Part shown: positions 1 through 64,000 of the stretch, piece after piece
Layout of the letters: every line of letters begins with the position of its first letter
How positions within the stretch are numbered: the first letter of the stretch is position 1
Virus record (IMG/VR): IMGVR_UViG_3300008262_000001
Length of the DNA stretch: 64,000 bases
Source of the DNA: a virus
Taxonomy: Duplodnaviria > Caudoviricetes
Strand: one strand, 5' to 3'
Program-made: the position numbers and the translations under genes
The notes under the pieces: model-generated
The model's database searches: none
The model's input: only the letters and a program-made list of their open reading frames with translations
What the model was told of the DNA's origin: nothing

Positions 1-1651
1 TCACTGGGCAACCAGCAGGCAAAACGTGTTCGGTACCAGACGAGAACAATTGATAACCTGGATAATCATAATCCCCGTCTCCTAAGAATTTAGGCATTGT
101 TCCTTCTTCAACATCTTGATAGTAAGATTCTATCGCAGTTTTAAACGGTGCAATAGAAGGTACTGGATATTCTTGAAAAAATGAATAAGGATCTACTGTG
201 TTACCATAATAGCTTATTCCTAGCTCAGTTCCATTGATATTAGGATAAAGAAGAGATTCCTGGTTGGGTTTTGTATAAAAAACTCTTAGGTCCTCGATGT
301 ATCCCTTTTCTGGAAATACTGTGAAGTCTACCTTTATTCCAGATTTAATTTCACTTATTCCAAGTTGATCAACCCAACCCCTGGTTTTGTAAATGTTAAA
401 ATAAACACCTTCACCTGTGATGTCTACTATTCTTGCATTGAGAGGTAAATAGTCTCTTTTCAAACGCTCTTTGAGACCGAAAAGTTTTATAAGAACTTCT
501 TCAGGGCTAAATAAGAAAGCATCCTCAACAACAGGATACCCAAACTCGTCTTCGTCTACTGAATCATTAACTCTATTGATGTCATAAAAAAGTCCAAAAA
601 GTGAAGTCTTTTTAAATGATTTGGACGGAAATAGTTGTTCATACTGTTTCTTGAGACCAAAAGACCCATCAGGTTTTTTTCCATAGATCTCAACTTGCTT
701 GAATTTCCCCTCATTTTCGTCTTTCAATAAACTGCTTATGAGAGAAAGAGAATCTTGTCCTTGTAAGTTCTTTGTGGCTAACTGCTTTAAGATTTGTGAA
801 TTCTGCTGTAAAGGAGTAAGTACTGAAGCAGAATCTTTCTTAATATTTAGCCAATATTCTTTAATTCTAAGATCATAGTATCCAAAGAACTTAATAGCAT
901 TAAATAAGGATTTATATGAGCCAAGGTAAGGAAATATACTTTCTCCTGTTAAAAGAAGTTCCTTTCTTTTTTCGTTTATAATTTTAAAATCAGGAAGAGG
1001 TTCTTTAATGTCAGTTTCTCTAACAATAAAAGAATCTTCAGCAATAAAAGACCTTCCAAAATTGTCAAGTAGAACACCTAATCTTGAATCCTCTCCCTCA
1101 ACTTCTCCGTGAAAATTCACTCTAAGAATTGTAACAGGATTATCAGGATCTGTATAGTCTTCTAAAATTAATACTCTATCATATACACCCTCATTATCAG
1201 AATTGAGAGCAATATTGATCTGCATTGAAGAAGAAGTGATTTCGGATGTAACCACTAGTCCTGAAGGAGATGATATCACATCACCAGGAACAACTTCAGG
1301 GAAAAACTCTACATTATCTGCTTCAACTAAAATTGGTGCATCTAAGTTTCCGTCTACACCTAATTCATAAGTGTAGATAATAGAAGAAACATCAACCTTT
1401 CCATCATAATCTGATTCCCATTTAGTTCTCCAAACAGGAGTTCCTGGGCTAACACCATAGCTGTGAGGAAATCCATATTTTGTCTCAGAAAGATTATCCA
1501 GGAATTTTTCGATAACAAAAATGTGTTCGATTTCAAAAAGCTTTTCTGAAACCAAGGGGAATAATACAGATCCTTCCCAATAATCTCCATTCCATTCGAA
1601 ATTATATTGCTCTCCCTGTTTATCGAAAAATAATAGATTCTGATTAACCAT
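1..1651 (-). CDS. Large baseplate-associated structural protein (partial; runs off the left edge; gp7/P2 gpI-like position)
   Basis: Missing from the ORF track. My minus-strand reading starts at ATG 1651 (MVNQNLLFFDKQGEQYNFEWNGDYWEGS...) and stays open to position 1 (...LPAGCPV). It lies just downstream of the gp25- and gp6-like genes; the role is inferred from position. Confidence 0.6.
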   Translation of the reverse strand, partial: MVNQNLLFFDKQGEQYNFEWNGDYWEGSVLFPLVSEKLFEIEHIFVIEKFLDNLSETKYGFPHSYGVSPGTPVWRTKWESDYDGKVDVSSIIYTYELGVDGNLDAPILVEADNVEFFPEVVPGDVISSPSGLVVTSEITSSSMQINIALNSDNEGVYDRVLILEDYTDPDNPVTILRVNFHGEVEGEDSRLGVLLDNFGRSFIAEDSFIVRETDIKEPLPDFKIINEKRKELLLTGESIFPYLGSYKSLFNAIKFFGYYDLRIKEYWLNIKKDSASVLTPLQQNSQILKQLATKNLQGQDSLSLISSLLKDENEGKFKQVEIYGKKPDGSFGLKKQYEQLFPSKSFKKTSLFGLFYDINRVNDSVDEDEFGYPVVEDAFLFSPEEVLIKLFGLKERLKRDYLPLNARIVDITGEGVYFNIYKTRGWVDQLGISEIKSGIKVDFTVFPEKGYIEDLRVFYTKPNQESLLYPNINGTELGISYYGNTVDPYSFFQEYPVPSIAPFKTAIESYYQDVEEGTMPKFLGDGDYDYPGYQLFSSGTEHVLPAGCPV

Positions 1652-1652
1652 C

Positions 1653-1901
1653 TTACCTTACATACTTATTGTTTTTAGGAACTGTATAATTTATATAGTT
1701 CTTAATATATTTCGTAGATTCAAATAGTTGATGTACTACCCTTTCAATACTGCTTAGTATCAACATTCTGGACTCATCTCCTTGTAGAATTTGATTGGAT
1801 AATGTTTTCTCAAAAATCTTACCCTCATAATCAAATCCAACATTGGATCTAATCTCGTTTTGAGATCTTATAAACTCATACCAGCTGGGTTTGTTTGTCA
1901 T
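1653..1901 (-). CDS. Small hypothetical protein in the baseplate operon
   Basis: 82-aa ORF tightly packed between the gp6-like gene and the next gene (1-2 nt gaps). Confidence 0.6.
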   Translation of the reverse strand: MTNKPSWYEFIRSQNEIRSNVGFDYEGKIFEKTLSNQILQGDESRMLILSSIERVVHQLFESTKYIKNYINYTVPKNNKYVR

Positions 1902-1903
1902 AG

Positions 1904-3601
1904 TTAGTTAGTTGTTTTTAAAGAGTTTTTAAGTATTGTATTAACTTTAGTGTTGTATGTCACAGGAACTATAGATCTAACATCTACATTGACAGAAGAT
2001 AAAGTTTGCATACTAGCTCCATAATCGTAATAAATACCATTTCTGTCATCCCATCCTCCAGAGATAACCACTATTTCATCTTTACCTATCACAATATCAC
2101 CAAATTCATCGAAACCTATATCAGGTGCATTTGGATTACCTGCTTTTGCTGCTTCATTTCTTTGTCCAACAAAATATAAAGATACTGAGTCTATTCCCTC
2201 TATGCCTTCTATAGCTGCAACAAGGTCAGATCTTGGTATTTTATCTCTTCTTCTTATGTTCAAGAAATAATCACTCAAAACGTTGGTGATTTCTGTCTTG
2301 ATTGTATCTGGATCGTTTCCTTCGAAGATCGTGATTGCAATGTTTACCACGTATTTAATAATTACTGGATCTAAAATCTTAGCTACTGTGGTAACTATTT
2401 TTTGTCCACTTTCATCAAGCAACTGATAGATTCGATCAATTTGTGGTTTTGTTAATTTGAATCTAGTCAATGGAATATCAAAATACGTCTCGTTGCTTTT
2501 GAGTGTTAATTGGATATCTGGTACTAAAATCAAATAGATTATATTGTCATCGTCGATATATTGGTCATTGAAAGTTGTAAATGCTTCAATGATTGAAAAC
2601 TGACCAAACTTTTCAAAGAAAGTAATATAGTTGGTTGGATTGGCAAGAACAAAGCTTCTAGAAGTTTTTGGAGCAATGAGTCTTGTTAAATCTACTGATT
2701 CCTGGTTAGCTCCTAATTGTGGAGCAATCGTGCAAGTTACTCCTAAGAAATCTTGAAGAGTAATTGTTCTTCCGAAAAGATCTGTACCATCGGAGTCAAA
2801 TCTGAAAATGACCTTTGAAGAATCCTCAACAAGGATATTTCCAAATGCACCTGTGGATTCTAAATAATCAACCTCAATAATAGCACCAGCAGGTGGAGGA
2901 AACCCAAAATCTACAGTTCCAAAGAAAATATCTATTCCTGAGATCAAAGAACTCTTTACTAAATAGCCTTTGGCATTTCTTGGAATGTCATATAAGGAAT
3001 CATACTTTTTCCATTCTTCCCCATTCACTCTAACAGCAACCTCAAAATTTTCTATACTTGAAGTACCACGGGAAGAAATGTTGTAACTTTGTAAACGTGT
3101 TCCATCAGCAGTATACTGGTTCGTATTAAGTGTTCCTTCCACCATAGAACAAATAATTTTCGAAGTTGCATCTAAGTTTAATCTTAGGTATTCCTGATTC
3201 AATTTGATGAGATAAGTTTTTCCGTTATTTACACATCTAATCTGGGAGTTATTCGGGAGCAGAATTGCTCCACCTCCTATTTGTTCAAATCCTTTTCCGT
3301 TCCATGTGATAACCACTTCACCCTTTGCAGAAATTGCTCTAGTTGGGTTGTGTCCAGCTAAAGTTGCAAGGCCATAAATTGAAGATTCTCTTGTTGCCTG
3401 ATTGATATTTAATTCAGTAATCGAATCCTCTATAAAAAACAGAATAAGCTGGCTAAGGTTTTCTAAAACGAAAATAATCTGTCCCCAAACTGAAGCAACA
3501 GTAAATAGCTGCTCAGACATTGAATATCTAGCTTGAATAAGGTCGAAGGTTTGACTTAATAAATCACCTATCTTCGCTCTATTTTTCTGTAATAAATCCA
3601 T
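1904..3601 (-). CDS. gp6: Baseplate wedge subunit, T4 gp6 / baseplate J-like
   Basis: 565 aa. Motifs VRVNGEEW, IFFGTVDFGFPPPAGAIIEVDYLESTGAFGN and GANQESVDLTRLIAP...LANPTNY match gp6/J-type wedge proteins; follows a gp25-like gene. Confidence 0.85.
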   Translation of the reverse strand: MDLLQKNRAKIGDLLSQTFDLIQARYSMSEQLFTVASVWGQIIFVLENLSQLILFFIEDSITELNINQATRESSIYGLATLAGHNPTRAISAKGEVVITWNGKGFEQIGGGAILLPNNSQIRCVNNGKTYLIKLNQEYLRLNLDATSKIICSMVEGTLNTNQYTADGTRLQSYNISSRGTSSIENFEVAVRVNGEEWKKYDSLYDIPRNAKGYLVKSSLISGIDIFFGTVDFGFPPPAGAIIEVDYLESTGAFGNILVEDSSKVIFRFDSDGTDLFGRTITLQDFLGVTCTIAPQLGANQESVDLTRLIAPKTSRSFVLANPTNYITFFEKFGQFSIIEAFTTFNDQYIDDDNIIYLILVPDIQLTLKSNETYFDIPLTRFKLTKPQIDRIYQLLDESGQKIVTTVAKILDPVIIKYVVNIAITIFEGNDPDTIKTEITNVLSDYFLNIRRRDKIPRSDLVAAIEGIEGIDSVSLYFVGQRNEAAKAGNPNAPDIGFDEFGDIVIGKDEIVVISGGWDDRNGIYYDYGASMQTLSSVNVDVRSIVPVTYNTKVNTILKNSLKTTN

Positions 3602-3602
3602 C

Positions 3603-3974
3603 TTAAATTATTTTAATTCCAAGTATTGGGTTGCCTTTTATTGCAAAATCAATCACACATGAGTCTCTGGTGTCTCCCTTAAAGAAACCCACAGTGAAAT
3701 CAACGTCATAGATTGAACCTGCTAAAGGAACATAGGTCATTAAATGTATTCTGATTGCCCTTTCTAAAGTTGCTTGGTCCACACCAAACTCGAAAAGTAA
3801 ACCTTCTAGATCTATCCCAAAATAAGGATCTCCAAGAACCTCTCCTGGAGTAGTCATCATGCACTGTTTAATCATACCAATTAGAATCTCAACAGAGTCA
3901 TCAGTATGGAGTTGTCCAGATTTATAATTAGGATCATCAGGATTTCTAGGATAAATTTCTGAGTACCTTGCCAT
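3603..3974 (-). CDS. gp25: Baseplate wedge subunit, gp25/GpW family
   Basis: 123 aa with CMMTTPGEVLGDPYFGIDLEGLLFE, the gp25 signature (T..GE....P.FG..L..LLFE). Confidence 0.85.
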   Translation of the reverse strand: MARYSEIYPRNPDDPNYKSGQLHTDDSVEILIGMIKQCMMTTPGEVLGDPYFGIDLEGLLFEFGVDQATLERAIRIHLMTYVPLAGSIYDVDFTVGFFKGDTRDSCVIDFAIKGNPILGIKII

Positions 3975-3981
3975 GTTGTTC

Positions 3982-3989
3982 TATATATC
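3982..3989 (-). promoter_or_regulatory. GATATATA putative late promoter (gp25-like gene)
   Basis: 7 nt upstream of ATG 3974. Confidence 0.6.
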
Positions 3990-4008
3990 AGAACTAATTA
4001 AACCAACA

Positions 4009-4368
4009 TTAATTGACATCGGCACCAACTATAAGAATTTTTTTGATTAATTGATCTTTCTTTGTCGCACTCCAGAAATCATAATTATAATTTTCCCAGC
4101 CTGGAAGCTTACTCTTCATACTAAAAATTGTGGCTTTATTCCAGTAAACATTCAGTAAATTTTTATCATTTTTCATCCAGTAATCTCCCTCGGATAGGTT
4201 AAGGACTGAAAGATTTCTAATTTCTAAATTCAAATAGAGCATTTCGGGAAAGGTTAAAAATCTTGCAGAATTTCCAAATTCTCTAATTTTTTTCTCGCTT
4301 TCTTCTAGGTTTAAGAAAAAGTACTCTGGAAATATTTCAAAGCCTCCTAAATTCAGAAAATTACTCAT
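4009..4368 (-). CDS. Hypothetical protein
   Basis: 119-aa ORF with an AATATATA motif just upstream; no recognisable domain. Confidence 0.55.
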   Translation of the reverse strand: MSNFLNLGGFEIFPEYFFLNLEESEKKIREFGNSARFLTFPEMLYLNLEIRNLSVLNLSEGDYWMKNDKNLLNVYWNKATIFSMKSKLPGWENYNYDFWSATKKDQLIKKILIVGADVN

Positions 4369-4441
4369 TCATTATATATTCAAAAAATGAAATGGCTATT
4401 TTTATTATATCTCTAGATAAGGAAAATTAATTTCAATATCT

Positions 4442-4449
4442 AATATATA
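4442..4449 (+). promoter_or_regulatory. AATATATA variant upstream of the endonuclease gene
   Basis: 18 nt upstream of ATG 4468. Confidence 0.45.
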
Positions 4450-4467
4450 AAGAAAATACACCAAGAT

Positions 4468-5442
4468 ATGGGCATACACAATTTTATAGAGGAAACTAAA
4501 AAAAGAGATTTTAAAGGGCAAGCTTTTGGACAAGTAATATCAATTATTAAAAGGGATCCAAATTTATTAGAAGAAACAATAAAGGAAACGGAATTTTTGG
4601 ATCAAGTATATCAGGATATAAGTTTATCACAAAGATTCTATCATTTGTGGTTTAACATAATGGACATCGAAAAATGCCCATATTGTGATGAACACAAAAA
4701 ATTCTCATTTACTAATAAATTTTCAATAAACCAATATAACAAAAGAGACGCTAATTATTGTGGAACTTGCTGTAAAGATCAATGTAATAAAAAATATAAT
4801 TTGGATAAAGGGAGAGAAAAATTAATTGAAAAATACGGGACTAAAAATGTATGGGAAATAGAAGGATATAGAGAAAAATTCGAGAAAAATAATATAGAAA
4901 AATATGGGGCAAAATATTACACATCAACGGAAGAATTTAAGTTTAAAACTCAGAAAACATTCGAAAAGAAATACGGGGTGCACCCAACAAAATTAGAATC
5001 AACTCAGGATAAAATTAAAAAAACAAATGTAGAAAAATATGGGTATTCTCATAGACTAAAAGATCCAATAAAATATGAGGAATATTCTAGGAAATCGTTT
5101 CAATACAAAGATTATATCTTTCAGTCAGGAAAGAAAGTAAGGATACAAGGATATGAGAATTTAGCTATAGATCTATTATTAAAAATACACGATGAAGCAA
5201 ATATAATAATAGAGGATTCTGAGATTGCTCAAGAAACTGGAAAAATAGAGTATAGTAAAGATAGAATCTATTTTCCTGACATCTTTATAAAAACGGAAAA
5301 TAAGATTATAGAGGTAAAATCTGAATATACCTATGAATGTAATTTAACAGAAAATCTAGAAAAAAAGGATGCTGTATTAGCAAAAAAAATCAATTTTGAA
5401 TTCTGGATCTTCGACGCTAAAGGGAATTTGAGAATTATATAA
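4468..5442 (+). CDS. Putative homing-type endonuclease (Cys motifs, xxEKYG repeats, C-terminal PD-(D/E)XK domain)
   Basis: CPYC and CGTCC..C motifs, repeated (I/V/F)EK(K)YG segments, C-terminal YFPDIFIKTENKIIEVKSEYT. Isolated on the strand opposite its neighbours. Confidence 0.7.
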   Translation: MGIHNFIEETKKRDFKGQAFGQVISIIKRDPNLLEETIKETEFLDQVYQDISLSQRFYHLWFNIMDIEKCPYCDEHKKFSFTNKFSINQYNKRDANYCGTCCKDQCNKKYNLDKGREKLIEKYGTKNVWEIEGYREKFEKNNIEKYGAKYYTSTEEFKFKTQKTFEKKYGVHPTKLESTQDKIKKTNVEKYGYSHRLKDPIKYEEYSRKSFQYKDYIFQSGKKVRIQGYENLAIDLLLKIHDEANIIIEDSEIAQETGKIEYSKDRIYFPDIFIKTENKIIEVKSEYTYECNLTENLEKKDAVLAKKINFEFWIFDAKGNLRII

Positions 5443-5461
5443 CTGATCCGTTATTACCCTT

Positions 5462-6241
5462 TTAATTCCATTGCAGGAACCAAGAACTTGTGTTCTCGTC
5501 TCTAATCATGTTAAGAATTTCTGTTTTTTCAGTTGTTCCTAGCGACTGGATATTGTTGTAATTAACTCTAACACCTCCTGGGAGATTGTATTCGAATGTT
5601 CCCAATAATCTACCAATGTTGATCTTTGCTTCTGCTAAGACATATCTTACAAAAAGCTCATCATCATAAAGACTTTCTTCAGGAATAGCTATGTAAGCTC
5701 TAACCCCTACATCAATACCAGTATAAAGAACTTGGGTTGTTCCTGCTTCAGTTGTGTTAGTTCTAGCAGGATCTCTACCATTAATAGTAAGTTTCTTTGT
5801 GTTTTTATTAAAATTAAAAGCAAAGCTTTCTAAAAGATATGCTTTTGCAAGGTCAAAGAAAGAATATAAAACAGTTCTATAAACAAGGTTGTCTCCAACA
5901 AATGGAGAAAGCATCAATTCTGACCCTAATAATTTGGAATCACCGAAATCCTTATCCGGTGTTCCTATAAGTCCAGATCCGTTAACTTCTCTTACGTCGT
6001 AGACTGAAACCACACAAGAAGGAAGTTGTATTTGTCTTGTTGCTCTAAATGCTGGTGCAGAAAATAATTCCCTACCAAGGACGAATATTCTATCTTCAAC
6101 AGCATATTGATAGTTGTCGTAAAAATAAGCTCTTGCCCTTTTAATGATCCTTTTGATCTCTTGATCATTTAGGTTGTAAGGCAGAGAACAAGAATGAGAA
6201 ATCTCATCTTTAACCTCTTGAATTAGATCCTGTTCAGTCAT
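5462..6241 (-). CDS. gp13: Neck/head-completion protein, T4 gp13-like
   Basis: N-terminal EQDLIQEVKDEI...NLNDQEIKRIIKRARAYF and C-terminal LGTFEYNLPGGVRVN match the gp13 pattern (...LPGG(V/I)..N). Start moved to ATG 6241 to avoid overlap with the upstream gene. Confidence 0.75.
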   Translation of the reverse strand: MTEQDLIQEVKDEISHSCSLPYNLNDQEIKRIIKRARAYFYDNYQYAVEDRIFVLGRELFSAPAFRATRQIQLPSCVVSVYDVREVNGSGLIGTPDKDFGDSKLLGSELMLSPFVGDNLVYRTVLYSFFDLAKAYLLESFAFNFNKNTKKLTINGRDPARTNTTEAGTTQVLYTGIDVGVRAYIAIPEESLYDDELFVRYVLAEAKINIGRLLGTFEYNLPGGVRVNYNNIQSLGTTEKTEILNMIRDENTSSWFLQWN

Positions 6242-6242
6242 G

Positions 6243-7682
6243 TTAATTGTTTTGTTTGAAAGATACACCAGGGATTCCAGAAGGTTTAGCATTATTATTA
6301 CTAAATCTTACTGGCTTTGATAAAGACTCACCATCATTTCTGTCAGGAAATAATCTTTTTCTAGAAGATCCTTTAAGTTTTTTGTCATCCTCAGCATCAG
6401 CTACAACTTCTGTTTCTGGAGAAATGGTAGCAAGTTTTCCGATAAATCCAGATCTTATAATTCCTCCGAAGACTTCACAATTTATTTCTTTGTCTTTATT
6501 ATCAATGTAGGTTTCATGAATAGCATTACTAAACATGATATCAGAGTGCATAATTTTTGAATTATAAACCTCGTTACCTGCAATCAAATCACAATCTTCA
6601 AGAGAGCAATTGTTCAACTTAGTAGAAAATAATCTACAGTTGAAAAGGTTGCCTGTGATTTCAGATTCAAGAATATCGTAGTCCTTAAGCAAATAAGCTT
6701 TGGCTGTTTTAATATCCTTGATTTGGAATTTTCCAAGGTTGCTATCGTAGTTCAATTGTCCCTCTTTGATTCCATTTTCAACGATCAAATCATAAAGAAC
6801 ATCCCTTATGTTTAGGAAAAAAGATCTTAGTATTTGAGGATCAGATCTTAAATCAATCATCACCTGTAAGTGTGGATAATTTTTCTGGAAAGCATCCGGA
6901 TTTATGAAGGTTGATGAACTTTTATAAATTTCGTTCAAGAATGTTTTCAATATCTTCAAATCATTCTGAGTGAATATGTTGTTAGATTGTAAAGTCTGTA
7001 TAGTGTAAGTTGCTACATAATCTATGACTTCCTTAATCTGTGTATATTTTCTCTGATAATCTTTTCCTCCTAGGTATCGTACCTCAAAATAGCCATCGCT
7101 TAATTTCAAGAAATTTATTCCCATATTCTTCTCTACTGGGACTTCAAAAAGGTTCTTATCAATAAATGACAGTGTTGATGGATCTACAAATTTATTAGAA
7201 GGAATAACCCTTTTTATAGATTTAGCATAAAGAGAGTTTGCTCTCTCAGCAAACGATTTGTAAACTATATTCTCATCAAATCCCAATACAAATTTAAGTA
7301 TATTGAGTTGGGAAACTGGAGGTATTTCCGGATAAATTGAGGTGTCAATATCGATCCCAAATTGGAAAGCACATTTTTTATCAGTGTAACCATAAAGATC
7401 GATCCACTTCAAAGTTCTGATAAGAATAGGGATAGCTTCGTAGTAAGGAAGTGGACCTGTGATTAGTTCCACCATCTTAGATCCACCAGAATAATCTGGC
7501 TCTAATTTGAAAATATCGGCAGAAGGCTTAAGCTTCGAATGATATTTGTTTAGAACTACTATTTTTTTTCCTAATTCCTTACCCAGATTTTGAGCAATTT
7601 CTTCTCTATTCAAGTTGCTATAGAACTCAAATTCAAAACCAAGCTTCACTGAATAAAAAAAATTGCTTTTATTTAAATCCAT
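6243..7682 (-). CDS. Putative amidoligase (COOH-NH2 ligase type) with C-terminal beta-solenoid-like region
   Basis: GFEFEF, KLEPDYSG, VELITGPL, CAFQF and YFEVRYLGG correspond to amidoligase motifs. C-terminal LFNCRLFSTKLNNCSLEDCDL looks like a solenoid repeat. Confidence 0.65.
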   Translation of the reverse strand: MDLNKSNFFYSVKLGFEFEFYSNLNREEIAQNLGKELGKKIVVLNKYHSKLKPSADIFKLEPDYSGGSKMVELITGPLPYYEAIPILIRTLKWIDLYGYTDKKCAFQFGIDIDTSIYPEIPPVSQLNILKFVLGFDENIVYKSFAERANSLYAKSIKRVIPSNKFVDPSTLSFIDKNLFEVPVEKNMGINFLKLSDGYFEVRYLGGKDYQRKYTQIKEVIDYVATYTIQTLQSNNIFTQNDLKILKTFLNEIYKSSSTFINPDAFQKNYPHLQVMIDLRSDPQILRSFFLNIRDVLYDLIVENGIKEGQLNYDSNLGKFQIKDIKTAKAYLLKDYDILESEITGNLFNCRLFSTKLNNCSLEDCDLIAGNEVYNSKIMHSDIMFSNAIHETYIDNKDKEINCEVFGGIIRSGFIGKLATISPETEVVADAEDDKKLKGSSRKRLFPDRNDGESLSKPVRFSNNNAKPSGIPGVSFKQNN

Positions 7683-7686
7683 GTTT

Positions 7687-7694
7687 TATATATT
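7687..7694 (-). promoter_or_regulatory. AATATATA variant upstream of the amidoligase gene
   Basis: 4 nt upstream of ATG 7682, just after a terminator. Confidence 0.5.
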
Positions 7695-7729
7695 CTTAAA
7701 CTAGAAAATAAAGTTCTAGCACTGGGAAC

Positions 7730-7769
7730 AAAAAAAGAGTTTTACTTATTTATCACAAGTAAAACTCTT
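7730..7769 (-). terminator. Rho-independent terminator downstream of the S1-like gene
   Basis: Perfect 13-bp stem AAGAGTTTTACTT (7735-7747) / AAGTAAAACTCTT (7757-7769) with a 9-nt loop; A-run 7730-7736 gives a U-tract on the minus strand. Confidence 0.7.
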
Positions 7770-7794
7770 ATTATAATTTGGAATTATTAAAGGA

Positions 7795-8904
7795 TTAAAC
7801 CTCCGCTAATTGTATTTTGAAGGAGGATAAGTCAACGTTCGAAACCGAGCAGTTCACAAATTGACCAACCTCATACTCTTTAATTGACTTCATTAATCTT
7901 TCTCTTTCGATCAATCCATTGAGACCATTTTCTAGCTTAACAAAAGCACCGAAAGTCTTGATTTTTGTGATTTCAGCTTTATAAGTTTTAAGCTGTGTGT
8001 CATCCCCAACTACTTCAGAAGAAGAATCTTTAAGCTCCTGAATGCTTTTAAGTTTCTCGTTTGGCTCAGTAACCGATAGAGTAATCCTTTGTGGATTCTT
8101 AATGTCAGTTACAAAGAAAGTTACGGGGTCTCCAGTCTTCAGACTTTGGAGTTTAGCAGAGTTAGCTTCGTCAAAAGGAATAATACCAGTGAATATTTCA
8201 TCCCATTCAACAAACACACCGTTACCAGAAGCACCTGTAACTATACCATCATACTTGTTAGAGAAAGAAAGTTTTTGAACCTCCCCGTCAATAATTTTTC
8301 TCAAGTACTTTTTAAATGATACTACGAAAATGTCTCTTTTCTGATCATAAATCTCAACCATTACAGTGAGTTCTTTTCCAACATAATCTGCAAAATTCAT
8401 GATTCTGTTTGCAGCAGCTAAGCTTCCGGGTAAGAAACATTGAATTCCTGAAAGATCGACCATAAATCCACCGTTACAAACTTCTTTTACTTTAACTTTG
8501 AAAGCACAATTATCATCCTTGATTGCTCTATGAAGTTCAGACTTAAGAGCTTTTTCGTATCCTGCTGAAACAGAACCATAAAAAGCACCTGAAGGATCTT
8601 TATGTACAACAACTTCTAAAACCTGTCCCTCTGACATTTCGATCAAAGGATATCCTAATTTCGTAAGACTTTTTTGTTCTTTGTTTGTATCGATAACAAT
8701 GCTTTGACCAAACTGAGTCTCCCCAAGAGCTATGCCTTTTTCTGTGTCGTATCTGCTAATAATAACTCTAGTTGAGGAGTTATTTTTTAAATCCTTACCT
8801 TCTGTTTGGTTGATATCCTGTGGTAATGATTTCTCGTATAGTTTTTCTAGTACATCTCTTTCACTTTCATCGTAATCGAAGTACGTGTAATTGTTCCTTT
8901 TCAT
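7795..8904 (-). CDS. rpsA: Ribosomal protein S1-like protein (about 4 S1/OB domains)
   Basis: S1 repeats: KVKVKEVCNGGFMVDLSGIQCFLPGS...VGKELTVMVEIYDQKRDIFVVSFK; KYDGIVTGASGNGVFVEW; YKAEITKIKTFGAFVKLENGLNGLI...YEVGQFVNCSVSNVD...KIQL. Confidence 0.85.
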   Translation of the reverse strand: MKRNNYTYFDYDESERDVLEKLYEKSLPQDINQTEGKDLKNNSSTRVIISRYDTEKGIALGETQFGQSIVIDTNKEQKSLTKLGYPLIEMSEGQVLEVVVHKDPSGAFYGSVSAGYEKALKSELHRAIKDDNCAFKVKVKEVCNGGFMVDLSGIQCFLPGSLAAANRIMNFADYVGKELTVMVEIYDQKRDIFVVSFKKYLRKIIDGEVQKLSFSNKYDGIVTGASGNGVFVEWDEIFTGIIPFDEANSAKLQSLKTGDPVTFFVTDIKNPQRITLSVTEPNEKLKSIQELKDSSSEVVGDDTQLKTYKAEITKIKTFGAFVKLENGLNGLIERERLMKSIKEYEVGQFVNCSVSNVDLSSFKIQLAEV

Positions 8905-8962
8905 TAATTTTTTGGTTTGTTGATTTTTTTAGTAGATAATTGGATTTAAATTTCCAATTTTT

Positions 8963-11900
8963 TTAATATTTTTTTACATTAAATGCTTTTTGTAATTCGG
9001 AAGGGAGTTCAGGAATTGGATAAACTGGATCAGCTGCACCTAAGAAGAATTTAAATAGTCCAGAAACATCAGCTGCACTTCTTAAAAATTCATCGATATA
9101 GACAACATAATAAGCGTTTTTAAGGCTCATTCTTCTCCATGAGGGATGGTCATCTGATAAGATGATTGGATTAATTAAGTTTATAACATTTCTTCCTAAT
9201 AATACTGTAAGTGGCCATGGAATTTTGGTAAGTATATTCGAAGACAATTCAACTGCAGGATTTACTATATTTCCAAGTAGTGGGGATTTTGGCAAACCCT
9301 TAAAGTATTTCCAGAATAAGCTGTAAACTATTCTTGCAGGAGGGGGTGCACCCATTCCAATTAGGGCTTGTTCTATCATGTCGGTAGGTCGAGCTTTTGG
9401 TATAACTGGAATTTGTGTCAGATTTAAAAAATCAGGGATATTTGGAGACTCTGGATTTAAACTCTCTCTAACTAAATTCCTAGCTATTTTCTGAATATCC
9501 TGCGGATTTAAATTTGTAAACTTAGGAGAATCTATATTATCAATTTCAGGAAGCAGTTGCTCTAATAAACCTCCATCTAATAAGGATGTTACTGTTTCAA
9601 TAATAAAATTCTTAATTATAGTACCAGGTATAGTTACCTGAATTATTCCACCTAAACCTTGTGTTTGTGAAACTTGATCTTGTTTGGGAGGGAAAACTGT
9701 AGGGATTTCAAAAGCTGAGATAGCATTACCAAAACCTCCATTAAGTGATTCCAAGCAACAATACGGACCTTCGGGATGCGGAAAATCAGAAACTAAAGGT
9801 TCTTCAAGGTCCAGAGGTCTTTCGGGATCAAATGGACCCCTTCTAGAAAGTCCTAATTTTTTCGATATTAATTTTTTTAAATCCTTAACTCTTATAACTA
9901 GAATTGGATTTTCTCCATCATACCTAACATATCTTGAGAAGTCCTCTCTTGAATATATTATTTTAGACATACCCTCCATAATCCTTAGGTACATCGCAGT
10001 AAGAAGAGGATTTTTAATTTTAATAATTTTGAGAGGAACAGGTGCAATATTTGAAACTTGAACAGGAGGAAACACAAAAGGTCCTTGTTTTTCACAATCA
10101 TCAATTATTGAAAATGCTCCCTTTCTAACTTTTTTAATTACCGAGAATTTGTTTCCCTTTAGTATAATATGGGTTATTGCAAGAGATGCTGATCTAATTT
10201 CTTTAACTAGATCTTCAAATTCTTCCTTTTCCATAGTTCTTGGATCCTTATCTAATCTCAAGAAAATTTTATTCGGATTCGAAACGTTTAAGTTGTCCAA
10301 AATATATTTGGGTGGAGAAGGTACTTTGATTAATTTAAGAACCTCCCTCATTTCGTCTTTGAAGTTAATACTGTCCCCACACTTTAACGGTACAAAACTA
10401 GCTTTCATATCCTTAAGAATTCTCAAAGACTTAACTATTCCAGGAACGTCGATTTTAAGCTTGTCTTTATCCTGTGGGTAATAAATGGATTTAGGATTAG
10501 GTATCCCTGTTTTTAAATAATCCTTTATTACAGTTTTAAGAGTTTCCTTCCTTTGTGCAATTATTAATTCCAACTGCTCTCTTTCTTCATCCACGTTTGG
10601 CTGAGGAACGTCCAGCAGTGCTGCTTTTTTGTCATACTCTTTCCTTTTTGATAAAATCGAATTCTTAAGGTCTATTTCTCTTTGTTGTGCTTCCCTTAAA
10701 GCTTCAATATTACCAGGAGGAGGAACACTGTCAAAAATTTTTGTCAGATTAGTTTGAAGATCACTAAGAATCCTATTTGGAGAATCCACGTCATCTTGTC
10801 CAAAACCTGGGAGTGGAATAAGTTTATCAGGAATACCAAAAGAAAGAATCTGCTTGATTTTTTCAAGAGGGTCTTTAAGTTCAGGATCAGATTTTCTTGG
10901 GATAAATCTTGGACCTCTGATTCCTGTTAAGAATAAAGAACTTCCAGTTATAAACTCCTTTAAGTACACTAGAGGAGTAGGCATAAAACCTCCAATAAAT
11001 GGAATGAAAATTACGATTACTCCTAAATTAAGTGGAAGTGGAATAATAATAGGATCTACTATTGTCCATATCATAGGCAAAGGGATCCTAATAAAAGGCT
11101 GTCCGTCCACAGGATTAGGTACAGGAATAGGAATAAAAGCAGGTGGTAAATAACCAACCGGCCAATATTTTAAACCAAGTCTCACTGATGGTCCTCCAGA
11201 AAGAAAGAAACTAGTTTTTTCAATTGGAGGCAATCCATTAGGATACGGCAGTAACCCAACTTTAGTTACATCTTTACAAAACTGTTTCCACCAACATCTT
11301 TGAAATATAGTTGGACAGTCCGAACTAGGTGGGGACGATGTTAGATAATTAGCATATTTAAAATCCGATCCAGCTGGACCACAGCATTGCGGTGGACAAT
11401 TAACTGAATTTCCGTTATCAACGTTTCCTCCATCGCCATCTCCAGCACCACCAGCACCCGCACATTTAAGATCAGAAAACTCCTTATCCAAAGCTTCAGG
11501 AGTAAGGGATTGCTCGTTTTCAGTTCTTTTCTGTGCTGCAATGAGCATCAGTTCTTCAATTTGCTCTATCTTTTCTTTGATGTTAGTAAAATTTTCAAAT
11601 ATTCTAATTCCGATAACATCTAATAAAGGCAAAGTGTTTCCTAGTGCATTTCCAGCCTGTCTTGCTAATCCTTTTATTTCATTGAGTTTAGGCTCGACAT
11701 AAACCTGTTTGTTTTGTTGGTATTTAGCATCCCATTTAGGTTTAAAGTTTCCATAGAAATCTGTGAAAACTTCATTAGGTTCGCCATCTGCAGTAAAAGT
11801 ACCAGGTCTAAGCTTGCTTGGATTCCTAGCATCGTTATCTCCTCTTTCCTGTGGAGAAAAGAAAAGCCAATTTGAGGCAGATTTTTCAATAAGCTCACCA

Positions 11901-14212
11901 TAAAGAATTCCCCTGTCCTCGTTAATCTGGTTTATGATAGTCTGTTTGGATTTATTCGTATTCAATACATCTTCAAAAAATCCGAAAAAATCTCCAACAT
12001 CAGGAAATCCAGTTTTAAGGTTCACAATTTCTAAGAATTGGTAAGAAGCCAAATATTCCGTGGAATATTCAGCTAATAAACCACCATTACCTGCGTGTTC
12101 GTTTCCTAGTTTGATTTTTTCTTGGTCTGGTTCAGGAACTTCCTGCAAAGGATTTGATGGCTCCCCAGTCATAGAAATTTTACCAGGTTTTTTGACATTC
12201 TTATAAGGTAAAGGATCTCCTAGATCAGACATGAAAGACACCTTAAATTGAAGTTCAGCCCTGGCCCTGTTAAATTCTGGTCTTGCAAATCGAACAGAAA
12301 ATTCTTGGATCTTGTTTATAAAAGGGTATCCATCTGTGGCATATTCCTCGTTACTGCTAGAATATGCAGAGAAAACCCTCTCATTACGTTCAAGTTGAGC
12401 ACTAGATTGTCCATATAGATCTCCTGAATCACCTGATGTTCCTATGAGCGCAGCTTCTATATCATTAAGGTCTAAATCTCTTCCAGTTCTTGATTGTAGT
12501 GTTTCGATATTAGCATTTTTAAGTGCTGTGAGTTCATTTTTTTGGTTTATTAAAGAGTCAACAAAATCTTTTTTAACCAGTATGTTCCTAATCGATTCAA
12601 TATTAGTTTCAAAAGAAGCTAATCCTTCGTCCAATCGATAAGCTTGTTTTGATTGATCAAAAGCAACCGGAGAGTTTCCTGCTTCGATATTTTCTTTAAA
12701 TAAGTCCTTTAGGTCTTTCCTTTCAAGTTCAGTATCAGCAAAGGAAAGGTCGAACAGTTTTCGCGTGAAAACTGGATTATTAGAAAGGAAGAGATTATAA
12801 ACGTTTTCTATATCAGTAACTTCTTGCTGTACTTGTTGTTCCAGAATTGGTTCTTGGTCAGTAAGGGTTAAAATTGAAATTCCAAGTTCGTAATCACTAA
12901 GAGATCCTCCATTCGAAAACGGAAATCTTAATTGCCAGGCATCTTGCAAAGACTTTTGGTATTCGAATATGATTTCATAGTGATAAAGAATTTCCTCTAG
13001 AAATCTTTCTATAACTTGCCAACGAGCTGTTTCCTTATTTTTTTTATCTATTTTGTTAGACTTTTCTAATGCAGAGTCTATACATGCTTGGATTGCATCA
13101 ACATCTACATTAGCTGCTGGTGGATCCTCCTGATCAACATTGGATCCTGTCAAGTCATTGGATCCTGTCAAGTCATTTATTCCAGAGAAGTCAAAGGCAG
13201 GTGGATCGCAGAATTCTCCAGATATCTCTTCAACATCAGATTTGGTTGATATGATGTCTCCAGTAATTGGATCTTCAGGAAGGCCTGGATCGCAATCATC
13301 ATTAATGATAGGATCATCTCCATCCGGAAAAAAATTAGCATCATATCCATCTTGTCGATTTGATGCGAATCTTCCCAGTCCTGAAAAGTTTCCATCACTG
13401 TCGAATTCCAAACCTGATCCTTCCCTTGAATCATTTTCTGGATCATTCTCTGAATCATTATCAGCATCTCCGTTTAAATCCAGATCTTTAAAATCACATT
13501 TTTTAGAATTTTTAAGCTGATCTCCTAGAACTCTATTAATATCACTGAGGGCTTGGTCATTTGTAATCGAAGGTCCTCCAAGTTTAACATGGACAACTCT
13601 TTTACCTGACATTATAAATTCCAAAGGAATTTTGTATCCAAGAATATTGAGCTCTCTTTTTTTCTTTGCACCTGAATTTGAGGGTTTTCCAAGTACTAGA
13701 GGATCAAGATTGTCGAACAAAGATTCGTTTGTCTTCTCTAAAAATTTGGGGTCCTTTTGTCCAAGAAATTTCACAATACCTGTTGAAGAAATATCCCGTT
13801 CTTTTTTGAAAGTTGGAATATTTGTTTGCACGCCCAAATCATCCACTATAAAGGTCTTTTCGTCTAAACTACCAGAGTTTTTGAGTTCTTCGTATAAGTC
13901 CCTGTTTTCAGTCTTTAATGATTCCAACAGAATTTGAGAATATAAAGAATCACCTTCATATTTACACGCCAGGTCTTCTATTTTAGAAAGAGGAATAGGT
14001 GGTGGTCCTGGCTCAAGACTTTTAATAAGTTCCTCTACTTCTTTTTCAGATTTTTCAAGTTCTTTATTGAATCCTTCCTCTGATTGTAAATCCTCGTAAG
14101 GTAAATCAATTTGTTGACCAGTAATTGTTTGTACTATTTGCTCAGTAGTAAGATTTTCAAAATCTTGACCAAGTAAATCATCTATTCTTGATTCTATACT
14201 TTCAGATGCCAT
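8963..14212 (-). CDS. Very large (1749 aa) hypothetical, probably tail/baseplate-associated protein
   Basis: Intact ORF starting 2 nt after the gp5-like stop. Acidic N-terminal part, helical middle, and a Cys-rich then Pro-rich hydrophobic segment. No family recognised. Confidence 0.75.
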   Translation of the reverse strand: MASESIESRIDDLLGQDFENLTTEQIVQTITGQQIDLPYEDLQSEEGFNKELEKSEKEVEELIKSLEPGPPPIPLSKIEDLACKYEGDSLYSQILLESLKTENRDLYEELKNSGSLDEKTFIVDDLGVQTNIPTFKKERDISSTGIVKFLGQKDPKFLEKTNESLFDNLDPLVLGKPSNSGAKKKRELNILGYKIPLEFIMSGKRVVHVKLGGPSITNDQALSDINRVLGDQLKNSKKCDFKDLDLNGDADNDSENDPENDSREGSGLEFDSDGNFSGLGRFASNRQDGYDANFFPDGDDPIINDDCDPGLPEDPITGDIISTKSDVEEISGEFCDPPAFDFSGINDLTGSNDLTGSNVDQEDPPAANVDVDAIQACIDSALEKSNKIDKKNKETARWQVIERFLEEILYHYEIIFEYQKSLQDAWQLRFPFSNGGSLSDYELGISILTLTDQEPILEQQVQQEVTDIENVYNLFLSNNPVFTRKLFDLSFADTELERKDLKDLFKENIEAGNSPVAFDQSKQAYRLDEGLASFETNIESIRNILVKKDFVDSLINQKNELTALKNANIETLQSRTGRDLDLNDIEAALIGTSGDSGDLYGQSSAQLERNERVFSAYSSSNEEYATDGYPFINKIQEFSVRFARPEFNRARAELQFKVSFMSDLGDPLPYKNVKKPGKISMTGEPSNPLQEVPEPDQEKIKLGNEHAGNGGLLAEYSTEYLASYQFLEIVNLKTGFPDVGDFFGFFEDVLNTNKSKQTIINQINEDRGILYGELIEKSASNWLFFSPQERGDNDARNPSKLRPGTFTADGEPNEVFTDFYGNFKPKWDAKYQQNKQVYVEPKLNEIKGLARQAGNALGNTLPLLDVIGIRIFENFTNIKEKIEQIEELMLIAAQKRTENEQSLTPEALDKEFSDLKCAGAGGAGDGDGGNVDNGNSVNCPPQCCGPAGSDFKYANYLTSSPPSSDCPTIFQRCWWKQFCKDVTKVGLLPYPNGLPPIEKTSFFLSGGPSVRLGLKYWPVGYLPPAFIPIPVPNPVDGQPFIRIPLPMIWTIVDPIIIPLPLNLGVIVIFIPFIGGFMPTPLVYLKEFITGSSLFLTGIRGPRFIPRKSDPELKDPLEKIKQILSFGIPDKLIPLPGFGQDDVDSPNRILSDLQTNLTKIFDSVPPPGNIEALREAQQREIDLKNSILSKRKEYDKKAALLDVPQPNVDEEREQLELIIAQRKETLKTVIKDYLKTGIPNPKSIYYPQDKDKLKIDVPGIVKSLRILKDMKASFVPLKCGDSINFKDEMREVLKLIKVPSPPKYILDNLNVSNPNKIFLRLDKDPRTMEKEEFEDLVKEIRSASLAITHIILKGNKFSVIKKVRKGAFSIIDDCEKQGPFVFPPVQVSNIAPVPLKIIKIKNPLLTAMYLRIMEGMSKIIYSREDFSRYVRYDGENPILVIRVKDLKKLISKKLGLSRRGPFDPERPLDLEEPLVSDFPHPEGPYCCLESLNGGFGNAISAFEIPTVFPPKQDQVSQTQGLGGIIQVTIPGTIIKNFIIETVTSLLDGGLLEQLLPEIDNIDSPKFTNLNPQDIQKIARNLVRESLNPESPNIPDFLNLTQIPVIPKARPTDMIEQALIGMGAPPPARIVYSLFWKYFKGLPKSPLLGNIVNPAVELSSNILTKIPWPLTVLLGRNVINLINPIILSDDHPSWRRMSLKNAYYVVYIDEFLRSAADVSGLFKFFLGAADPVYPIPELPSELQKAFNVKKY
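13140..13175. repeat. 18-nt tandem duplication inside the 1749-aa gene (NDLTGS x2)
   Basis: TTGGATCCTGTCAAGTCA occurs at 13140-13157 and 13158-13175. Confidence 0.9.
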
Positions 14213-14214
14213 TG

Positions 14215-15090
14215 TTATCCTCCTGTTGCTCCTGTTCCTCCAGTAGCAGAACTAGGTAAAGATACAGGTTGGCTATTTTGTGCTGGGACTGTAGGAAGGT
14301 CTGGTAAGTTTTCCCTTGTTACCCTTACTGTCTGACTAGTTGCAAGCTGTTCAAAGCTTTGTGCTAATGTGGAACTTACACCAGGTGTTACTGGAAGTTT
14401 AGCATCTACTGCGATGGCTAACTTCTTCAGAAAATCCCAAAGAGGCTCAGCACAAATCGCTGAGAAAACCGGGGAATGTCCGAGGTTGGTAGTTTTTCCG
14501 TCCATCCAAACTTCCTCAGAAGAATGCTTAATTCTAGTAACTGCAGTATTCTCTATCTCTTGGTCAGCATACTTAGTGATTTTACCTCCTTTTAGCTCAA
14601 TAGACGAAGTATCGTCCGCATGAGTGATCAATATCGAGTTATCGTTTCGAATGATGATTTTGGACTCCTTTAGATCGATTACAAGACCTTTCTCTACAGT
14701 GTAATAAATTTTTAATCTCTCGATTCCATCATAAATAAGGGAATGAGCTCCATCGTAACTTGCCCTGATTTCATCGATGAGATCTGGAGAAAGTTCCTGC
14801 ACTGCTTTGTATTCTGGACTGTAATAGTTGCCATTATTGAATTGGACGTGTACAACTGAACCTAATTTAGGAACAGACATTCTTCCAGATCCTCCACCTA
14901 GACCATAACTCATATCAAATCTTTGGTGTGACCAGGGCAAATCCTCATCACCAACCCCATCATAAACTCCGAATATCCTAATTTTTGCTCTGCCTTTAAA
15001 TTCTGGATCTTTGTTGTCAATTACAACACCTAGAAAGTGAGCAACTTCAATATTACTATCAATTAAATGTTCTCTTGATATCAGTGTCAT
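14215..15090 (-). CDS. gp5: Baseplate central spike, gp5/VgrG OB-fold family, no lysozyme domain
   Basis: FLGVVIDNKDPEFKGRAKIRIFG, LPWS and SVPKLGSVVHVQFNNGNYYSPEY form the gp5 OB-fold, followed by short beta-strand repeats. Confidence 0.85.
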   Translation of the reverse strand: MTLISREHLIDSNIEVAHFLGVVIDNKDPEFKGRAKIRIFGVYDGVGDEDLPWSHQRFDMSYGLGGGSGRMSVPKLGSVVHVQFNNGNYYSPEYKAVQELSPDLIDEIRASYDGAHSLIYDGIERLKIYYTVEKGLVIDLKESKIIIRNDNSILITHADDTSSIELKGGKITKYADQEIENTAVTRIKHSSEEVWMDGKTTNLGHSPVFSAICAEPLWDFLKKLAIAVDAKLPVTPGVSSTLAQSFEQLATSQTVRVTRENLPDLPTVPAQNSQPVSLPSSATGGTGATGG

Positions 15091-15106
15091 ACTAAATTAT
15101 AGAATT

Positions 15107-18064
15107 TTAAATGCTAGGGTTTTCATTGTTATTTGATTTAGGGTAAACTCTTCCAAGGTTTACTGGGGCTGAAGGAGGAACATTATATTCCGCGTTACCA
15201 AAAGCTCTTGGGTAAATTCTGTCAGATCCTCCTAAGAGAGATCCAGGTACATTAGCGTAAACGTCCTCATTTGTTGGTGGATATTGTCTTCCTGGTGCAG
15301 AGAGCGATGATCCAGGTACTGTAGGGAATTCATCGGGAGCTTTTGCTCCGGGATAAGTTCTTGCTGGTGCACCTAAATCTATTCCTGGAACAGTTGGATA
15401 GGAGTCATCGTTGACTGATTCGTACACTCTTCCCAAACCTCCAAGATCCCGACCAGGAACCCCTGTGTATTCATCTTTTGGTGTGACTGGTTTGTATTCT
15501 CTGGTAGGTGCTCCTAAGTCTTTTCCAGGCACATCAGGATAAACATCACCATCTGGAGTTTTGTAAACTCTTGCTAGTGCACCAAGTTCCGAACCAGGTA
15601 CGTTTTTGTATTCATCTTTAGGAGGAGGAGCATTATAAACCCTTTCAGTCCCTCCTAAATCAGGTCCAGGAACTCCCGGGTAAGCATCACCCTTAGGTTC
15701 ATCATAAATTCTTCCCAGTGGACCTGAATCTTTACCAGGAACTTCAGTGTACTCATCTTTTGGTGGAGGTACTTTATATTGCCTATCAGGTGCTCCCAAG
15801 TCGGGTCCAGGAACCCCTGGATATAAGTCACCAGTAGGCTCAGAATATACTCTATCAGGAACACCTAGATCCTTACCAGGAACTCCCTTAAACTCATCAC
15901 CTGCAGGAGGGCCAGGATAGGCTCTTTCTGGTGCTCCAAGATCTGTGCCTGGGACATCCGGATAAACATCACCTTTTGGTTCTGTATAAGCTCTTAAAGG
16001 AACGCCTAAATCTGCACCGGGGACATCTGAATATTCATCATTCCCTTGTACATTTGGATAGAGTCTTTGTGGCGGGCCAAGATCCGATCCAGGTACATTA
16101 TTATAAAGATCATCATTAAGAGTTGGATAAACTCTTTGAGGAACACCAAGATCCGATCCAGGTACATCGCCATATTCATCAGAGTTTACTGGTGGATATT
16201 GTCTATCAGGAACACCTAAATCATTTCCAGGTACGTTTCCGTAAACATCAGAATTTATTGTTGGATAAACTCTCTGTGGAACTCCAAGATCTGGACCAGG
16301 AACGTTATTATATTCGTCTGTAGAGACTGTTGGATATTGTCTTTCTGGAGCGCCTAAATCAGTTCCAGGAACGTTGTTGTAAACATCATCTTGAAGATTG
16401 GTTGTTCCTGCTCCTGAATTGGGTAAAACATTTCCAAGATTTTGTCCAGCTTGTCCGTTAACATCAGGATACACATCCGAATTTATTGTTGGGTATTGTC
16501 TTTCTGTAGGACCTCCAAGTCCTCTAGCTTGTGGCGTGTTGTCCTGGAATGGGTTAGGAACTCCTGCTTGGATAGTGCTCACCAAGCTTTGAACACTGGA
16601 TAAAGCTTGTCCTGCATTTACACCACCTAATCCGTAAATATTTCCAAGTAACGCTCCCTGAACGATGGATACACCTTGATTAGTTAAATCTGCAACAGTA
16701 TTGTTAATAAAGTTAGATGCAAGTTCTGCAGCAAACTGTCCTGCATTTCCCCCGGGATCCACAAAAGCATCACCGAATCCAGTGCTGTTAGCGTAATCTG
16801 AAAAATTGTAATCTGACTTAGGGTTTTCCCAAAGATCAGAAATAACCATGCTTTTGATGTTATCGTTTTTCTGAATGACATCTGCTAACTGATTGAACTG
16901 AATTTTATGATCCCTTACTCTTCCCACGTGTATCTTAAACTTTGTGGAGACTGATTGACCTCCTTTGTTGTCAATTGACGCATAAGAAGGAAATGTTTCA
17001 TCGAAGTCAAATTCACACTGATCAAATTGGTAAATGAAAGCATAAGGTCCTAAAGTATAAGATCCGAATTTGTCATTTCCCGGATCTTCGGCATTTGTAG
17101 ATCTTTGTAAAAGTCCTTCTGTATTATTCAACAAACCAGTTTGGCTATTAAAGCTATCTAAAAAGTTAGCTGCTTGTGCTACAGAAGGAATCTGGAAAGG
17201 GTTCAGAATATCGTTGATTCCATATGTGAGTTGAATATTTCTTATCTCAGTTACTATCAGCCACATTCTGAACTTTCTGAGATTCTCAGGGAGCATAACT
17301 CTGTGGTAAGTGTAGTCATAAATAGCCTTTCGATAAAGTTCTGAAAGACCAAATATTCTCATGTCGATTGATTCTAAACAATCTATGCTTAAAGTTCCTG
17401 CCCTTTTTGGAATACTTCCCTTTTTGTGGTAATTTTTGATATCAGTTTTTAAAAGCTGATCTAATCCACTAACATTTTGGAAGTAGTATGGACAATTTTT
17501 ATTAACGAAATCTAATCCCCTTTTAAAAGCTTCAAGCATTTGCTGTCTTTTCTGAGATCTTTGATATAAAAATTGTTGTGCTCCCATATAGGCAAGAGGG
17601 GAGTTAGCGGGAAAGAATCCATAATTTGCTCTGCTGGGAATTTTTCCCTTTGATCCATAAAAATAATCTTGGGAAGTTCCAAATCCTGAATTTGTAAGAT
17701 TTTGTATATCATTAGATATTCCGGTAATATCTGAAGGATTCTTTCCACTTCTGAGTGCTTCTAATGTTCTTGCCTCAAGATCTCCTGCAGCCGCGTTAAT
17801 GTTACCAACACCATTAGCTGAATAAGATCTAAATAACGGGGAAGGGGCTAAAAAGGTTTCCTCGTCTATTAAGGAATTGTTCCCAAAGTCGAACATAAAC
17901 TTGAAATAGATGTAGGTAGGATCTTCTTTCTTTCCGTGTTTCGTAGATGAAATTCCCTTCAGAAATTTCTCTCTCTGGAAATCTATTTTTCTGTTTAAGA
18001 TATCTCCAGTAGGTAAAACGTTACCAGCTAATCCTGAACCAAAATCCGATATAAAATCTGCCAT
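15107..18064 (-). CDS. Tail-associated protein: tube-like N-terminal domain plus long 23/24-aa repeat tail
   Basis: 985 aa between the hub and spike genes. The N-terminal TLSIDCLESIDMRIFGLSELYRKAIYD segment resembles tube-fold proteins (inference). The C-terminal half is repeats. Confidence 0.6.
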   Translation of the reverse strand: MADFISDFGSGLAGNVLPTGDILNRKIDFQREKFLKGISSTKHGKKEDPTYIYFKFMFDFGNNSLIDEETFLAPSPLFRSYSANGVGNINAAAGDLEARTLEALRSGKNPSDITGISNDIQNLTNSGFGTSQDYFYGSKGKIPSRANYGFFPANSPLAYMGAQQFLYQRSQKRQQMLEAFKRGLDFVNKNCPYYFQNVSGLDQLLKTDIKNYHKKGSIPKRAGTLSIDCLESIDMRIFGLSELYRKAIYDYTYHRVMLPENLRKFRMWLIVTEIRNIQLTYGINDILNPFQIPSVAQAANFLDSFNSQTGLLNNTEGLLQRSTNAEDPGNDKFGSYTLGPYAFIYQFDQCEFDFDETFPSYASIDNKGGQSVSTKFKIHVGRVRDHKIQFNQLADVIQKNDNIKSMVISDLWENPKSDYNFSDYANSTGFGDAFVDPGGNAGQFAAELASNFINNTVADLTNQGVSIVQGALLGNIYGLGGVNAGQALSSVQSLVSTIQAGVPNPFQDNTPQARGLGGPTERQYPTINSDVYPDVNGQAGQNLGNVLPNSGAGTTNLQDDVYNNVPGTDLGAPERQYPTVSTDEYNNVPGPDLGVPQRVYPTINSDVYGNVPGNDLGVPDRQYPPVNSDEYGDVPGSDLGVPQRVYPTLNDDLYNNVPGSDLGPPQRLYPNVQGNDEYSDVPGADLGVPLRAYTEPKGDVYPDVPGTDLGAPERAYPGPPAGDEFKGVPGKDLGVPDRVYSEPTGDLYPGVPGPDLGAPDRQYKVPPPKDEYTEVPGKDSGPLGRIYDEPKGDAYPGVPGPDLGGTERVYNAPPPKDEYKNVPGSELGALARVYKTPDGDVYPDVPGKDLGAPTREYKPVTPKDEYTGVPGRDLGGLGRVYESVNDDSYPTVPGIDLGAPARTYPGAKAPDEFPTVPGSSLSAPGRQYPPTNEDVYANVPGSLLGGSDRIYPRAFGNAEYNVPPSAPVNLGRVYPKSNNNENPSI
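15130..16390 (-). repeat. About 17 coding tandem repeats, consensus xD(V/E)YxxVPGxDLGxPxRxYP
   Basis: Counted in the translation from DDVYNNVPGTDLGAPERQYP to EDVYANVPGSLLGGSDRIYP; units are 23 or 24 aa. Confidence 0.9.
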
Positions 18065-18073
18065 TTCTTTCTT

Positions 18074-19699
18074 TTATTTTCCAAATATATCGCTCTTGAT
18101 GCTTCCTATATCTTCCTGCAAAATCGAAGAAGCATTTTCTACAAGATCATTAAAGTTCGGATCATTCTCTTTAGGATTTAAAGGAGAAGGATCAGAAGCA
18201 ATTCCAGGATTGAGTGACCATTGCTTTTTGCCTAAAAGCAAAGTTTGGTGCATTCCATCTTTTTTATTGTATTCAATAGTGAAACCAAGTACAACATAAT
18301 TTCCTGACAAAAAAGTATTCGGTACTCTTTTATCTGGTGGTGGTGCTAATGAGGTTCCGTCACCACCTGCGGCAGTGTATTTTGAATCTCCGGAAATAGT
18401 GCTACTTCCCTCTTGAACTATATTAACAGGAAACGTTTGTCCTCTATAAATAAATGGTGTCCAAGCTCTGTTCTTAACCTTAAGAAGAATTTTATAACTA
18501 TCGTTCCTATTTAAGATATTCTGAACTTGTGCTTGCTGAAAATTTTCATGAACATTATCGAAATAAATTGTTCCAGCGTAAGTGTTTTTAACTTCCTCTT
18601 TATAAAGAGATTCACCTAGTCTTCCTTTGTTCAAAGCGTCTCTTGCCCCTAAATCTCTATTTGTAACAGACTCAATTTTATAGCTAACGAACTTATTTTT
18701 GGGTTTGTCAGATGTCAGATTGGAGTCGTAAAATTGAAGATTTTGAAAATATCCTATATCATTATTAATTTGTCCAGCATTGTGCTGTAATGACATTGCT
18801 GTGATAAATAAAGGGGATTTACTATAGCTCGTTTGGTTTGTTAATAGAATCGGAAACTCAACCTCAGCAGTTTCTGCACCAGGCGCTAAATCTGGAGTGT
18901 AGTCCGCTCCATAAGCCATTCTTATCGTTTCGATTGTGGAATTTTGTTCATCAAACTGTTTTTTTAAATTAACAAGATTCAAGTTGTAATATTGATCAAT
19001 CCAACAATCAAAATAATCTTGTTCTCCTAACCAAGAACTATTGACAATGTGTTTTATTGCGTTTTCGTATTCAGTACTTGGAGAAATCCAAGTCATCGAA
19101 TCATTTGTTTTTGGTTCATTAGAAGCGTATCCTAGATTTAATTCTTCAGCCATTTTAATTAAAACATCAGAACTTGTTCCTTTGTAAGCTGCAGAATTAT
19201 GCCTATATAATTTAGGAATTCTAACTTCGCCCTTGACTGTATAAGTTTGGAATCTTCCAGTAGAGGGTTCAAAGTTATTTTCATCACTCACTGTGTTAGC
19301 TCTAGAAAAAGGGGAAATGACCTCAGTCACAATGAAGTCCATTCTTATAGGCTTAAACATTTCACCTAAAGCCCTGATATAAATTGAAAATATGTCGCCA
19401 TCCTTAGGAAAGGATGTGAAAATAAATCTCTCGTCGATCGTTTGAAATCTGAATATTGCGGTGGGTTTGAATCCTGTCATATCCAATTGAAAATATGATA
19501 GTCCCTTTACAATAACACTATTAATCCGGATCAGTGGCTCTGCCATACCGAACCACTTCTTCTGGATATTATTTGATTTTTCATCATTTACTTGAGTGTT
19601 GCCCTCTTGCGATGAAGTATCAAGCACAGAAAGTTCGTCCAGAAATATATCAGGATTGCGATATTGGAGAATTGCTTTTCTTACATTAAATTCTGCCAT
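18074..19699 (-). CDS. Baseplate hub protein (gp27/late-control-D-like)
   Basis: 541 aa upstream of the spike gene. PKDGDIFSIYIRA...PIRMDFIVTEV, DVLIKMAEELNLGYASNE...MTWI and YFDCWIDQYYNLNLVN fit hub proteins; supported by synteny. Confidence 0.65.
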   Translation of the reverse strand: MAEFNVRKAILQYRNPDIFLDELSVLDTSSQEGNTQVNDEKSNNIQKKWFGMAEPLIRINSVIVKGLSYFQLDMTGFKPTAIFRFQTIDERFIFTSFPKDGDIFSIYIRALGEMFKPIRMDFIVTEVISPFSRANTVSDENNFEPSTGRFQTYTVKGEVRIPKLYRHNSAAYKGTSSDVLIKMAEELNLGYASNEPKTNDSMTWISPSTEYENAIKHIVNSSWLGEQDYFDCWIDQYYNLNLVNLKKQFDEQNSTIETIRMAYGADYTPDLAPGAETAEVEFPILLTNQTSYSKSPLFITAMSLQHNAGQINNDIGYFQNLQFYDSNLTSDKPKNKFVSYKIESVTNRDLGARDALNKGRLGESLYKEEVKNTYAGTIYFDNVHENFQQAQVQNILNRNDSYKILLKVKNRAWTPFIYRGQTFPVNIVQEGSSTISGDSKYTAAGGDGTSLAPPPDKRVPNTFLSGNYVVLGFTIEYNKKDGMHQTLLLGKKQWSLNPGIASDPSPLNPKENDPNFNDLVENASSILQEDIGSIKSDIFGK

Positions 19700-19704
19700 A
19701 AGTT

Positions 19705-20310
19705 TTATCTTCTAAAAATGTTTTTCTGTGCAAGTTTCGTTTTAATATCAGTAACAGATACGTTTTTCTTCGCTTTAGTTTTACATTGACCTATATCTGG
19801 ACCAAATAAAAGTTTTCCATCAGCAACTAGTATTTGTTGTTGACCCTCTTGTAATAAATTAGTCGGAAGTGGAACATCAGCTAAATTCGAAATATTCTTT
19901 GAATTAAGGTATTCCAGTCTTTCTTGACTAACTTGTGAAATCTTCTCTTGTAGCTCCTTTCTGAAAGATTTAGCTTTTTGTTTTTGGTTAGTAACTGCTC
20001 TACCACTATTGAAAAGATCCCTTACCATTGTTTCCCCAGGAACAGCTAGGATTTCTCCAGATTTCACTGTAAGTGGATTAGAGATATTATTAAGTTTTAA
20101 TAAGCTTCCTAATTCTGCAGAATTTCCCATATATGAGAGAGCAACTAAGTCAGCTCTCATTTCCGTTTCCTCTGTTACTATTGCAAGTGTTCGCAGAGAG
20201 TATCTGATATTTTTGGGATCCCATGATGGTGTCAAAAGATCCACAGATTGAACCTTAGTTTTTGGATTAACAAAAAAAGGTTTAGAGTCTATTATATCAA
20301 TTGAAAGCAT
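19705..20310 (-). CDS. Baseplate protein with LysM-like domain (gp53/P2 gpX-like)
   Basis: EMRADLVALSYMGNSAELGSLLKLNNISNPLTVKSGEILAVP is the gp53/LysM pattern. Confidence 0.7.
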   Translation of the reverse strand: MLSIDIIDSKPFFVNPKTKVQSVDLLTPSWDPKNIRYSLRTLAIVTEETEMRADLVALSYMGNSAELGSLLKLNNISNPLTVKSGEILAVPGETMVRDLFNSGRAVTNQKQKAKSFRKELQEKISQVSQERLEYLNSKNISNLADVPLPTNLLQEGQQQILVADGKLLFGPDIGQCKTKAKKNVSVTDIKTKLAQKNIFRR

Positions 20311-20320
20311 ATTGTGTTAT

Positions 20321-22174
20321 TTAGTTGCTGGTATTCCCCAGATTGTTATTTGGTGCCCCTTGCAAGATCAAATTGTCTAGGCTTTGTTCATTTACTCTTA
20401 ATCCTGAAGTATTAATGTAAGCCTCTGTAGTTTCTGTGCTTTCAACCAATTGGCCTAAGTATAATCTACCATTACCTCTATTGAACATAGATTCCCAATC
20501 TCCTCTGTGTCTTTGTCTTCCTGGAGAAAGAGTGAAAGATGCTGTTAGTTCTGTTGGAAAATCATCTGGACCTAGATCATCTCCAAAATTGATTTTAACA
20601 TTTGTGCAAACTAAGTTTCCTATCATTGCGATAGGATTCAATGGATTTCCAACAACTAAATGCCATTCACCAACTGGGTATCCACTAAGCATTATGGGTT
20701 GATAATAAACTTTTCTTAAGAACAAATCACTTAGCATTACTGCTATAGAGTTATAGAACTTGCCATCTTTTGGAATACCTTTACTTGGATCTGCGATAAA
20801 CTGTTTGATTTCGTTTGTTGCCTGTTCTATATCACTTTTTAATGATCCCTCAGCAGAAGCTATATTATTGACATTTTGCTCAGAAAGAATATTCGAAACT
20901 TGGTCTTTGATGTATCCAATCGGATCAACAATAGATTTAGCGTATCCTTTTGCGCCTCCAGGGAAACCTAGACCTACACTAGTTTGTTCTAATCGAAGTT
21001 CAGGAGATAGGAATTGTCCGTAATCTGTTCCAATCGACAATAGATTCGTCATTAAATCAAGGAAAAGTAATTTAGAATTTACTGTTCCTACTGATGTTAA
21101 ATTATAATCAAACGTCAAAGTGAAAGACGATTGTTCATCACCACCAGTAAATCCCTGCTTTCTCGTCATCATTTTGTTGACTGTATTGACATTAACAAAA
21201 ATCTTCTTCGAAAGTGGACCATCACCTGATGTGGCTCCATCTAATAGCTTTCTCCTTAGCGCATTTATATTTTTTTGTGGTGACGTAAATGTACCAAGTA
21301 ATTTGTCAAGTCCTTCAACGTCTAAATTATTATTACCACTAGATATGAAGGATTTTATTAGGTCTCCAAAAGGTGAATTCATCAAACCAGGGTCACCAGT
21401 TTGCTCATTTTTTAGAGGCTCTTGTGTGTCATAGCTAAAATTAAGACCTGTGCTTATTCCGAGTATAGGAGTAAGATTATTTCCAGTGCCTTCACCAAAA
21501 TATGTGACTGCCTGTGCAACAGGAAGCGTTGTATTTTCTGAAGCATTGCGATCTTCCAATCGGTCTCTTAAACCACCAATACTAGCTTCTTCCACTGTAA
21601 CTTTCCCATTTGCAAGTTTAATACTTGCTGGTTTGGGTGGTAAAATTCTCAAAGAATCCAAAGTGGGATATGGGAATCTTCTCAGAGTAAGCATTCTATT
21701 GTTTGGAATTATTCCGTAGTGCTTACAAAAAATAAAATCTTTCACGTTATAAACCTGTCCTCGGTATGGACTGTTTGGATCCATAAAAGCAGGTACAGAA
21801 CCTGATGTTGATGTACCTGATACTGTGTCAATAATCATTTTAGCAGTCGGATTTCTTGACACTCTCGGGGTTATCTCTTGGAGGTACTCAGTAGTTTCAG
21901 AAAGATCGTATCTTACCTTTTTACCTTGTGTATTTTTTCCAAGAACATAATATGCAAAAAGACCAGAATAGACTCCATCAGAAGTTGCAGCATCATAAAA
22001 TAAGCTTTTGGGAAGATCATTAAGTTCACTTAACTCATAAGTAGCAAAAGTTTTATCTGCTGCTGAAACATAAATACCAGTAGCGAACCTCTGTACTGTA
22101 GGATCTGCTACACTTCCTCCAGAGGATGCACCACTGATCCCATTTTTGATTGAATCTGTATTAGGAACTCCCAT
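20321..22174 (-). CDS. Tail tube initiator/baseplate-tube cap-like protein (gp48/gp54-like)
   Basis: C-terminal WHLVVGNPLNPIAMIGNLVCTNVKINF...DDFPTELTASFTLSPGR resembles tube-initiator folds; first gene of the baseplate operon. Confidence 0.55.
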   Translation of the reverse strand: MGVPNTDSIKNGISGASSGGSVADPTVQRFATGIYVSAADKTFATYELSELNDLPKSLFYDAATSDGVYSGLFAYYVLGKNTQGKKVRYDLSETTEYLQEITPRVSRNPTAKMIIDTVSGTSTSGSVPAFMDPNSPYRGQVYNVKDFIFCKHYGIIPNNRMLTLRRFPYPTLDSLRILPPKPASIKLANGKVTVEEASIGGLRDRLEDRNASENTTLPVAQAVTYFGEGTGNNLTPILGISTGLNFSYDTQEPLKNEQTGDPGLMNSPFGDLIKSFISSGNNNLDVEGLDKLLGTFTSPQKNINALRRKLLDGATSGDGPLSKKIFVNVNTVNKMMTRKQGFTGGDEQSSFTLTFDYNLTSVGTVNSKLLFLDLMTNLLSIGTDYGQFLSPELRLEQTSVGLGFPGGAKGYAKSIVDPIGYIKDQVSNILSEQNVNNIASAEGSLKSDIEQATNEIKQFIADPSKGIPKDGKFYNSIAVMLSDLFLRKVYYQPIMLSGYPVGEWHLVVGNPLNPIAMIGNLVCTNVKINFGDDLGPDDFPTELTASFTLSPGRQRHRGDWESMFNRGNGRLYLGQLVESTETTEAYINTSGLRVNEQSLDNLILQGAPNNNLGNTSN

Positions 22175-22178
22175 ACTG

Positions 22179-22186
22179 TATATACC
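22179..22186 (-). promoter_or_regulatory. GGTATATA variant upstream of the baseplate operon
   Basis: 4 nt upstream of ATG 22174. Confidence 0.45.
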
Positions 22187-22194
22187 CCGATTGG

Positions 22195-22518
22195 TTATTC
22201 CGTTATTAAAACTACCTCACAAAATTCACATTCGAAAATCGTGGATATTTTTTGTTTTAATAAGGAAACAAAAGGGTCAGTGGGAGAATCGTAAACAACA
22301 ACTAAAGAGCAACCAGAAGAAACCTTAGATTTTGAGCTTAATATTTTTTTATGAAGCCATTCTTCAAAAATGTATTGCCTTATTTCATTCATGCTAGAAG
22401 GAGACAAGTTGTTTTGCTTAAACCAAGAATTTACATCAATCGGATAAACATCACAGCTTTGCAATTGGACAGTTTTGACTTTGTCCGCTTTAGTGACTAT
22501 AAATGATTTAGACAGCAC
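22195..22518 (-). CDS. Hypothetical protein
   Basis: 107-aa ORF packed in operon orientation. Confidence 0.55.
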   Translation of the reverse strand: MLSKSFIVTKADKVKTVQLQSCDVYPIDVNSWFKQNNLSPSSMNEIRQYIFEEWLHKKILSSKSKVSSGCSLVVVYDSPTDPFVSLLKQKISTIFECEFCEVVLITE

Positions 22519-22527
22519 TAGAAAAAA

Positions 22528-22692
22528 TTAATCTGTTTTTTTATTAAGATTCCTTTGCTCAGTTAAATTTCTCAAATGAATTAACTTACCAAGTGATCCA
22601 GATGAGCCGGATGTTTTTTTGTTGTTTTCTTTCTTCAGAAGACCCATCTCTTTGGCGAGTTTTCTTCTTTCCTTTCTATTAGGTAAGTTCAT
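22528..22692 (-). CDS. Small basic hypothetical protein
   Basis: Likely start ATG 22692 (MNLPNRKERRKLAKEMG...), overlapping the end of the Nudix gene. Confidence 0.5.
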   Translation of the reverse strand: MNLPNRKERRKLAKEMGLLKKENNKKTSGSSGSLGKLIHLRNLTEQRNLNKKTD

Positions 22693-23239
22693 TTTCCTTT
22701 GTTGTTTTATTGAAAAGATTTTTGAATGTTTTGATGAATAGTGTGCTAACCAAAGAATCCTCAAGATCTAATGCCTCATCCACAGAAATTAGTTCAAACT
22801 TTGAATCTTTCTCTGAACTAGATCCATCAGTGGTTTTTTCTTCAGAAACTAATCCCGTTATATTGACTGCAAAACAAGGATTAGAATTAAGGACTAATTT
22901 TGATGTGTATAATGTACCTAAGAAATTCCATCTTTTAAGATCGTCAACAGAAAAACCAGATTCTTCCATGAGCTCTCTTACTGCAGTTTGAAATATATTT
23001 TTGTCATCATCATCTTGCGATCCTGTGATCAACGTCTTAGCCATTCCTCCAGGTCTTTGATCTAAGACCTCACTTAGAACTCCGATTTGATCAGGAACGC
23101 CATCTTTGTCCAAGGTATAAGGCATAATGATAACACCAGGATTTATCTGTCTGATGAAAATTTTACCGTCTATCTCTACACTTTCGGTGTTTTTAGTCTT
23201 CCGAAGGGAGATCGTTTCCGCTTTTTCGAATATTTGCAT
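22679..23239 (-). CDS. Nudix hydrolase
   Basis: Nudix box GSQDDDDKNIFQTAVRELMEESGF. Confidence 0.85.
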   Translation of the reverse strand: MQIFEKAETISLRKTKNTESVEIDGKIFIRQINPGVIIMPYTLDKDGVPDQIGVLSEVLDQRPGGMAKTLITGSQDDDDKNIFQTAVRELMEESGFSVDDLKRWNFLGTLYTSKLVLNSNPCFAVNITGLVSEEKTTDGSSSEKDSKFELISVDEALDLEDSLVSTLFIKTFKNLFNKTTKENELT

Positions 23240-23795
23240 GGTTACCTTTATATATCTCTCGAATATTCTGTCTTAAACTGTCCTTAATGATCTCAATATC
23301 TAAATCATTAACAACAAATTCAATGATTTCTTTATCCGCATCCTCAAAAGACGTAGTGAGGATATTATAAAGGCTTTTAGTTGGAAGATTCAATTTGAGC
23401 TTAATCCCAACCTCTACCCAGTTAGGTTTTTGCTTCTCTAATAATGAAGTAATTGGATTTGAAGAAACAGTTACCACTGACGGTGTTTCAACCACCATGA
23501 CATTTCTTGCTCCAAGCGGTTTGGTTGAATTGATCGTGGGAGTGGTAGATTGTGGTAAAGAATTTAGTGTTTGCGCGGGAACAGGATCTATTTGAATCAT
23601 ATAATCATTCAAAAGAGCGTAGTTGATGCGAGTACCGTCTTTGAAATTGACCCAAATAACACCACTAGTTGGATCTTTGAACACGTCACTATATTCACAA
23701 ACAGTTCCATTATTGTCACCTTTGGTCCATTTATAAGCAAAGGGGCTCAATTCTTTATCAAGATGCTCAACATCAATTTCTTCTATATTTTCCAT
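23193..23795 (-). CDS. Hypothetical protein
   Basis: About 200 aa; likely start MENIEEIDV at 23795, directly after the stop of the upstream gene. Confidence 0.6.
   Translation of the reverse strand: MENIEEIDVEHLDKELSPFAYKWTKGDNNGTVCEYSDVFKDPTSGVIWVNFKDGTRINYALLNDYMIQIDPVPAQTLNSLPQSTTPTINSTKPLGARNVMVVETPSVVTVSSNPITSLLEKQKPNWVEVGIKLKLNLPTKSLYNILTTSFEDADKEIIEFVVNDLDIEIIKDSLRQNIREIYKGNHANIRKSGNDLPSED
23249..23256 (-). promoter_or_regulatory. GATATATA upstream of the Nudix gene
   Basis: 9 nt upstream of ATG 23239. Confidence 0.55.
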
Positions 23796-23796
23796 C

Positions 23797-24108
23797 TTAG
23801 GATTTTTTCTTATTATTTTTTTCAGAAGATTCCACATCCTCAATTATTTTTGTTTCAGTGTATCCATTAGCTCTTAAATACTCTATCCATGTAGGTAAGT
23901 CTTTTTGAGTTATCCAAGTATTTTTGTAGGTTTTGCCTCCAGAAATGCTGTTGATTACAAGTATATTATCCATCACTGGATCTTTATGCCTTGATATTTC
24001 TAATTTGGCTTTGCCAGTTGCCTTTGATAATACCATCTTATGACCTGATGTTATTTCCATAACTTTTATATTATAGATTACTTCTAGATTTTTGATTCGA
24101 GAATCCAA
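23797..24108 (-). CDS. Hypothetical protein
   Basis: 103-aa ORF in operon orientation; the true start may be the second Met. Confidence 0.55.
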   Translation of the reverse strand: MDSRIKNLEVIYNIKVMEITSGHKMVLSKATGKAKLEISRHKDPVMDNILVINSISGGKTYKNTWITQKDLPTWIEYLRANGYTETKIIEDVESSEKNNKKKS

Positions 24109-24120
24109 GAAAAAGAAGTT

Positions 24121-24828
24121 CTAAAGTAGTCCCCATTTTTCTAAGAATATTGGCTGAGATCCCGTCGTTAGCCTAAACATCTCAGTGTTATCAGATACAA
24201 CAGCCTCTGTTGTTTTACCTATGTTTTTGTCGTGATGTATAACTATGGAGTCAGTAACGAGTGCGTGTTTGAGTCCTTGTTGCATCAATGTCATCGCATA
24301 ATCATTATCGCAAAACCAGTGAAAAAATCTTTCATCCAAGTCACCAATGATATCATAAATTTCTCTTTTATGGACGATACACCATCCGGATAATTCCTTT
24401 CTAATATTGTGACCAAATCTAATTCCAGAGTGAGGATAGATTCCATACATAACTTGTGTCATTGGACAAATGGGAGAGAAAGAAATAACATCTGGATTTT
24501 TTTCGTGGCAATCAAGAATTGTAGAAAACCAGTTTTTTGTAAATTCTAAATCATTATTGCACAAGGCTACCCATTCAGAGGATCCGCTTTTTCTACCAAA
24601 ATTTAAGAATTTGTGATATCCATAAGGTAGAGGTGCAGATAAAGTTTGGATGTTGCAATTTTTATAGTTCCAAGTTACCCCTTCTTGTGATTCCACAACT
24701 ATTACATTGAAAATCTCTGAAGAGTTTTCTTCGGAGGAAAACAAAGTTTCTATACAGCGAGAAGTAAGAGATTTACAATAATCATCCTTAGCATAACTTA
24801 CAATTACAATATCGATTTTACTGTCCAC
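24121..24828 (-). CDS. Glycosyltransferase family 2
   Basis: IDIVIVSY, VIVVES, WVALCNNDLEF (DxD-like), IGDLDERFFHWFCDNDY. Confidence 0.85.
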   Translation of the reverse strand: MDSKIDIVIVSYAKDDYCKSLTSRCIETLFSSEENSSEIFNVIVVESQEGVTWNYKNCNIQTLSAPLPYGYHKFLNFGRKSGSSEWVALCNNDLEFTKNWFSTILDCHEKNPDVISFSPICPMTQVMYGIYPHSGIRFGHNIRKELSGWCIVHKREIYDIIGDLDERFFHWFCDNDYAMTLMQQGLKHALVTDSIVIHHDKNIGKTTEAVVSDNTEMFRLTTGSQPIFLEKWGLL

Positions 24829-24875
24829 TTACAAATCAGATTATAAAAACTTTAGAAGTTTTAAGGAGTAAAGTT

Positions 24876-25463
24876 TCAGGATCGGATTTTCGACTTTTCT
24901 CCAAGATATCCTCCATGGTGACGTTTAAAATAATCACAAGTGGTAAATTTTTTAGAACTCATGAGTTCAACTACTATTAAATCAGAAATTACCGACATGC
25001 AAGTAGTCGAAGTTGTTGGAGTTAATCCTAATGGACATATCTCATCAACAACCCCGAATTCAAAAACATCAGAACATTTTGTGTTTAGATACGGATTACT
25101 TTGTCCAGTTATTACAAAAATATGATTTCTGTTTCCGAGTTCGTGTACTAAAGAAATTAACTCTTGTATTTCTCTAGTTTTTCCAGAGTTTGTGAACATG
25201 ATAAGGACATCATTGGGCTGGATTACTCCGAGATCTCCGTGTTGTGCTTCTGAAGGGTGTAGAAAGACAGACGGAGTTCCTGTAGAAGATAGAGTTGTTG
25301 CTAATGTGTTAGAAATTTGTCCAGCTTTTCCCATTCCTGATGTAATTATCTTACTCTCTGGTACGAGCTGCCTTTTGATAGATTCGATGAATTCTGCAAG
25401 TCTATCGACTGGAATCCTTGAGATAGCAGATATTTCTTGCTTCAGTAGGGACTTAAGGTTCAT
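24876..25463 (-). CDS. kdsD: SIS-domain sugar-phosphate isomerase, KdsD/KpsF/GutQ (arabinose-5-phosphate isomerase)-like, no CBS domains
   Basis: TSGMGKAG, STGTPSVFLHPSEAQHGDLG, NSGKTREI, CPLGLTPTTST, HHGGYLG. Confidence 0.85.
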   Translation of the reverse strand: MNLKSLLKQEISAISRIPVDRLAEFIESIKRQLVPESKIITSGMGKAGQISNTLATTLSSTGTPSVFLHPSEAQHGDLGVIQPNDVLIMFTNSGKTREIQELISLVHELGNRNHIFVITGQSNPYLNTKCSDVFEFGVVDEICPLGLTPTTSTTCMSVISDLIVVELMSSKKFTTCDYFKRHHGGYLGEKSKIRS

Positions 25464-26471
25464 TTATTTAATTCTCTCGTTTACCATTTCTCTCAGAATT
25501 TCATCGAGAGACATTGAATATGTCCATCCTAGTTTTTCTTTTGCCTTTGTTGCATCTCCGATGAGCAAATCAACTTCAGATGGTCTAAAATATTTAGGAT
25601 CCACTTTAACCATAATTTCTCCTGTTTCTTTGTTTTTTCCAACTTCGTTTATTCCTGTGCCTTCCCATTCAATGTCAACATTTAGAATTCTTGCTGTAGT
25701 TTCAACAATAGATCGGATTGTATGTGTTTTACCTGTCGCAAGTACAAAATCTTCAGGTTGGTCTTGCTGCAACATTCTCCACATACCTTCTACGTATTCT
25801 TTTGCGTGACCTATATCCCTTTGTGATTCTAAATTTCCTAAAGAGAAACAATCAGTTTTTTTGTGGTACAGGATATCAACCAAGGAGTCAACTATTTTCT
25901 TCTCGACGAAATTTTCACCTCTCCTTGGAGACGTGTGATTGAAAAGAATTCCGTTACAAGCAAAAAGGTTATAAGCCTCTCTGTAATTTTTAATTATCCA
26001 AAATCCATAAAGCTTAGCTACACCATAAGGACTTCTAGGATAAAAAGGTGTTGTTTCTTTCTGAGGAATCTCTTGAACTTTGCCATAAAGTTCGGAGGTT
26101 GAAGCTTGGTACAGTTTGGTTTTTGGTGAGTGAGATCTGATAGCATCAAGTACATTCAAAGTACCTATTGCATCTACCTGACCTGTATAATACGGGATTT
26201 CGAAAGAAATCTTAACATGACTTTGTGCAGCTAAATTATAAAATTCATCAGGTTTGATCTCAGAAATTAATGTGCTTATAGAGACGGGATCAGTCACATC
26301 AGCGTAGTGCCAATAGAAATTGGGTTTATTTCGTAAGTGATCTATTCGTCTTGTGTTGAAAGAAGAAGATCTCCTAATTATTCCATGAACCTCGTAACCT
26401 TTTTCCAACAAAAGCTCTGCAAGGTAAGATCCATCCTGGCCATTGATTCCAGTTATTATAGACTTTTTCAC
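25464..26471 (-). CDS. gmd: GDP-mannose 4,6-dehydratase
   Basis: [75 protein letters not shown]. Confidence 0.97.
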
Positions 26472-27637
26472 TAGAGAATATTTTTTTCGGAGTTTACTAT
26501 TGATGAAATCAATTTAATCTCATCTATGGTGAGATTTTGGTGGTTTGGTAAATAGAAGCCCTTCTCGTGAATTATATCTGAGTTACCAGTTCCAAACTTT
26601 CTGTTTAGATTTGAAGCAAAAGGTTGTTTTGCCATTGATCCCGCTATAAGGGGTCTGACTTCTATATTTTTAGATTTAATCTTAGTGATTATTGAATCTC
26701 TTTCCGAATGTACCACAGGATAGGCAAAGTTTGAAATAAAATCACCAGGTCTTTGTTTGATATTTAGATGGTTTTCAGATATCAATTCAGAATACATTAA
26801 AAAATTTCTGTTCCTTATATCAGAGAAAGGATCGATTTTTCCAATTTGGTCTATCCCTATGAAAGCCTGCAAATCAGTAGATCTCACATTCAATCCAGGG
26901 AAATAAAATGTGTACATGCTTGTGAATGGATCGACGTTGTACTTTTCTCTGTATTCTTGTTTAAGATCGTCGTCCCAATCCCTGTCCCATCCATGATTTC
27001 TAATTGAAACTAAAAGATCGTGTATTTCCTTATCTTTAGTTGTGATCATCCCACCTTCTATTGTGCTGATATGGTGACCGTAATAGAAAGAAAAAAATGA
27101 CATTAAACCAAAAGAACCTAAGTATTGATTCTGAAACTTAGAACCTAAACTTTCGCAAACATCCTCCAATAAAATAACACCATGTTTTTCACACAACTCA
27201 GTTATTTTTTTCATATCAGGGACTAAGCCCAAGACTGAAACTAATATACAAGCTTCAGGTTTTTCTTCTATGAATATCTGTTCCAGTTTTTCTAAATCTA
27301 ATGATAAATCCTCAAGATTACAGTCACATAAAATAGGTTCAATTCCAAGGACTACTGGACTACTAAGATCAGTCGCCCAGGAAACGGAAGGAACCACAAC
27401 TTTTTTAATATTGTTTTTTATCTTAAGTGCAAGAAGTGATAATAAGATTGCAGATGATCCTGAGTTAATGAAACAACTTTTTAAATCATCTCCAAGGAAA
27501 GACGAAAAATTTTCCTGAAATTTAATTGTCAATGGACCTTTGGTTAGCTGTGGAATATCTTCTTGGGAAAGCCAAGCAACAAGATTTTGGATATCTTGTT
27601 TGGATATCGTATCTGAAACTAATTTTATATCTTTCAT
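26471..27637 (-). CDS. colD: PLP-dependent DegT/DnrJ-family enzyme, ColD-like GDP-4-keto-6-deoxymannose 3-dehydratase
   Basis: [10 protein letters not shown] and [15 protein letters not shown], with His where aminotransferases have the Schiff-base Lys. RNHGWDR lacks the Fe-S Cys motif of RfbH/E1. Adjacent to gmd. Confidence 0.7.
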
Positions 27638-28284
27638 TCTTTTTCTAGTAATATGCCATAGTCGATGTAATTGTTAGTAATTGACATCTTCCAACCCGGT
27701 AAAGAATATCTTACTAGATCATACCAATCTGTGTGATTACGAACACCTTCGACCATGATTATGTATTTGGTGGAAACTTCCCCCATGTTTCTCATCATTT
27801 TCACAGCCTTTTCAGAATTCAAGTGCATAACAACTGCTTGAGAATAAACAAGTTCTACCTTAGGTAGATCTGACACATCACCAGTTAAATCCCTAACAGA
27901 TACGTTTTTTGGGAATTCTAGGTCGTTTGGGATAAACTCTTTACCAAAATCTATTTGAGATTGCAAATAGTCTGCACCTGATACTTTGGTTTTCGGACAC
28001 AAAGTCATTAGATTTCTTAAATGGTAGCAAGCTCCGCATCCAAATTCAAAAACACTCTTAGGATTTTTTGTGTAAATTAAGGAATATAATTCTTTCCAAT
28101 TCGCAACTAAATTATCATGAAAAACTGGGATTCTATCCACTATTTCATAATTTCTTACAAAAAAATCGAACTTATCATTTTGAACCATCTCTTTGAGCTG
28201 GCCTGAGTATTCCGGTGTGTATTTTTCCCAAACGTACTCGTCATTTTGTTTGTCTAAATGCATGGCTTTATTTAATATATCCAA
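27634..28284 (-). CDS. Class I SAM-dependent methyltransferase
   Basis: SVFEFGCGACYHL motif I, VSGADY, VELVYSQAVVMHL. Confidence 0.8.
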   Translation of the reverse strand: MDILNKAMHLDKQNDEYVWEKYTPEYSGQLKEMVQNDKFDFFVRNYEIVDRIPVFHDNLVANWKELYSLIYTKNPKSVFEFGCGACYHLRNLMTLCPKTKVSGADYLQSQIDFGKEFIPNDLEFPKNVSVRDLTGDVSDLPKVELVYSQAVVMHLNSEKAVKMMRNMGEVSTKYIIMVEGVRNHTDWYDLVRYSLPGWKMSITNNYIDYGILLEKE

Positions 28285-28300
28285 GAAAATCTAGGAAGTT

Positions 28301-29053
28301 TCAAAGAGATATAAAATCAAGGTCTGGATTTAAGAGCAAAGAAAAATTAGATAAATTAGAATTCATTTTTACTAACAGGTCACACGTGGAAAGAAGATAA
28401 GCATCTATTATGACATCTTCTGCCATTCTGTATTTGTCCGGCATCTTTTTTTTAAAATTTGGTAGATCTTGATCATCAGTAACTGTTGAGCCACTCAAGT
28501 TTATTACATTAGGATATCTCTGTTTAAATAATTCAATGCTTACAGCTTCATCACAAGCTAAGTAGATACAATCAAAATTTGAATGTATTTTGTCAATAAT
28601 TTCAAAATATTTTTGTAATGGTGGACTTTCGTGGTGTGTACCTATGTCTGTTCCCCTTTTATGGACACCTAATATTTTTTTGCCAGCAAACATTTCCAAA
28701 TAAAGAGATAGGATTTTGGTACCAATCTCAGACTTTAATTTCAAATGTGTGTCTATTATTTCCTTTGCAATTTTTCTCTCTGTTTTATTTCCAAAATCAA
28801 AAGAATATCCATAAAAATTCCCACTGTCACCCCAAAATGTCCGTTTACCGTCTGTGATTATATCCTGTAAAAAAAATTCATTCCATTGATTGTCCTTTGA
28901 GTCAGAGTATGAGGAATTTCTCATATCAAAATAAATTTTATAATCTATTCCCAGTGTGAAATAATGTCTATGAACAGAAACAAATTGGATCACGAAAGAA
29001 AAAAAACCTCTCTCGCTTGAAGATTCTCCAGATTCTAAAATTAAAACTTTCAC
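28301..29053 (-). CDS. NodZ/GT23-like O-fucosyltransferase
   Basis: GFFSFV, ILGVHKRGTD, IYLACDE, DAYLLSTCDLLVKMNSNLS; GTG start. Confidence 0.75.
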   Translation of the reverse strand: MKVLILESGESSSERGFFSFVIQFVSVHRHYFTLGIDYKIYFDMRNSSYSDSKDNQWNEFFLQDIITDGKRTFWGDSGNFYGYSFDFGNKTERKIAKEIIDTHLKLKSEIGTKILSLYLEMFAGKKILGVHKRGTDIGTHHESPPLQKYFEIIDKIHSNFDCIYLACDEAVSIELFKQRYPNVINLSGSTVTDDQDLPNFKKKMPDKYRMAEDVIIDAYLLSTCDLLVKMNSNLSNFSLLLNPDLDFISL

Positions 29054-29055
29054 CT

Positions 29056-29067
29056 ATTTATATATAC
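29056..29067 (-). promoter_or_regulatory. GTATATATAAATA motif inside the glycan cluster (also contains TATAAATA)
   Basis: Intergenic, just upstream of GTG 29053. Confidence 0.45.
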
Positions 29068-29074
29068 TAATGTT

Positions 29075-29695
29075 TTATTCATTGTTGAACAAAAAATCAA
29101 TATTATTATTGATAATAGCAGATCTTATCCCATCTTGGTTTAATAGAGATAACATCTCTATTTTTTTGGCTATATAATTATCTCCTTCATCCAATATGCC
29201 TAATGTGTTATGTATATTGATCCAGTTTTTATTTATTTTTTTATTCTCATCTTCACAATTTATAGATAAAAATAGAGCTTTATCGATATCGGTTCTTCTA
29301 CTTATATGATCAATAAAAGAACACATTATTTCAATATTAGATTTTACTGGGCTAACTCCAAAGTGCGTTATAAAAACTTTGTATTCATTCGATTTTAAAC
29401 TTTCATGAAATCTTTTTGTTCTTCTAATATATTTTTCTTTTATAAAATCTAGATCATTAGGAAAGTCGTGCGGAAACCAGTCACCCCTTATTTTATTTCT
29501 TTTACTTGCATCAAATCCTTCAGAAAAATATTTATTAATATAAGCATCAATATTAGTTATTTCAAGATCAATAATCTCTAACATAGTTTGCGAACTCATT
29601 TGAGCCCAATCAAAAACCATTGTAGGTCTTTCTATTTTCAAGCGTTCCCTTATTATCCCAGCAGGATTACATCTCATACCTAATGATATTAGCAT
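29075..29695 (-). CDS. DUF1796-like (putative papain-like) protein
   Basis: N-terminal ISLGMRC...RPTMVFDW, FPHDF and KYIRRTKRF match my recollection of DUF1796. Confidence 0.6.
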   Translation of the reverse strand: MLISLGMRCNPAGIIRERLKIERPTMVFDWAQMSSQTMLEIIDLEITNIDAYINKYFSEGFDASKRNKIRGDWFPHDFPNDLDFIKEKYIRRTKRFHESLKSNEYKVFITHFGVSPVKSNIEIMCSFIDHISRRTDIDKALFLSINCEDENKKINKNWINIHNTLGILDEGDNYIAKKIEMLSLLNQDGIRSAIINNNIDFLFNNE

Positions 29696-29709
29696 ACTAT
29701 TAATATTTT

Positions 29710-30435
29710 TTAGCCACGATGTAGATATAATCTATCGGAAACTAGGTCCTTTATTAGAACGTATCCCATTGTTGTCAAAATTGAATGAATCTCAGATTCT
29801 ACACAGAATGAACCTTGCCAACCTCGGTTTTGTCCTTTGTTTAAAATAGTTTCGATGAATAATAATTTAGGACGTATCTCGCCAAATCCATTAATAACAT
29901 ATCCCTCCGCCCCTTCAACATCTATATGAGCGACATCAACATGGCCAATTCCTTTCTCGTTACAGAAACTCGAAACAGAAACTGAAGGAACTGTTATAGG
30001 ATAATTCTCTTGTATTATATGAGAATATATTTCTTTATACAAGGAAGTATGTTTCAAAATTGATCCCTGTCCTAAAGCATCACCCTCTACGAATGACTGG
30101 TAAAAATTTGTTTGTCCTGGATTTTCACAAACTGCAACAGGAACAAATTCTATATCAAATTTTGAAATGTATTTTTGTATAGAAATTATCCTAGCAGGAT
30201 CAGCTTCAAAGGAATACACGTTAGATCTTGGATATCTATGTTTGAGTCTAATAGAATCTCCCGCATCATAAGATCCAATATCAAAGATAACTTTAGGATC
30301 TATACCACACTCATCAATCCATTGTGCATTAAAACTGCTGTGCAATAATGGCACAGTAATTTTTGCTTGGTCTAATGCTTCATAAAGATCTTTGTCAAAA
30401 GAATCTCCGTCTATTATAGCGGGCGATATATTCAT
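29710..30435 (-). CDS. FkbM-family methyltransferase
   Basis: IFDIGSYDAG, VYSFEADP, VAVCENPG, HIDVEGAEGYVING. Confidence 0.85.
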   Translation of the reverse strand: MNISPAIIDGDSFDKDLYEALDQAKITVPLLHSSFNAQWIDECGIDPKVIFDIGSYDAGDSIRLKHRYPRSNVYSFEADPARIISIQKYISKFDIEFVPVAVCENPGQTNFYQSFVEGDALGQGSILKHTSLYKEIYSHIIQENYPITVPSVSVSSFCNEKGIGHVDVAHIDVEGAEGYVINGFGEIRPKLLFIETILNKGQNRGWQGSFCVESEIHSILTTMGYVLIKDLVSDRLYLHRG

Positions 30436-32057
30436 TGGATATTTTTTTTCTTTTCGAAAAGATATCCTTCAATCCAAACGTGGTCAATATCAGTATTGTC
30501 TAATATATCAAGAGCTTCGGAAATCGTAGAAAGAATAGATTTTCCTCTATTATTGAAGGATGTGTTTATTAGAATAGGTATTCCTGTTTTCTCAAAGAAT
30601 GATTTAACGAGATTATAACCGAAAGGGTTATCCTTAAAATTTAAAGTTTGTGCTCTTGCTGTCCCGTCAATATGGACTATCTCTTTTACTATATCAGACA
30701 CTTCCGGTCTAACCGTCGGATTGAAACTCATATAAGGAGAGGAAGTGAAGGACGTAAAATATTGGTCAGTGTATTCCTCTAAAATTGCGGGTGCTAAAGG
30801 TCTCCAATTTTCTCTATTTTTTATTTTGTTTAATTTGTCTTTAATCCCAGTGATGGAAGGAGAAGCAACAATACTTCTTCTTAAAAGAGCTCTTTCGCCT
30901 ACTTCGCCTCTTCCGTAAACAATACCTATGATTTTTCCATCACGAATCAATCCAGTAAGGAAATCTATCGAACATTCTTTTGCTGAATATTCAGATATTA
31001 GAGTCGGTAGATTATATCTATCTATTAAATCTATTCCGTTGAAAGCACATTCAATCTTATGTGTTGGGTTATTTTCATTTAACAGAAAACCTAAAGAAAG
31101 TCCGCAATCTCCAGGATTTGGTGGAACGTGCACAGGATATTCTATTTTATTTCTTAAATATTGATTAAATATTATATTCATGGCACCTCCACCAGATAAA
31201 CAAACAGGAACTTTGAATTTTTTTAAATACACCAATATTTTTTTATACACTAACAGGTTAAATACATGCTGAGATGTTGCTGCAACGTCTAGGGAATCTT
31301 CCCAATCTAAACTGTTTATATTTTTCAGCTCTAAGCCTATTTTTACACCTAACTCTTTCCTGTATCTATCGTCACAAGGCCCGTTATAATATTCCTCAAA
31401 AAATTCTATCCAATCTTCCCTAAGTTTACCGTATCCAGAAAGTCCCATAATTTTACCTGCAAGAGTTAAGTATGATTCGCTAATCTGGTAAGTGATTGAT
31501 AAATCATGAATTTCTGATCCTATATCGATTGGTGATATTTTTTTACTTATACAATTCAGGGGAATTGCTAAACATGTATAAGGATCACAGACATTCAAGT
31601 CCAGTTTTTCCAGATGCTTGATCCCATTTTTTCTGTCTGCAATGAAAAAATTGAAAGTTGACACATCACCATTGTCGTGACCTCCTGAATCGTATGTTGC
31701 AATTAACGATTCTGAAAATCCTGATGTATAAAAAGCTGTAGCTGCATGGGATAAATGATGTCCAATTTCTTTGAATTCAGTACAATTAAAGATCTCTTCT
31801 ACTGCACGAATTATTTTTTCACTACACTGACCATAAAGGCAGGTTGTGAATGTTGCAGTATTATTAAAATCATTCAAAAGGATATCCTTTACAGCCAAAA
31901 GAGTATCATAATAATTGGGATCTTTTTCTAACGAAAAATGTCTGATCCCATTGATCTTTTCTAGCTCGTAAGTATAATAGTCTCCAGTTTCTGTGACAAC
32001 AGAAATATTAGAATCGTGTGATCCGTAAAGTGAAAGAATCGAATTATTTAGTTGCAT
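30432..32057 (-). CDS. nodU: Carbamoyltransferase, NodU/CmcH family
   Basis: SHDSNI, HHLSHAATAFYTSGF, AGKIMGLSGYG, NPGDCGLSLG, GRGEVGERALLRRSI, RENWRPLAPAIL, HIDGTARAQT, PILINTSFN. Confidence 0.9.
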   Translation of the reverse strand: MQLNNSILSLYGSHDSNISVVTETGDYYTYELEKINGIRHFSLEKDPNYYDTLLAVKDILLNDFNNTATFTTCLYGQCSEKIIRAVEEIFNCTEFKEIGHHLSHAATAFYTSGFSESLIATYDSGGHDNGDVSTFNFFIADRKNGIKHLEKLDLNVCDPYTCLAIPLNCISKKISPIDIGSEIHDLSITYQISESYLTLAGKIMGLSGYGKLREDWIEFFEEYYNGPCDDRYRKELGVKIGLELKNINSLDWEDSLDVAATSQHVFNLLVYKKILVYLKKFKVPVCLSGGGAMNIIFNQYLRNKIEYPVHVPPNPGDCGLSLGFLLNENNPTHKIECAFNGIDLIDRYNLPTLISEYSAKECSIDFLTGLIRDGKIIGIVYGRGEVGERALLRRSIVASPSITGIKDKLNKIKNRENWRPLAPAILEEYTDQYFTSFTSSPYMSFNPTVRPEVSDIVKEIVHIDGTARAQTLNFKDNPFGYNLVKSFFEKTGIPILINTSFNNRGKSILSTISEALDILDNTDIDHVWIEGYLFEKKKNIQ

Positions 32058-32835
32058 ATTTTTTAATTGTGTTTTCGACTCTTTTTTCGAAAGGCTGATC
32101 TATTAAAGCGGATTGATAATTCTTTTCAATGCTCTCTAGCATAGATTGGTATTTATCATGATTTAAAGAAGTTAAAATTTGATCTAGTTCTTCTATCGTT
32201 TCAAATTTTATTATACCTTTCTCTTCGTAAAAATCCCCAAGATTTGGACATCCCTTATAAATAGGAACGGTTTTAGTCATAAAACAATCAACGATTTTTT
32301 CAGTGAACCAGTTTTTCATAAACTCATTTTCTATTACGATTGAAAACATATAGTTTTCTAGCCCTATCATTTTATTGGAGATTTCATTAAATCCCCTCCC
32401 GTATAAATCAAATTTTCCTTTTAGTAGTTCTATTATTTTCATCCTTACTTTATGCCCGACAGCAAAGTTTTTGTCAGATGTTATGAAAGAAACAGTTTTG
32501 AATTTGTCAAAGTCCGTTTTGATCTCTTTAATCCACGTGCCCCCAAAATAATTTAGTACAGAATTATCTAAATTTGTTAAAATAGATTCGTAATAACTAA
32601 GAATTAAATTATACTTCCTTCCATTATTCAAAAGATACTTCTCTACTGAATAATTGTTTACTGATGGGGGTTCTGCTTGCACTGCAACTTTGAATATAGA
32701 TGGATCATTAATCCAGATAGGGTCCGAAATGGGATCTATTTGTATCCCCACATTGGATTCATATAAACCGAAATATTTATCCGGGTCTACCCCCCATCCT
32801 TTGAGTACTTCTCTTTGAACTATTGGTTTTATCAT
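32044..32835 (-). CDS. GT10-like alpha-1,3/4-fucosyltransferase
   Basis: YMFSIVIENEFMKNWFTEKIVDCFMTKTVPIYKG is the GT10 core motif. Confidence 0.8.
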   Translation of the reverse strand: MIKPIVQREVLKGWGVDPDKYFGLYESNVGIQIDPISDPIWINDPSIFKVAVQAEPPSVNNYSVEKYLLNNGRKYNLILSYYESILTNLDNSVLNYFGGTWIKEIKTDFDKFKTVSFITSDKNFAVGHKVRMKIIELLKGKFDLYGRGFNEISNKMIGLENYMFSIVIENEFMKNWFTEKIVDCFMTKTVPIYKGCPNLGDFYEEKGIIKFETIEELDQILTSLNHDKYQSMLESIEKNYQSALIDQPFEKRVENTIKKYATK

Positions 32836-33770
32836 ATTAGATTAAGATCTTTTTTTGCGTTATTGATTATATCTAAGCTAGCTGCTCCGTTACACCATCT
32901 CTTGCCATTGTGATCATTCTGCTCCGAATAAGTCGACTGAGGGGTATTTAATCTTTCAGTGTTAAAGAAAAGATGAGAGAAAAAATTCCATCTATAATAT
33001 GCCCAATCGGCATATCCCTTTGGTGGAGCTGATAAATTATCAGCTACTGCTTTTCCTGAACCCACCCCCCCAAAATGTGCGATTTTTTTGCCACAATCAA
33101 AATTTAAATTCGACTCAAATCCGTTAAACTTAGATCCTTTCAAATCTATACCCCCATAGTTAGTAGTGTCCAGAAACCCTATTTTTCCACCATTTGATAT
33201 TATAGAGTGTGTGACAGGATCAAAGAAATCAAGTACTCTGTGGCCAGTTGGAGAAGCCCATCCTCCGCACATTCTTGTAAAAGTTTCAAAATCATAAGAC
33301 GGTATTTTAAGTGTATTGACCCCCATTAAATAGGTTGAAACACAATCAGGCGTATTATCGAGGCCTTTTACTCCACTTAAATTGTTTTTGTAAGGTCTCG
33401 GAGATCCGATTATATCATACCCATTTTGGAGCATTCCAATGATATCGCTTATTGATTCATCTTTAAAAAAACAGTCAGAATCTATATGTATAACATATTG
33501 ATTTGTATGTAAATCTCCTTTAAGTACAGAAGCGAATGCTAAGGCAGTACCCTGGTGTCCTGAAGACCATTTTTCTTTAGCAGATATATTGGTGTCCCAA
33601 TTAATTAAAATGTTATTGGGATGATTAATTATTTCACCGGCTTCAAGAAAATCCCTTGATGTCCCGATAATATGAATCTTGGTATCGTGATGTTTATGAA
33701 AAGATTCTAAGCATACAGATAAAATTTTTCCACAATTGAAAGCCTCAGTAAAAACAAATGTATTTTGCAT
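32832..33770 (-). CDS. Putative GT-A fold glycosyltransferase
   Basis: YVIHIDSDCFF (DxD); located within the GT cluster. Confidence 0.6.
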   Translation of the reverse strand: MQNTFVFTEAFNCGKILSVCLESFHKHHDTKIHIIGTSRDFLEAGEIINHPNNILINWDTNISAKEKWSSGHQGTALAFASVLKGDLHTNQYVIHIDSDCFFKDESISDIIGMLQNGYDIIGSPRPYKNNLSGVKGLDNTPDCVSTYLMGVNTLKIPSYDFETFTRMCGGWASPTGHRVLDFFDPVTHSIISNGGKIGFLDTTNYGGIDLKGSKFNGFESNLNFDCGKKIAHFGGVGSGKAVADNLSAPPKGYADWAYYRWNFFSHLFFNTERLNTPQSTYSEQNDHNGKRWCNGAASLDIINNAKKDLNLI

Positions 33771-34387
33771 TATTTTTTTAAAAAATTATATTCAACAGTT
33801 TTCATCTCAATATCAGAGAAACCATCTCTCTGCCATGCTATAGGGGGGATAAATCCATAACAAGGTAATTTAGTTTGTATTTTTGATAAATGAACATCGA
33901 CTTCACTATTAAAAATATTAGGAGTATCAAATTCCTCTATCAAACAATCTAAAGCTGATTTTTTTACCAGATAACAATGGGTGGTATATGTTTTTTGTAA
34001 TCTGTGTATTTTTTGTGAAACCATTTGCGGGGCTATGCCGTTGTGATTTCCTCCAAAATATAAAAGGTTCCAATCTTGAGGTACTGATTGGATCTCGTTT
34101 AGAAATATCTCTATGAAATCAGGGGAAAAAACGACATCATCTTCAGTAATCATAAAAATTGAGCCTTCTACATTTTTTAAATATCTATATAAGTTCAAAT
34201 GAGACATGACACAACCAACGTGTCCTGGTTTTATAGTAGACTTAACGTTCAATTCGTGACCATCAACCCCGGTAAAAAATTCAAAATCTAAATTAAATTT
34301 TTTGAACTCCTGAAATGCTTCTGTCCTCCTATCGGACCTTCTTTCTAAGTTGACACAATAAATGTTATCTATACCAGGAATTTTCAT
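33770..34387 (-). CDS. Glycosyltransferase family 25
   Basis: YCVNLERRSDRR, FFTGVDG, GCVMSHL, ITEDDV, YTTHCYLV. Confidence 0.85.
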   Translation of the reverse strand: MKIPGIDNIYCVNLERRSDRRTEAFQEFKKFNLDFEFFTGVDGHELNVKSTIKPGHVGCVMSHLNLYRYLKNVEGSIFMITEDDVVFSPDFIEIFLNEIQSVPQDWNLLYFGGNHNGIAPQMVSQKIHRLQKTYTTHCYLVKKSALDCLIEEFDTPNIFNSEVDVHLSKIQTKLPCYGFIPPIAWQRDGFSDIEMKTVEYNFLKK

Positions 34388-34388
34388 T

Positions 34389-35129
34389 TTATAATATAAT
34401 CATTTCTTTTCGATAAACCTGTCTCCAACCTGTACCTGAATAGCCTCTACCTACCCAATTATCCGGAGCATATATTTTTTTCGAAGGATTCTTTGATAGG
34501 TATGAACCCCACCAAGAAAAACTAGAATTAGCTATAATAAAATTTGAACACAAAGACATCTTAAATAAATCGATAAATTCATCAGTTTCTTCCGAGTATA
34601 AAAAATTAGAGGGAAATTGCTCTTTACACCAAGGGATATCGTCAGAAAATACCATAAAGTTCTTAGAAATATTCTTTAGATTCGATATTGCAGTATTGTA
34701 GTAACTTAAACTTGGAACTGGGTGATGTAAAGGAAAATTTAAATAATCTCCTCTTCTAACATGTATTGCAGTAAGTCCATCAAAGTCTGTCAAATAAACC
34801 TTAGATTTTATGACATCATTAGGATCAAATAAATCTACTATTTCCTTTTTATGACAAGAAAAATAGTTCTCGTTCTGGAAATATCCTATCAAATCAATAT
34901 TGTCAATCTGTGGGATTTGGGAATAACTAAAAGGATCCTTTTCCCTAAATTGAGTTAGCACTTGTGATACTTTGCCTGTCTTTATCGGTTTATCTAAATG
35001 CCTGTTATATTTCCACTCAGGAAAAATATAATCGTAGTTATATTTCATGCAGTGGGAAAAAACAGTCGAAATTTGGAAAAATTGATTCCCCATCTTACCA
35101 TGTTTTCCCAAGTTGCTAAATGTGATCAT
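34389..35129 (-). CDS. GT11 alpha-1,2-fucosyl(/colitosyl)transferase
   Basis: GKMGNQFFQ, GYFQNENYF, AIHVRRGDY, FSDDIPWCK, IIANSSFSWWGSYL. Confidence 0.9.
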   Translation of the reverse strand: MITFSNLGKHGKMGNQFFQISTVFSHCMKYNYDYIFPEWKYNRHLDKPIKTGKVSQVLTQFREKDPFSYSQIPQIDNIDLIGYFQNENYFSCHKKEIVDLFDPNDVIKSKVYLTDFDGLTAIHVRRGDYLNFPLHHPVPSLSYYNTAISNLKNISKNFMVFSDDIPWCKEQFPSNFLYSEETDEFIDLFKMSLCSNFIIANSSFSWWGSYLSKNPSKKIYAPDNWVGRGYSGTGWRQVYRKEMIIL

Positions 35130-36033
35130 TGTTTAGATAGAATTCTAATACTGTTTTTATACTTGATTTTAAATCAGTAAATTCAAAATTAGGAGCAATT
35201 TGTTTTAATCTCGAGTTGGATCCATCCTTTCTAAAAATCCCGTCCGGCCCTTGACAATTGAACGAAATTTTTATCTTATTACAAGAAATCTCTTCAACTA
35301 TATCCGAATATTGCTTAAGTGTCAGATTATAGTCAGGTGTAAAATTAAAGGATTCTGTTATATCATTTTCAATGCAAAAATGGATTATCCTAGCCAAATC
35401 ATCATACGTTACAAATTGTCTGAGTACTTTTCCTGATCCAAACATCTCGAGATTTTTTTCACCAGATAAAATAGATTTTGCTGATTTATAAATTAATGAG
35501 GTCAAGAAATGCGTTTTGTCTGGATCATATGTTTCTTCGTTCCCGAAAAGATTACAAGGAATAATATAATTATACTGAGAAGAATGTTTTAAATTATAAA
35601 GTTGTGTCATTTCTGCTAGAAATCTTTTCGATAGTGCGTATCCTCGATTGGTTTTCTCAGGATCTCCGGAAAGAATATCTTCTTCTAAAATAGGATAATA
35701 TGGACTGATAGCTGGGTATACACATGTAGATAATATAGAAGTTAATCTCGGAATCTGTAATTCTATACATGCCCTAAAAACGTTCGTATTGATTAGGATA
35801 TTTTCATAAAAATATTCGAAAGGGTGTTCAATGTTGCTCTTGATACCACCAACTTTCGAAGCTAGATGCACAACTCTATATGGGTTTTTAGATTTAAAAT
35901 ATTTTAATGTAGACTCAAAATCTAAAAGATTTAGTTCCTTTTTTCCCTCTATGAATGTAGCATCTGGCAAAAGTCGATAAAGGCTTTTTCCTAAATGTGA
36001 GGTTCCGCCAGTAACCAATATTTTATTTCTCAT
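35116..36033 (-). CDS. fcl: GDP-L-fucose synthase / ColC-like epimerase-reductase
   Basis: ILVTGG, HLASKVGGIKSN, ILSTCVYP, GYALSKR, PCNLFG, FGSGKVLRQF. Fcl and ColC cannot be separated by eye. Confidence 0.85.
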   Translation of the reverse strand: MRNKILVTGGTSHLGKSLYRLLPDATFIEGKKELNLLDFESTLKYFKSKNPYRVVHLASKVGGIKSNIEHPFEYFYENILINTNVFRACIELQIPRLTSILSTCVYPAISPYYPILEEDILSGDPEKTNRGYALSKRFLAEMTQLYNLKHSSQYNYIIPCNLFGNEETYDPDKTHFLTSLIYKSAKSILSGEKNLEMFGSGKVLRQFVTYDDLARIIHFCIENDITESFNFTPDYNLTLKQYSDIVEEISCNKIKISFNCQGPDGIFRKDGSNSRLKQIAPNFEFTDLKSSIKTVLEFYLNNDHI

Positions 36034-37153
36034 CCGTAACTAATTTTTCTATTGTTATATTGTAAAGCTCCTTAGCTATTTTGAGATAATGTTCACTTCC
36101 TGGTCTACATGATGCAAATAACTGGTATATGCGTTGCTCAAATCTTTCATATGGATTTTTTCCCCACCCAGGTGGATGCCAAAGATGGTAAAGATCAATT
36201 TTGGGATTTTCAAGTGATGTGAAATGATTAAGCTTTTCAACCTTATCCCAGAAAAATTTATCCTCAATAGAATATCCCCAGAAAAAATGAGGATCAAATC
36301 CGCCTACTCTATCGAAAAGATCTCTAGTAAGAGCAATTGATCCTCCAGGAGCTCCATAGACACCTTCTCTGAAATTTGATGTGTTTTTTGTGATTGGTGA
36401 TAAATCTCCTGTTGTAAAATATTCTTTAGTTGAATCTTCGTCCAAATAATTTACCTTTCTACCAGAAAATGCCTGGACAGCTTGGTTTTTTGATAGCTCA
36501 TTTAATAATGAACTATAGAAATTATCGGGAACTAATAGATCGCAATCGTGAAAATGGACATACTGAGACTGAGAAATGGCAACACCCAAATTATGACAGA
36601 TACATTTATTAAATATATTACCATTAGAATTAAGCCAAACATAATGAAAATTTGCAAGATTGGAAAACAAATCTTTATTGAAAATTGGAGCTTTAGAATT
36701 TTCAATAATTACAAATCCTATTTTAATATCTAATTTATCAGCAGAATCTATCAAAGAATTAAGTGTTTTTTCGAGATGTAGCCACCGCCCTCTAAAAGGT
36801 ATTATAGTTACTAAATCATAATTCTCTACCAATCTTGGAATACTTACATTTTTATAAGCGTTTAATACTTCAAGATTTTTTTCGACTGCTAAATCGCTTA
36901 TGTTAAATATATTTGTTTTAGGTAAGGGTTTTAAAAAAGGGAGATTATCATCTTCCCCTTTAGTAGTACTTAAATACAAAAGTTGATTAAAATATTGGGT
37001 TACTGTAGAATTTATCACTACGTTTATTTTTTCATTCGTAAAGTCAATTTCATTTTTATCTGCAACGTTATTCAGATTCTTACTTGGTATAGGTTTGGAC
37101 CTGTTGACGATTCTCCTTTTACCCTCCCTGGTGATTCTTTGTCCGTTATTCAT
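36023..37153 (-). CDS. Glycosyltransferase GT2/GT7-C (galactosyltransferase-like)
   Basis: IIPFRGRWLHL, FNKCICHNLG, HFHDCDLL, VGGFDPHFFWGYSIED, YHLWH. Confidence 0.8.
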   Translation of the reverse strand: MNNGQRITREGKRRIVNRSKPIPSKNLNNVADKNEIDFTNEKINVVINSTVTQYFNQLLYLSTTKGEDDNLPFLKPLPKTNIFNISDLAVEKNLEVLNAYKNVSIPRLVENYDLVTIIPFRGRWLHLEKTLNSLIDSADKLDIKIGFVIIENSKAPIFNKDLFSNLANFHYVWLNSNGNIFNKCICHNLGVAISQSQYVHFHDCDLLVPDNFYSSLLNELSKNQAVQAFSGRKVNYLDEDSTKEYFTTGDLSPITKNTSNFREGVYGAPGGSIALTRDLFDRVGGFDPHFFWGYSIEDKFFWDKVEKLNHFTSLENPKIDLYHLWHPPGWGKNPYERFEQRIYQLFASCRPGSEHYLKIAKELYNITIEKLVTDEK

Positions 37154-37947
37154 ATTAGAGAAGGAGTACTTTTTTTTCCAACTTCCGCTCCTTTAATCCT
37201 TTCAACCAGAATCGCCTGATTTAAAGAACTGTATTGATTGAATAGCCTTTCGTTAGTTGGCATATTTCTGACATCTTTACCGAAATGACTTAGATGTGCA
37301 GCTTCGTAAGGAATTCTGTCCATAGATTCATCAGTTCTTCCTAATAAAAATTTAATAGTTTCTGTTGCCGCTTTATCTTCCCAGCCATATTTAAAAAAAT
37401 TCTCATTGTATCCGCCAAAAGTTTCCCAGAACCAGTTTCTGTTATAAACAAGAATAGCACCGAATCCACATCCGCGAGTCATTGATCTAAATTTGAATAC
37501 AGGGTCTCTGGGTCCATTTCCCTGCGTCCTAAAATAATTGAAATCTCTGTTTCTCAACCACACTGATGTTGGTGCTTCTGTATTACACCAATAATACGTT
37601 TCTGCTCCAGCGGCAAAGTTTCCCTGGAATTCAGATATTTTTTGAAAGTAATCTTTTTCAAAAACAAAGTCAGAATCCATTAAAACTAAGAGATCCCCTG
37701 TCGCCTCTTTCGCACCGACATTTCTACACCAGCTCAAATTGAAACCTCTATTCTGAGGATCCTTAATAGGTATATGCTTATAAAAAGGATTACCAACCTT
37801 GTAGAAATTATTATCTAAGGCCTGTTCAACAACAATGACCTCATAATCCTTAAAAGACTGTTCTTGTATACATCTTAAACATTCATTGAAGTTCCTGGTT
37901 CTTAAACCATCATTGCCTCCTGTAGGTAAAACAATAGATAATCTCAT
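37150..37947 (-). CDS. Glycosyltransferase GT2/GT7-C
   Basis: VIVVEQ, FNLSWCRNVG, LMDSDFVF, GGYNENFFKYGWED. Confidence 0.8.
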   Translation of the reverse strand: MRLSIVLPTGGNDGLRTRNFNECLRCIQEQSFKDYEVIVVEQALDNNFYKVGNPFYKHIPIKDPQNRGFNLSWCRNVGAKEATGDLLVLMDSDFVFEKDYFQKISEFQGNFAAGAETYYWCNTEAPTSVWLRNRDFNYFRTQGNGPRDPVFKFRSMTRGCGFGAILVYNRNWFWETFGGYNENFFKYGWEDKAATETIKFLLGRTDESMDRIPYEAAHLSHFGKDVRNMPTNERLFNQYSSLNQAILVERIKGAEVGKKSTPSLI

Positions 37948-46320: not shown

Positions 46321-48393
46321 TTATTCCCCAGCAGCCATCATACTTACATCAAGACCTTTTTCTTTCAAGATTTTTTTAACTTGTGGCCAAAGAGTATCAT
46401 CATATAACCATTGCTTAAGTGTGTCACCATCTTTCAAACCCCAAGCATCATTCAAAGCATTTAAATCACCTTGAGTTTTAATTTTCTCTCTGAATAATTT
46501 TTGAACCTGTCCACCTTCGTAAGCTGTATTAATTCCTTTCATATTCATGAGAAGTTCAGAAACCATCTCCTGATATTGGGCATCTGTATATGTCCTTTTC
46601 ATCTTTTCTTCGGTAGCTGCTTGTTTCTGTTTTTCTTTTCCAGTAATTTTTCCTGCTACTGTTCCTTTTCCAACCTCTTTAAGTGAAAATGTTCCTTGAC
46701 CATCTCTGAAAGCAATTTGCCAAGATGATGGATCAGTCTCTTTGCCCTGTGGAATGTTTAGATCTGCATCGAATCTTGTATATCCTGAAACTCCTTTGTT
46801 GAAATTAGAAAAATAAGATGCTGTATAATTTGAATAAAGAAGTAAAGCCTCGTTTGCATCCTCCAAATCTATTTGGACATAAAACGTGTTTCCTGTTGGT
46901 AAAATTTCTACTTTGACTTCCCCACTTCCACCAGCGAAACCACTAAACCATTTCATTGGATTATTTTGAACTTCCGTCTTTAAATAGTCATAAACTTTTT
47001 TAATCTGATCATTGCTTAAGACTTGAACCTCTGTTTCCCCTGAAATTTTATAGGTACCATCTTTGATTTCTTTCAAATACTGCTGACCATACTGAGCAAA
47101 AGCTTTTCTTATAAATTTATTATTGAATTCTCCGCTCTTGTCAAGCTGTATTTTTTTAGCATATTCTGGATCCTTCTCGTTTACATAAACTCTAAAAAAA
47201 TTGCCTTCTTCTTTAGTTTTAAAAGGAGTTGCAGGATTAGCCTCACCTACTGGATCCTTCTTAGCTCCAACTCCTGAAGTTCCGCCACGAGGGACGTTTC
47301 TACCTGACTTAACAGCCTCAACGTCAAATCCCTCGTTTAATTTTTTTTTTATAAAACTATCAAAAGAAACCAATTTCAAATTTGTTCCCAAGGATTCATT
47401 AGTTTCTTTATAATTTAATAGAATTGTGTAAAATTCTGGCGTTATATTTCCAGTTTTATCATTCTCGAGCTCTTTGTAGCTCTTTCTCAATCCATTCTTA
47501 ACATCTTTAATAACATTAGCAGTATTAGCTCTTAATGTAGAACTTACTTTTGGGTAGCTTGCATAAACCTTACTCCAATCACTAGTTCCACTTACTGCAT
47601 CATATTTTTTGAACTTCTCATAGATTAATTTTTTAACCTCTTTAACTACCTCACCGTCTTTTCCTGAATAAGCTTCACCACTCCTTTCTTTAATTGTTGA
47701 AGTTAATCCACCTTGGATAGTTGATCCTGTTGATCCTGTTGCTCCAGATGCTCCTGTAGATCCACTTGCAAGTTGTTGTGCTGCAAGTCTCATTGTATCG
47801 AGAACCTTTACCATTTCATTCTTAGCATCAGAAAATAAAGTTTCAGCGTCTTGCAGCGGTTTTGTAATTGTTGGATATTCAATATCAGCAATCACCTTTT
47901 CTGACTCTTTCGCCCACTCATCACGATAACTTTGTGATGCTTCAGTGAAATCAGTATATAGATCAGAATAGTTATTTCTGAAATTGTTTATCAAAGCTAA
48001 ATCTTTAGTAACTTCTAAAAATTTACCATCTTTCTCCCTTTGATAAACTGCCTCAGCTTTCAGTTTTGCAACACGATCTATAAGTCTAGTAAAGATAGTG
48101 GTGTATTTCTTTCCAGTTTGAGCACCTGCAAGATTTGAAGCTGGGTTTTGTCTTTGTTGTGCATCGTTATAATCAGCAACTATCGAATTTTTAAGAGCTT
48201 CCAACGAATCAATAAAAGGATTCAATTTGAAATCTTTTTCATCGTCCTGGAATTTGTCTTGTCTTCTTTCTTCGCGTCTTTCTGCTCTATCCTCTTTTCT
48301 TTGCTTACTATCTCTTCTTTCCTCCAGATTCATGTTATATGAATCACTTTTCATACTTTCGATTAAGCGAGAGAAATTGTTACTAAGTGCCAT
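46321..48393 (-). CDS. Multidomain putative internal/ejected virion protein
   Basis: Coiled-coil N-terminus, G-x-T linker, peptidoglycan-binding-like segment, internal SFDSFIKKKLNE motif, C-terminal helical (annexin-like) domain. Confidence 0.6.
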   Translation of the reverse strand: MALSNNFSRLIESMKSDSYNMNLEERRDSKQRKEDRAERREERRQDKFQDDEKDFKLNPFIDSLEALKNSIVADYNDAQQRQNPASNLAGAQTGKKYTTIFTRLIDRVAKLKAEAVYQREKDGKFLEVTKDLALINNFRNNYSDLYTDFTEASQSYRDEWAKESEKVIADIEYPTITKPLQDAETLFSDAKNEMVKVLDTMRLAAQQLASGSTGASGATGSTGSTIQGGLTSTIKERSGEAYSGKDGEVVKEVKKLIYEKFKKYDAVSGTSDWSKVYASYPKVSSTLRANTANVIKDVKNGLRKSYKELENDKTGNITPEFYTILLNYKETNESLGTNLKLVSFDSFIKKKLNEGFDVEAVKSGRNVPRGGTSGVGAKKDPVGEANPATPFKTKEEGNFFRVYVNEKDPEYAKKIQLDKSGEFNNKFIRKAFAQYGQQYLKEIKDGTYKISGETEVQVLSNDQIKKVYDYLKTEVQNNPMKWFSGFAGGSGEVKVEILPTGNTFYVQIDLEDANEALLLYSNYTASYFSNFNKGVSGYTRFDADLNIPQGKETDPSSWQIAFRDGQGTFSLKEVGKGTVAGKITGKEKQKQAATEEKMKRTYTDAQYQEMVSELLMNMKGINTAYEGGQVQKLFREKIKTQGDLNALNDAWGLKDGDTLKQWLYDDTLWPQVKKILKEKGLDVSMMAAGE

Positions 48394-48411
48394 TTTATTG
48401 TATTTTTTATT

Positions 48412-48930
48412 TTAAATCTGTGAAGTTTTTGATTTCCAATCCTCGATAAACTTTGCATTGAATGCGTTAATTTGTTCGATTACGCTTGCTGTAATAGCTG
48501 GATCGTTGGTAAAATCTCCAGATTCTGCTTGTAAAGCTTCATAAGCCCTAGCAATTTGTTCAAATCCCTTTGAGACTTTATCAAAAACACTTGCATAAAG
48601 CTCCTTGTTTTTAGAAGCTGCAGCTTCAGTTTTAGCTTTGCTCCAAAGCTCTTCTGCTGTTTTAATTACATCTCCAAGTCTTGTTTGCGGAGGTAATGGA
48701 GTAGTAGCTGCTTGGATGAAAAGAGGAAAAACCTTAGCTTTAACATCGTCTGGTATAGTTAAAAAGAAATGTTGAACATTAGATGCTAATGTTGAAAAGA
48801 TTCTTTTAGCGTAATCTTCCACTTTATCAGCACTCATAGTTGCTTCATTAAGTCTAACATATTGATGCTTTTTAGCCTGTTCTGAAAGAGATTCAAAAAC
48901 AGGGTTGTAAGGTAAATAATTATTCCTCAT
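48412..48930 (-). CDS. Putative internal head protein
   Basis: Helical; VFESLSE and RLNE|A candidate cleavage motifs; GATATATA upstream. Confidence 0.55.
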   Translation of the reverse strand: MRNNYLPYNPVFESLSEQAKKHQYVRLNEATMSADKVEDYAKRIFSTLASNVQHFFLTIPDDVKAKVFPLFIQAATTPLPPQTRLGDVIKTAEELWSKAKTEAAASKNKELYASVFDKVSKGFEQIARAYEALQAESGDFTNDPAITASVIEQINAFNAKFIEDWKSKTSQI

Positions 48931-48948
48931 TTTTAATTTTTATTATTG

Positions 48949-48956
48949 TATATATC
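48949..48956 (-). promoter_or_regulatory. GATATATA
   Basis: Intergenic, 18 nt upstream of ATG 48930. Confidence 0.65.
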
Positions 48957-48961
48957 TGTTT

Positions 48962-49243
48962 TTATCCAAGAGATTCTATCTTCTTAACTGCCACAGATTT
49001 TTTCTGCAACTCAGCAACTTTTTTCTGAGTTTCTAATGCTTGTTGTTGTAGGGAATCACTTTTCTTCAAAGTGCCATCTTTTTCTCTTTTAAATAGATTT
49101 GCTATAGCCAAATCAATCTCGCTCAGCTTTTTATCAATTTCTAAGATTTCTTTTTCAGCAGTAGTCTTTACTTGTAGGTTTTTAGCTTTGTCCTGTGCAG
49201 ACTCCTGTTCGTAAATGAATTTTTTAAAACTAGTAATTTTCAT
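48962..49243 (-). CDS. Putative internal head protein
   Basis: Starts MKITSFKKFIYE, followed by coiled coil. Confidence 0.65.
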   Translation of the reverse strand: MKITSFKKFIYEQESAQDKAKNLQVKTTAEKEILEIDKKLSEIDLAIANLFKREKDGTLKKSDSLQQQALETQKKVAELQKKSVAVKKIESLG

Positions 49244-50093
49244 ACTTGAGAGCTTTTATTTTTTTGTCGATCAGGGAAATCTTTGATCTGAGCATTTCAA
49301 ACATATTTTTATAATGTATTCTAATCTTTGCCTCTTCATTTTCCAAACTATCGATAGTCTGTGAATCTGCAAATTTTTTAGCTTGCTTGAGTTCTTTTCT
49401 GATTTCTTCTATCTGCATCTTACTCCTTATCTCAACATCGAACTTAAAATCCCTAAGCTTGTCTAATAAAGATTTTAATTCCTTTTCATCGTATCCATCT
49501 ATTATAGACTGGGCTTCTGAATTTGTAGAATTCAAAAAAGGTGCAATTTCTTCAGGAATTTCTGTAGTGTAATTTTCAACAGATTGTCCTTTTCCCATTA
49601 AATCTTCAAAATAGCTAGATTTCTTGTTTGCATCTTTTACCAATGAATCAAACTGAGCTGCAATTAAATTGAGATCTCCAGAGGATTTATATTTGTTAAG
49701 TCCTTTAAGTAATTTCTCTGTACTTTCAGCTTCTATTTTTGCTACTTCTGCACTGAAGTAAGCTTGAAGTTTAGGATTTTTTTCTATTTGGATTTCAGCT
49801 TCTTTTAAAAGTGCATTTATTTCTTGCATTTTCAAATTAGCATAAACTCTAGCTTGTCTTTCCAAATTAGAAATTAAAAATCTGTATTCCGGAGTGTTCT
49901 CCTTAGGAATAACAGATATTTCTTTTTCAATCGTAATCCGGTTGTCTATCTCTTCAGACTTAGCCTTTTTAATCTGTTTTAAAAGAGAATCAATTTTTCC
50001 TTTTTTTGTTTTAAAAATGTCGGAAATCCCTTTAAAAACTGAAGACAATACACCTTCATTGATAGAAAAACTTTCTAATCTTTTTAGTTTCAT
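49230..50093 (-). CDS. Putative internal head protein
   Basis: Starts MKLKRLESFSINE|GVLSSVFKGISDIF; coiled coil. Confidence 0.65.
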   Translation of the reverse strand: MKLKRLESFSINEGVLSSVFKGISDIFKTKKGKIDSLLKQIKKAKSEEIDNRITIEKEISVIPKENTPEYRFLISNLERQARVYANLKMQEINALLKEAEIQIEKNPKLQAYFSAEVAKIEAESTEKLLKGLNKYKSSGDLNLIAAQFDSLVKDANKKSSYFEDLMGKGQSVENYTTEIPEEIAPFLNSTNSEAQSIIDGYDEKELKSLLDKLRDFKFDVEIRSKMQIEEIRKELKQAKKFADSQTIDSLENEEAKIRIHYKNMFEMLRSKISLIDKKIKALKYENY

Positions 50094-51070
50094 TTTATCT
50101 TGGTTTCCTCTTTTGCTAACACATCTAAAAGTTCTTCGCAGTCCTTATAAATGCTGTAGATATCCTTTTGCTTGCCTTCTGAATATTTATCAAACTCAGA
50201 CTTGTGTACTTCGTCTTCTACCTTTCTTTGTAGTTTTTCGATATCCCTTCTTTTAGAAAAATACCCACCTACACTATTTTTAATAGCTTCAAACTCCTCA
50301 CTCAAAGATTTCTCTGGTTCATCTTTAAATTCTTTTCTTGACTTTGTAGTAGTTCCAGTAGAAGCTGCAGGAGTGTTGGTTAATGAATTAACCTCTTTTT
50401 CTGCTTTAACTTTAGCATCCTCTGCTTGTTTTTTTGCACTCTCAACACTAACCCCAAAGAAATCTTGTAGATCTTTAGATCTAGTCTTACTCTTTGCAGT
50501 TATTGCTTTGATCTTTTCGTATCTGTCATTTCTCGTTTCTAAAACATCTGTTGCTCTTTGAGCGTTGAAATACTTTTTCTTTCTTTTGTTATCTCCAGTA
50601 AGGTCTTTAATCTTCTGCTCCAAAACATCAAATATTTCCTCGTGCATTTTGTTCAATTCTTTCATTCTCATATTAAGAGAATTTCTATAATTGACTAGAT
50701 CCTTACTCAACGTTTGGTAGTTGGGATTATTTGGATCATTATCCAATGCCTTTTGATCTTGTAAGGATCTATAAAACTCATCGTAAATTTGGTATTCCTC
50801 TGAATTAAATTTAAGCTCCTGTTCTTTCATTTGGGTCAGAACAGTCTTGATTTTTGAAATATCTCCGCCGAAAGCCCCACCTAAAAAATTTGCTATAGTG
50901 TCACCTAAACCCTCATTCAGAGAATTCAGTGCTACTAATATTTGTCCCTCTGACATCTGCGAAAAATCTAAATCTTTCTTTAGTAAATCATAGGTTTTTC
51001 TTATGTCCCTATCATTCTCCAAAAGATAGTTCTTAGCTTTTTGGAATTGGTTAATATTTTCAAATAACAT
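50090..51070 (-). CDS. Putative internal head protein
   Basis: LLE and SLNE|GLGDTIANFLGGAF motifs; coiled coil; follows the capsid gene with its own GATATATA. Confidence 0.6.
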   Translation of the reverse strand: MLFENINQFQKAKNYLLENDRDIRKTYDLLKKDLDFSQMSEGQILVALNSLNEGLGDTIANFLGGAFGGDISKIKTVLTQMKEQELKFNSEEYQIYDEFYRSLQDQKALDNDPNNPNYQTLSKDLVNYRNSLNMRMKELNKMHEEIFDVLEQKIKDLTGDNKRKKKYFNAQRATDVLETRNDRYEKIKAITAKSKTRSKDLQDFFGVSVESAKKQAEDAKVKAEKEVNSLTNTPAASTGTTTKSRKEFKDEPEKSLSEEFEAIKNSVGGYFSKRRDIEKLQRKVEDEVHKSEFDKYSEGKQKDIYSIYKDCEELLDVLAKEETKIK

Positions 51071-51086
51071 GAGTTTGTCTTTTCCT

Positions 51087-51094
51087 TATATATC
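51087..51094 (-). promoter_or_regulatory. GATATATA (TTCAAGATATATAA context)
   Basis: After the capsid terminator, 16 nt upstream of ATG 51070. Confidence 0.7.
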
Positions 51095-51109
51095 TTGAAA
51101 TCCAATTTA

Positions 51110-51144
51110 AAAGCAAAAAGAAAAGGTCCCTTTTGGGACCTTTT
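51110..51144 (-). terminator. Rho-independent terminator of the major capsid gene
   Basis: AAAAGGTCCC (51121-51130), 4-nt loop, GGGACCTTTT (51135-51144); U-rich tract on the minus strand; 19 nt after the capsid stop. Confidence 0.85.
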
Positions 51145-51163
51145 CAGTTATATCGATTACCTA

Positions 51164-52936
51164 TTAGATAATAGCAGTGTTTGTTCCAGCGTTAACGTGG
51201 AAGCAGATGTACATTGTTTCTGGAAGGTGACCAGCTTCAACAAGAGCGTATCTTGATTTAACTGCGATCTTCGGTGACATTGTACCTTCAGAGATTGTCT
51301 GAATAGATTCAGCCATCATGTAAGGCATGAACTTCATACCTGGCTCATCATCAGCACCTTTTCTACCAACTAATACTCTTGTATCACTGAACTGCATGTT
51401 CTGATCAACATATACAGTCATACCAGCAAGTGAACCTACTGGGTAAAGTGTACCGTTGTTCTGAGTAAGAGTGTTAGTAAACGGAGCGAATGTGAACTGA
51501 CTGATGTCTTGTAAAGCAGACGCGATTTGTGAGTTAGTAACGATGAAGTTAGCAGGACCTCTACGACCTCTGTTAGCAACTACGTTAGCAGCAGCTAAAA
51601 TACGGCTGTAAAGTCTTCTTTGAACTGTTGATAAGTTCTCAAAAGTACCTGAAGCAGGACCAGCAACTGAACCTGGCTTAGCAGAACCTGTGATAGCAAG
51701 ACCCATTTTACCTACGTAATCTGGAACTGCATAACCTGAAGCAGCACCACCAATTACCAAGTTAAGGTTAAGGTTAGTTTGCTCAGTTACTAAGAACTGT
51801 GAGTGGTTTGACCAGCCAAGAGCAAAACCTCTTGATAGAATGTGCTTGTTAATAGCCTGAGATACCTCGTTAACAAGAGCGTTTTCGATCATAGAAACTA
51901 CGTCGATACCGAACTGTTTGTTAAGGTCTTGGATTTGCTCAGTTGTAACAGAAGCAGCAACTTGGAAAGTACCAGCTTCTACAAACTTAGTGAATGTAGA
52001 AAGACCAAGTGACTTGTAATAAGTTGATTCTGCAACACCTCTTAACATTGGATCGTAGTTTTGTGTGCCATCTACGTATGGACCTTGCCAGTTATTAGTG
52101 TTAGATTGACCAGCACCAGAGAAACCTTGAATGTGATCTTCTAATGTCTTAACCAATACTGCGTTACCACCGGAGAAAGCAAGAACGTTACCAGTTGTAG
52201 TCATAGTTTGGTCGTTAGCCTGGCTTGATGCTAAACGAATTTCAGAGTTAGCAGTAACTGTTGTGGCAATAGAATCACCAGAAGTTAATGCAGTGATCTG
52301 GAAAATTGGGAAACCGTCAATACGTGAGTATCCAACAAATTTACCTTTAGCAGAATCGGATGATGCAGTAGCTCCAGTAACTAAGATGATGTAGTAACTA
52401 CCAACTGTTAGAGTACCAAATACAGGAGAAGCAACAGCGATAGGCACCTTAATCATATCAGGTGTGTTTGCAGTAAAGTTGGTAGTAGTATCTGTTGAAG
52501 TACCAGACAAAGTACCACCTGCATACACATAGTCAAGATAAGAAAGTACCCCTGTTGGTCCGCTCATTGGAATAACAGGAACAATGTCAAAACCAACGGT
52601 TTTAGCAGCTACCTGAATAGCCAATGGAAGAAGTGAAGGGAACTTATCACCAGAACCTACATAAGGAGTACCAGCGTTGTAAGTGTTGTTGTAGTAAAAA
52701 CCAGCATTACCTGGGCCAGCTGCTGCATTACTACCGGAGTAGTTACCAGGAGGCATGATGGCACCCATACCATTTAAAGCACCGAGAGAGTTGTAAGCTC
52801 CAGCAGATTCGTTAAGTGAGTGGAAGTGGCAATATTTAGAAAGCCATTCTACTTTTGAACGATCAGTCATGCCGGTCTTGCTCTCAATAATGGGAGACCA
52901 TGTTTCGTAGATCTCGTTTTGATTTAAGAGTTGCAT
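51164..52936 (-). CDS. gp23: Major capsid protein, T4 gp23 family
   Basis: PSLLPLAIQVAAKTVGFDIVPVIPMSGPTGVLSYLDYVY, VTTEQIQDL, LVNEVSQAINK, RGRRGPANFIVTNSQIASAL, GSLAGMTVYVD, PYMMA...PKIAVKSRYAL. Confidence 0.93.
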   Translation of the reverse strand: MQLLNQNEIYETWSPIIESKTGMTDRSKVEWLSKYCHFHSLNESAGAYNSLGALNGMGAIMPPGNYSGSNAAAGPGNAGFYYNNTYNAGTPYVGSGDKFPSLLPLAIQVAAKTVGFDIVPVIPMSGPTGVLSYLDYVYAGGTLSGTSTDTTTNFTANTPDMIKVPIAVASPVFGTLTVGSYYIILVTGATASSDSAKGKFVGYSRIDGFPIFQITALTSGDSIATTVTANSEIRLASSQANDQTMTTTGNVLAFSGGNAVLVKTLEDHIQGFSGAGQSNTNNWQGPYVDGTQNYDPMLRGVAESTYYKSLGLSTFTKFVEAGTFQVAASVTTEQIQDLNKQFGIDVVSMIENALVNEVSQAINKHILSRGFALGWSNHSQFLVTEQTNLNLNLVIGGAASGYAVPDYVGKMGLAITGSAKPGSVAGPASGTFENLSTVQRRLYSRILAAANVVANRGRRGPANFIVTNSQIASALQDISQFTFAPFTNTLTQNNGTLYPVGSLAGMTVYVDQNMQFSDTRVLVGRKGADDEPGMKFMPYMMAESIQTISEGTMSPKIAVKSRYALVEAGHLPETMYICFHVNAGTNTAII

Positions 52937-52947
52937 TTTATTAGATC

Positions 52948-54993
52948 TTATTTTTTAAATCTTTTGTCTAATTCAGCTGCGATGTTTGCGATATAGCTGT
53001 TGCTAATTCCGCTGTTCGTAGCATTATTAGGGTTTTGGGACTCGTCTAATCTTTCCAAATTAGCCTGTGGAGCTTGAAATCCTCTAGTTCTCCAGAAGTT
53101 GTTAATCTGATAAGGAGTGTCTAAGTGATAGAATTTACTTTGAGCAACAATTGATGCTTTCTGTGATTCATTCAAAGAGTTCCAAACAGGTACCAAATCT
53201 TGTGGTATCATATCGAGGAATTTTTCTCCAGACTGAGCTTGTTCAGTTAGAGCAGATCCCATAATTTGAACTACGTCCATACCTGAACTGTAATTCTGCT
53301 CATTAAGAGCTTTAACGACCTTTTGTTTTTCGGCCTCGTTCAAAGAGATAAATCCTTTCTTTGTTTGTTCATCAACAAGCTTTAAGAAAGAATATTTATT
53401 TTCGTTTACGATTTCTTCAGTTTTGTTCTTGCTAAGTGATTCAATTAATTGATCGACTTTGCCAGAAAGTGAATTGTAATCACCTGAGAAACCAGAAGTT
53501 CTTTTTCCTTTTTCTACTGAATCATTAATTTGTTTAGCCATATCATTACCGGAATTTTTAATTCCTTTGTTATTGATAGACTCGGCCAAATATTGTGAGT
53601 ATTCAATACCAGATTTAACTTTTTCAGCTAAGTATTCTGAGTAGTTAATGTTTCCGTTTACTTTCTCACCAAGGTAATCTGAATAAGAAATGCTCTTATC
53701 TAGATTCTCAGCAAGATAATCAGAATAAGAGATGTTCTTATCCAATTTCTCTGCGAGATATTCTGAGTAAGAAATGTTTCTGTCAACGTTTTCAGCCAAG
53801 TATTCAGCATAAGAGATGTTCTTGTCCAAGTTCTCAGCAAGATACTCAGAATAAGAAATGTTCTTATCTAAGTTTTCAGCAAGATACTCTGAATAGGAAA
53901 TGTTCTTATCTAAATTCTCAGCGATATATTTGCTGTAAGCAATATTGTTGTCAAGATTCTCTGCAATATATTCTGAATAAGAAATGTTGCCATCTACGTG
54001 CTCTGCTAAGTATTTAGCATATGAAATAGCTTTGTCAAGATTTTCAGCAAGATACTTATTATAAGAAATAGAACCTTCTAAATTCTCTGCTAAGTAATCA
54101 CCAAAGTTAATTGCAGATTCTAAGTTCTCTGCAAGATATTCTGAATACTTTTCAAGTCTTTGAATTCTCTCCTCTAATGCTGAATCGTTGTTACTAGAAG
54201 TAGAACCTTTTGAAAAGGATTTCATTTCATTCTTCAAAGAATCCATTTCCTTTTTAAGAATGAGTGAATATTCGTTTAATTCTTCTGCTGTGACAAAGTT
54301 ATTGTCCATATTCTTTGTATTATTTGTATTTTCTAAAAGTTTAGAGATCTTCTCTATATCTTTAATTCTATATATCTGCGTGTTAGAATTTTTTCTCAAT
54401 CCTAAGCTCTCGTTTATATTGGTTAAAGAAGAAACTATTGAACTTTTGATCTCTTCTGCAAAGGAAGTAAAACCTAAGCTTTCGTATAAACTTTCGCTAA
54501 CTCTTTCTAATTGAGCATTTTCAAAACCAGGATCAGCTACTAGATCATAAGTAAAGATCTTCTTGATCTCTACTTTTTTATTTTCTTTTACGTTACCTGC
54601 TGCTCTAGAAGAAATAGAAATAGGAATACCTGCATCAACAAGATTCTGTGCAATTTTACCGGCTGGAGTATCAAGAAGCTTAACCTTGATCTTTACACAT
54701 CTGTCTTTATTATCATAATCTAAATCTGTGATAATGTGAGATATGTTCTTTAAAGAAACATCGAATTCTTTTGGGTGATCTAATTCACCAACCAAACGAT
54801 TTTGTTCAATCTTCTTTTTCAAATAATCAAGATGTGGCAAATATTCCTTCTCCTCGTAAATTCTATGATTAGAATTCTCAATTCCGAAAACTGCTGCTAC
54901 ACCTTCTAGAAAATATTCTCCTCCTTCTTTCTTACTTGAAAGATTTACAGTTGATTTTTCTAGAATCAGTACGTAATCTTGGTTTTTTTCCAT
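52948..54993 (-). CDS. gp21: Prohead core protease (gp21-like) fused to a repeat-rich scaffold (gp22-like)
   Basis: LEGVAAVFGIENSNHRIY, LVGELDHP, NISHII, LLDTPAGKI, GIPISISSRAAG, YDLVADPGF, followed by YSEYLAENLDKNIS repeats. Confidence 0.88.
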   Translation of the reverse strand: MEKNQDYVLILEKSTVNLSSKKEGGEYFLEGVAAVFGIENSNHRIYEEKEYLPHLDYLKKKIEQNRLVGELDHPKEFDVSLKNISHIITDLDYDNKDRCVKIKVKLLDTPAGKIAQNLVDAGIPISISSRAAGNVKENKKVEIKKIFTYDLVADPGFENAQLERVSESLYESLGFTSFAEEIKSSIVSSLTNINESLGLRKNSNTQIYRIKDIEKISKLLENTNNTKNMDNNFVTAEELNEYSLILKKEMDSLKNEMKSFSKGSTSSNNDSALEERIQRLEKYSEYLAENLESAINFGDYLAENLEGSISYNKYLAENLDKAISYAKYLAEHVDGNISYSEYIAENLDNNIAYSKYIAENLDKNISYSEYLAENLDKNISYSEYLAENLDKNISYAEYLAENVDRNISYSEYLAEKLDKNISYSDYLAENLDKSISYSDYLGEKVNGNINYSEYLAEKVKSGIEYSQYLAESINNKGIKNSGNDMAKQINDSVEKGKRTSGFSGDYNSLSGKVDQLIESLSKNKTEEIVNENKYSFLKLVDEQTKKGFISLNEAEKQKVVKALNEQNYSSGMDVVQIMGSALTEQAQSGEKFLDMIPQDLVPVWNSLNESQKASIVAQSKFYHLDTPYQINNFWRTRGFQAPQANLERLDESQNPNNATNSGISNSYIANIAAELDKRFKK
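53560..54147 (-). repeat. 14 tandem 14-aa (42-nt) repeats, consensus YSEYLAENLDKNIS
   Basis: Counted from YSEYLAENLESAIN to YSQYLAESINNKG. Confidence 0.92.
54369..54376 (-). promoter_or_regulatory. GATATATA inside the protease gene, upstream of in-frame Met229
   Basis: 59 nt upstream of the in-frame ATG at 54309. Confidence 0.45.
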
Positions 54994-55006
54994 CCTTTTA
55001 TTTTTT

Positions 55007-55014
55007 TATATATC
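55007..55014 (-). promoter_or_regulatory. GATATATA (TTCAAGATATATAA context) upstream of the protease/capsid operon
   Basis: 13 nt upstream of ATG 54993. Confidence 0.7.
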
Positions 55015-55019
55015 TTGAA

Positions 55020-62741: not shown

Positions 62742-63280
62742 TTCTGTTTTTTGTAAATTTCAATTAGATCTCTAATCTTTGATGCTAACTCGTAATTTTC
62801 GTCTTTTAGAGCTTTTTCTAATTGCTTGTTGAGATCTACTGTTTCAGGATTGTCTTCCAATTCATCTTCGTCCACGACAACTTCTTTTGATATTACAACC
62901 ATTGGTGAAAAATGAATTTCTAAAACGGATTCTAAAATAGGGAAAAAACTTGTTCCACCTCCTGGTATTTCGTTACCGTCGTCGTCCATTTCTGGAATTT
63001 CCATTTCCCACTCTCCATTAACCCAAACCACATTCCAAGGACCGTACATGAATTGGCTCATATCGTTTTCCACTATGTGGTTAATTAAATTATTGATTTC
63101 ATCTTTAATGTGATCTGTTGTCAATTTAGTTCCTTTCGGCAGCTTTTTGACCCCAGGTATTTGAGTTGTTTCAGCACCAACTGTTCTCCCCACCATTTTA
63201 TAAAATTTGTGGATCAATGACCAGTCGATCGTGTCTAAAACCCTGTTAATCAACAGTTTATTTTTTTCCGATATCACCAT
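62738..63280 (-). CDS. Hypothetical protein with C-terminal UVR (UvrB/UvrC) motif
   Basis: LNKQLEKALKDENYELASKIRDLI. Confidence 0.7.
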   Translation of the reverse strand: MVISEKNKLLINRVLDTIDWSLIHKFYKMVGRTVGAETTQIPGVKKLPKGTKLTTDHIKDEINNLINHIVENDMSQFMYGPWNVVWVNGEWEMEIPEMDDDGNEIPGGGTSFFPILESVLEIHFSPMVVISKEVVVDEDELEDNPETVDLNKQLEKALKDENYELASKIRDLIEIYKKQK

Positions 63281-63288
63281 TCTCCTTT

Positions 63289-64000
63289 TTAATTTATAGC
63301 AGGAACTGTCTGAAGTGTTCCGGCGTTGTCTACATAAATCAGGGTTGGACTTGCCCCAGTAGTTCCCATAATTTGTTTCGCGTAAGTCGAAGTATCGTAT
63401 ATAAAAGTTGCAGAAGCAAAATTGCTATTGCTTACAAAGTGAGATTTTAAATACAAAGCAGTTTTAGATACTAGTGGAACTCCTATTTTTGAATTTGATA
63501 CCCAATTCAACTCGGAGTCTTGAATTTTACAAAGGAAAGAAGATCCTGCCGCAGTTTTAATTGTAGAGTTTCTAATAATATCATCTCCTCCACTTCCGTA
63601 GTTTTTAAACACGCATTGATTAATTTCGCTTAAATAACCTGTGTCAATATTACCTTCAACTGCAATCGAGGTACAATCTTCTAGAACAACTGAGTTAAAT
63701 GAATCATAAGGATTTATTACACTTCCACTTACTCGCTTTAAAGTTATGTTATTTATGTAAAGTTGCGAACCAATATCTTCAACTTCACTGAAAACTATCG
63801 TATTACAATCTTCTAATTTAATATTATATGTGAAATTTGTAGGGCTATTATAAGTATTTCTTAAGTTTAAAGTATTTCCTTGCGATCCGCCATCGAACGA
63901 AATGTCAGAAATATTCATTCGTGCTAGCTCACCTATGATTATATTATTTGGTATGTATGATTCCTCATATGTCGTGGAAGTGAAAGGATTATTAAAATCT
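63289..64000 (-). CDS. Beta-helix-like protein, probably a fibre or appendage (partial; runs off the right edge)
   Basis: The frame upstream of ATG 63918 is open to the window edge (DFNNPFTSTTYEESYIPNNIIIGELAR-M). Periodic I/L/V..N/D/C pattern (LEDCNTI, LEDCTSI, INQCVF, IRNSTI). Confidence 0.6.
   Translation of the reverse strand, partial: DFNNPFTSTTYEESYIPNNIIIGELARMNISDISFDGGSQGNTLNLRNTYNSPTNFTYNIKLEDCNTIVFSEVEDIGSQLYINNITLKRVSGSVINPYDSFNSVVLEDCTSIAVEGNIDTGYLSEINQCVFKNYGSGGDDIIRNSTIKTAAGSSFLCKIQDSELNWVSNSKIGVPLVSKTALYLKSHFVSNSNFASATFIYDTSTYAKQIMGTTGASPTLIYVDNAGTLQTVPAIN

What the first reader, a model, noticed from the sequence alone, without database searches (positions are those of the whole stretch)
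7795..8904. Phage-encoded ribosomal protein S1 homolog at the end of the tail/baseplate operon
Seen: about four S1 domains in 369 aa (shorter than six-domain RpsA), 58 nt downstream of the 1749-aa gene and followed by a terminator. Known: S1 recruits A/U-rich leaders to the 30S subunit, and S1 homologs have been reported in some huge phages. Inference: it is expressed late and may redirect ribosomes to the short, AU-rich, SD-poor late leaders seen here.
Basis: partly seen in the sequence, partly recalled or inferred. Interest (0 to 1): 0.7.

Follow-up and report, generated by a model that had tools for sequence, protein, structure and literature searches.

The report
Phage copy of ribosomal protein S1
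A large freshwater phage carries a shortened, four-domain version of ribosomal protein S1 that keeps the parts bacteria use to dock S1 on the ribosome; such genes were already reported in huge phages, and none has been tested at the bench.

Summary
Window 7795-8904 (-) encodes a 369-aa protein under strong purifying selection. It has an N-terminal helix and four S1/OB domains. It starts 58 nt after the 1749-aa gene and is followed by a strong intrinsic terminator.

The domains are of the ribosomal kind. Domain 2 matches OB2 of cellular bS1 in 29 of 29 bacteria, and domain 1 matches OB1 weakly. The last two are ordinary RNA-binding S1 domains. Foldseek's best hits are E. coli bS1 on the 30S subunit. 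A modelled complex with Flavobacterium uS2 passed its controls; it resembles a solved complex, so the pass may be from memory.

The protein falls far below the rpsA thresholds. It belongs to a phage-only clade that includes the 'possible rpS1' genes of published huge phages and Lak megaphages. In this clade the gene nearly always sits in one place in the baseplate-hub/neck block.

The window shows no Shine-Dalgarno enrichment. The N-terminus resembles bS1 of Bacteroidota and Ignavibacteriota, which points to a host of that group.

Ribosome binding, timing and effect on translation are inferred. The kind is already published (Al-Shayeb 2020), and this scan noted the same thing on another genome (e1-5390835, e1-5390838). 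Verdict: a real gene and a new member of a known kind.

The parts
7795..8904 (-). Coding sequence of the 369-aa phage bS1-like protein (P0001).
   Evidence: dN/dS 0.05-0.08.
8824..8868 (-). N-terminal helix region (aa 13-27, ...DVLEKLYEKSL). It is colinear with the uS2-binding helix of E. coli bS1 (QLFEESL).
   Evidence: Helix 13-23 in the model. Local alignment to E. coli residues 7-15. Residues 19, 22-23 and 25-28 touch uS2 in the modelled complex.
8572..8778 (-). S1/OB domain 1 (aa 43-111), a weakly OB1-like, diverged anchoring domain.
   Evidence: Its family HMM scores best on host OB1 in 21/29 cellular bS1, with a 3-bit margin. The D1-D2 pair superposes on ribosome-bound E. coli bS1 with TM 0.76.
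8317..8502 (-). S1/OB domain 2 (aa 135-196) with the bS1 OB2 signature GGFxVxLxGIxCFLPGSL. It is the most conserved domain of the family.
   Evidence: 29/29, median margin 32.8 bits. F147 and F157 are kept, matching E. coli F120 and F130.
8074..8256 (-). S1 domain 3 (aa 217-277), of the RNA-binding type (like host D3-D5). In this subclade two canonical positions are changed (N228, P243).
7801..7986 (-). S1 domain 4 (aa 307-368), a canonical RNA-binding S1 domain (TFGAFVKL).
   Evidence: Best Pfam stretch 307-366.
7735..7769 (-). Intrinsic terminator after the S1 gene: a 15-bp stem followed by T7.
   Evidence: The same arrangement is found in L009, L012, L015 and L016 but is absent in L001, L011, L013 and L014.
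8905..8962 (-). 58-nt A-rich spacer without a Shine-Dalgarno site. It holds an invariant TGGAAAT (8950-8956) and nACTAa 17 nt further on.
7687..7694 (-). AATATATA late-type promoter-like box, 4 nt before the start of the next gene (6243-7682). It marks a new transcription unit after the terminator.
22178..22185 (-). GTATATAC box, the nearest late-type box upstream on this strand. It is the putative start of a 7-gene unit (22174 to 7795) that ends with the S1 gene.
   Evidence: No other box lies between 22178 and 7694 on the - strand.
8963..14212 (-). Upstream 1749-aa gene. It occupies the variable-length slot (422-1749 aa in relatives) between the baseplate hub gene and the S1 gene.

Best explanation
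The gene encodes a phage-lineage version of ribosomal protein bS1. It keeps the docking half of bS1: an N-terminal helix, OB1, the connecting helix and OB2. It then has two RNA-binding S1 domains where its likely hosts have four. The most likely mechanism is as follows. The protein is made late in infection. It docks on uS2 at the mRNA exit of the host 30S subunit, in competition with or in place of the six-domain host bS1. There it helps load the phage's A-rich mRNAs, which lack Shine-Dalgarno sites. The host is probably of the Bacteroidota/Ignavibacteriota group. Shown here: the domain identities, the phage-only clade, the fixed gene position and the lack of Shine-Dalgarno sites. Inferred: the docking, the timing, the effect on translation and the host.
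For: All top NCBIfam hits are rpsA models. The best sequence hits among solved structures are bS1 chains. Foldseek's five best hits are E. coli bS1 on ribosomes (9gut_B E 1.2e-24), and the ribosome-bound D1-D2 fragment 9guq_B gives TM 0.76.

The family's domain-2 HMM picks OB2 in 29/29 cellular bS1 with a 32.8-bit median margin. Domain 1 picks OB1 in 21/29 (E. coli alone).

One local alignment runs colinearly from the E. coli helix (Q7) to the end of OB2. Residues that D'Urso 2023 (PMC10123108) names as contacts have counterparts here: F9 becomes Y23, F79 becomes F108, and F120 and F130 become F147 and F157. F157 is F in 49 of 50 family members.

The modelled complex of aa 1-115 with Flavobacterium johnsoniae uS2 scored ipSAE 0.77, against 0.00 for the best of 3 controls. 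That mark was reached by 58 of 80 solved complexes and 2 of 110 mismatched pairs. The runs agree in at least 96% of contacts and the partner's pLDDT is at least 80. It uses the helix, OB1 loop 2 (65-70) and residues 103-109.

The N-terminal peptide of this subclade scores best against bS1 N-termini of Algoriphagus (z 3.9-9.5) and Melioribacteraceae (z 2.9-5.9), and z is below 2 for E. coli, Firmicutes and CPR bacteria. An N-terminal FNWDxYE motif is shared by 22 of 116 family representatives and 4 of 6 Bacteroidota bS1, and by none of the other bacteria sampled.

There is no Shine-Dalgarno enrichment: 5 of 60 genes carry a core motif, against 8.4 +/- 3.1 by chance. The gene is the last of a unit that starts at a late-type box. 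Distant relatives have such a box directly upstream of the gene. dN/dS is 0.05-0.08.
Against: Scores are far below every rpsA cut-off (89 versus 577 bits). The Zn-pocket lysine K43 of E. coli bS1 is Q67 here and is not conserved in the family, and F5 is L19. OB1 is the least conserved domain, and its assignment rests on a 3-bit margin.

In this subclade domain 3 has lost two canonical RNA-binding positions. The uS2 model resembles a solved E. coli complex, so its pass may be from memory, and uS2 came from a stand-in host.

The RATATATA boxes end 3-21 nt before start codons. First genes of late units would therefore have almost no leader for an S1 protein to hold. No phage S1 protein has been shown to bind a ribosome in the papers read.
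Confidence: 0.5

Rival explanations
1. It is an off-ribosome RNA-binding protein. It would use its S1 domains as an RNA chaperone or mRNA protector, or as a cofactor of a phage RNA enzyme. Host S1 serves the T4 RegB nuclease and the Q-beta replicase in this way. It would not dock on the ribosome.
For: The S1 domain is widespread outside the ribosome, which is why Mizuno 2019 left S1 out of their ribosomal-protein survey. [quoted passage not shown] Host S1 D1-D2 also binds the Q-beta replicase, and 4q7j and 4r71 are among the structural hits. K43 is not kept and OB1 is weakly conserved.
Against: The most conserved part is the OB2 signature, which is known only from ribosomal bS1. The N-terminal helix and OB1 are kept and are colinear with bS1. 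The N-terminus resembles that of bS1 from one bacterial group in particular, which suggests it co-adapts with a host partner.
Confidence: 0.2
2. It is a competitive blocker. It would dock on uS2 like bS1 but, with only two RNA-binding domains, fail to unfold structured host leaders. This would shut down host translation while short-leader phage mRNAs escape.
For: The docking half is kept, with two RNA-binding domains against four in the six-domain bS1 of Bacteroidota (590-715 aa). Domain 3 of this subclade lacks two canonical RNA-binding residues. Late-type boxes end 3-21 nt before start codons, which implies very short leaders. From my own knowledge, N-terminal S1 fragments inhibit translation of leadered but not leaderless mRNAs in E. 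coli (Byrgazov and co-workers); I did not check this in a paper here.
Against: Across the family, domains 3 and 4 keep the RNA-binding signature (F231 invariant, R/K273 in 49/50, K/R363 in 47/50), and a pure blocker would not need it. Natural four-domain bS1 proteins exist in Firmicutes, CPR bacteria and Elusimicrobia. Most genes in the window are internal cistrons with upstream RNA.
Confidence: 0.15
3. It is a virion-associated protein. It would be assembled with the tail hub and tape-measure region, or otherwise packaged, and delivered with the DNA so that it acts on ribosomes or RNA before any phage gene is expressed.
For: The gene keeps one place (hub, variable 422-1749-aa protein, S1, a protein of about 475 aa, gp13-like) in lineages down to 29% identity, including the 462-kb phage LR756500. 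It is co-transcribed with, or sits under late-type boxes among, virion genes.
Against: Conserved gene order and late timing do not show packaging. One lineage has the gene next to a PIF1 helicase instead. No structural-protein family matches the protein, and PHROGs gave nothing. No virion proteome exists for any member, since only uncultured phages matched.
Confidence: 0.08

Closest known systems
'Possible rpS1' genes of huge phages (Al-Shayeb et al. 2020, PMC7162821) and the S1-like genes of Lak megaphages
   Same: They fall in the same phage-only clade in the helix-to-OB2 tree (SH-aLRT 99; 50 family members plus LR756500, LR756501, LR756504, LR745206 and Lak-A2). They have the same length class (357-378 aa). 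In LR756500 the gene has the same place in the hub/neck block. The genomes have few or no Shine-Dalgarno sites.
   Different: Identity to the window protein is only 25-33%. The phage here is smaller; relatives sit on contigs of 248-321 kb. It comes from lake and freshwater samples. This subclade lacks the N-terminal FNW motif that Lak and others carry.
Bacterial ribosomal protein bS1 (rpsA; E. coli b0911; NCBIfam TIGR00717)
   Same: It has the N-terminal helix, OB1, the connecting helix and OB2 in the same order, followed by RNA-binding S1 domains. The OB2 aromatic patch F120/F130 is kept. It is modelled on the same face of uS2.
   Different: It has four domains, not six. It scores 89 bits against a 577-bit cut-off. 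K43 is replaced by Q67. It has an N-terminal extension of about 12 residues before the helix that is modelled against uS2 (residues 5-8). It is encoded by a phage, in a clade separate from all 29 cellular bS1 sampled.
Natural four-domain bS1 of Firmicutes, CPR bacteria and Elusimicrobia (e.g. NCBIfam NF005208, 391 positions)
   Same: They share the same length and domain count. The alignment to NF005208 covers aa 90-367. Four-domain forms of 371-434 aa were recovered from Staphylococcus, Saccharibacteria, Elusimicrobia and Peribacteria.
   Different: The score is below that model's cut-off too (83.7 versus 368 bits). These cellular forms do not group with the phage clade. Their N-termini do not resemble the phage N-terminus (z below 1).
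bS1 of the jumbo cyanophage PhiMa05 (PMC13157829)
   Same: It is a phage-encoded bS1 that its authors propose replaces the host protein.
   Different: According to that paper, the PhiMa05 gene groups with bS1 of Vampirovibrio-like bacteria and sits beside other ribosomal-protein genes, so it looks like a recent capture. The family here is an old phage-specific lineage set among tail genes. I did not compare the sequences directly.

Membership tests
Ribosomal protein bS1 (rpsA) | Tandem array of four to six S1/OB domains | tested here: met
   The AlphaFold2 model shows four OB domains. Pfam S1 scores E 1.2e-18.
Ribosomal protein bS1 (rpsA) | Score above the curated cut-off of an rpsA equivalog model | tested here: not met
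   TIGR00717 gives 89.3 bits against 577. NF005208 gives 83.7 against 368. All eleven other rpsA models are also far below their cut-offs.
Ribosomal protein bS1 (rpsA) | OB2-type second domain (GGFxVxLxGxxAFLPGSL, aromatic patch F120/F130) | tested here: met
   The family domain-2 HMM scores best on OB2 in 29/29 cellular bS1, with a median margin of 32.8 bits. F147 and F157 are conserved.
Ribosomal protein bS1 (rpsA) | OB1-type first domain | tested here: inconclusive
   It scores best on OB1 in 21/29, but with a 3-bit margin. The D1-D2 pair superposes on ribosome-bound bS1 with TM 0.71-0.76.
Ribosomal protein bS1 (rpsA) | N-terminal helix that stacks on uS2 (E. coli F5, F9, Q7, E10) | tested here: inconclusive
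   A helix lies at aa 13-23. KLYEKSL aligns with QLFEESL, so F9 becomes Y23, E10 becomes E24 and F5 becomes L19. These residues touch uS2 in the model. This rests on a model only.
Ribosomal protein bS1 (rpsA) | Loop-2 lysine (E. coli K43) in the Zn pocket of uS2 | tested here: not met
   K43 aligns with Q67, and the family column is Q/E/L/I/S. Loop 65-70 still contacts uS2 204-210 in the model.
Ribosomal protein bS1 (rpsA) | Physical presence on the 30S subunit | not testable with these tools
   There is only a modelled complex with a stand-in uS2. No RNA or proteome data were found.
Phage 'possible rpS1' lineage of huge phages (Al-Shayeb 2020) | Multi-S1-domain protein encoded in a large phage genome, grouping with the published phage genes | tested here: met
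   The window is a phage. All phage sequences form one clade with SH-aLRT 99. Relatives lie on contigs up to 321 kb.
Phage 'possible rpS1' lineage of huge phages (Al-Shayeb 2020) | Genome with few or no Shine-Dalgarno sites | tested here: met
   5 of 60 genes have a core motif, against 8.4 +/- 3.1 by chance, within this window only.
Non-ribosomal S1 proteins (Tex, PNPase, RNase R/II, CvfB, GSP13/CvfD) | S1 domain joined to the family's own catalytic or accessory domains, or best match to those families | tested here: not met
   No other Pfam domain was found. PNPase, RNase R and GSP13 models match only domain 4, and weakly (E 1e-8 to 7e-12 against 2e-25 for rpsA). CvfB 3go5 gives TM 0.17-0.21.

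The most novel reading that the evidence does not exclude
The S1-like protein is loaded into the virion with the hub and tape-measure proteins next to which its gene has stayed across this whole phage clade. It would be injected with the DNA, so that host ribosomes are re-fitted with a phage S1 before the first phage gene is transcribed.
Probability: 0.08. Interest if true: 0.85.

Novelty: new member of a known kind. Interest (0 to 1): 0.4.

Why it matters
Whether phage 'ribosomal' S1 genes really act on the ribosome has been open since they were reported in 2020. The S1 domain is too common for annotation alone to settle it.

This work narrows the question in three ways. The phage genes form one old lineage, and that lineage keeps the docking half of bS1. 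Its N-terminus looks like that of bS1 from Bacteroidota and Ignavibacteriota, the first of which initiates translation without Shine-Dalgarno pairing and is thought to lean on bS1. The gene is also a fixed part of the tail-hub gene block.

That gives concrete constructs and partners to test: aa 1-115 against uS2, and 30S subunits of Flavobacterium johnsoniae. If the protein does replace host bS1, it would be a clear case of a virus re-equipping the ribosome's mRNA-catching arm.

Tried and rejected
- No whole genome is held for the window.
- Megablast of 10 kb against phage records found nothing.
- PHROGs has no family for the protein.
- A pattern scan of 185,579 prokaryote species genomes found no close relative.
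- Plasmid records gave only actinobacterial rpsA.
- Expression could not be tested: no RNA holder was listed among the sequencing runs, so no reads were laid.
- The conserved spacer before the gene has no consensus fold. Its TGGAAAT-N17-ACTA pattern is not enriched in the window. Rfam finds nothing in the window or around the gene.
- The related 248-kb record G001 has no bS21 gene and no second S1-domain gene. It is 85% complete, so absence is not shown.
- The tree does not resolve which bacterial group the phage clade came from. Its nearest row is a long Sulfuricurvum branch, which I do not trust, and Bacteroidota form their own clade elsewhere. The Bacteroidota link therefore rests on the N-terminal peptide and motif only.
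- I rejected a cellular origin for the entry named 'MAG: 30S ribosomal protein S1 [Spirochaetia bacterium]'. Its 5.5-kb contig has the phage gene order.
- I considered and rejected CvfB, Tex and PNPase.

Full report
THE OBSERVATION

The minus-strand ORF 7795-8904 starts with ATG and encodes 369 residues. Pfam finds the S1 domain (E 1.2e-18, three scored stretches). An AlphaFold2 model built on 50 family members is confident, with mean pLDDT 85.5. It shows a short helix (aa 13-23) and four OB folds at about aa 43-111, 135-196, 217-277 and 307-368, with helical linkers between them.

The gene starts 58 nt after the stop of the 1749-aa gene (8963-14212). It is followed by a 15-bp hairpin and a run of seven T at 7769-7735. 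This hairpin has dG -22.3 kcal/mol and z -4.6, and none of 200 shuffles folds as well. Against relatives, dN/dS is 0.05-0.08. The description is therefore correct and the gene is real.

CONTEXT

The window is part of a large T4-like phage. It holds a Gp23-type capsid protein and a prohead protease. It also holds a baseplate hub gene (14215-15090) and a baseplate wedge gene (1904-3601).

No whole genome is held for the window. Relatives of the S1 gene lie on viral contigs of 248-321 kb. The DNA itself occurs in lake and freshwater metagenomes.

An eight-base box, RATATATA, ends 3-21 nt before start codons in 13 of its 16 occurrences. It precedes the virion gene units. I read it as a late promoter by analogy with TATAAATA of T4; this is inference. 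On the minus strand there is no such box between 22178 and 7694. The S1 gene is therefore the last of seven genes in a putative unit running from 22174 to 7795, closed by the terminator. The next gene has its own box 4 nt before its ATG.

However, the gene lies inside the structural block, because a gp13-like neck gene and baseplate genes follow it. In some close relatives the terminator and the box are missing and the next gene follows at once.

WHAT KIND OF S1 PROTEIN IT IS

- Sequence matches. All the best NCBIfam matches are rpsA models (2e-25 and weaker). Models for GSP13/CvfD, PNPase and RNase R match only the last domain, and far more weakly. Among solved structures the best sequence hits are bS1 chains.
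- Structural matches. The best structural hits are E. coli bS1 on the ribosome. The ribosome-bound D1-D2 fragment superposes with TM 0.71-0.76, while CvfB gives TM about 0.2.
- Domain assignment. I cut the family alignment into its four domains, built an HMM from each, and scored them on the domains of E. coli bS1 and of 29 cellular bS1 from many phyla. Domain 2 picks host OB2 in 29 of 29, with a median margin of 32.8 bits. Domain 1 picks OB1 in 21 of 29, with a margin of only 3 bits. Domains 3 and 4 pick the RNA-binding domains D3-D5, mostly D4.
- Colinearity. A single local alignment runs from the N-terminal helix of E. coli bS1 (QLFEESL against KLYEKSL) through OB1 and the linker helix to the end of OB2.
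- Contact residues. Of the residues that D'Urso et al. 2023 name as contacts, F9, E10, F79, F120 and F130 have like counterparts: Y23, E24, F108, F147 and F157. F5 is L19. The Zn-pocket lysine K43 is Q67 and is not conserved in the family.
- Conservation. Domains 2 and 3 are the most conserved parts of the family. The N-terminus and domain 1 are the least conserved.

Even so, the protein is not an rpsA equivalog by score: 89 bits against a 577-bit cut-off.

THE FAMILY

An exhaustive profile-free search found 360 clusters (at 50% identity) with E of 1e-10 or better. Nearly all are 340-430 aa. The word-indexed search found more than 100 clusters at 48-92% identity, several auto-named 'ribosomal protein S1'.

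I built a tree of the helix-to-OB2 region. In it, 50 family members and the S1-like genes of five published phages form one clade (SH-aLRT 99, long stem), apart from all cellular bS1. The five are LR756500, LR756501, LR756504 and LR745206 of Al-Shayeb 2020, and Lak-A2. Where this clade attaches among bacteria is not resolved.

One database entry named as a Spirochaetia MAG protein sits on a 5.5-kb contig with the phage gene order. It is a mis-binned phage fragment.

FIXED GENE POSITION

The same order is found in every lineage below:

hub gene, then a protein of very variable length (422-1749 aa), then S1, then a protein of about 475 aa, then a gp13-like gene, followed by gp25-like and baseplate-J-like genes.

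- Relatives at 69% and 46% identity.
- Relatives at 36-38% identity.
- A relative at 33% identity.
- The 462-kb phage LR756500 at 29% identity, where a transposase and a homing endonuclease have been inserted nearby.

One lineage has the gene next to a PIF1 helicase and a NUMOD3-like gene instead. I did not see this fixed position reported in the papers I read.

Three distant relatives have a RATATATA box 36-48 nt before the S1 start. This supports late expression of the family. The window's own subclade has a different element at that place: an invariant TGGAAAT with nACTAa 17 nt later. It has no consensus fold and no other copies in the window. I leave it unexplained.

HOST AND DOCKING

The window shows no enrichment of Shine-Dalgarno motifs. 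Five of 60 genes have a core motif at -20 to -4, against 8.4 +/- 3.1 for random sites, and the leaders are A-rich.

The N-termini of Bacteroidota bS1 carry a motif, FNWDxYE. It is also present in 22 of 116 full-length family representatives, including Lak-A2, and in none of the other bacteria sampled.

The window's subclade lacks this motif. Its first 34 residues nevertheless score best against the bS1 N-termini of Algoriphagus (z 3.9-9.5) and Melioribacteraceae (z 2.9-5.9), and not against E. coli, Dyella, Staphylococcus, Saccharibacteria or spirochaetes. Together with the Prevotella host recorded for Lak phages, this points to a host of the Bacteroidota/Ignavibacteriota group. It is not proof. 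Notes from other windows of this genome mention Bacteroidota-type promoters and a Bacteroidales-like tmRNA; I did not check them.

A modelled complex of aa 1-115 with F. johnsoniae uS2 gave the following:

- Score: ipSAE 0.77, against 0.00 for the best of three controls.
- Calibration: that mark was reached by 58 of 80 solved complexes and 2 of 110 mismatched pairs.
- Run quality: the runs agree in at least 96% of contacts, and the partner's pLDDT is at least 80.
- Interface on the phage protein: the helix (19, 22-23, 25-28), OB1 loop 2 (65-70), residues 103-109, and the extra N-terminal residues 5-8.
- Interface on uS2: residues 7-8, 16-20, 29-39 and 204-210.

By number, these uS2 residues are the patches that E. 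coli uS2 uses, but I did not align the two uS2 proteins. An E. coli bS1-uS2 complex is solved, so the pass may reflect likeness to it and not show that this copy binds. No Bacteroidota bS1-uS2 structure exists, since both proteins were missing from the F. johnsoniae ribosome map.

HOW IT MOST LIKELY WORKS

My best reading, at about 50%, is that the protein is a phage substitute for bS1. It would dock on uS2 at the mRNA exit. It would use OB2 and two RNA-binding domains to load A-rich phage mRNAs that lack Shine-Dalgarno sites, late in infection. In the likely host group, bS1-mRNA contacts are thought to matter most.

Three rivals remain:

- An off-ribosome RNA-binding role, at about 20%.
- A docking blocker that shuts off host translation, at about 15%.
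- A virion-delivered protein, at about 8%.

If transcription starts a few bases after the RATATATA boxes, as in T4, the first genes of late units have almost no leader for an S1 protein to hold. Any help would then go mainly to internal cistrons.

WHAT IS KNOWN AND HOW NEW THIS IS

Al-Shayeb et al. 2020 reported 'possible rpS1' genes in huge phages. They noted that these phages rarely have Shine-Dalgarno sites, and they proposed a role in initiation 'on or off the ribosome'. Mizuno et al. 2019 set S1 aside as ambiguous. A 2026 paper reports a host-like bS1 in the cyanophage PhiMa05. I found no bench test of any phage S1.

The present gene is thus a new member of a known kind. This scan had already noted the same kind of gene on another genome. 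The parts I did not find in the papers read are:

- the single phage-only clade;
- the domain mapping (docking half plus two RNA-binding domains);
- the N-terminus resembling that of Bacteroidota and Ignavibacteriota bS1;
- the modelled uS2 interface;
- the deep conservation of the gene's place in the tail-hub block.

Noticed in passing
window, 13 sites, e.g. 7687-7694, 22178-22185, 55007-55014, 51087-51094 (all - strand): The box RATATATA ends 3-21 nt before start codons in 13 of its 16 occurrences and precedes virion gene units. It looks like this phage's late promoter. If the T4 spacing applies, several late mRNAs would be leaderless or nearly so.
   Followed up: partly
window 8930-8956 (- strand): An invariant TGGAAAT, with nACTAa 17 nt later, lies in the spacer before the S1 start. 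It is kept in 8 relatives whose spacers are otherwise diverged. It has no consensus fold and no other copies in the window. It may be the gene's own promoter of another class, or an operator.
   Followed up: partly
window 8963-14212 (-); L140 8675-9943; L128 6382-7656: The gene between the hub gene and the S1 gene varies from 422 to 1749 aa among relatives that are otherwise colinear. The 424-aa form in LR756500 weakly matches a tape-measure family (phrog_305, E 6e-7).
   Followed up: partly
window 4009-5442: A plus-strand DUF7487 gene (4468-5442) and a 119-aa gene (4009-4368) lie between the gp13-like and gp25-like genes. They are absent at that place in relatives L001 and L140, so they look like an insertion into the structural block.
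   Followed up: no
window 42806-44314 (+): This gene is a RimK-like ATP-grasp ligase fused to a Zn_protease (PF05618) domain. RimK modifies ribosomal protein bS6, one of the proteins that hide the anti-Shine-Dalgarno sequence in Bacteroidota. It would be a second possible link to the ribosome. Another agent of this scan has already followed it up.
   Followed up: no
L139 (GCA_009923845.1, RFSS01000037.1), 1-5520: A contig filed under a Spirochaetia MAG, whose protein is named '30S ribosomal protein S1', carries the phage gene order (large protein, S1, 480-aa protein, gp13-like). It is most likely a mis-binned phage fragment.
   Followed up: yes
L128 (LR756500.1) 2698-3903 and 13315-14520; the contig of P0006: Mobile genes sit around the S1 gene in some phages. 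LR756500 has a transposase and a homing endonuclease inside the hub/neck block. In the one lineage where S1 lies next to a PIF1 helicase, a NUMOD3-like gene directly follows it.
   Followed up: no
Bacteroidota bS1 loci L110, L111, L113, L114 (N-termini): bS1 of Bacteroidota carries an N-terminal FNWDxYE motif before the uS2-binding helix. Part of the phage family shares it, and the other phyla sampled lack it. I found no description of it in the papers read.
   Followed up: partly

Follow-up and report, generated by a model that had tools for sequence, protein, structure and literature searches.

Does a bacteriophage carry its own complete route to colitose, a 3,6-dideoxyhexose? The question is raised by IMG/VR virus record IMGVR_UViG_3300008262_000001, of which a 64,000-nucleotide stretch (hereafter, the window) was analyzed. 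The source DNA is that of a phage, as a baseplate wedge protein, a major head protein, and a head protease are all encoded in the window, and the sugar genes form a block of ~15 kb, rich in sugar-transfer genes, in what is a large freshwater phage. A first-pass annotation, made from the letters alone, had read a GDP-mannose 4,6-dehydratase (Gmd), a ColD-like 3-dehydratase, and an Fcl-like epimerase-reductase as an apparently complete GDP-colitose pathway. All three enzyme types are indeed present in the phage DNA, and the sequence-level checks came out as predicted. We propose, with moderate confidence, that enzymes encoded by the phage convert GDP-mannose of the host to GDP-L-colitose in three steps. 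The genes of the array are the following.

24876-25463, minus strand: single-domain SIS sugar-phosphate isomerase, arabinose-5-phosphate isomerase type
25464-26471, minus strand: gmd, GDP-mannose 4,6-dehydratase, 335 aa, GTG start
26471-27637, minus strand: ColD-like PMP-dependent sugar 3-dehydratase, 388 aa (PDB match, alignment, fold, tree)
27634-28284, minus strand: class I SAM methyltransferase
28301-29053, minus strand: candidate NodZ/FUT8-like (GT23-type) transferase, weak
29710-30435, minus strand: FkbM-family methyltransferase (Pfam Methyltransf_21, E 1.8e-10)
30432-32057, minus strand: NodU/Nol-type carbamoyltransferase (Carbam_trans_C, E 2.9e-52; NodU, 158 bits; phrog_1601, E 8.7e-99)
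32044-32835, minus strand: GT10-family (fucosyltransferase-type) transferase
32832-33770, minus strand: weak GT2-like gene (Pfam Glycos_transf_2, 21.1 bits, under cut-off)
33770-34387, minus strand: GT25 gene (Glyco_transf_25, E 7.6e-17)
34389-35129, minus strand: GT11-family transferase
35116-36033, minus strand: Fcl/GMER-family epimerase-reductase, 305 aa, candidate GDP-colitose (and GDP-fucose) synthase (NF047922, PDB, fold)
36023-37153 and 37150-37947, minus strand: two GT2-family transferases upstream of the Fcl-like gene (Pfam Glyco_tranf_2_2 and Glycos_transf_2, both above cut-off)

The first step is assigned to Gmd. The phage protein scores 509.2 bits against the curated equivalog model TIGR01472 (cut-off 415), matches Pfam GDP_Man_Dehyd at E 2.9e-139, and shares 56% identity with E. 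coli Gmd; judged by homology, the gene is a bona fide GDP-mannose 4,6-dehydratase gene. With homology above the curated cut-off, Gmd is assigned the formation of GDP-4-keto-6-deoxy-D-mannose. The DegT-family gene does adjoin gmd, as had been stated, and so closely that the last base of its TAG stop is also the first base of the gmd GTG start (1-nt overlap).

The protein encoded by this adjoining gene is a member of the DegT/DnrJ/EryC1 family (Pfam PF01041, 205.6 bits), in which the first-pass annotation had seen a His at the PLP-lysine position and an HGWDR motif in place of the Cys cluster of RfbH and E1. Both observations hold. Read directly, the codons are CAC CAT, with His188 at 27076-27074, and HMMER alignment with PDB chains pairs the first His of the phage protein with His188, the catalytic residue of ColD from E. 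coli O55; in this column the mutant entries 3b8x (H188N) and 2r0t (H188K) carry N and K, respectively. The catalytic position is His in 121 of the 124 full-length aligned sequences. E1 (CDP-6-deoxy-L-threo-D-glycero-4-hexulose 3-dehydrase), with RfbH and DdhC, is also a PMP-dependent 3-dehydratase of DegT fold with His for Lys, but it carries a [2Fe-2S] Cys cluster and requires the reductase E3. It is this [2Fe-2S] cysteine motif that separates E1 and SpnQ from ColD. Whereas E1 (3bcx) reads WGRDCYCAPGCDNTC at the site and its orthologues read WGRDCxCxPG...TC, the phage protein reads HGWDRD, and its 10-residue counterpart has no Cys; none of the 124 full-length aligned sequences has at least three Cys in the region.

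Sequence and fold comparisons with solved proteins point in the same direction. Among PDB chains, E. coli ColD scores best (2gms, E 1e-49), followed by E1 (4e-31) and the perosamine synthase Per (2e-27), and the AF2 model (pLDDT 97.4) retrieves only ColD chains as its top 12 Foldseek matches (TM 0.85-0.87). Among the residues that do not differ between the phage clade and E. coli ColD are W87, D159, E162, S183, H188, H215-G216-W217, R219, N250, and R328. Ser187 of ColD is not kept, position 187 being Gly in the phage protein; of the 124 aligned sequences, 75 have Gly here, 37 have Ser, and eight have Ala, and Ser187 is described in a preprint as not conserved across characterized dehydratases (10.1101/2021.09.04.459008).

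Overall identity to E. coli ColD is only 30%, much the same as the 29-31% between ColD and true E1 orthologues, so pairwise similarity alone is not decisive. In a FastTree phylogeny of 131 rows with SH-like support values, a split with support 97 sets five RfbH/E1 orthologues, Per, ArnB, and WecE against the other 123 rows, nearly all of them His-type (one keeps Lys), which include both the phage protein and E. coli ColD, placed in different subclades. The comparison with ColD, perosamine synthase, and RfbH that the first-pass annotation had called for hence returns His rather than Lys and a place on the ColD side of the tree, apart from E1/RfbH and Per. Identity as E1/RfbH was rejected, given the missing Fe-S Cys cluster, a score of 179 bits against the RfbH model NF011936 (cut-off 423), and the outside branching of the RfbH orthologues. 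Based on the active-site signature, fold, phylogeny, and coupling to gmd, we infer that the ColD-like protein acts on the GDP-linked product of Gmd, with L-glutamate recharging PMP. In this second step, PMP and His188, the latter as acid/base, would remove the 3-hydroxyl to yield GDP-4-keto-3,6-dideoxy-D-mannose; L-glutamate would recharge the cofactor as it does in ColD, and an Fe-S reductase partner should not be required.

The candidate for the final step lies 7.5 kb upstream of the ColD-like gene. The Fcl-like protein scores 171 bits against the GDP-L-fucose synthase model NF047922, under its cut-off of 500, and among PDB entries it comes closest to human GDP-fucose synthase (E 4e-41), a match that, like that of the ColD-like protein to ColD, is far above chance. 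Its AF2 model (pLDDT 94.9) superposes on the human enzyme (4b8w) with a TM of 0.91 and on E. coli GDP-fucose synthase with 0.88. The equivalents of S107, C109, Y136, K140, and H179 are all kept, that is, the Ser/Tyr/Lys triad and the Cys/His epimerization pair. The glycine-rich cofactor motif is GGTSHLG rather than the canonical, NADPH-binding GxxGxxG. Loss of the middle Gly extends to all 13 members of the close lineage, as GGTS[HN]L[GAS], while GGxGxxG persists in 95 of 107 relatives that are more distant. The protein shares 28% identity with ColC of E. coli O55 and 26% with Fcl of E. coli, two enzymes that are 39% identical to each other, and in a tree with one ColC reference it falls in a separate 34-row clade (support 100), apart from ColC and canonical Fcl. 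Assignment as an orthologue of E. coli ColC or as a canonical Fcl was rejected, given the low identity and this third Fcl-family clade. Because the enzyme is not orthologous to ColC and its cofactor motif is unusual, we infer, rather than assign, the final step, in which C5 epimerization and C4 reduction by the Fcl-family enzyme would give GDP-L-colitose; GDP-4-keto-sugar C4-reductases of 6-deoxy pathways also take 3-deoxy substrates (PMC10680097). The same enzyme probably also converts the Gmd product to GDP-L-fucose.

The transferases to which such donors might pass are where the first-pass annotation placed them, although the NodZ/FUT8 assignment is weak, the gene scoring 26.0 bits against Pfam NodZ (cut-off 28.3) and 18.9 bits against FUT8_N_cat, both under cut-off. 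GT11 is a family of alpha-1,2-fucosyl- and colitosyltransferases. The phage member (Pfam PF01531, 74.6 bits, cut-off 23.9, E 1.1e-20) has 14 nt in common with the Fcl-like gene, and a GT11 gene is likewise found in the E. coli O55 O-antigen cluster, with 35% identity between the two over 166 aa. With the GT10 protein (Pfam Glyco_transf_10, 31.7 bits, cut-off 23.9) and the NodZ-like protein, three transferase families for GDP-L-fucose-type donors are encoded within one array.

It is possible, if rather unlikely, that the ColD-like product is right and the final sugar is another, either a different C4/C5 stereoisomer or a sugar methylated through the coupled methyltransferase. No characterized member of its own clade calibrates the stereochemical outcome of the Fcl-like enzyme, and in C. 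jejuni different reductases turn one ColD-type product into different 3,6-dideoxy isomers (PMC10680097). Against another isomer, the Cys/His epimerization pair of GDP-fucose synthase is intact, the bifunctional fucose synthase is the better fold match (reductase-only Rmd reaches a TM of 0.82), and the GT10, GT11, and NodZ-like families suit L-fucose-shaped donors. The methyltransferase (Pfam Methyltransf_25, E 1.1e-5; TIGR03587 pseudaminic-acid-associated methylase, 36.6 bits) is translationally coupled, its gene overlapping the ColD-like start (ATGA), and it keeps this place beside the ColD-like gene in relatives L003-L006 (77-80% identity), yet the relatives of this methyltransferase are uninformative.

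Considerably less probable is a scheme in which the Fcl-like enzyme serves GDP-fucose only, or is impaired by its motif, so that the ColD product is finished by the host or left unfinished. Throughout the close lineage the dinucleotide-binding motif has lost its middle Gly, but the altered motif GGTSHL[GA] is itself conserved (11 of 13 sequences) among members 59-77% identical, and all catalytic residues are kept, which argues for a working enzyme. A role in fucose alone would agree with the distance of the Fcl-like gene from the ColD-like gene, with its position beside the GT11 gene, and with Fcl-clade relatives that occur with gmd alone, the dehydratase being absent (L113); in megaphage relatives, however, the Fcl-like gene overlaps the ColD-like gene. 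There is no second Fcl- or ColC-like gene in the window.

Membership of the ColD-type family does not fix the sugar, because a C. jejuni enzyme of this type acts on GDP-heptose (PMC10680097). Among the 80 nearest bacterial relatives of the ColD-like gene, 36 have gmd within 8 kb, directly adjacent in 22, which speaks for a GDP-linked substrate; the remaining half or so have no gmd nearby and lie instead in a cassette of short-SDR, GT2, and ColD-like genes. The GDP-3,6-dideoxyheptose pathway of C. jejuni HS:5 and HS:11 likewise begins with a Gmd-type 4,6-dehydratase, continues with a 3-dehydratase that depends on PLP and glutamate, and ends with C5 epimerization and C4 reduction by Fcl-like reductases (PMC10680097), and in the phage an SIS-domain isomerase gene directly follows gmd. 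That the phage cassette acts on GDP-heptose is nevertheless very improbable. In C. jejuni the C5-epimerase is separate from the reductase, and the heptose reductases fit the Fcl-like model less well than fucose synthases do. The SIS protein matches arabinose-5-phosphate isomerases (KpsF/GutQ, 147.5 bits; best PDB match 3etn, E 2e-57; phrog_5670, arabinose 5-phosphate isomerase) and not GmhA, no heptose kinase, phosphatase, or guanylyltransferase is seen in the cluster, and Gmd itself exceeds its curated cut-off. Least credible of all is an aminotransferase leading to GDP-perosamine or a related amino sugar: fold and substrate class are common to perosamine synthase, which the protein matches, but His takes the place of the Schiff-base Lys, both in the phage protein and in nearly all aligned members, the ColD-like family in the tree does not include Per, ArnB, or WecE, and, according to reviews, neither ColD nor E1 has transaminase activity under comparable conditions (PMC8987622).

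The route that we favor, from GDP-mannose through the ColD-like step to GDP-L-colitose, has parallels in other phages. The Gmd, ColD-like, and Fcl-like trio recurs in three related IMG/VR contigs from lake phages, in a pair of megaphage contigs (587 and 656 kb) in which the Fcl-like and ColD-like genes overlap, and in the cultured cyanophages ACG-2014f (NC_026927) and S-CAM7 (KU686212). Besides Gmd and Fcl, ACG-2014f encodes a DegT protein whose sequence includes SFYFGHHMTTIEGG; in S-CAM7 a His-type DegT gene accompanies gmd, fcl, and GT11, with GT25 farther along. The cyanophage DegT genes, 29-32% identical to the one described here, were deposited as "aminotransferase," "hypothetical protein," or, in S-CAM7, "CDP-4-keto-6-deoxy-D-glucose-3-dehydrase," and the cyanophage reductase, unlike that of our phage, is a canonical Fcl (49% identity to E. 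coli Fcl). Phage-borne gmd, fcl, GT11, and NodZ have already been published as a GDP-fucose route, in S-SCSM1 (PMC9602691). The first-pass claim that no phage colitose pathway had been described therefore needs tempering: we found no paper naming one in the searchable literature, but deposited cyanophage genomes already contain the cassette, annotated in part.

The system most like that of the phage is found in E. coli O55:H7, whose Gmd, ColD/WbdK, and ColC/WbdJ represent the three enzyme families seen in the phage; the His-for-Lys signature and the lack of an Fe-S motif are common to ColD and its phage counterpart, and ColD is the best fold match. The phage differs in its low identity to ColD and ColC, its different Fcl-family clade, its altered Gly motif, and Gly187. 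Its array stands between head and tail modules, whereas the E. coli counterpart is an O-antigen locus, and manB, manC, wzx, and wzy are absent from the phage DNA.

Taken at the level of sequence, the most likely products of the array are GDP-L-colitose and, probably, GDP-L-fucose, feeding the GT10, GT11, and NodZ-like transferases. We propose that these transferases would place the L-6-deoxyhexoses on a glycan that the nearby GT2 and GT25 enzymes build and that the methyl- and carbamoyltransferases may trim.

The first-pass annotation had drawn a GDP-mannose to GDP-L-colitose route from gmd, an adjoining DegT-family gene and an Fcl-like gene. These are listed here with the other genes of the glycan cluster.

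24876-25463, minus strand: single-domain arabinose-5-phosphate isomerase (SIS); best solved relative 3etn, E 2e-57
25464-26471, minus strand: bona fide gmd (TIGR01472, 509 bits against a cut-off of 415); product 56% identical to E. coli Gmd
26471-27637, minus strand: ColD-like gene, 388-aa DegT/DnrJ/EryC1 protein (Pfam, 205.6 bits); codons read directly
27634-28284, minus strand: class I methyltransferase
35116-36033, minus strand: Fcl/GMER-family SDR; 171 bits with the GDP-fucose synthase model, below its cut-off of 500
In the same minus-strand array: GT11, GT10 and a weak NodZ/FUT8-like gene
In the same minus-strand array: GT25 and several GT2 genes
In the same minus-strand array: FkbM-type methyltransferase
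In the same minus-strand array: NodU/Nol-type carbamoyltransferase

What had been observed of the DegT-family gene is confirmed in every point: it lies next to gmd (its stop codon shares one base with the GTG start of that gene), its product has His rather than Lys at the PLP-lysine position, and HGWDRD is present in the translation in place of the Cys cluster of RfbH/E1. Specifically, the first His of the phage 'HH' falls in the alignment column where wild-type ColD has H, the H188N entry has N and the H188K entries have K; that this catalytic His is number 188 in both proteins is a coincidence. E1 reads WGRDCYCAPGCDNTC where the phage protein has a Cys-free segment, and a Cys-rich segment as in E1 was found in all five of the true RfbH orthologues taken from genomes using the curated RfbH model. 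The four best PDB sequence matches are the four E. coli O55:H7 ColD sequences (E 1e-49 to 2e-48), followed by E1 (4e-31) and perosamine synthase (2e-27). One ColD feature is lacking, position 187 being Gly in the phage protein and Ser in ColD; Ser187 is reported not to be conserved among characterised dehydratases (preprint 10.1101/2021.09.04.459008). ColD removes the 3-OH via a PMP Schiff base, His serving as the acid/base; enamine hydrolysis and recharging by glutamate follow. E1 and SpnQ, in contrast, require an Fe-S cluster and a reductase (PMC8987622). On sequence grounds, the phage enzyme fits the ColD mode.

Pairwise identity is not decisive here, because E. coli ColD is as close to true E1 orthologues (29–31% identity) as to the phage protein (30%); we therefore used four other lines of evidence. 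The E. coli reference sequences came from annotated O55 and O157 records; the ColD-like gene itself had no blastn match in E. coli genomes. Among 1.84 billion cluster representatives, searched exhaustively with HMMER, 558 relatives reached E <= 1e-30, and the full-length sequences among the best 150 of these were aligned with those of the phages, with ColD of E. coli and with two Lys-type outgroups from the same species. His occupies the catalytic column in 121 of the 124 aligned sequences, none of the 124 has at least three Cys in the E1-cluster segment, and D159, S183, N250 and R328 are near-invariant. For ColD Arg219, Arg331 and Asn248, which we take to have roles in that enzyme, our analysis concerns conservation alone.

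A tree was built from the aligned rows, E. coli ColD, the five RfbH orthologues, O157 perosamine synthase, ArnB and WecE. The comparison with ColD, perosamine synthase and RfbH, which the first-pass annotation had proposed as a check, upholds its view: His stands at the catalytic column, and RfbH and the Lys-type enzymes split from all other rows with an SH-like support of 97. On the side that holds E. coli ColD and the phage clade, all rows but one are His-type. E. coli ColD lies in a basal subclade of 12 rows and the phage protein in a subclade of 47, and the two are thus distant members of a single family. The AlphaFold2 model of the phage protein (pLDDT 97.4) has ColD chains as its 12 best PDB fold matches (TM 0.85–0.87), with a modest margin to the aminotransferases and E1 that come next (TM 0.79–0.86). 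We propose that the phage enzyme very probably performs a ColD-type 3-dehydration of a GDP-4-keto-6-deoxyhexose.

Genomic context speaks for a GDP-linked substrate, since gmd lies within 8 kb of the ColD-like gene in 36 of its 80 nearest bacterial relatives and is directly adjacent in 22. At three loci of nearest bacterial relatives in Flavobacterium and Opitutae (L026:6379-9161, L035:6359-9155 and L019:6379-9161), gmd was not found within 8 kb of the ColD-like gene. In these relatives the ColD-like gene belongs to a conserved cassette with genes for a short SDR (~262 aa) and a GT2. Because manB, manC and gmm are all absent from the 64-kb window, GDP-mannose has to be supplied by the host or by phage genes that lie outside it.

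The third enzyme is an Fcl-like epimerase/reductase. Among PDB sequences it is closest to human GDP-fucose synthase (E 4e-41), its model (pLDDT 94.9) reaches a TM of 0.91 to the human and 0.88 to the E. coli enzyme, and it keeps the catalytic Ser, Tyr and Lys together with the Cys/His epimerisation pair. It is 28% identical to E. coli ColC and 26% to E. coli Fcl, which are 39% identical to each other. The contigs bearing two members of the E. coli ColD subclade were too short to supply more ColC sequences for comparison. In the family tree, where one extracted upstream frame was unusable and had a very long branch, it falls in a well-supported third clade with megaphage homologues and many metagenomic proteins; members of this clade adjoin gmd alone (relative's locus L113) or gmd and a 3-dehydratase (L114 and L115). 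Residues 9-15, the dinucleotide-binding motif, read GGTSHLG. The middle Gly of GxxGxxG is missing in all 13 close relatives (59–100% identity; GGTSHLG, GGTSHLA, GGTSNLS or GGTSNLA), and GGxGxxG is kept in 95 of 107 more distant ones. That the changed motif is itself conserved argues against decay, and the motif may reflect altered cofactor binding.

We infer that this enzyme acts as ColC. Canonical Fcl is the reductase beside the ColD-like gene in many bacteria and in cyanophage ACG-2014f, and C. jejuni C4-reductases of 6-deoxy pathways take 3-deoxy substrates too (PMC10680097); it is therefore plausible that one Fcl-type enzyme completes both fucose and colitose. The colitose pathway suggested by the first-pass annotation stands as the best-supported reading, and its predicted final product is probably GDP-L-colitose.

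The trio belongs to an unbroken minus-strand gene array running from ~39307 to 24121 between tail and head genes, in which most junctions overlap or abut. The SIS isomerase gene begins immediately behind the stop codon of gmd. Its product is devoid of CBS domains and matches KpsF/GutQ arabinose-5-phosphate isomerases, a hint that the phage glycan contains a Kdo-type sugar and that the host belongs to the Bacteroidota. No informative solved relative was found for the methyltransferase at 27634-28284, and none by sequence for the GT11 protein. A row of NodZ-like, DUF1796, FkbM methyltransferase and NodU/Nol-type carbamoyltransferase genes at 28301-32057 brings to mind rhizobial Nod factors, with their fucosyl, methyl and carbamoyl decorations.

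A hydropathy scan (19-residue Kyte-Doolittle windows, threshold >= 1.6) detected a membrane-helix-like segment in none of the 25 proteins encoded at 20321-40727, in and around the glycan cluster, and this region has no flippase, polymerase or priming transferase. The all-soluble enzyme set sits between the head and tail modules. Virion proteins, a lipid-linked intermediate of the host or another molecule could serve as the glycan acceptor. A self-contained virion-glycosylation system, in which the cassette would help to place a methylated, carbamoylated glycan bearing colitose or fucose directly on jumbo-phage capsid or tail proteins, is a tentative and rather unlikely extension; it would resemble the systems of chloroviruses and mimiviruses, but with a 3,6-dideoxyhexose.

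The window has a G+C of ~34%, and its structural genes include those for a baseplate wedge protein, a major head protein and a head maturation protease. The head protein is 42–44% identical to counterparts in Lak megaphages and an uncultured 462-kb phage, with weaker matches in phages infecting Tenacibaculum, Chryseobacterium and Flavobacterium; the same ColD-like protein has been recorded from a 316-kb contig, and the stretch is present in metagenomes from lakes and other freshwater in several studies. On this evidence the source is a large freshwater phage, probably with a Bacteroidota host. Sigma-70 promoter and terminator sites at 22000-41500 were not in excess over shuffled sequence. The motif GATATATAG is over-represented in the window, with 4 sites where 0.7 would be expected, its sites at 3981-3989, 54368-54376, 57726-57734 and 58449-58457 all being on the minus strand near structural genes; none of the four lies upstream of the glycan cluster.

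The 10.6-kb region has no megablast match among 50,697 phage records. Three IMG/VR contigs of 120–149 kb have flanking structural genes in common with the window, with methyltransferase, ColD-like, Gmd and SIS genes 58–79% identical and an Fcl-like gene upstream (68%). Contigs of 587 and 656 kb, which carry gp32 and other phage genes, have Gmd, GT10, GT2, GT25, GT10, GT11, Fcl-like and ColD-like genes in one row, the last two overlapping.

The ColD-like protein matches 60 of the 50,697 deposited phage records, and 54 of these are Synechococcus phages. Two cultured cyanophages are instructive. ACG-2014f (NC_026927.1, 160958-164075) has consecutive gmd, fcl and His-type DegT genes, with Gmd 65% and Fcl 49% identical to the E. 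coli enzymes and a DegT protein that reads SFYFGHHMTTIEGG. S-CAM7 (KU686212.1, 162097-165951) has gmd, fcl, His-type DegT and GT11 genes, deposited in order as 'GDP-mannose 4,6-dehydratase', 'GDP-L-fucose synthetase', 'putative CDP-4-keto-6-deoxy-D-glucose-3-dehydrase' and 'glycosyltransferase family 11', with a GT25 gene nearby after the GT11. PHROGs labels the ColD-like family 'aminotransferase'. The cyanophage labels ('CDP-4-keto-6-deoxy-D-glucose-3-dehydrase', 'aminotransferase' and 'hypothetical protein') miss the likely GDP-colitose reading. Separately, a 65-kb phage-like contig (L114:6001-10055) carries Fcl-like, Gmd-like, 451-aa DegT and GT11 genes; its DegT protein, with HH and an E1-like Cys-rich insert (WGRACYCNS...), has the look of an Fe-S-type 3-dehydratase placed among GDP-sugar genes.

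Full-text searches on colitose and phage gave no phage-encoded colitose pathway among the matches listed, those on giant viruses and jumbo phages turned up no paper with the word colitose, and those on cyanophages none that also deals with a 3-dehydratase. The gmd, fcl, GT11 and NodZ genes of cyanophage S-SCSM1 have been published as a GDP-fucose route (PMC9602691). The 'moraphages' described in 2025 are large, Lak-related freshwater phages with predicted Bacteroidota hosts, reported with four core glycosyltransferase families and without a sugar-nucleotide pathway (PMC12619734).

The carrier is new but the chemistry of the pathway is textbook; aquatic phages commonly have the cassette, and public phage genomes already annotate it in part, so what is gained is better annotation and a contribution to phage glycobiology, not a new mechanism. 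The phage enzymes, short, soluble and without an Fe-S partner, could be handy tools for GDP-colitose synthesis. Colitose is a rare and strongly antigenic sugar of the O-antigens of E. coli O55 and O111, Vibrio cholerae O139, Salmonella and Yersinia, and to our knowledge this 3,6-dideoxyhexose has so far been known mainly from bacterial O-antigens. If large aquatic phages do make colitose, a recurrent phage mis-annotation ('aminotransferase', 'CDP-sugar 3-dehydrase') would be corrected, 3,6-dideoxy sugars would join the virus-encoded glycan repertoire, and the finding would be relevant to the ways in which virions or infected hosts are masked or marked by phages.

What the first reader, a model, noticed from the sequence alone, without database searches (positions are those of the whole stretch)
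52948..54993. Protease-scaffold fusion with 14 built-in cleavage repeats and a possible nested scaffold-only gene
Seen: a gp21-like protease followed by 14 x YSEYLAENLDKNIS (two heptads each); nearly every repeat contains L/I-A-E. An exact GATATATA lies inside the gene (54369-54376), 59 nt before an in-frame ATG (54309, Met229, MDNNFVTAEELNE) that follows a low-complexity linker and an A-rich leader. Known: T4 encodes gp21 and gp22 separately and gp21 cleaves after (I/L)-x-E, whereas lambda (C/Nu3) and herpesviruses nest the scaffold in-frame in the protease gene. Inference: a T4-type head using a nested strategy, giving a 681-aa fusion plus an abundant 453-aa scaffold that is cut at every repeat.
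Basis: partly seen in the sequence, partly recalled or inferred. Interest (0 to 1): 0.7.

Follow-up and report, generated by a model that had tools for sequence, protein, structure and literature searches.

The report
Protease-scaffold gene with internal promoter
A giant freshwater phage fuses its capsid-maturation protease to a repeat-built scaffold protein, and a promoter-like signal plus a start codon kept inside that gene across many relatives suggest it also makes the scaffold alone, as herpesviruses do.

Summary
ORF 52948-54993 (-) encodes 681 aa. It has a T4 gp21-type protease domain, a linker, 14 in-register 14-aa units that each carry [LI]-[AG]-E, and a helical C-terminal domain. The gp23-like capsid gene follows after 11 nt.

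- **Internal motif:** in 50 non-redundant relatives (median 64% nt identity) the internal GATATATA is the most conserved 8-mer of the gene (100%; next 72%). The flanking amino acids vary.
- **Codons:** of 145 invariant degenerate codon columns, only I207 (ATA) and Y208 (TAT) keep one codon throughout.
- **Motif elsewhere:** the same 8-mer lies 1-56 nt before gene starts. Relatives encode a gp55-like late sigma.
- **Met229:** invariant in 86/86 homologs with DNA, and predicted to lie in a disordered stretch.
- **Other clades:** they carry the motif at different places before the same Met.
- **Split relative:** its separate scaffold gene starts at that Met with the motif 18 nt upstream.

No transcript or protein evidence was obtained. 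Cleavage at every repeat is inferred. Repeat number does not scale with genome size. This is a new variant of the known nested protease/scaffold arrangement (lambda C/Nu3, herpesvirus UL26/UL26.5). Other notes of this scan flagged the same stretch.

The parts
55007..55014 (-). Upstream GATATATA gene-start (late-promoter-like) motif, 13 nt before the ATG of the fusion gene
   Evidence: An exact copy sits upstream of the homologous gene in all 70 relatives of 53% identity or more.
52948..54993 (-). 681-aa protease-scaffold fusion ORF (P0001), stop codon included
   Evidence: The fused form is conserved in 86 full-length homologs and in at least 114 of the best 150 cluster representatives.
54424..54993 (-). 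gp21/assemblin-fold serine protease domain (about aa 1-190); H73 and S128 align with the T4 gp21 His and Ser
   Evidence: Pfam S77 and S80. BLASTP against T4 gp21 at E 8e-10. Foldseek hit to 5JBL at E 4e-8, then herpesvirus proteases. H73, S128 and D150/D154 are invariant.
54406..54417 (-). I193-N194-E195|S196: candidate autocleavage site at the protease/scaffold junction
   Evidence: N194 and E195 are invariant in 86/86. The same [LIV]-N-E motif lies within the first 55 residues of six head-module proteins, including the conserved HSLNE|S of the capsid protein. Cleavage itself is inferred.
54369..54376 (-). Internal GATATATA, spanning the last base of codon 206, I207 (ATA), Y208 (TAT) and the first base of codon 209: candidate internal late promoter
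   Evidence: It is the most conserved 8-mer of the gene: 100% of 50 representatives, next 72%. I207 and Y208 are the only 2 of 145 invariant degenerate columns with a single codon. ATA is only 19% of other Ile codons.
54307..54309 (-). ATG of Met229: candidate start codon of the nested scaffold-only product
   Evidence: Invariant in 86/86. It is the first ATG after the motif in 42/50 representatives. It lies in a low-confidence segment without helix or strand, aa 222-233. It is the start codon of the separate scaffold gene in L100.
52948..54309 (-). Nested in-frame ORF for a 453-aa scaffold-only protein (Met229 to the stop)
   Evidence: Inferred from the internal motif and Met229. Stand-alone homologs exist: L100 with 409 aa and L124 with 403 aa.
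53560..54147 (-). 14 x 14-aa repeats (aa 283-478), consensus Y-S-E-Y-L-A-E-N-L-D-K-N-I-S, each with [LI]-[AG]-E
   Evidence: Predicted helical at low confidence. Hydrophobic period of 3.5 residues; about 29 nm if it is one helix.
52951..53475 (-). C-terminal part of the fusion (aa 507-681): helical domain aa 507-635 at pLDDT about 70, then a low-confidence tail. Presumed shell-binding or co-assembly end shared by both products
   Evidence: Conserved residues include P597, W604, Y628, Q629, F633, W634 and R637. The function is inferred.
51164..52936 (-). gp23-like major capsid protein gene, 11 nt downstream, with no promoter motif of its own
   Evidence: Pfam Gp23 at E 1.5e-39. No motif in the 8-33 nt spacer in any of the 67 of 70 relatives of 53% identity or more where the spacer could be read. 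The huge-phage relatives have their own motif in a 47-82 nt spacer.

Best explanation
The gene encodes a T4 gp21-type (herpesvirus assemblin fold) prohead protease fused in frame to a helical scaffold, and it most likely gives two products.

Proposed mechanism:
1. Late in infection, RNA polymerase carrying a phage gp55-like sigma starts at GATATATA motifs.
2. The motif before the gene (55007-55014) gives mRNA for the 681-aa fusion and for the capsid protein downstream.
3. The conserved copy inside the ORF (54369-54376) gives a shorter mRNA. Its first AUG is Met229 (54309), so it yields a 453-aa scaffold-only protein plus more capsid-protein message.
4. Both proteins share the repeat region and the C-terminal domain. 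They therefore co-assemble into the prohead core, and the fusion carries a minority of protease inside.
5. After the shell closes, the protease cuts after Glu in (L/I/V)-x-E. The proposed sites are the junction INE195|S196, the capsid-protein propeptide LNE|S, the propeptides of neighbouring head proteins, and once in each of the 14 repeat units. This reduces about 29 nm of helix to short peptides that can leave the head.

Shown here: the domain identities, the repeats, the nucleotide-level conservation of the motif, the conservation of the Met, the gene-start association of the motif, and the split and relocated forms in relatives.

Inferred: transcription from the internal motif, initiation at Met229, the relative amounts of the two products, and every cleavage.
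For: - Protease identity.
- Fusion conserved and always next to the capsid gene.
- Internal motif is the top-conserved 8-mer (100% against 72%) in 50 representatives with median 64% nt identity.
- Residues 206 (K/Q/M/R) and 209 (K/R/N) vary, yet the G before the motif core and the A after it are kept in 75/86 and 70/86. ATA is used at I207 in 75/86 against a 19% background.
- Only I207 and Y208, of 145 invariant degenerate codon columns, show one codon in all representatives.
- The motif marks gene starts. 10 of 11 copies in the window do so. 88 of 88 in 319 kb of related loci do so, against 4.5% of random positions. 60 of 71 in a complete 343.5-kb relative do so.
- Eleven copies in that relative sit exactly 4 nt before an ATG, and A at +5 occurs in 88% of the 52 copies within 30 nt of a start. 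This suggests a fixed transcription start.
- gp55-like sigma in three complete relatives, E 1e-6 to 8e-5.
- In T4, TATAAATA overlaps the stop of gene 21, 27 nt before gene 22.
- Met229 is 86/86, lies in a disordered segment, and is the first ATG after the motif in 42/50.
- In other clades an exact motif lies 30-32 nt before the same Met at a different codon pair (L024, L097, L098, L101), or AATATATA lies 23 nt before it (L126).
- In L100 the protease (217 aa) and scaffold (409 aa) are separate genes. The scaffold starts at the equivalent Met, with AATATATA 18 nt upstream inside the end of the protease gene.
- The capsid gene has no motif of its own wherever the internal motif is exact.
- T4 uses about 580 gp22 per 55-100 gp21 (PMC9958956, PMC5694885). 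A 1:1 fusion alone cannot give that ratio.
Against: - No transcript ends or protein data were obtained.
- The motif-to-Met229 distance (59-71 nt) is longer than at almost all other sites, which are mostly 4-30 nt with a maximum of 56-64 nt.
- The flanks of the internal site score poorly against gene-proximal sites: -1.3 against a median of 6.3. Coding constraint may explain this.
- The start-codon context of Met229 is only in the top 15% of internal Mets, so that test is inconclusive.
- The I-Y residues are also conserved in clades that lack the DNA motif, so part of the conservation is at protein level.
- Some clades have no motif before the Met at all: L025, L027, L089-L092, L094, L002.
- In the broader family about 14% of fusion representatives have no Met near that position.
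- A complete relative has about 10 other intragenic copies of the motif, so single occurrences can be chance.
- The L100 split could be an assembly frameshift in an A6 run.
Confidence: 0.68

Rival explanations
1. The internal motif is a real late promoter, but its job is to raise transcription of the capsid-protein gene, which has no promoter of its own. Met229 is not used to any important extent. Free scaffold arises only by autocleavage of the fusion at INE195|S196.
For: - The capsid gene lacks a motif in every readable relative that has the exact internal motif, whereas huge-phage relatives with their own capsid-gene motif have only an imperfect internal one.
- T4 likewise embeds a late promoter for gene 23 inside gene 22.
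- The 59-71 nt leader is atypically long, and the Met229 start context is unremarkable.
- The junction N194-E195 is invariant.
Against: - Met229 is invariant in 86/86 inside a disordered, otherwise variable linker.
- It is the first ATG after the motif in 42/50 representatives.
- In other clades the motif has moved to 30-32 nt before the same Met rather than towards the capsid gene.
- Stand-alone scaffold genes begin at or within 10 codons of that Met.
- A transcript starting there would present Met229 as its first AUG in any case.
Confidence: 0.18
2. The conserved GATATATA inside the gene is some other nucleotide-level signal, not a promoter. Examples would be a rare-codon pause (ATA, AGA) at the domain boundary that aids folding, or a binding site for another factor. 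The scaffold is released only by proteolysis.
For: - The motif sits exactly between the protease domain and the scaffold.
- ATA is a minority Ile codon, 19%.
- The promoter-type flanks are poor.
Against: - The 8-mer is identical to the signal found 1-56 nt before gene starts.
- The flanking codons change (AAG/CAG/ATG/AGG before; AAA/AGA/AAT after) while only the motif bases are kept. This fits an 8-nt DNA word, not codon rarity.
- The motif recurs at other codon pairs before the same Met in other clades.
Confidence: 0.08
3. There is no embedded signal. The motif and the Met are kept for protein reasons (a beta-strand containing I-Y, and a structural Met), and the DNA identity is inheritance plus codon bias.
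For: - I207 and Y208 are invariant even in clades whose codons are ATT TAT or ATC TAC.
- AlphaFold places them in a short strand, aa 205-210.
Against: - Synonymous sites elsewhere are well mixed, with a mean modal-codon share of 0.63. These two columns alone are at 1.00, and they use the minority ATA codon.
- The bases contributed by the variable neighbouring residues are conserved too.
Confidence: 0.04

Closest known systems
Herpesvirus UL26 / UL26.5 (assemblin-scaffold fusion plus a scaffold-only transcript from a promoter inside the ORF)
   Same: - Same protease fold: Foldseek lists HSV, PRV, HCMV, VZV, EBV and KSHV proteases directly after T4 gp21.
- Protease at the N-terminus, fused in frame to the scaffold.
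- A shorter co-terminal product, from its own promoter within the coding sequence, is about 10-fold more abundant. This architecture is conserved across Herpesvirales (PMC11565193).
- Autocleavage between protease and scaffold.
   Different: - Here the internal promoter and the second product are inferred from conservation, not observed.
- The scaffold sequence is unrelated and is built of 14 tandem units.
- The promoter is a bacterial-phage late type.
- The capsid gene lies downstream on the same transcripts.
Phage T4 genes 21 (protease), 22 (scaffold) and 23 (capsid)
   Same: - Homologous protease and capsid protein, in the same gene order.
- An A/T-rich 8-nt late-promoter word lies just before the scaffold start. 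In T4, TATAAATA overlaps the gene 21 stop, 27 nt before gene 22.
- Cleavage after Glu in (L/I)-x-E is the T4 rule from the literature. The capsid protein here keeps an L-N-E site at the equivalent place.
   Different: - T4 has two separate genes; here there is one ORF.
- The scaffold half does not match Pfam T4_CASP (PF25623) and gives hhalign probability 4% against gp22. Only a hexapeptide (EWLAEN against EYLAEN) is alike.
- T4 gp22 has no tandem repeats.
Lambda C / Nu3 (own knowledge; also phage Mu I/Z and P2 gpO)
   Same: A protease gene with the scaffold nested in the same frame at its 3' end, so that both products share a C-terminus.
   Different: - As far as I recall, those proteases are of other families (ClpP/SppA-like or others), not the gp21/assemblin fold.
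- Also from memory, Nu3 is made by internal translation initiation on the same mRNA rather than from a dedicated promoter.
- They have no tandem cleavage-site repeats.
phiKZ gp175 / SPN3US gp245 (MEROPS S80 giant-phage prohead proteases)
   Same: Distant gp21 relatives in jumbo phages. The query also matches Pfam S80. They undergo C-terminal autocleavage after x-x-E motifs (PMC5694885).
   Different: Those enzymes are about 260 aa without a scaffold domain, and no gp22 counterpart has been confirmed in those phages (PMC5694885). Here a 450-aa scaffold is attached.

Membership tests
Peptidase S77 (T4 gp21 prohead protease; herpesvirus assemblin fold) | Sequence match to the family model above the curated threshold | tested here: met
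   PF03420 at 39.9 bits against a cut-off of 27, residues 27-140. BLASTP against T4 gp21 at E 8e-10, 27% identity over 113 aa.
Peptidase S77 (T4 gp21 prohead protease; herpesvirus assemblin fold) | Catalytic His and Ser present at the aligned positions | tested here: met
   H73 in GELDHP aligns with the His of T4 GELNHP. S128 in SSR aligns with the first Ser of T4 SSR, the position that reads Ala in chain 5jbl_A. Both are invariant in the family alignments. The third triad residue was not assigned; D150 and D154 are both invariant.
Peptidase S77 (T4 gp21 prohead protease; herpesvirus assemblin fold) | Fold | tested here: met
   The AlphaFold model of the domain has pLDDT about 80. Foldseek gives 5JBL at E 4e-8 with a target TM-score of 0.67, then herpesvirus proteases.
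Peptidase S77 (T4 gp21 prohead protease; herpesvirus assemblin fold) | Cleaves after Glu in (L/I)-x-E | not testable with these tools
   Indirect evidence only. There are conserved [LIV]-N-E sites near the N-termini of six head-module proteins and at the junction.
T4 gp22 scaffold family (Pfam PF25623 T4_CASP) | Sequence or profile similarity to gp22 | tested here: not met
   T4 gp22 hits PF25623 at 6.8e-89, but residues 196-681 of the query give no hit at E up to 1. hhalign of the family alignment against gp22 gives probability 4%. BLASTP gives E 1.5 or worse.
Nested protease/scaffold gene pair (lambda C/Nu3, herpesvirus UL26/UL26.5 type) | Protease and scaffold in one reading frame, protease N-terminal | tested here: met
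   The arrangement is conserved in 86 homologs.
Nested protease/scaffold gene pair (lambda C/Nu3, herpesvirus UL26/UL26.5 type) | Conserved internal in-frame start codon at the head of the scaffold part | tested here: met
   Met229 is 86/86. In 50%-identity cluster representatives it is 84/114 in the exact column and about 96/114 within a few residues. It is the start codon of the split form L100.
Nested protease/scaffold gene pair (lambda C/Nu3, herpesvirus UL26/UL26.5 type) | Independent expression signal for the short product | tested here: inconclusive
   A promoter-type motif is conserved at nucleotide level and is relocated in other clades. No transcript start could be seen, because the RNA runs were available only as contigs.
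Nested protease/scaffold gene pair (lambda C/Nu3, herpesvirus UL26/UL26.5 type) | Two co-terminal proteins actually made | not testable with these tools
   This needs proteomics or western blots of infected cells or proheads.
T4-type late promoter (gp55-dependent 8-nt A/T-rich word) | Short A/T-rich word at a fixed short distance before late-gene starts, with a gp55-like sigma encoded by the phage | tested here: inconclusive
   Strong gene-start association. A spacing class of exactly 4 nt, and A at +5 in 88% of gene-proximal copies. gp55-like ORFs in three complete relatives. No gp55 homolog was sought in the window's own genome, which is not held, and no transcription data exist.

The most novel reading that the evidence does not exclude
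The herpesvirus way of expressing the capsid-maturation module may not be an animal-virus invention. That module is an assemblin-fold protease fused to the scaffold, plus a promoter inside the ORF that makes scaffold alone. The same layout would be shared with, or ancestral to, a very large group of T4-like jumbo phages. T4's separate genes 21 and 22, with a late promoter at their junction, would then be the split derivative of the same arrangement.
Probability: 0.2. Interest if true: 0.8.

Novelty: new variant of a known kind. Interest (0 to 1): 0.6.

Why it matters
**Stoichiometry.** Head assembly needs far more scaffold than protease; T4 uses about 580 gp22 per 55-100 gp21. Lambda and herpesviruses solve this with nested genes. 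Here a family of at least several hundred sequence clusters, named only 'hypothetical protein' in the databases sampled, appears to use the herpesvirus solution with the herpesvirus-type protease fold, in phages with T4-type capsid genes.

**Evolutionary link.** If confirmed, this ties the expression logic of the maturation module across the phage-herpesvirus lineage, and not only its protein folds.

**Annotation.** It is a clear case where a promoter embedded in coding sequence constrains codons and even neighbouring residues. This is useful for annotating late promoters and nested genes in uncultured jumbo phages.

**Testable model.** The 14 repeats, each with a candidate cleavage site, offer a model of a scaffold built to be cut into pieces of uniform size.

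Tried and rejected
- **RNA evidence.** The one search for sequencing runs found only freshwater metatranscriptomes, kept as contigs, with small shares of the stretch. Laying four of them gave fragmentary cover, mostly of relatives' capsid gene. There were no usable starts, ends or levels, so nothing can be said about an internal transcript.
- **Whole genome of the window.** It is not held. A complete 343.5-kb relative was used instead.
- **Start-codon context model.** The model, built from 48 window genes, discriminates weakly. Met229 ranks 36th of 234 internal Mets, which is inconclusive.
- **gp22 homology of the scaffold half.** Rejected by Pfam, hhalign and BLASTP. PHROGs gave no scaffold family. 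The language-model atlas gave only unnamed clusters below the useful score.
- **Repeat number against genome size.** No trend: 13-14 units in 343-435 kb genomes and in the window's clade, 11-12 units at 635-642 kb, 15 at 735 kb, and 3 strict units at 462 kb.
- **Short 'scaffold-only' database proteins.** P0167, P0175 and P0181 come from contigs that begin or are gapped inside the gene. They are not evidence of split genes. Only L100 and L124 count, and L100 carries a frameshift caveat.
- **bS21-phage paper (PMC9723584).** It describes possibly related freshwater jumbo phages, but its gene order differs and it reports no promoter analysis.
- **Literature.** Searches found no description of a gp21-type protease-scaffold fusion with an internal promoter. 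The library is incomplete, so this is not proof of novelty.
- **Complex prediction.** None was run, because no binding claim depends on it.
Full report
**1. What is there**

The minus-strand ORF 52948-54993 is intact and encodes 681 aa. Its parts are as follows.
- **Protease domain.** Residues 27-140 match Pfam Peptidase_S77, the T4 gp21 family, above the curated threshold. They also match S80 and the PHROG 'head maturation protease'. BLASTP against T4 gp21 gives E 8e-10 and aligns H73 and S128 with the T4 His and Ser. An AlphaFold model built on 34 homologs gives a confident protease domain (pLDDT about 80).
- **Linker.** The model shows a short strand at aa 205-210 and a disordered stretch at aa 222-233.
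- **Helices.** Long helices run from aa 236 to 475, at low confidence.
- **C-terminal domain.** A helical domain spans aa 507-635 at pLDDT about 70.
- **Fold.** Foldseek ranks T4 gp21 (5JBL, E 4e-8) first and herpesvirus proteases next.

The next gene, 11 nt downstream, is a gp23-type major capsid protein. The closest annotated-collection relatives are uncultured huge phages of 462-735 kb. The exact protein occurs on contigs up to 316 kb. RNA runs holding parts of the stretch are from fresh water.

**2. The repeats**

Residues 283-478 are exactly 14 units of 14 aa with no register slip. Y4 and E7 are invariant. Y1, A6 and I13 are each present in 13 of the 14 units. Every unit contains [LI]-[AG]-E, giving 14 sites against 4.6 expected from shuffling. 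The hydrophobic period is 3.5 residues, and the segment would be about 29 nm long as a single helix.

The same unit is present in relatives as distant as 35-40% identity. The number of units does not follow genome size. The scaffold half has no detectable relationship to T4 gp22 or to any PHROG scaffold family.

**3. The motif is a gene-start signal**

- In the window, exact GATATATA occurs 11 times against 3.4 expected. Ten copies lie 4-46 nt before an ORF start.
- In 49 related loci (319 kb), all 88 copies outside the fusion gene that have an ORF downstream lie 1-56 nt before its first ATG. Only 4.5% of random positions do.
- In a complete 343.5-kb relative, 60 of 71 copies lie within 80 nt before a called start.
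- In that relative, eleven copies sit exactly 4 nt before the ATG, and A occurs at +5 in 88% of the 52 copies within 30 nt of a start. This fits a fixed transcription start and some leaderless messages.
- Three complete relatives encode a protein similar to the T4 late sigma gp55.
- In T4 itself the late-promoter word TATAAATA overlaps the stop codon of gene 21, 27 nt before gene 22. Another copy lies inside gene 22 before gene 23.

I therefore read GATATATA as this clade's late promoter. This is an inference, because no transcription data exist.

**4. The internal copy is under nucleotide-level selection**

I collected 86 full-length homologs with DNA, at 35-100% identity. Seventy of them are 53% or more identical to the query, and 50 of those are non-redundant (median pairwise nt identity 0.64).
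- Among these 50, the internal GATATATA is the most conserved 8-mer of the whole 2,043-nt gene. It is present in 100%; the next non-overlapping word reaches 72% and lies in the catalytic core.
- The residues around it vary: 206 is K, Q, M or R, and 209 is K, R or N. Their motif bases are nevertheless kept. ATA is used at I207 although it makes up only 19% of the other Ile codons.
- Of 145 codon columns with an invariant, degenerate amino acid, only I207 and Y208 show a single codon in all 50. The mean modal-codon share is 0.63.

The I-Y pair is also conserved in clades that lack the DNA motif, and it sits in a predicted strand. Protein-level constraint therefore exists as well. It cannot explain the codon choice or the flanking bases.

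**5. Met229**

- It is invariant in 86/86, although it lies in a variable, disordered linker.
- It is the first ATG after the motif in 42 of 50 representatives.
- In the far more diverse 50%-identity cluster representatives, 84 of 114 fusion proteins have Met in that column and about 96 have one within a few residues. It is widespread but not universal.

**6. Independent configurations in other lineages**

- L024, L097 and L098 (41-45% identity) have no motif at the conserved I-Y. They have an exact GATATATA at a second E-I-Y, 31-32 nt before the Met.
- The marine contig L101 has the motif at P-I-Y-K, 30 nt before the Met.
- L126 has AATATATA followed by TATAAATA, 23 nt before it.
- In L100, a 204-kb contig, the order is portal, a 217-aa S77 protease, a 409-aa scaffold, a small ORF, then the capsid gene. 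The scaffold gene starts exactly at the equivalent Met, with that phage's motif (AATATATA) 18 nt upstream inside the end of the protease gene. An A6 run there means the split could be an assembly error, or even a frameshift site.
- L124 has a stand-alone 403-aa scaffold homolog with no protease ORF in the 252 nt upstream.
- Some clades have no recognisable motif before the Met.

**7. Link to the capsid gene**

Wherever the internal motif is exact, the capsid gene follows after 8-33 nt without a motif of its own. This holds in all 67 of the 70 relatives where the spacer could be read. The huge-phage relatives have their own motif in a 47-82 nt spacer and only an imperfect internal site. The internal promoter would therefore feed both the scaffold part and the capsid gene. 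That keeps the rival reading, a promoter that serves only the capsid gene, alive.

**8. Cleavage sites**

- N194 and E195 at the junction ([LIV]-N-E|S) are invariant.
- The capsid protein keeps H-S-L-N-E|S at the position where T4 gp23 is cut.
- Six proteins of the head module carry [LIV]-N-E within their first 55 residues, against one of the other 46 proteins checked.

This fits a gp21-like specificity for Glu preceded by L/I/V two residues earlier. It makes autocleavage at E195 and cutting of each repeat plausible. None of this has been shown.

**9. Weaknesses**

- There is no transcript or protein evidence. The available RNA runs were contigs only.
- The leader to Met229 (59-71 nt) is longer than usual.
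- The promoter flanks of the internal site score poorly.
- The start-context score of Met229 is unremarkable.
- Other intragenic copies of the motif exist in a complete relative, at about the chance level.

**10. Comparison and verdict**

The arrangement works like herpesvirus UL26/UL26.5, whose promoter-within-ORF architecture and roughly 10-fold excess of scaffold transcript are conserved across Herpesvirales (PMC11565193). It also works like lambda C/Nu3 (own knowledge). By homology, the protease and the capsid protein belong with T4 genes 21 and 23. T4 places a late promoter at the 21/22 junction.

I found no description of this fused, internally promoted form for gp21-type proteases. Database copies are named only 'hypothetical protein'. 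The scaffold part has 745 cluster representatives at E of 0.001 or better, and at least 114 of the best 150 are fusions.

I rate this a new variant of a known kind. My confidence is about 0.68 that both an internal transcript and a Met229-initiated scaffold exist. Interest is 0.6.

Noticed in passing
window 42818-42832 (+): GATATATA is followed after exactly 4 nt by ATG at 42830. The listed TTG start at 42806 is therefore probably wrong, and this gene may be leaderless. In a complete relative, 11 of the 60 motif copies within 80 nt of a called start have this same 4-nt spacing, and A at +5 occurs in 88% of the 52 copies within 30 nt.
   Followed up: partly
window 41195-57680: N-termini of genes 41195-41902 (+), 48412-48930, 49230-50093, 50090-51070, 51164-52936 and 55020-57680 (-): Six head-module proteins carry [LIV]-N-E within their first 55 residues, against one of the other 46 proteins checked. 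These look like propeptides removed by the prohead protease, as with the T4 capsid-targeting sequences.
   Followed up: partly
L100:2940-3013 (JGI contig of 204,621 bp): In this relative the protease and scaffold are separate, overlapping ORFs. A -1 shift in an A6 run just before the motif would join them in frame. This could be an assembly error, a true split, or a programmed frameshift giving a minority fusion.
   Followed up: partly
L103, L104, L105 (complete relatives of 343-435 kb): ORFs of 121-148 aa are similar to the T4 late sigma factor gp55 (E 1e-6 to 8e-5 per genome). This suggests that late transcription in this phage group is T4-like.
   Followed up: partly
L099:83-90 and 804-811 (T4 genome): The T4 late-promoter word TATAAATA overlaps the stop codon of gene 21, 27 nt before gene 22. 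It occurs again inside gene 22, 135 nt before gene 23. Embedded late promoters therefore have a precedent in this gene cluster.
   Followed up: yes
L086, L089, L090, L091 (43-44% identity clade): These relatives have no GATATATA-type word before the fusion gene or before the internal Met. They share a different upstream word (GGGT.TAAAATTAT), which suggests another promoter type in that clade.
   Followed up: no
window 54130-54147 (-) against T4 gp22 residues 96-101: The hexapeptide E-Y-L-A-E-N of the repeat resembles E-W-L-A-E-N in T4 gp22. A second weak match (L-N-E-A-E-K-Q-K-V against L-T-E-S-Q-K-E-K-V) follows in the same order. Neither is significant (E 1.5-3.5).
   Followed up: yes
window 57727-57734 (-): This GATATATA lies inside the 3' end of the nucleotidyltransferase-like gene 57673-58428, 46 nt before the start of the 886-aa gene. 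It is another promoter-like word embedded in coding sequence in the same cluster.
   Followed up: no
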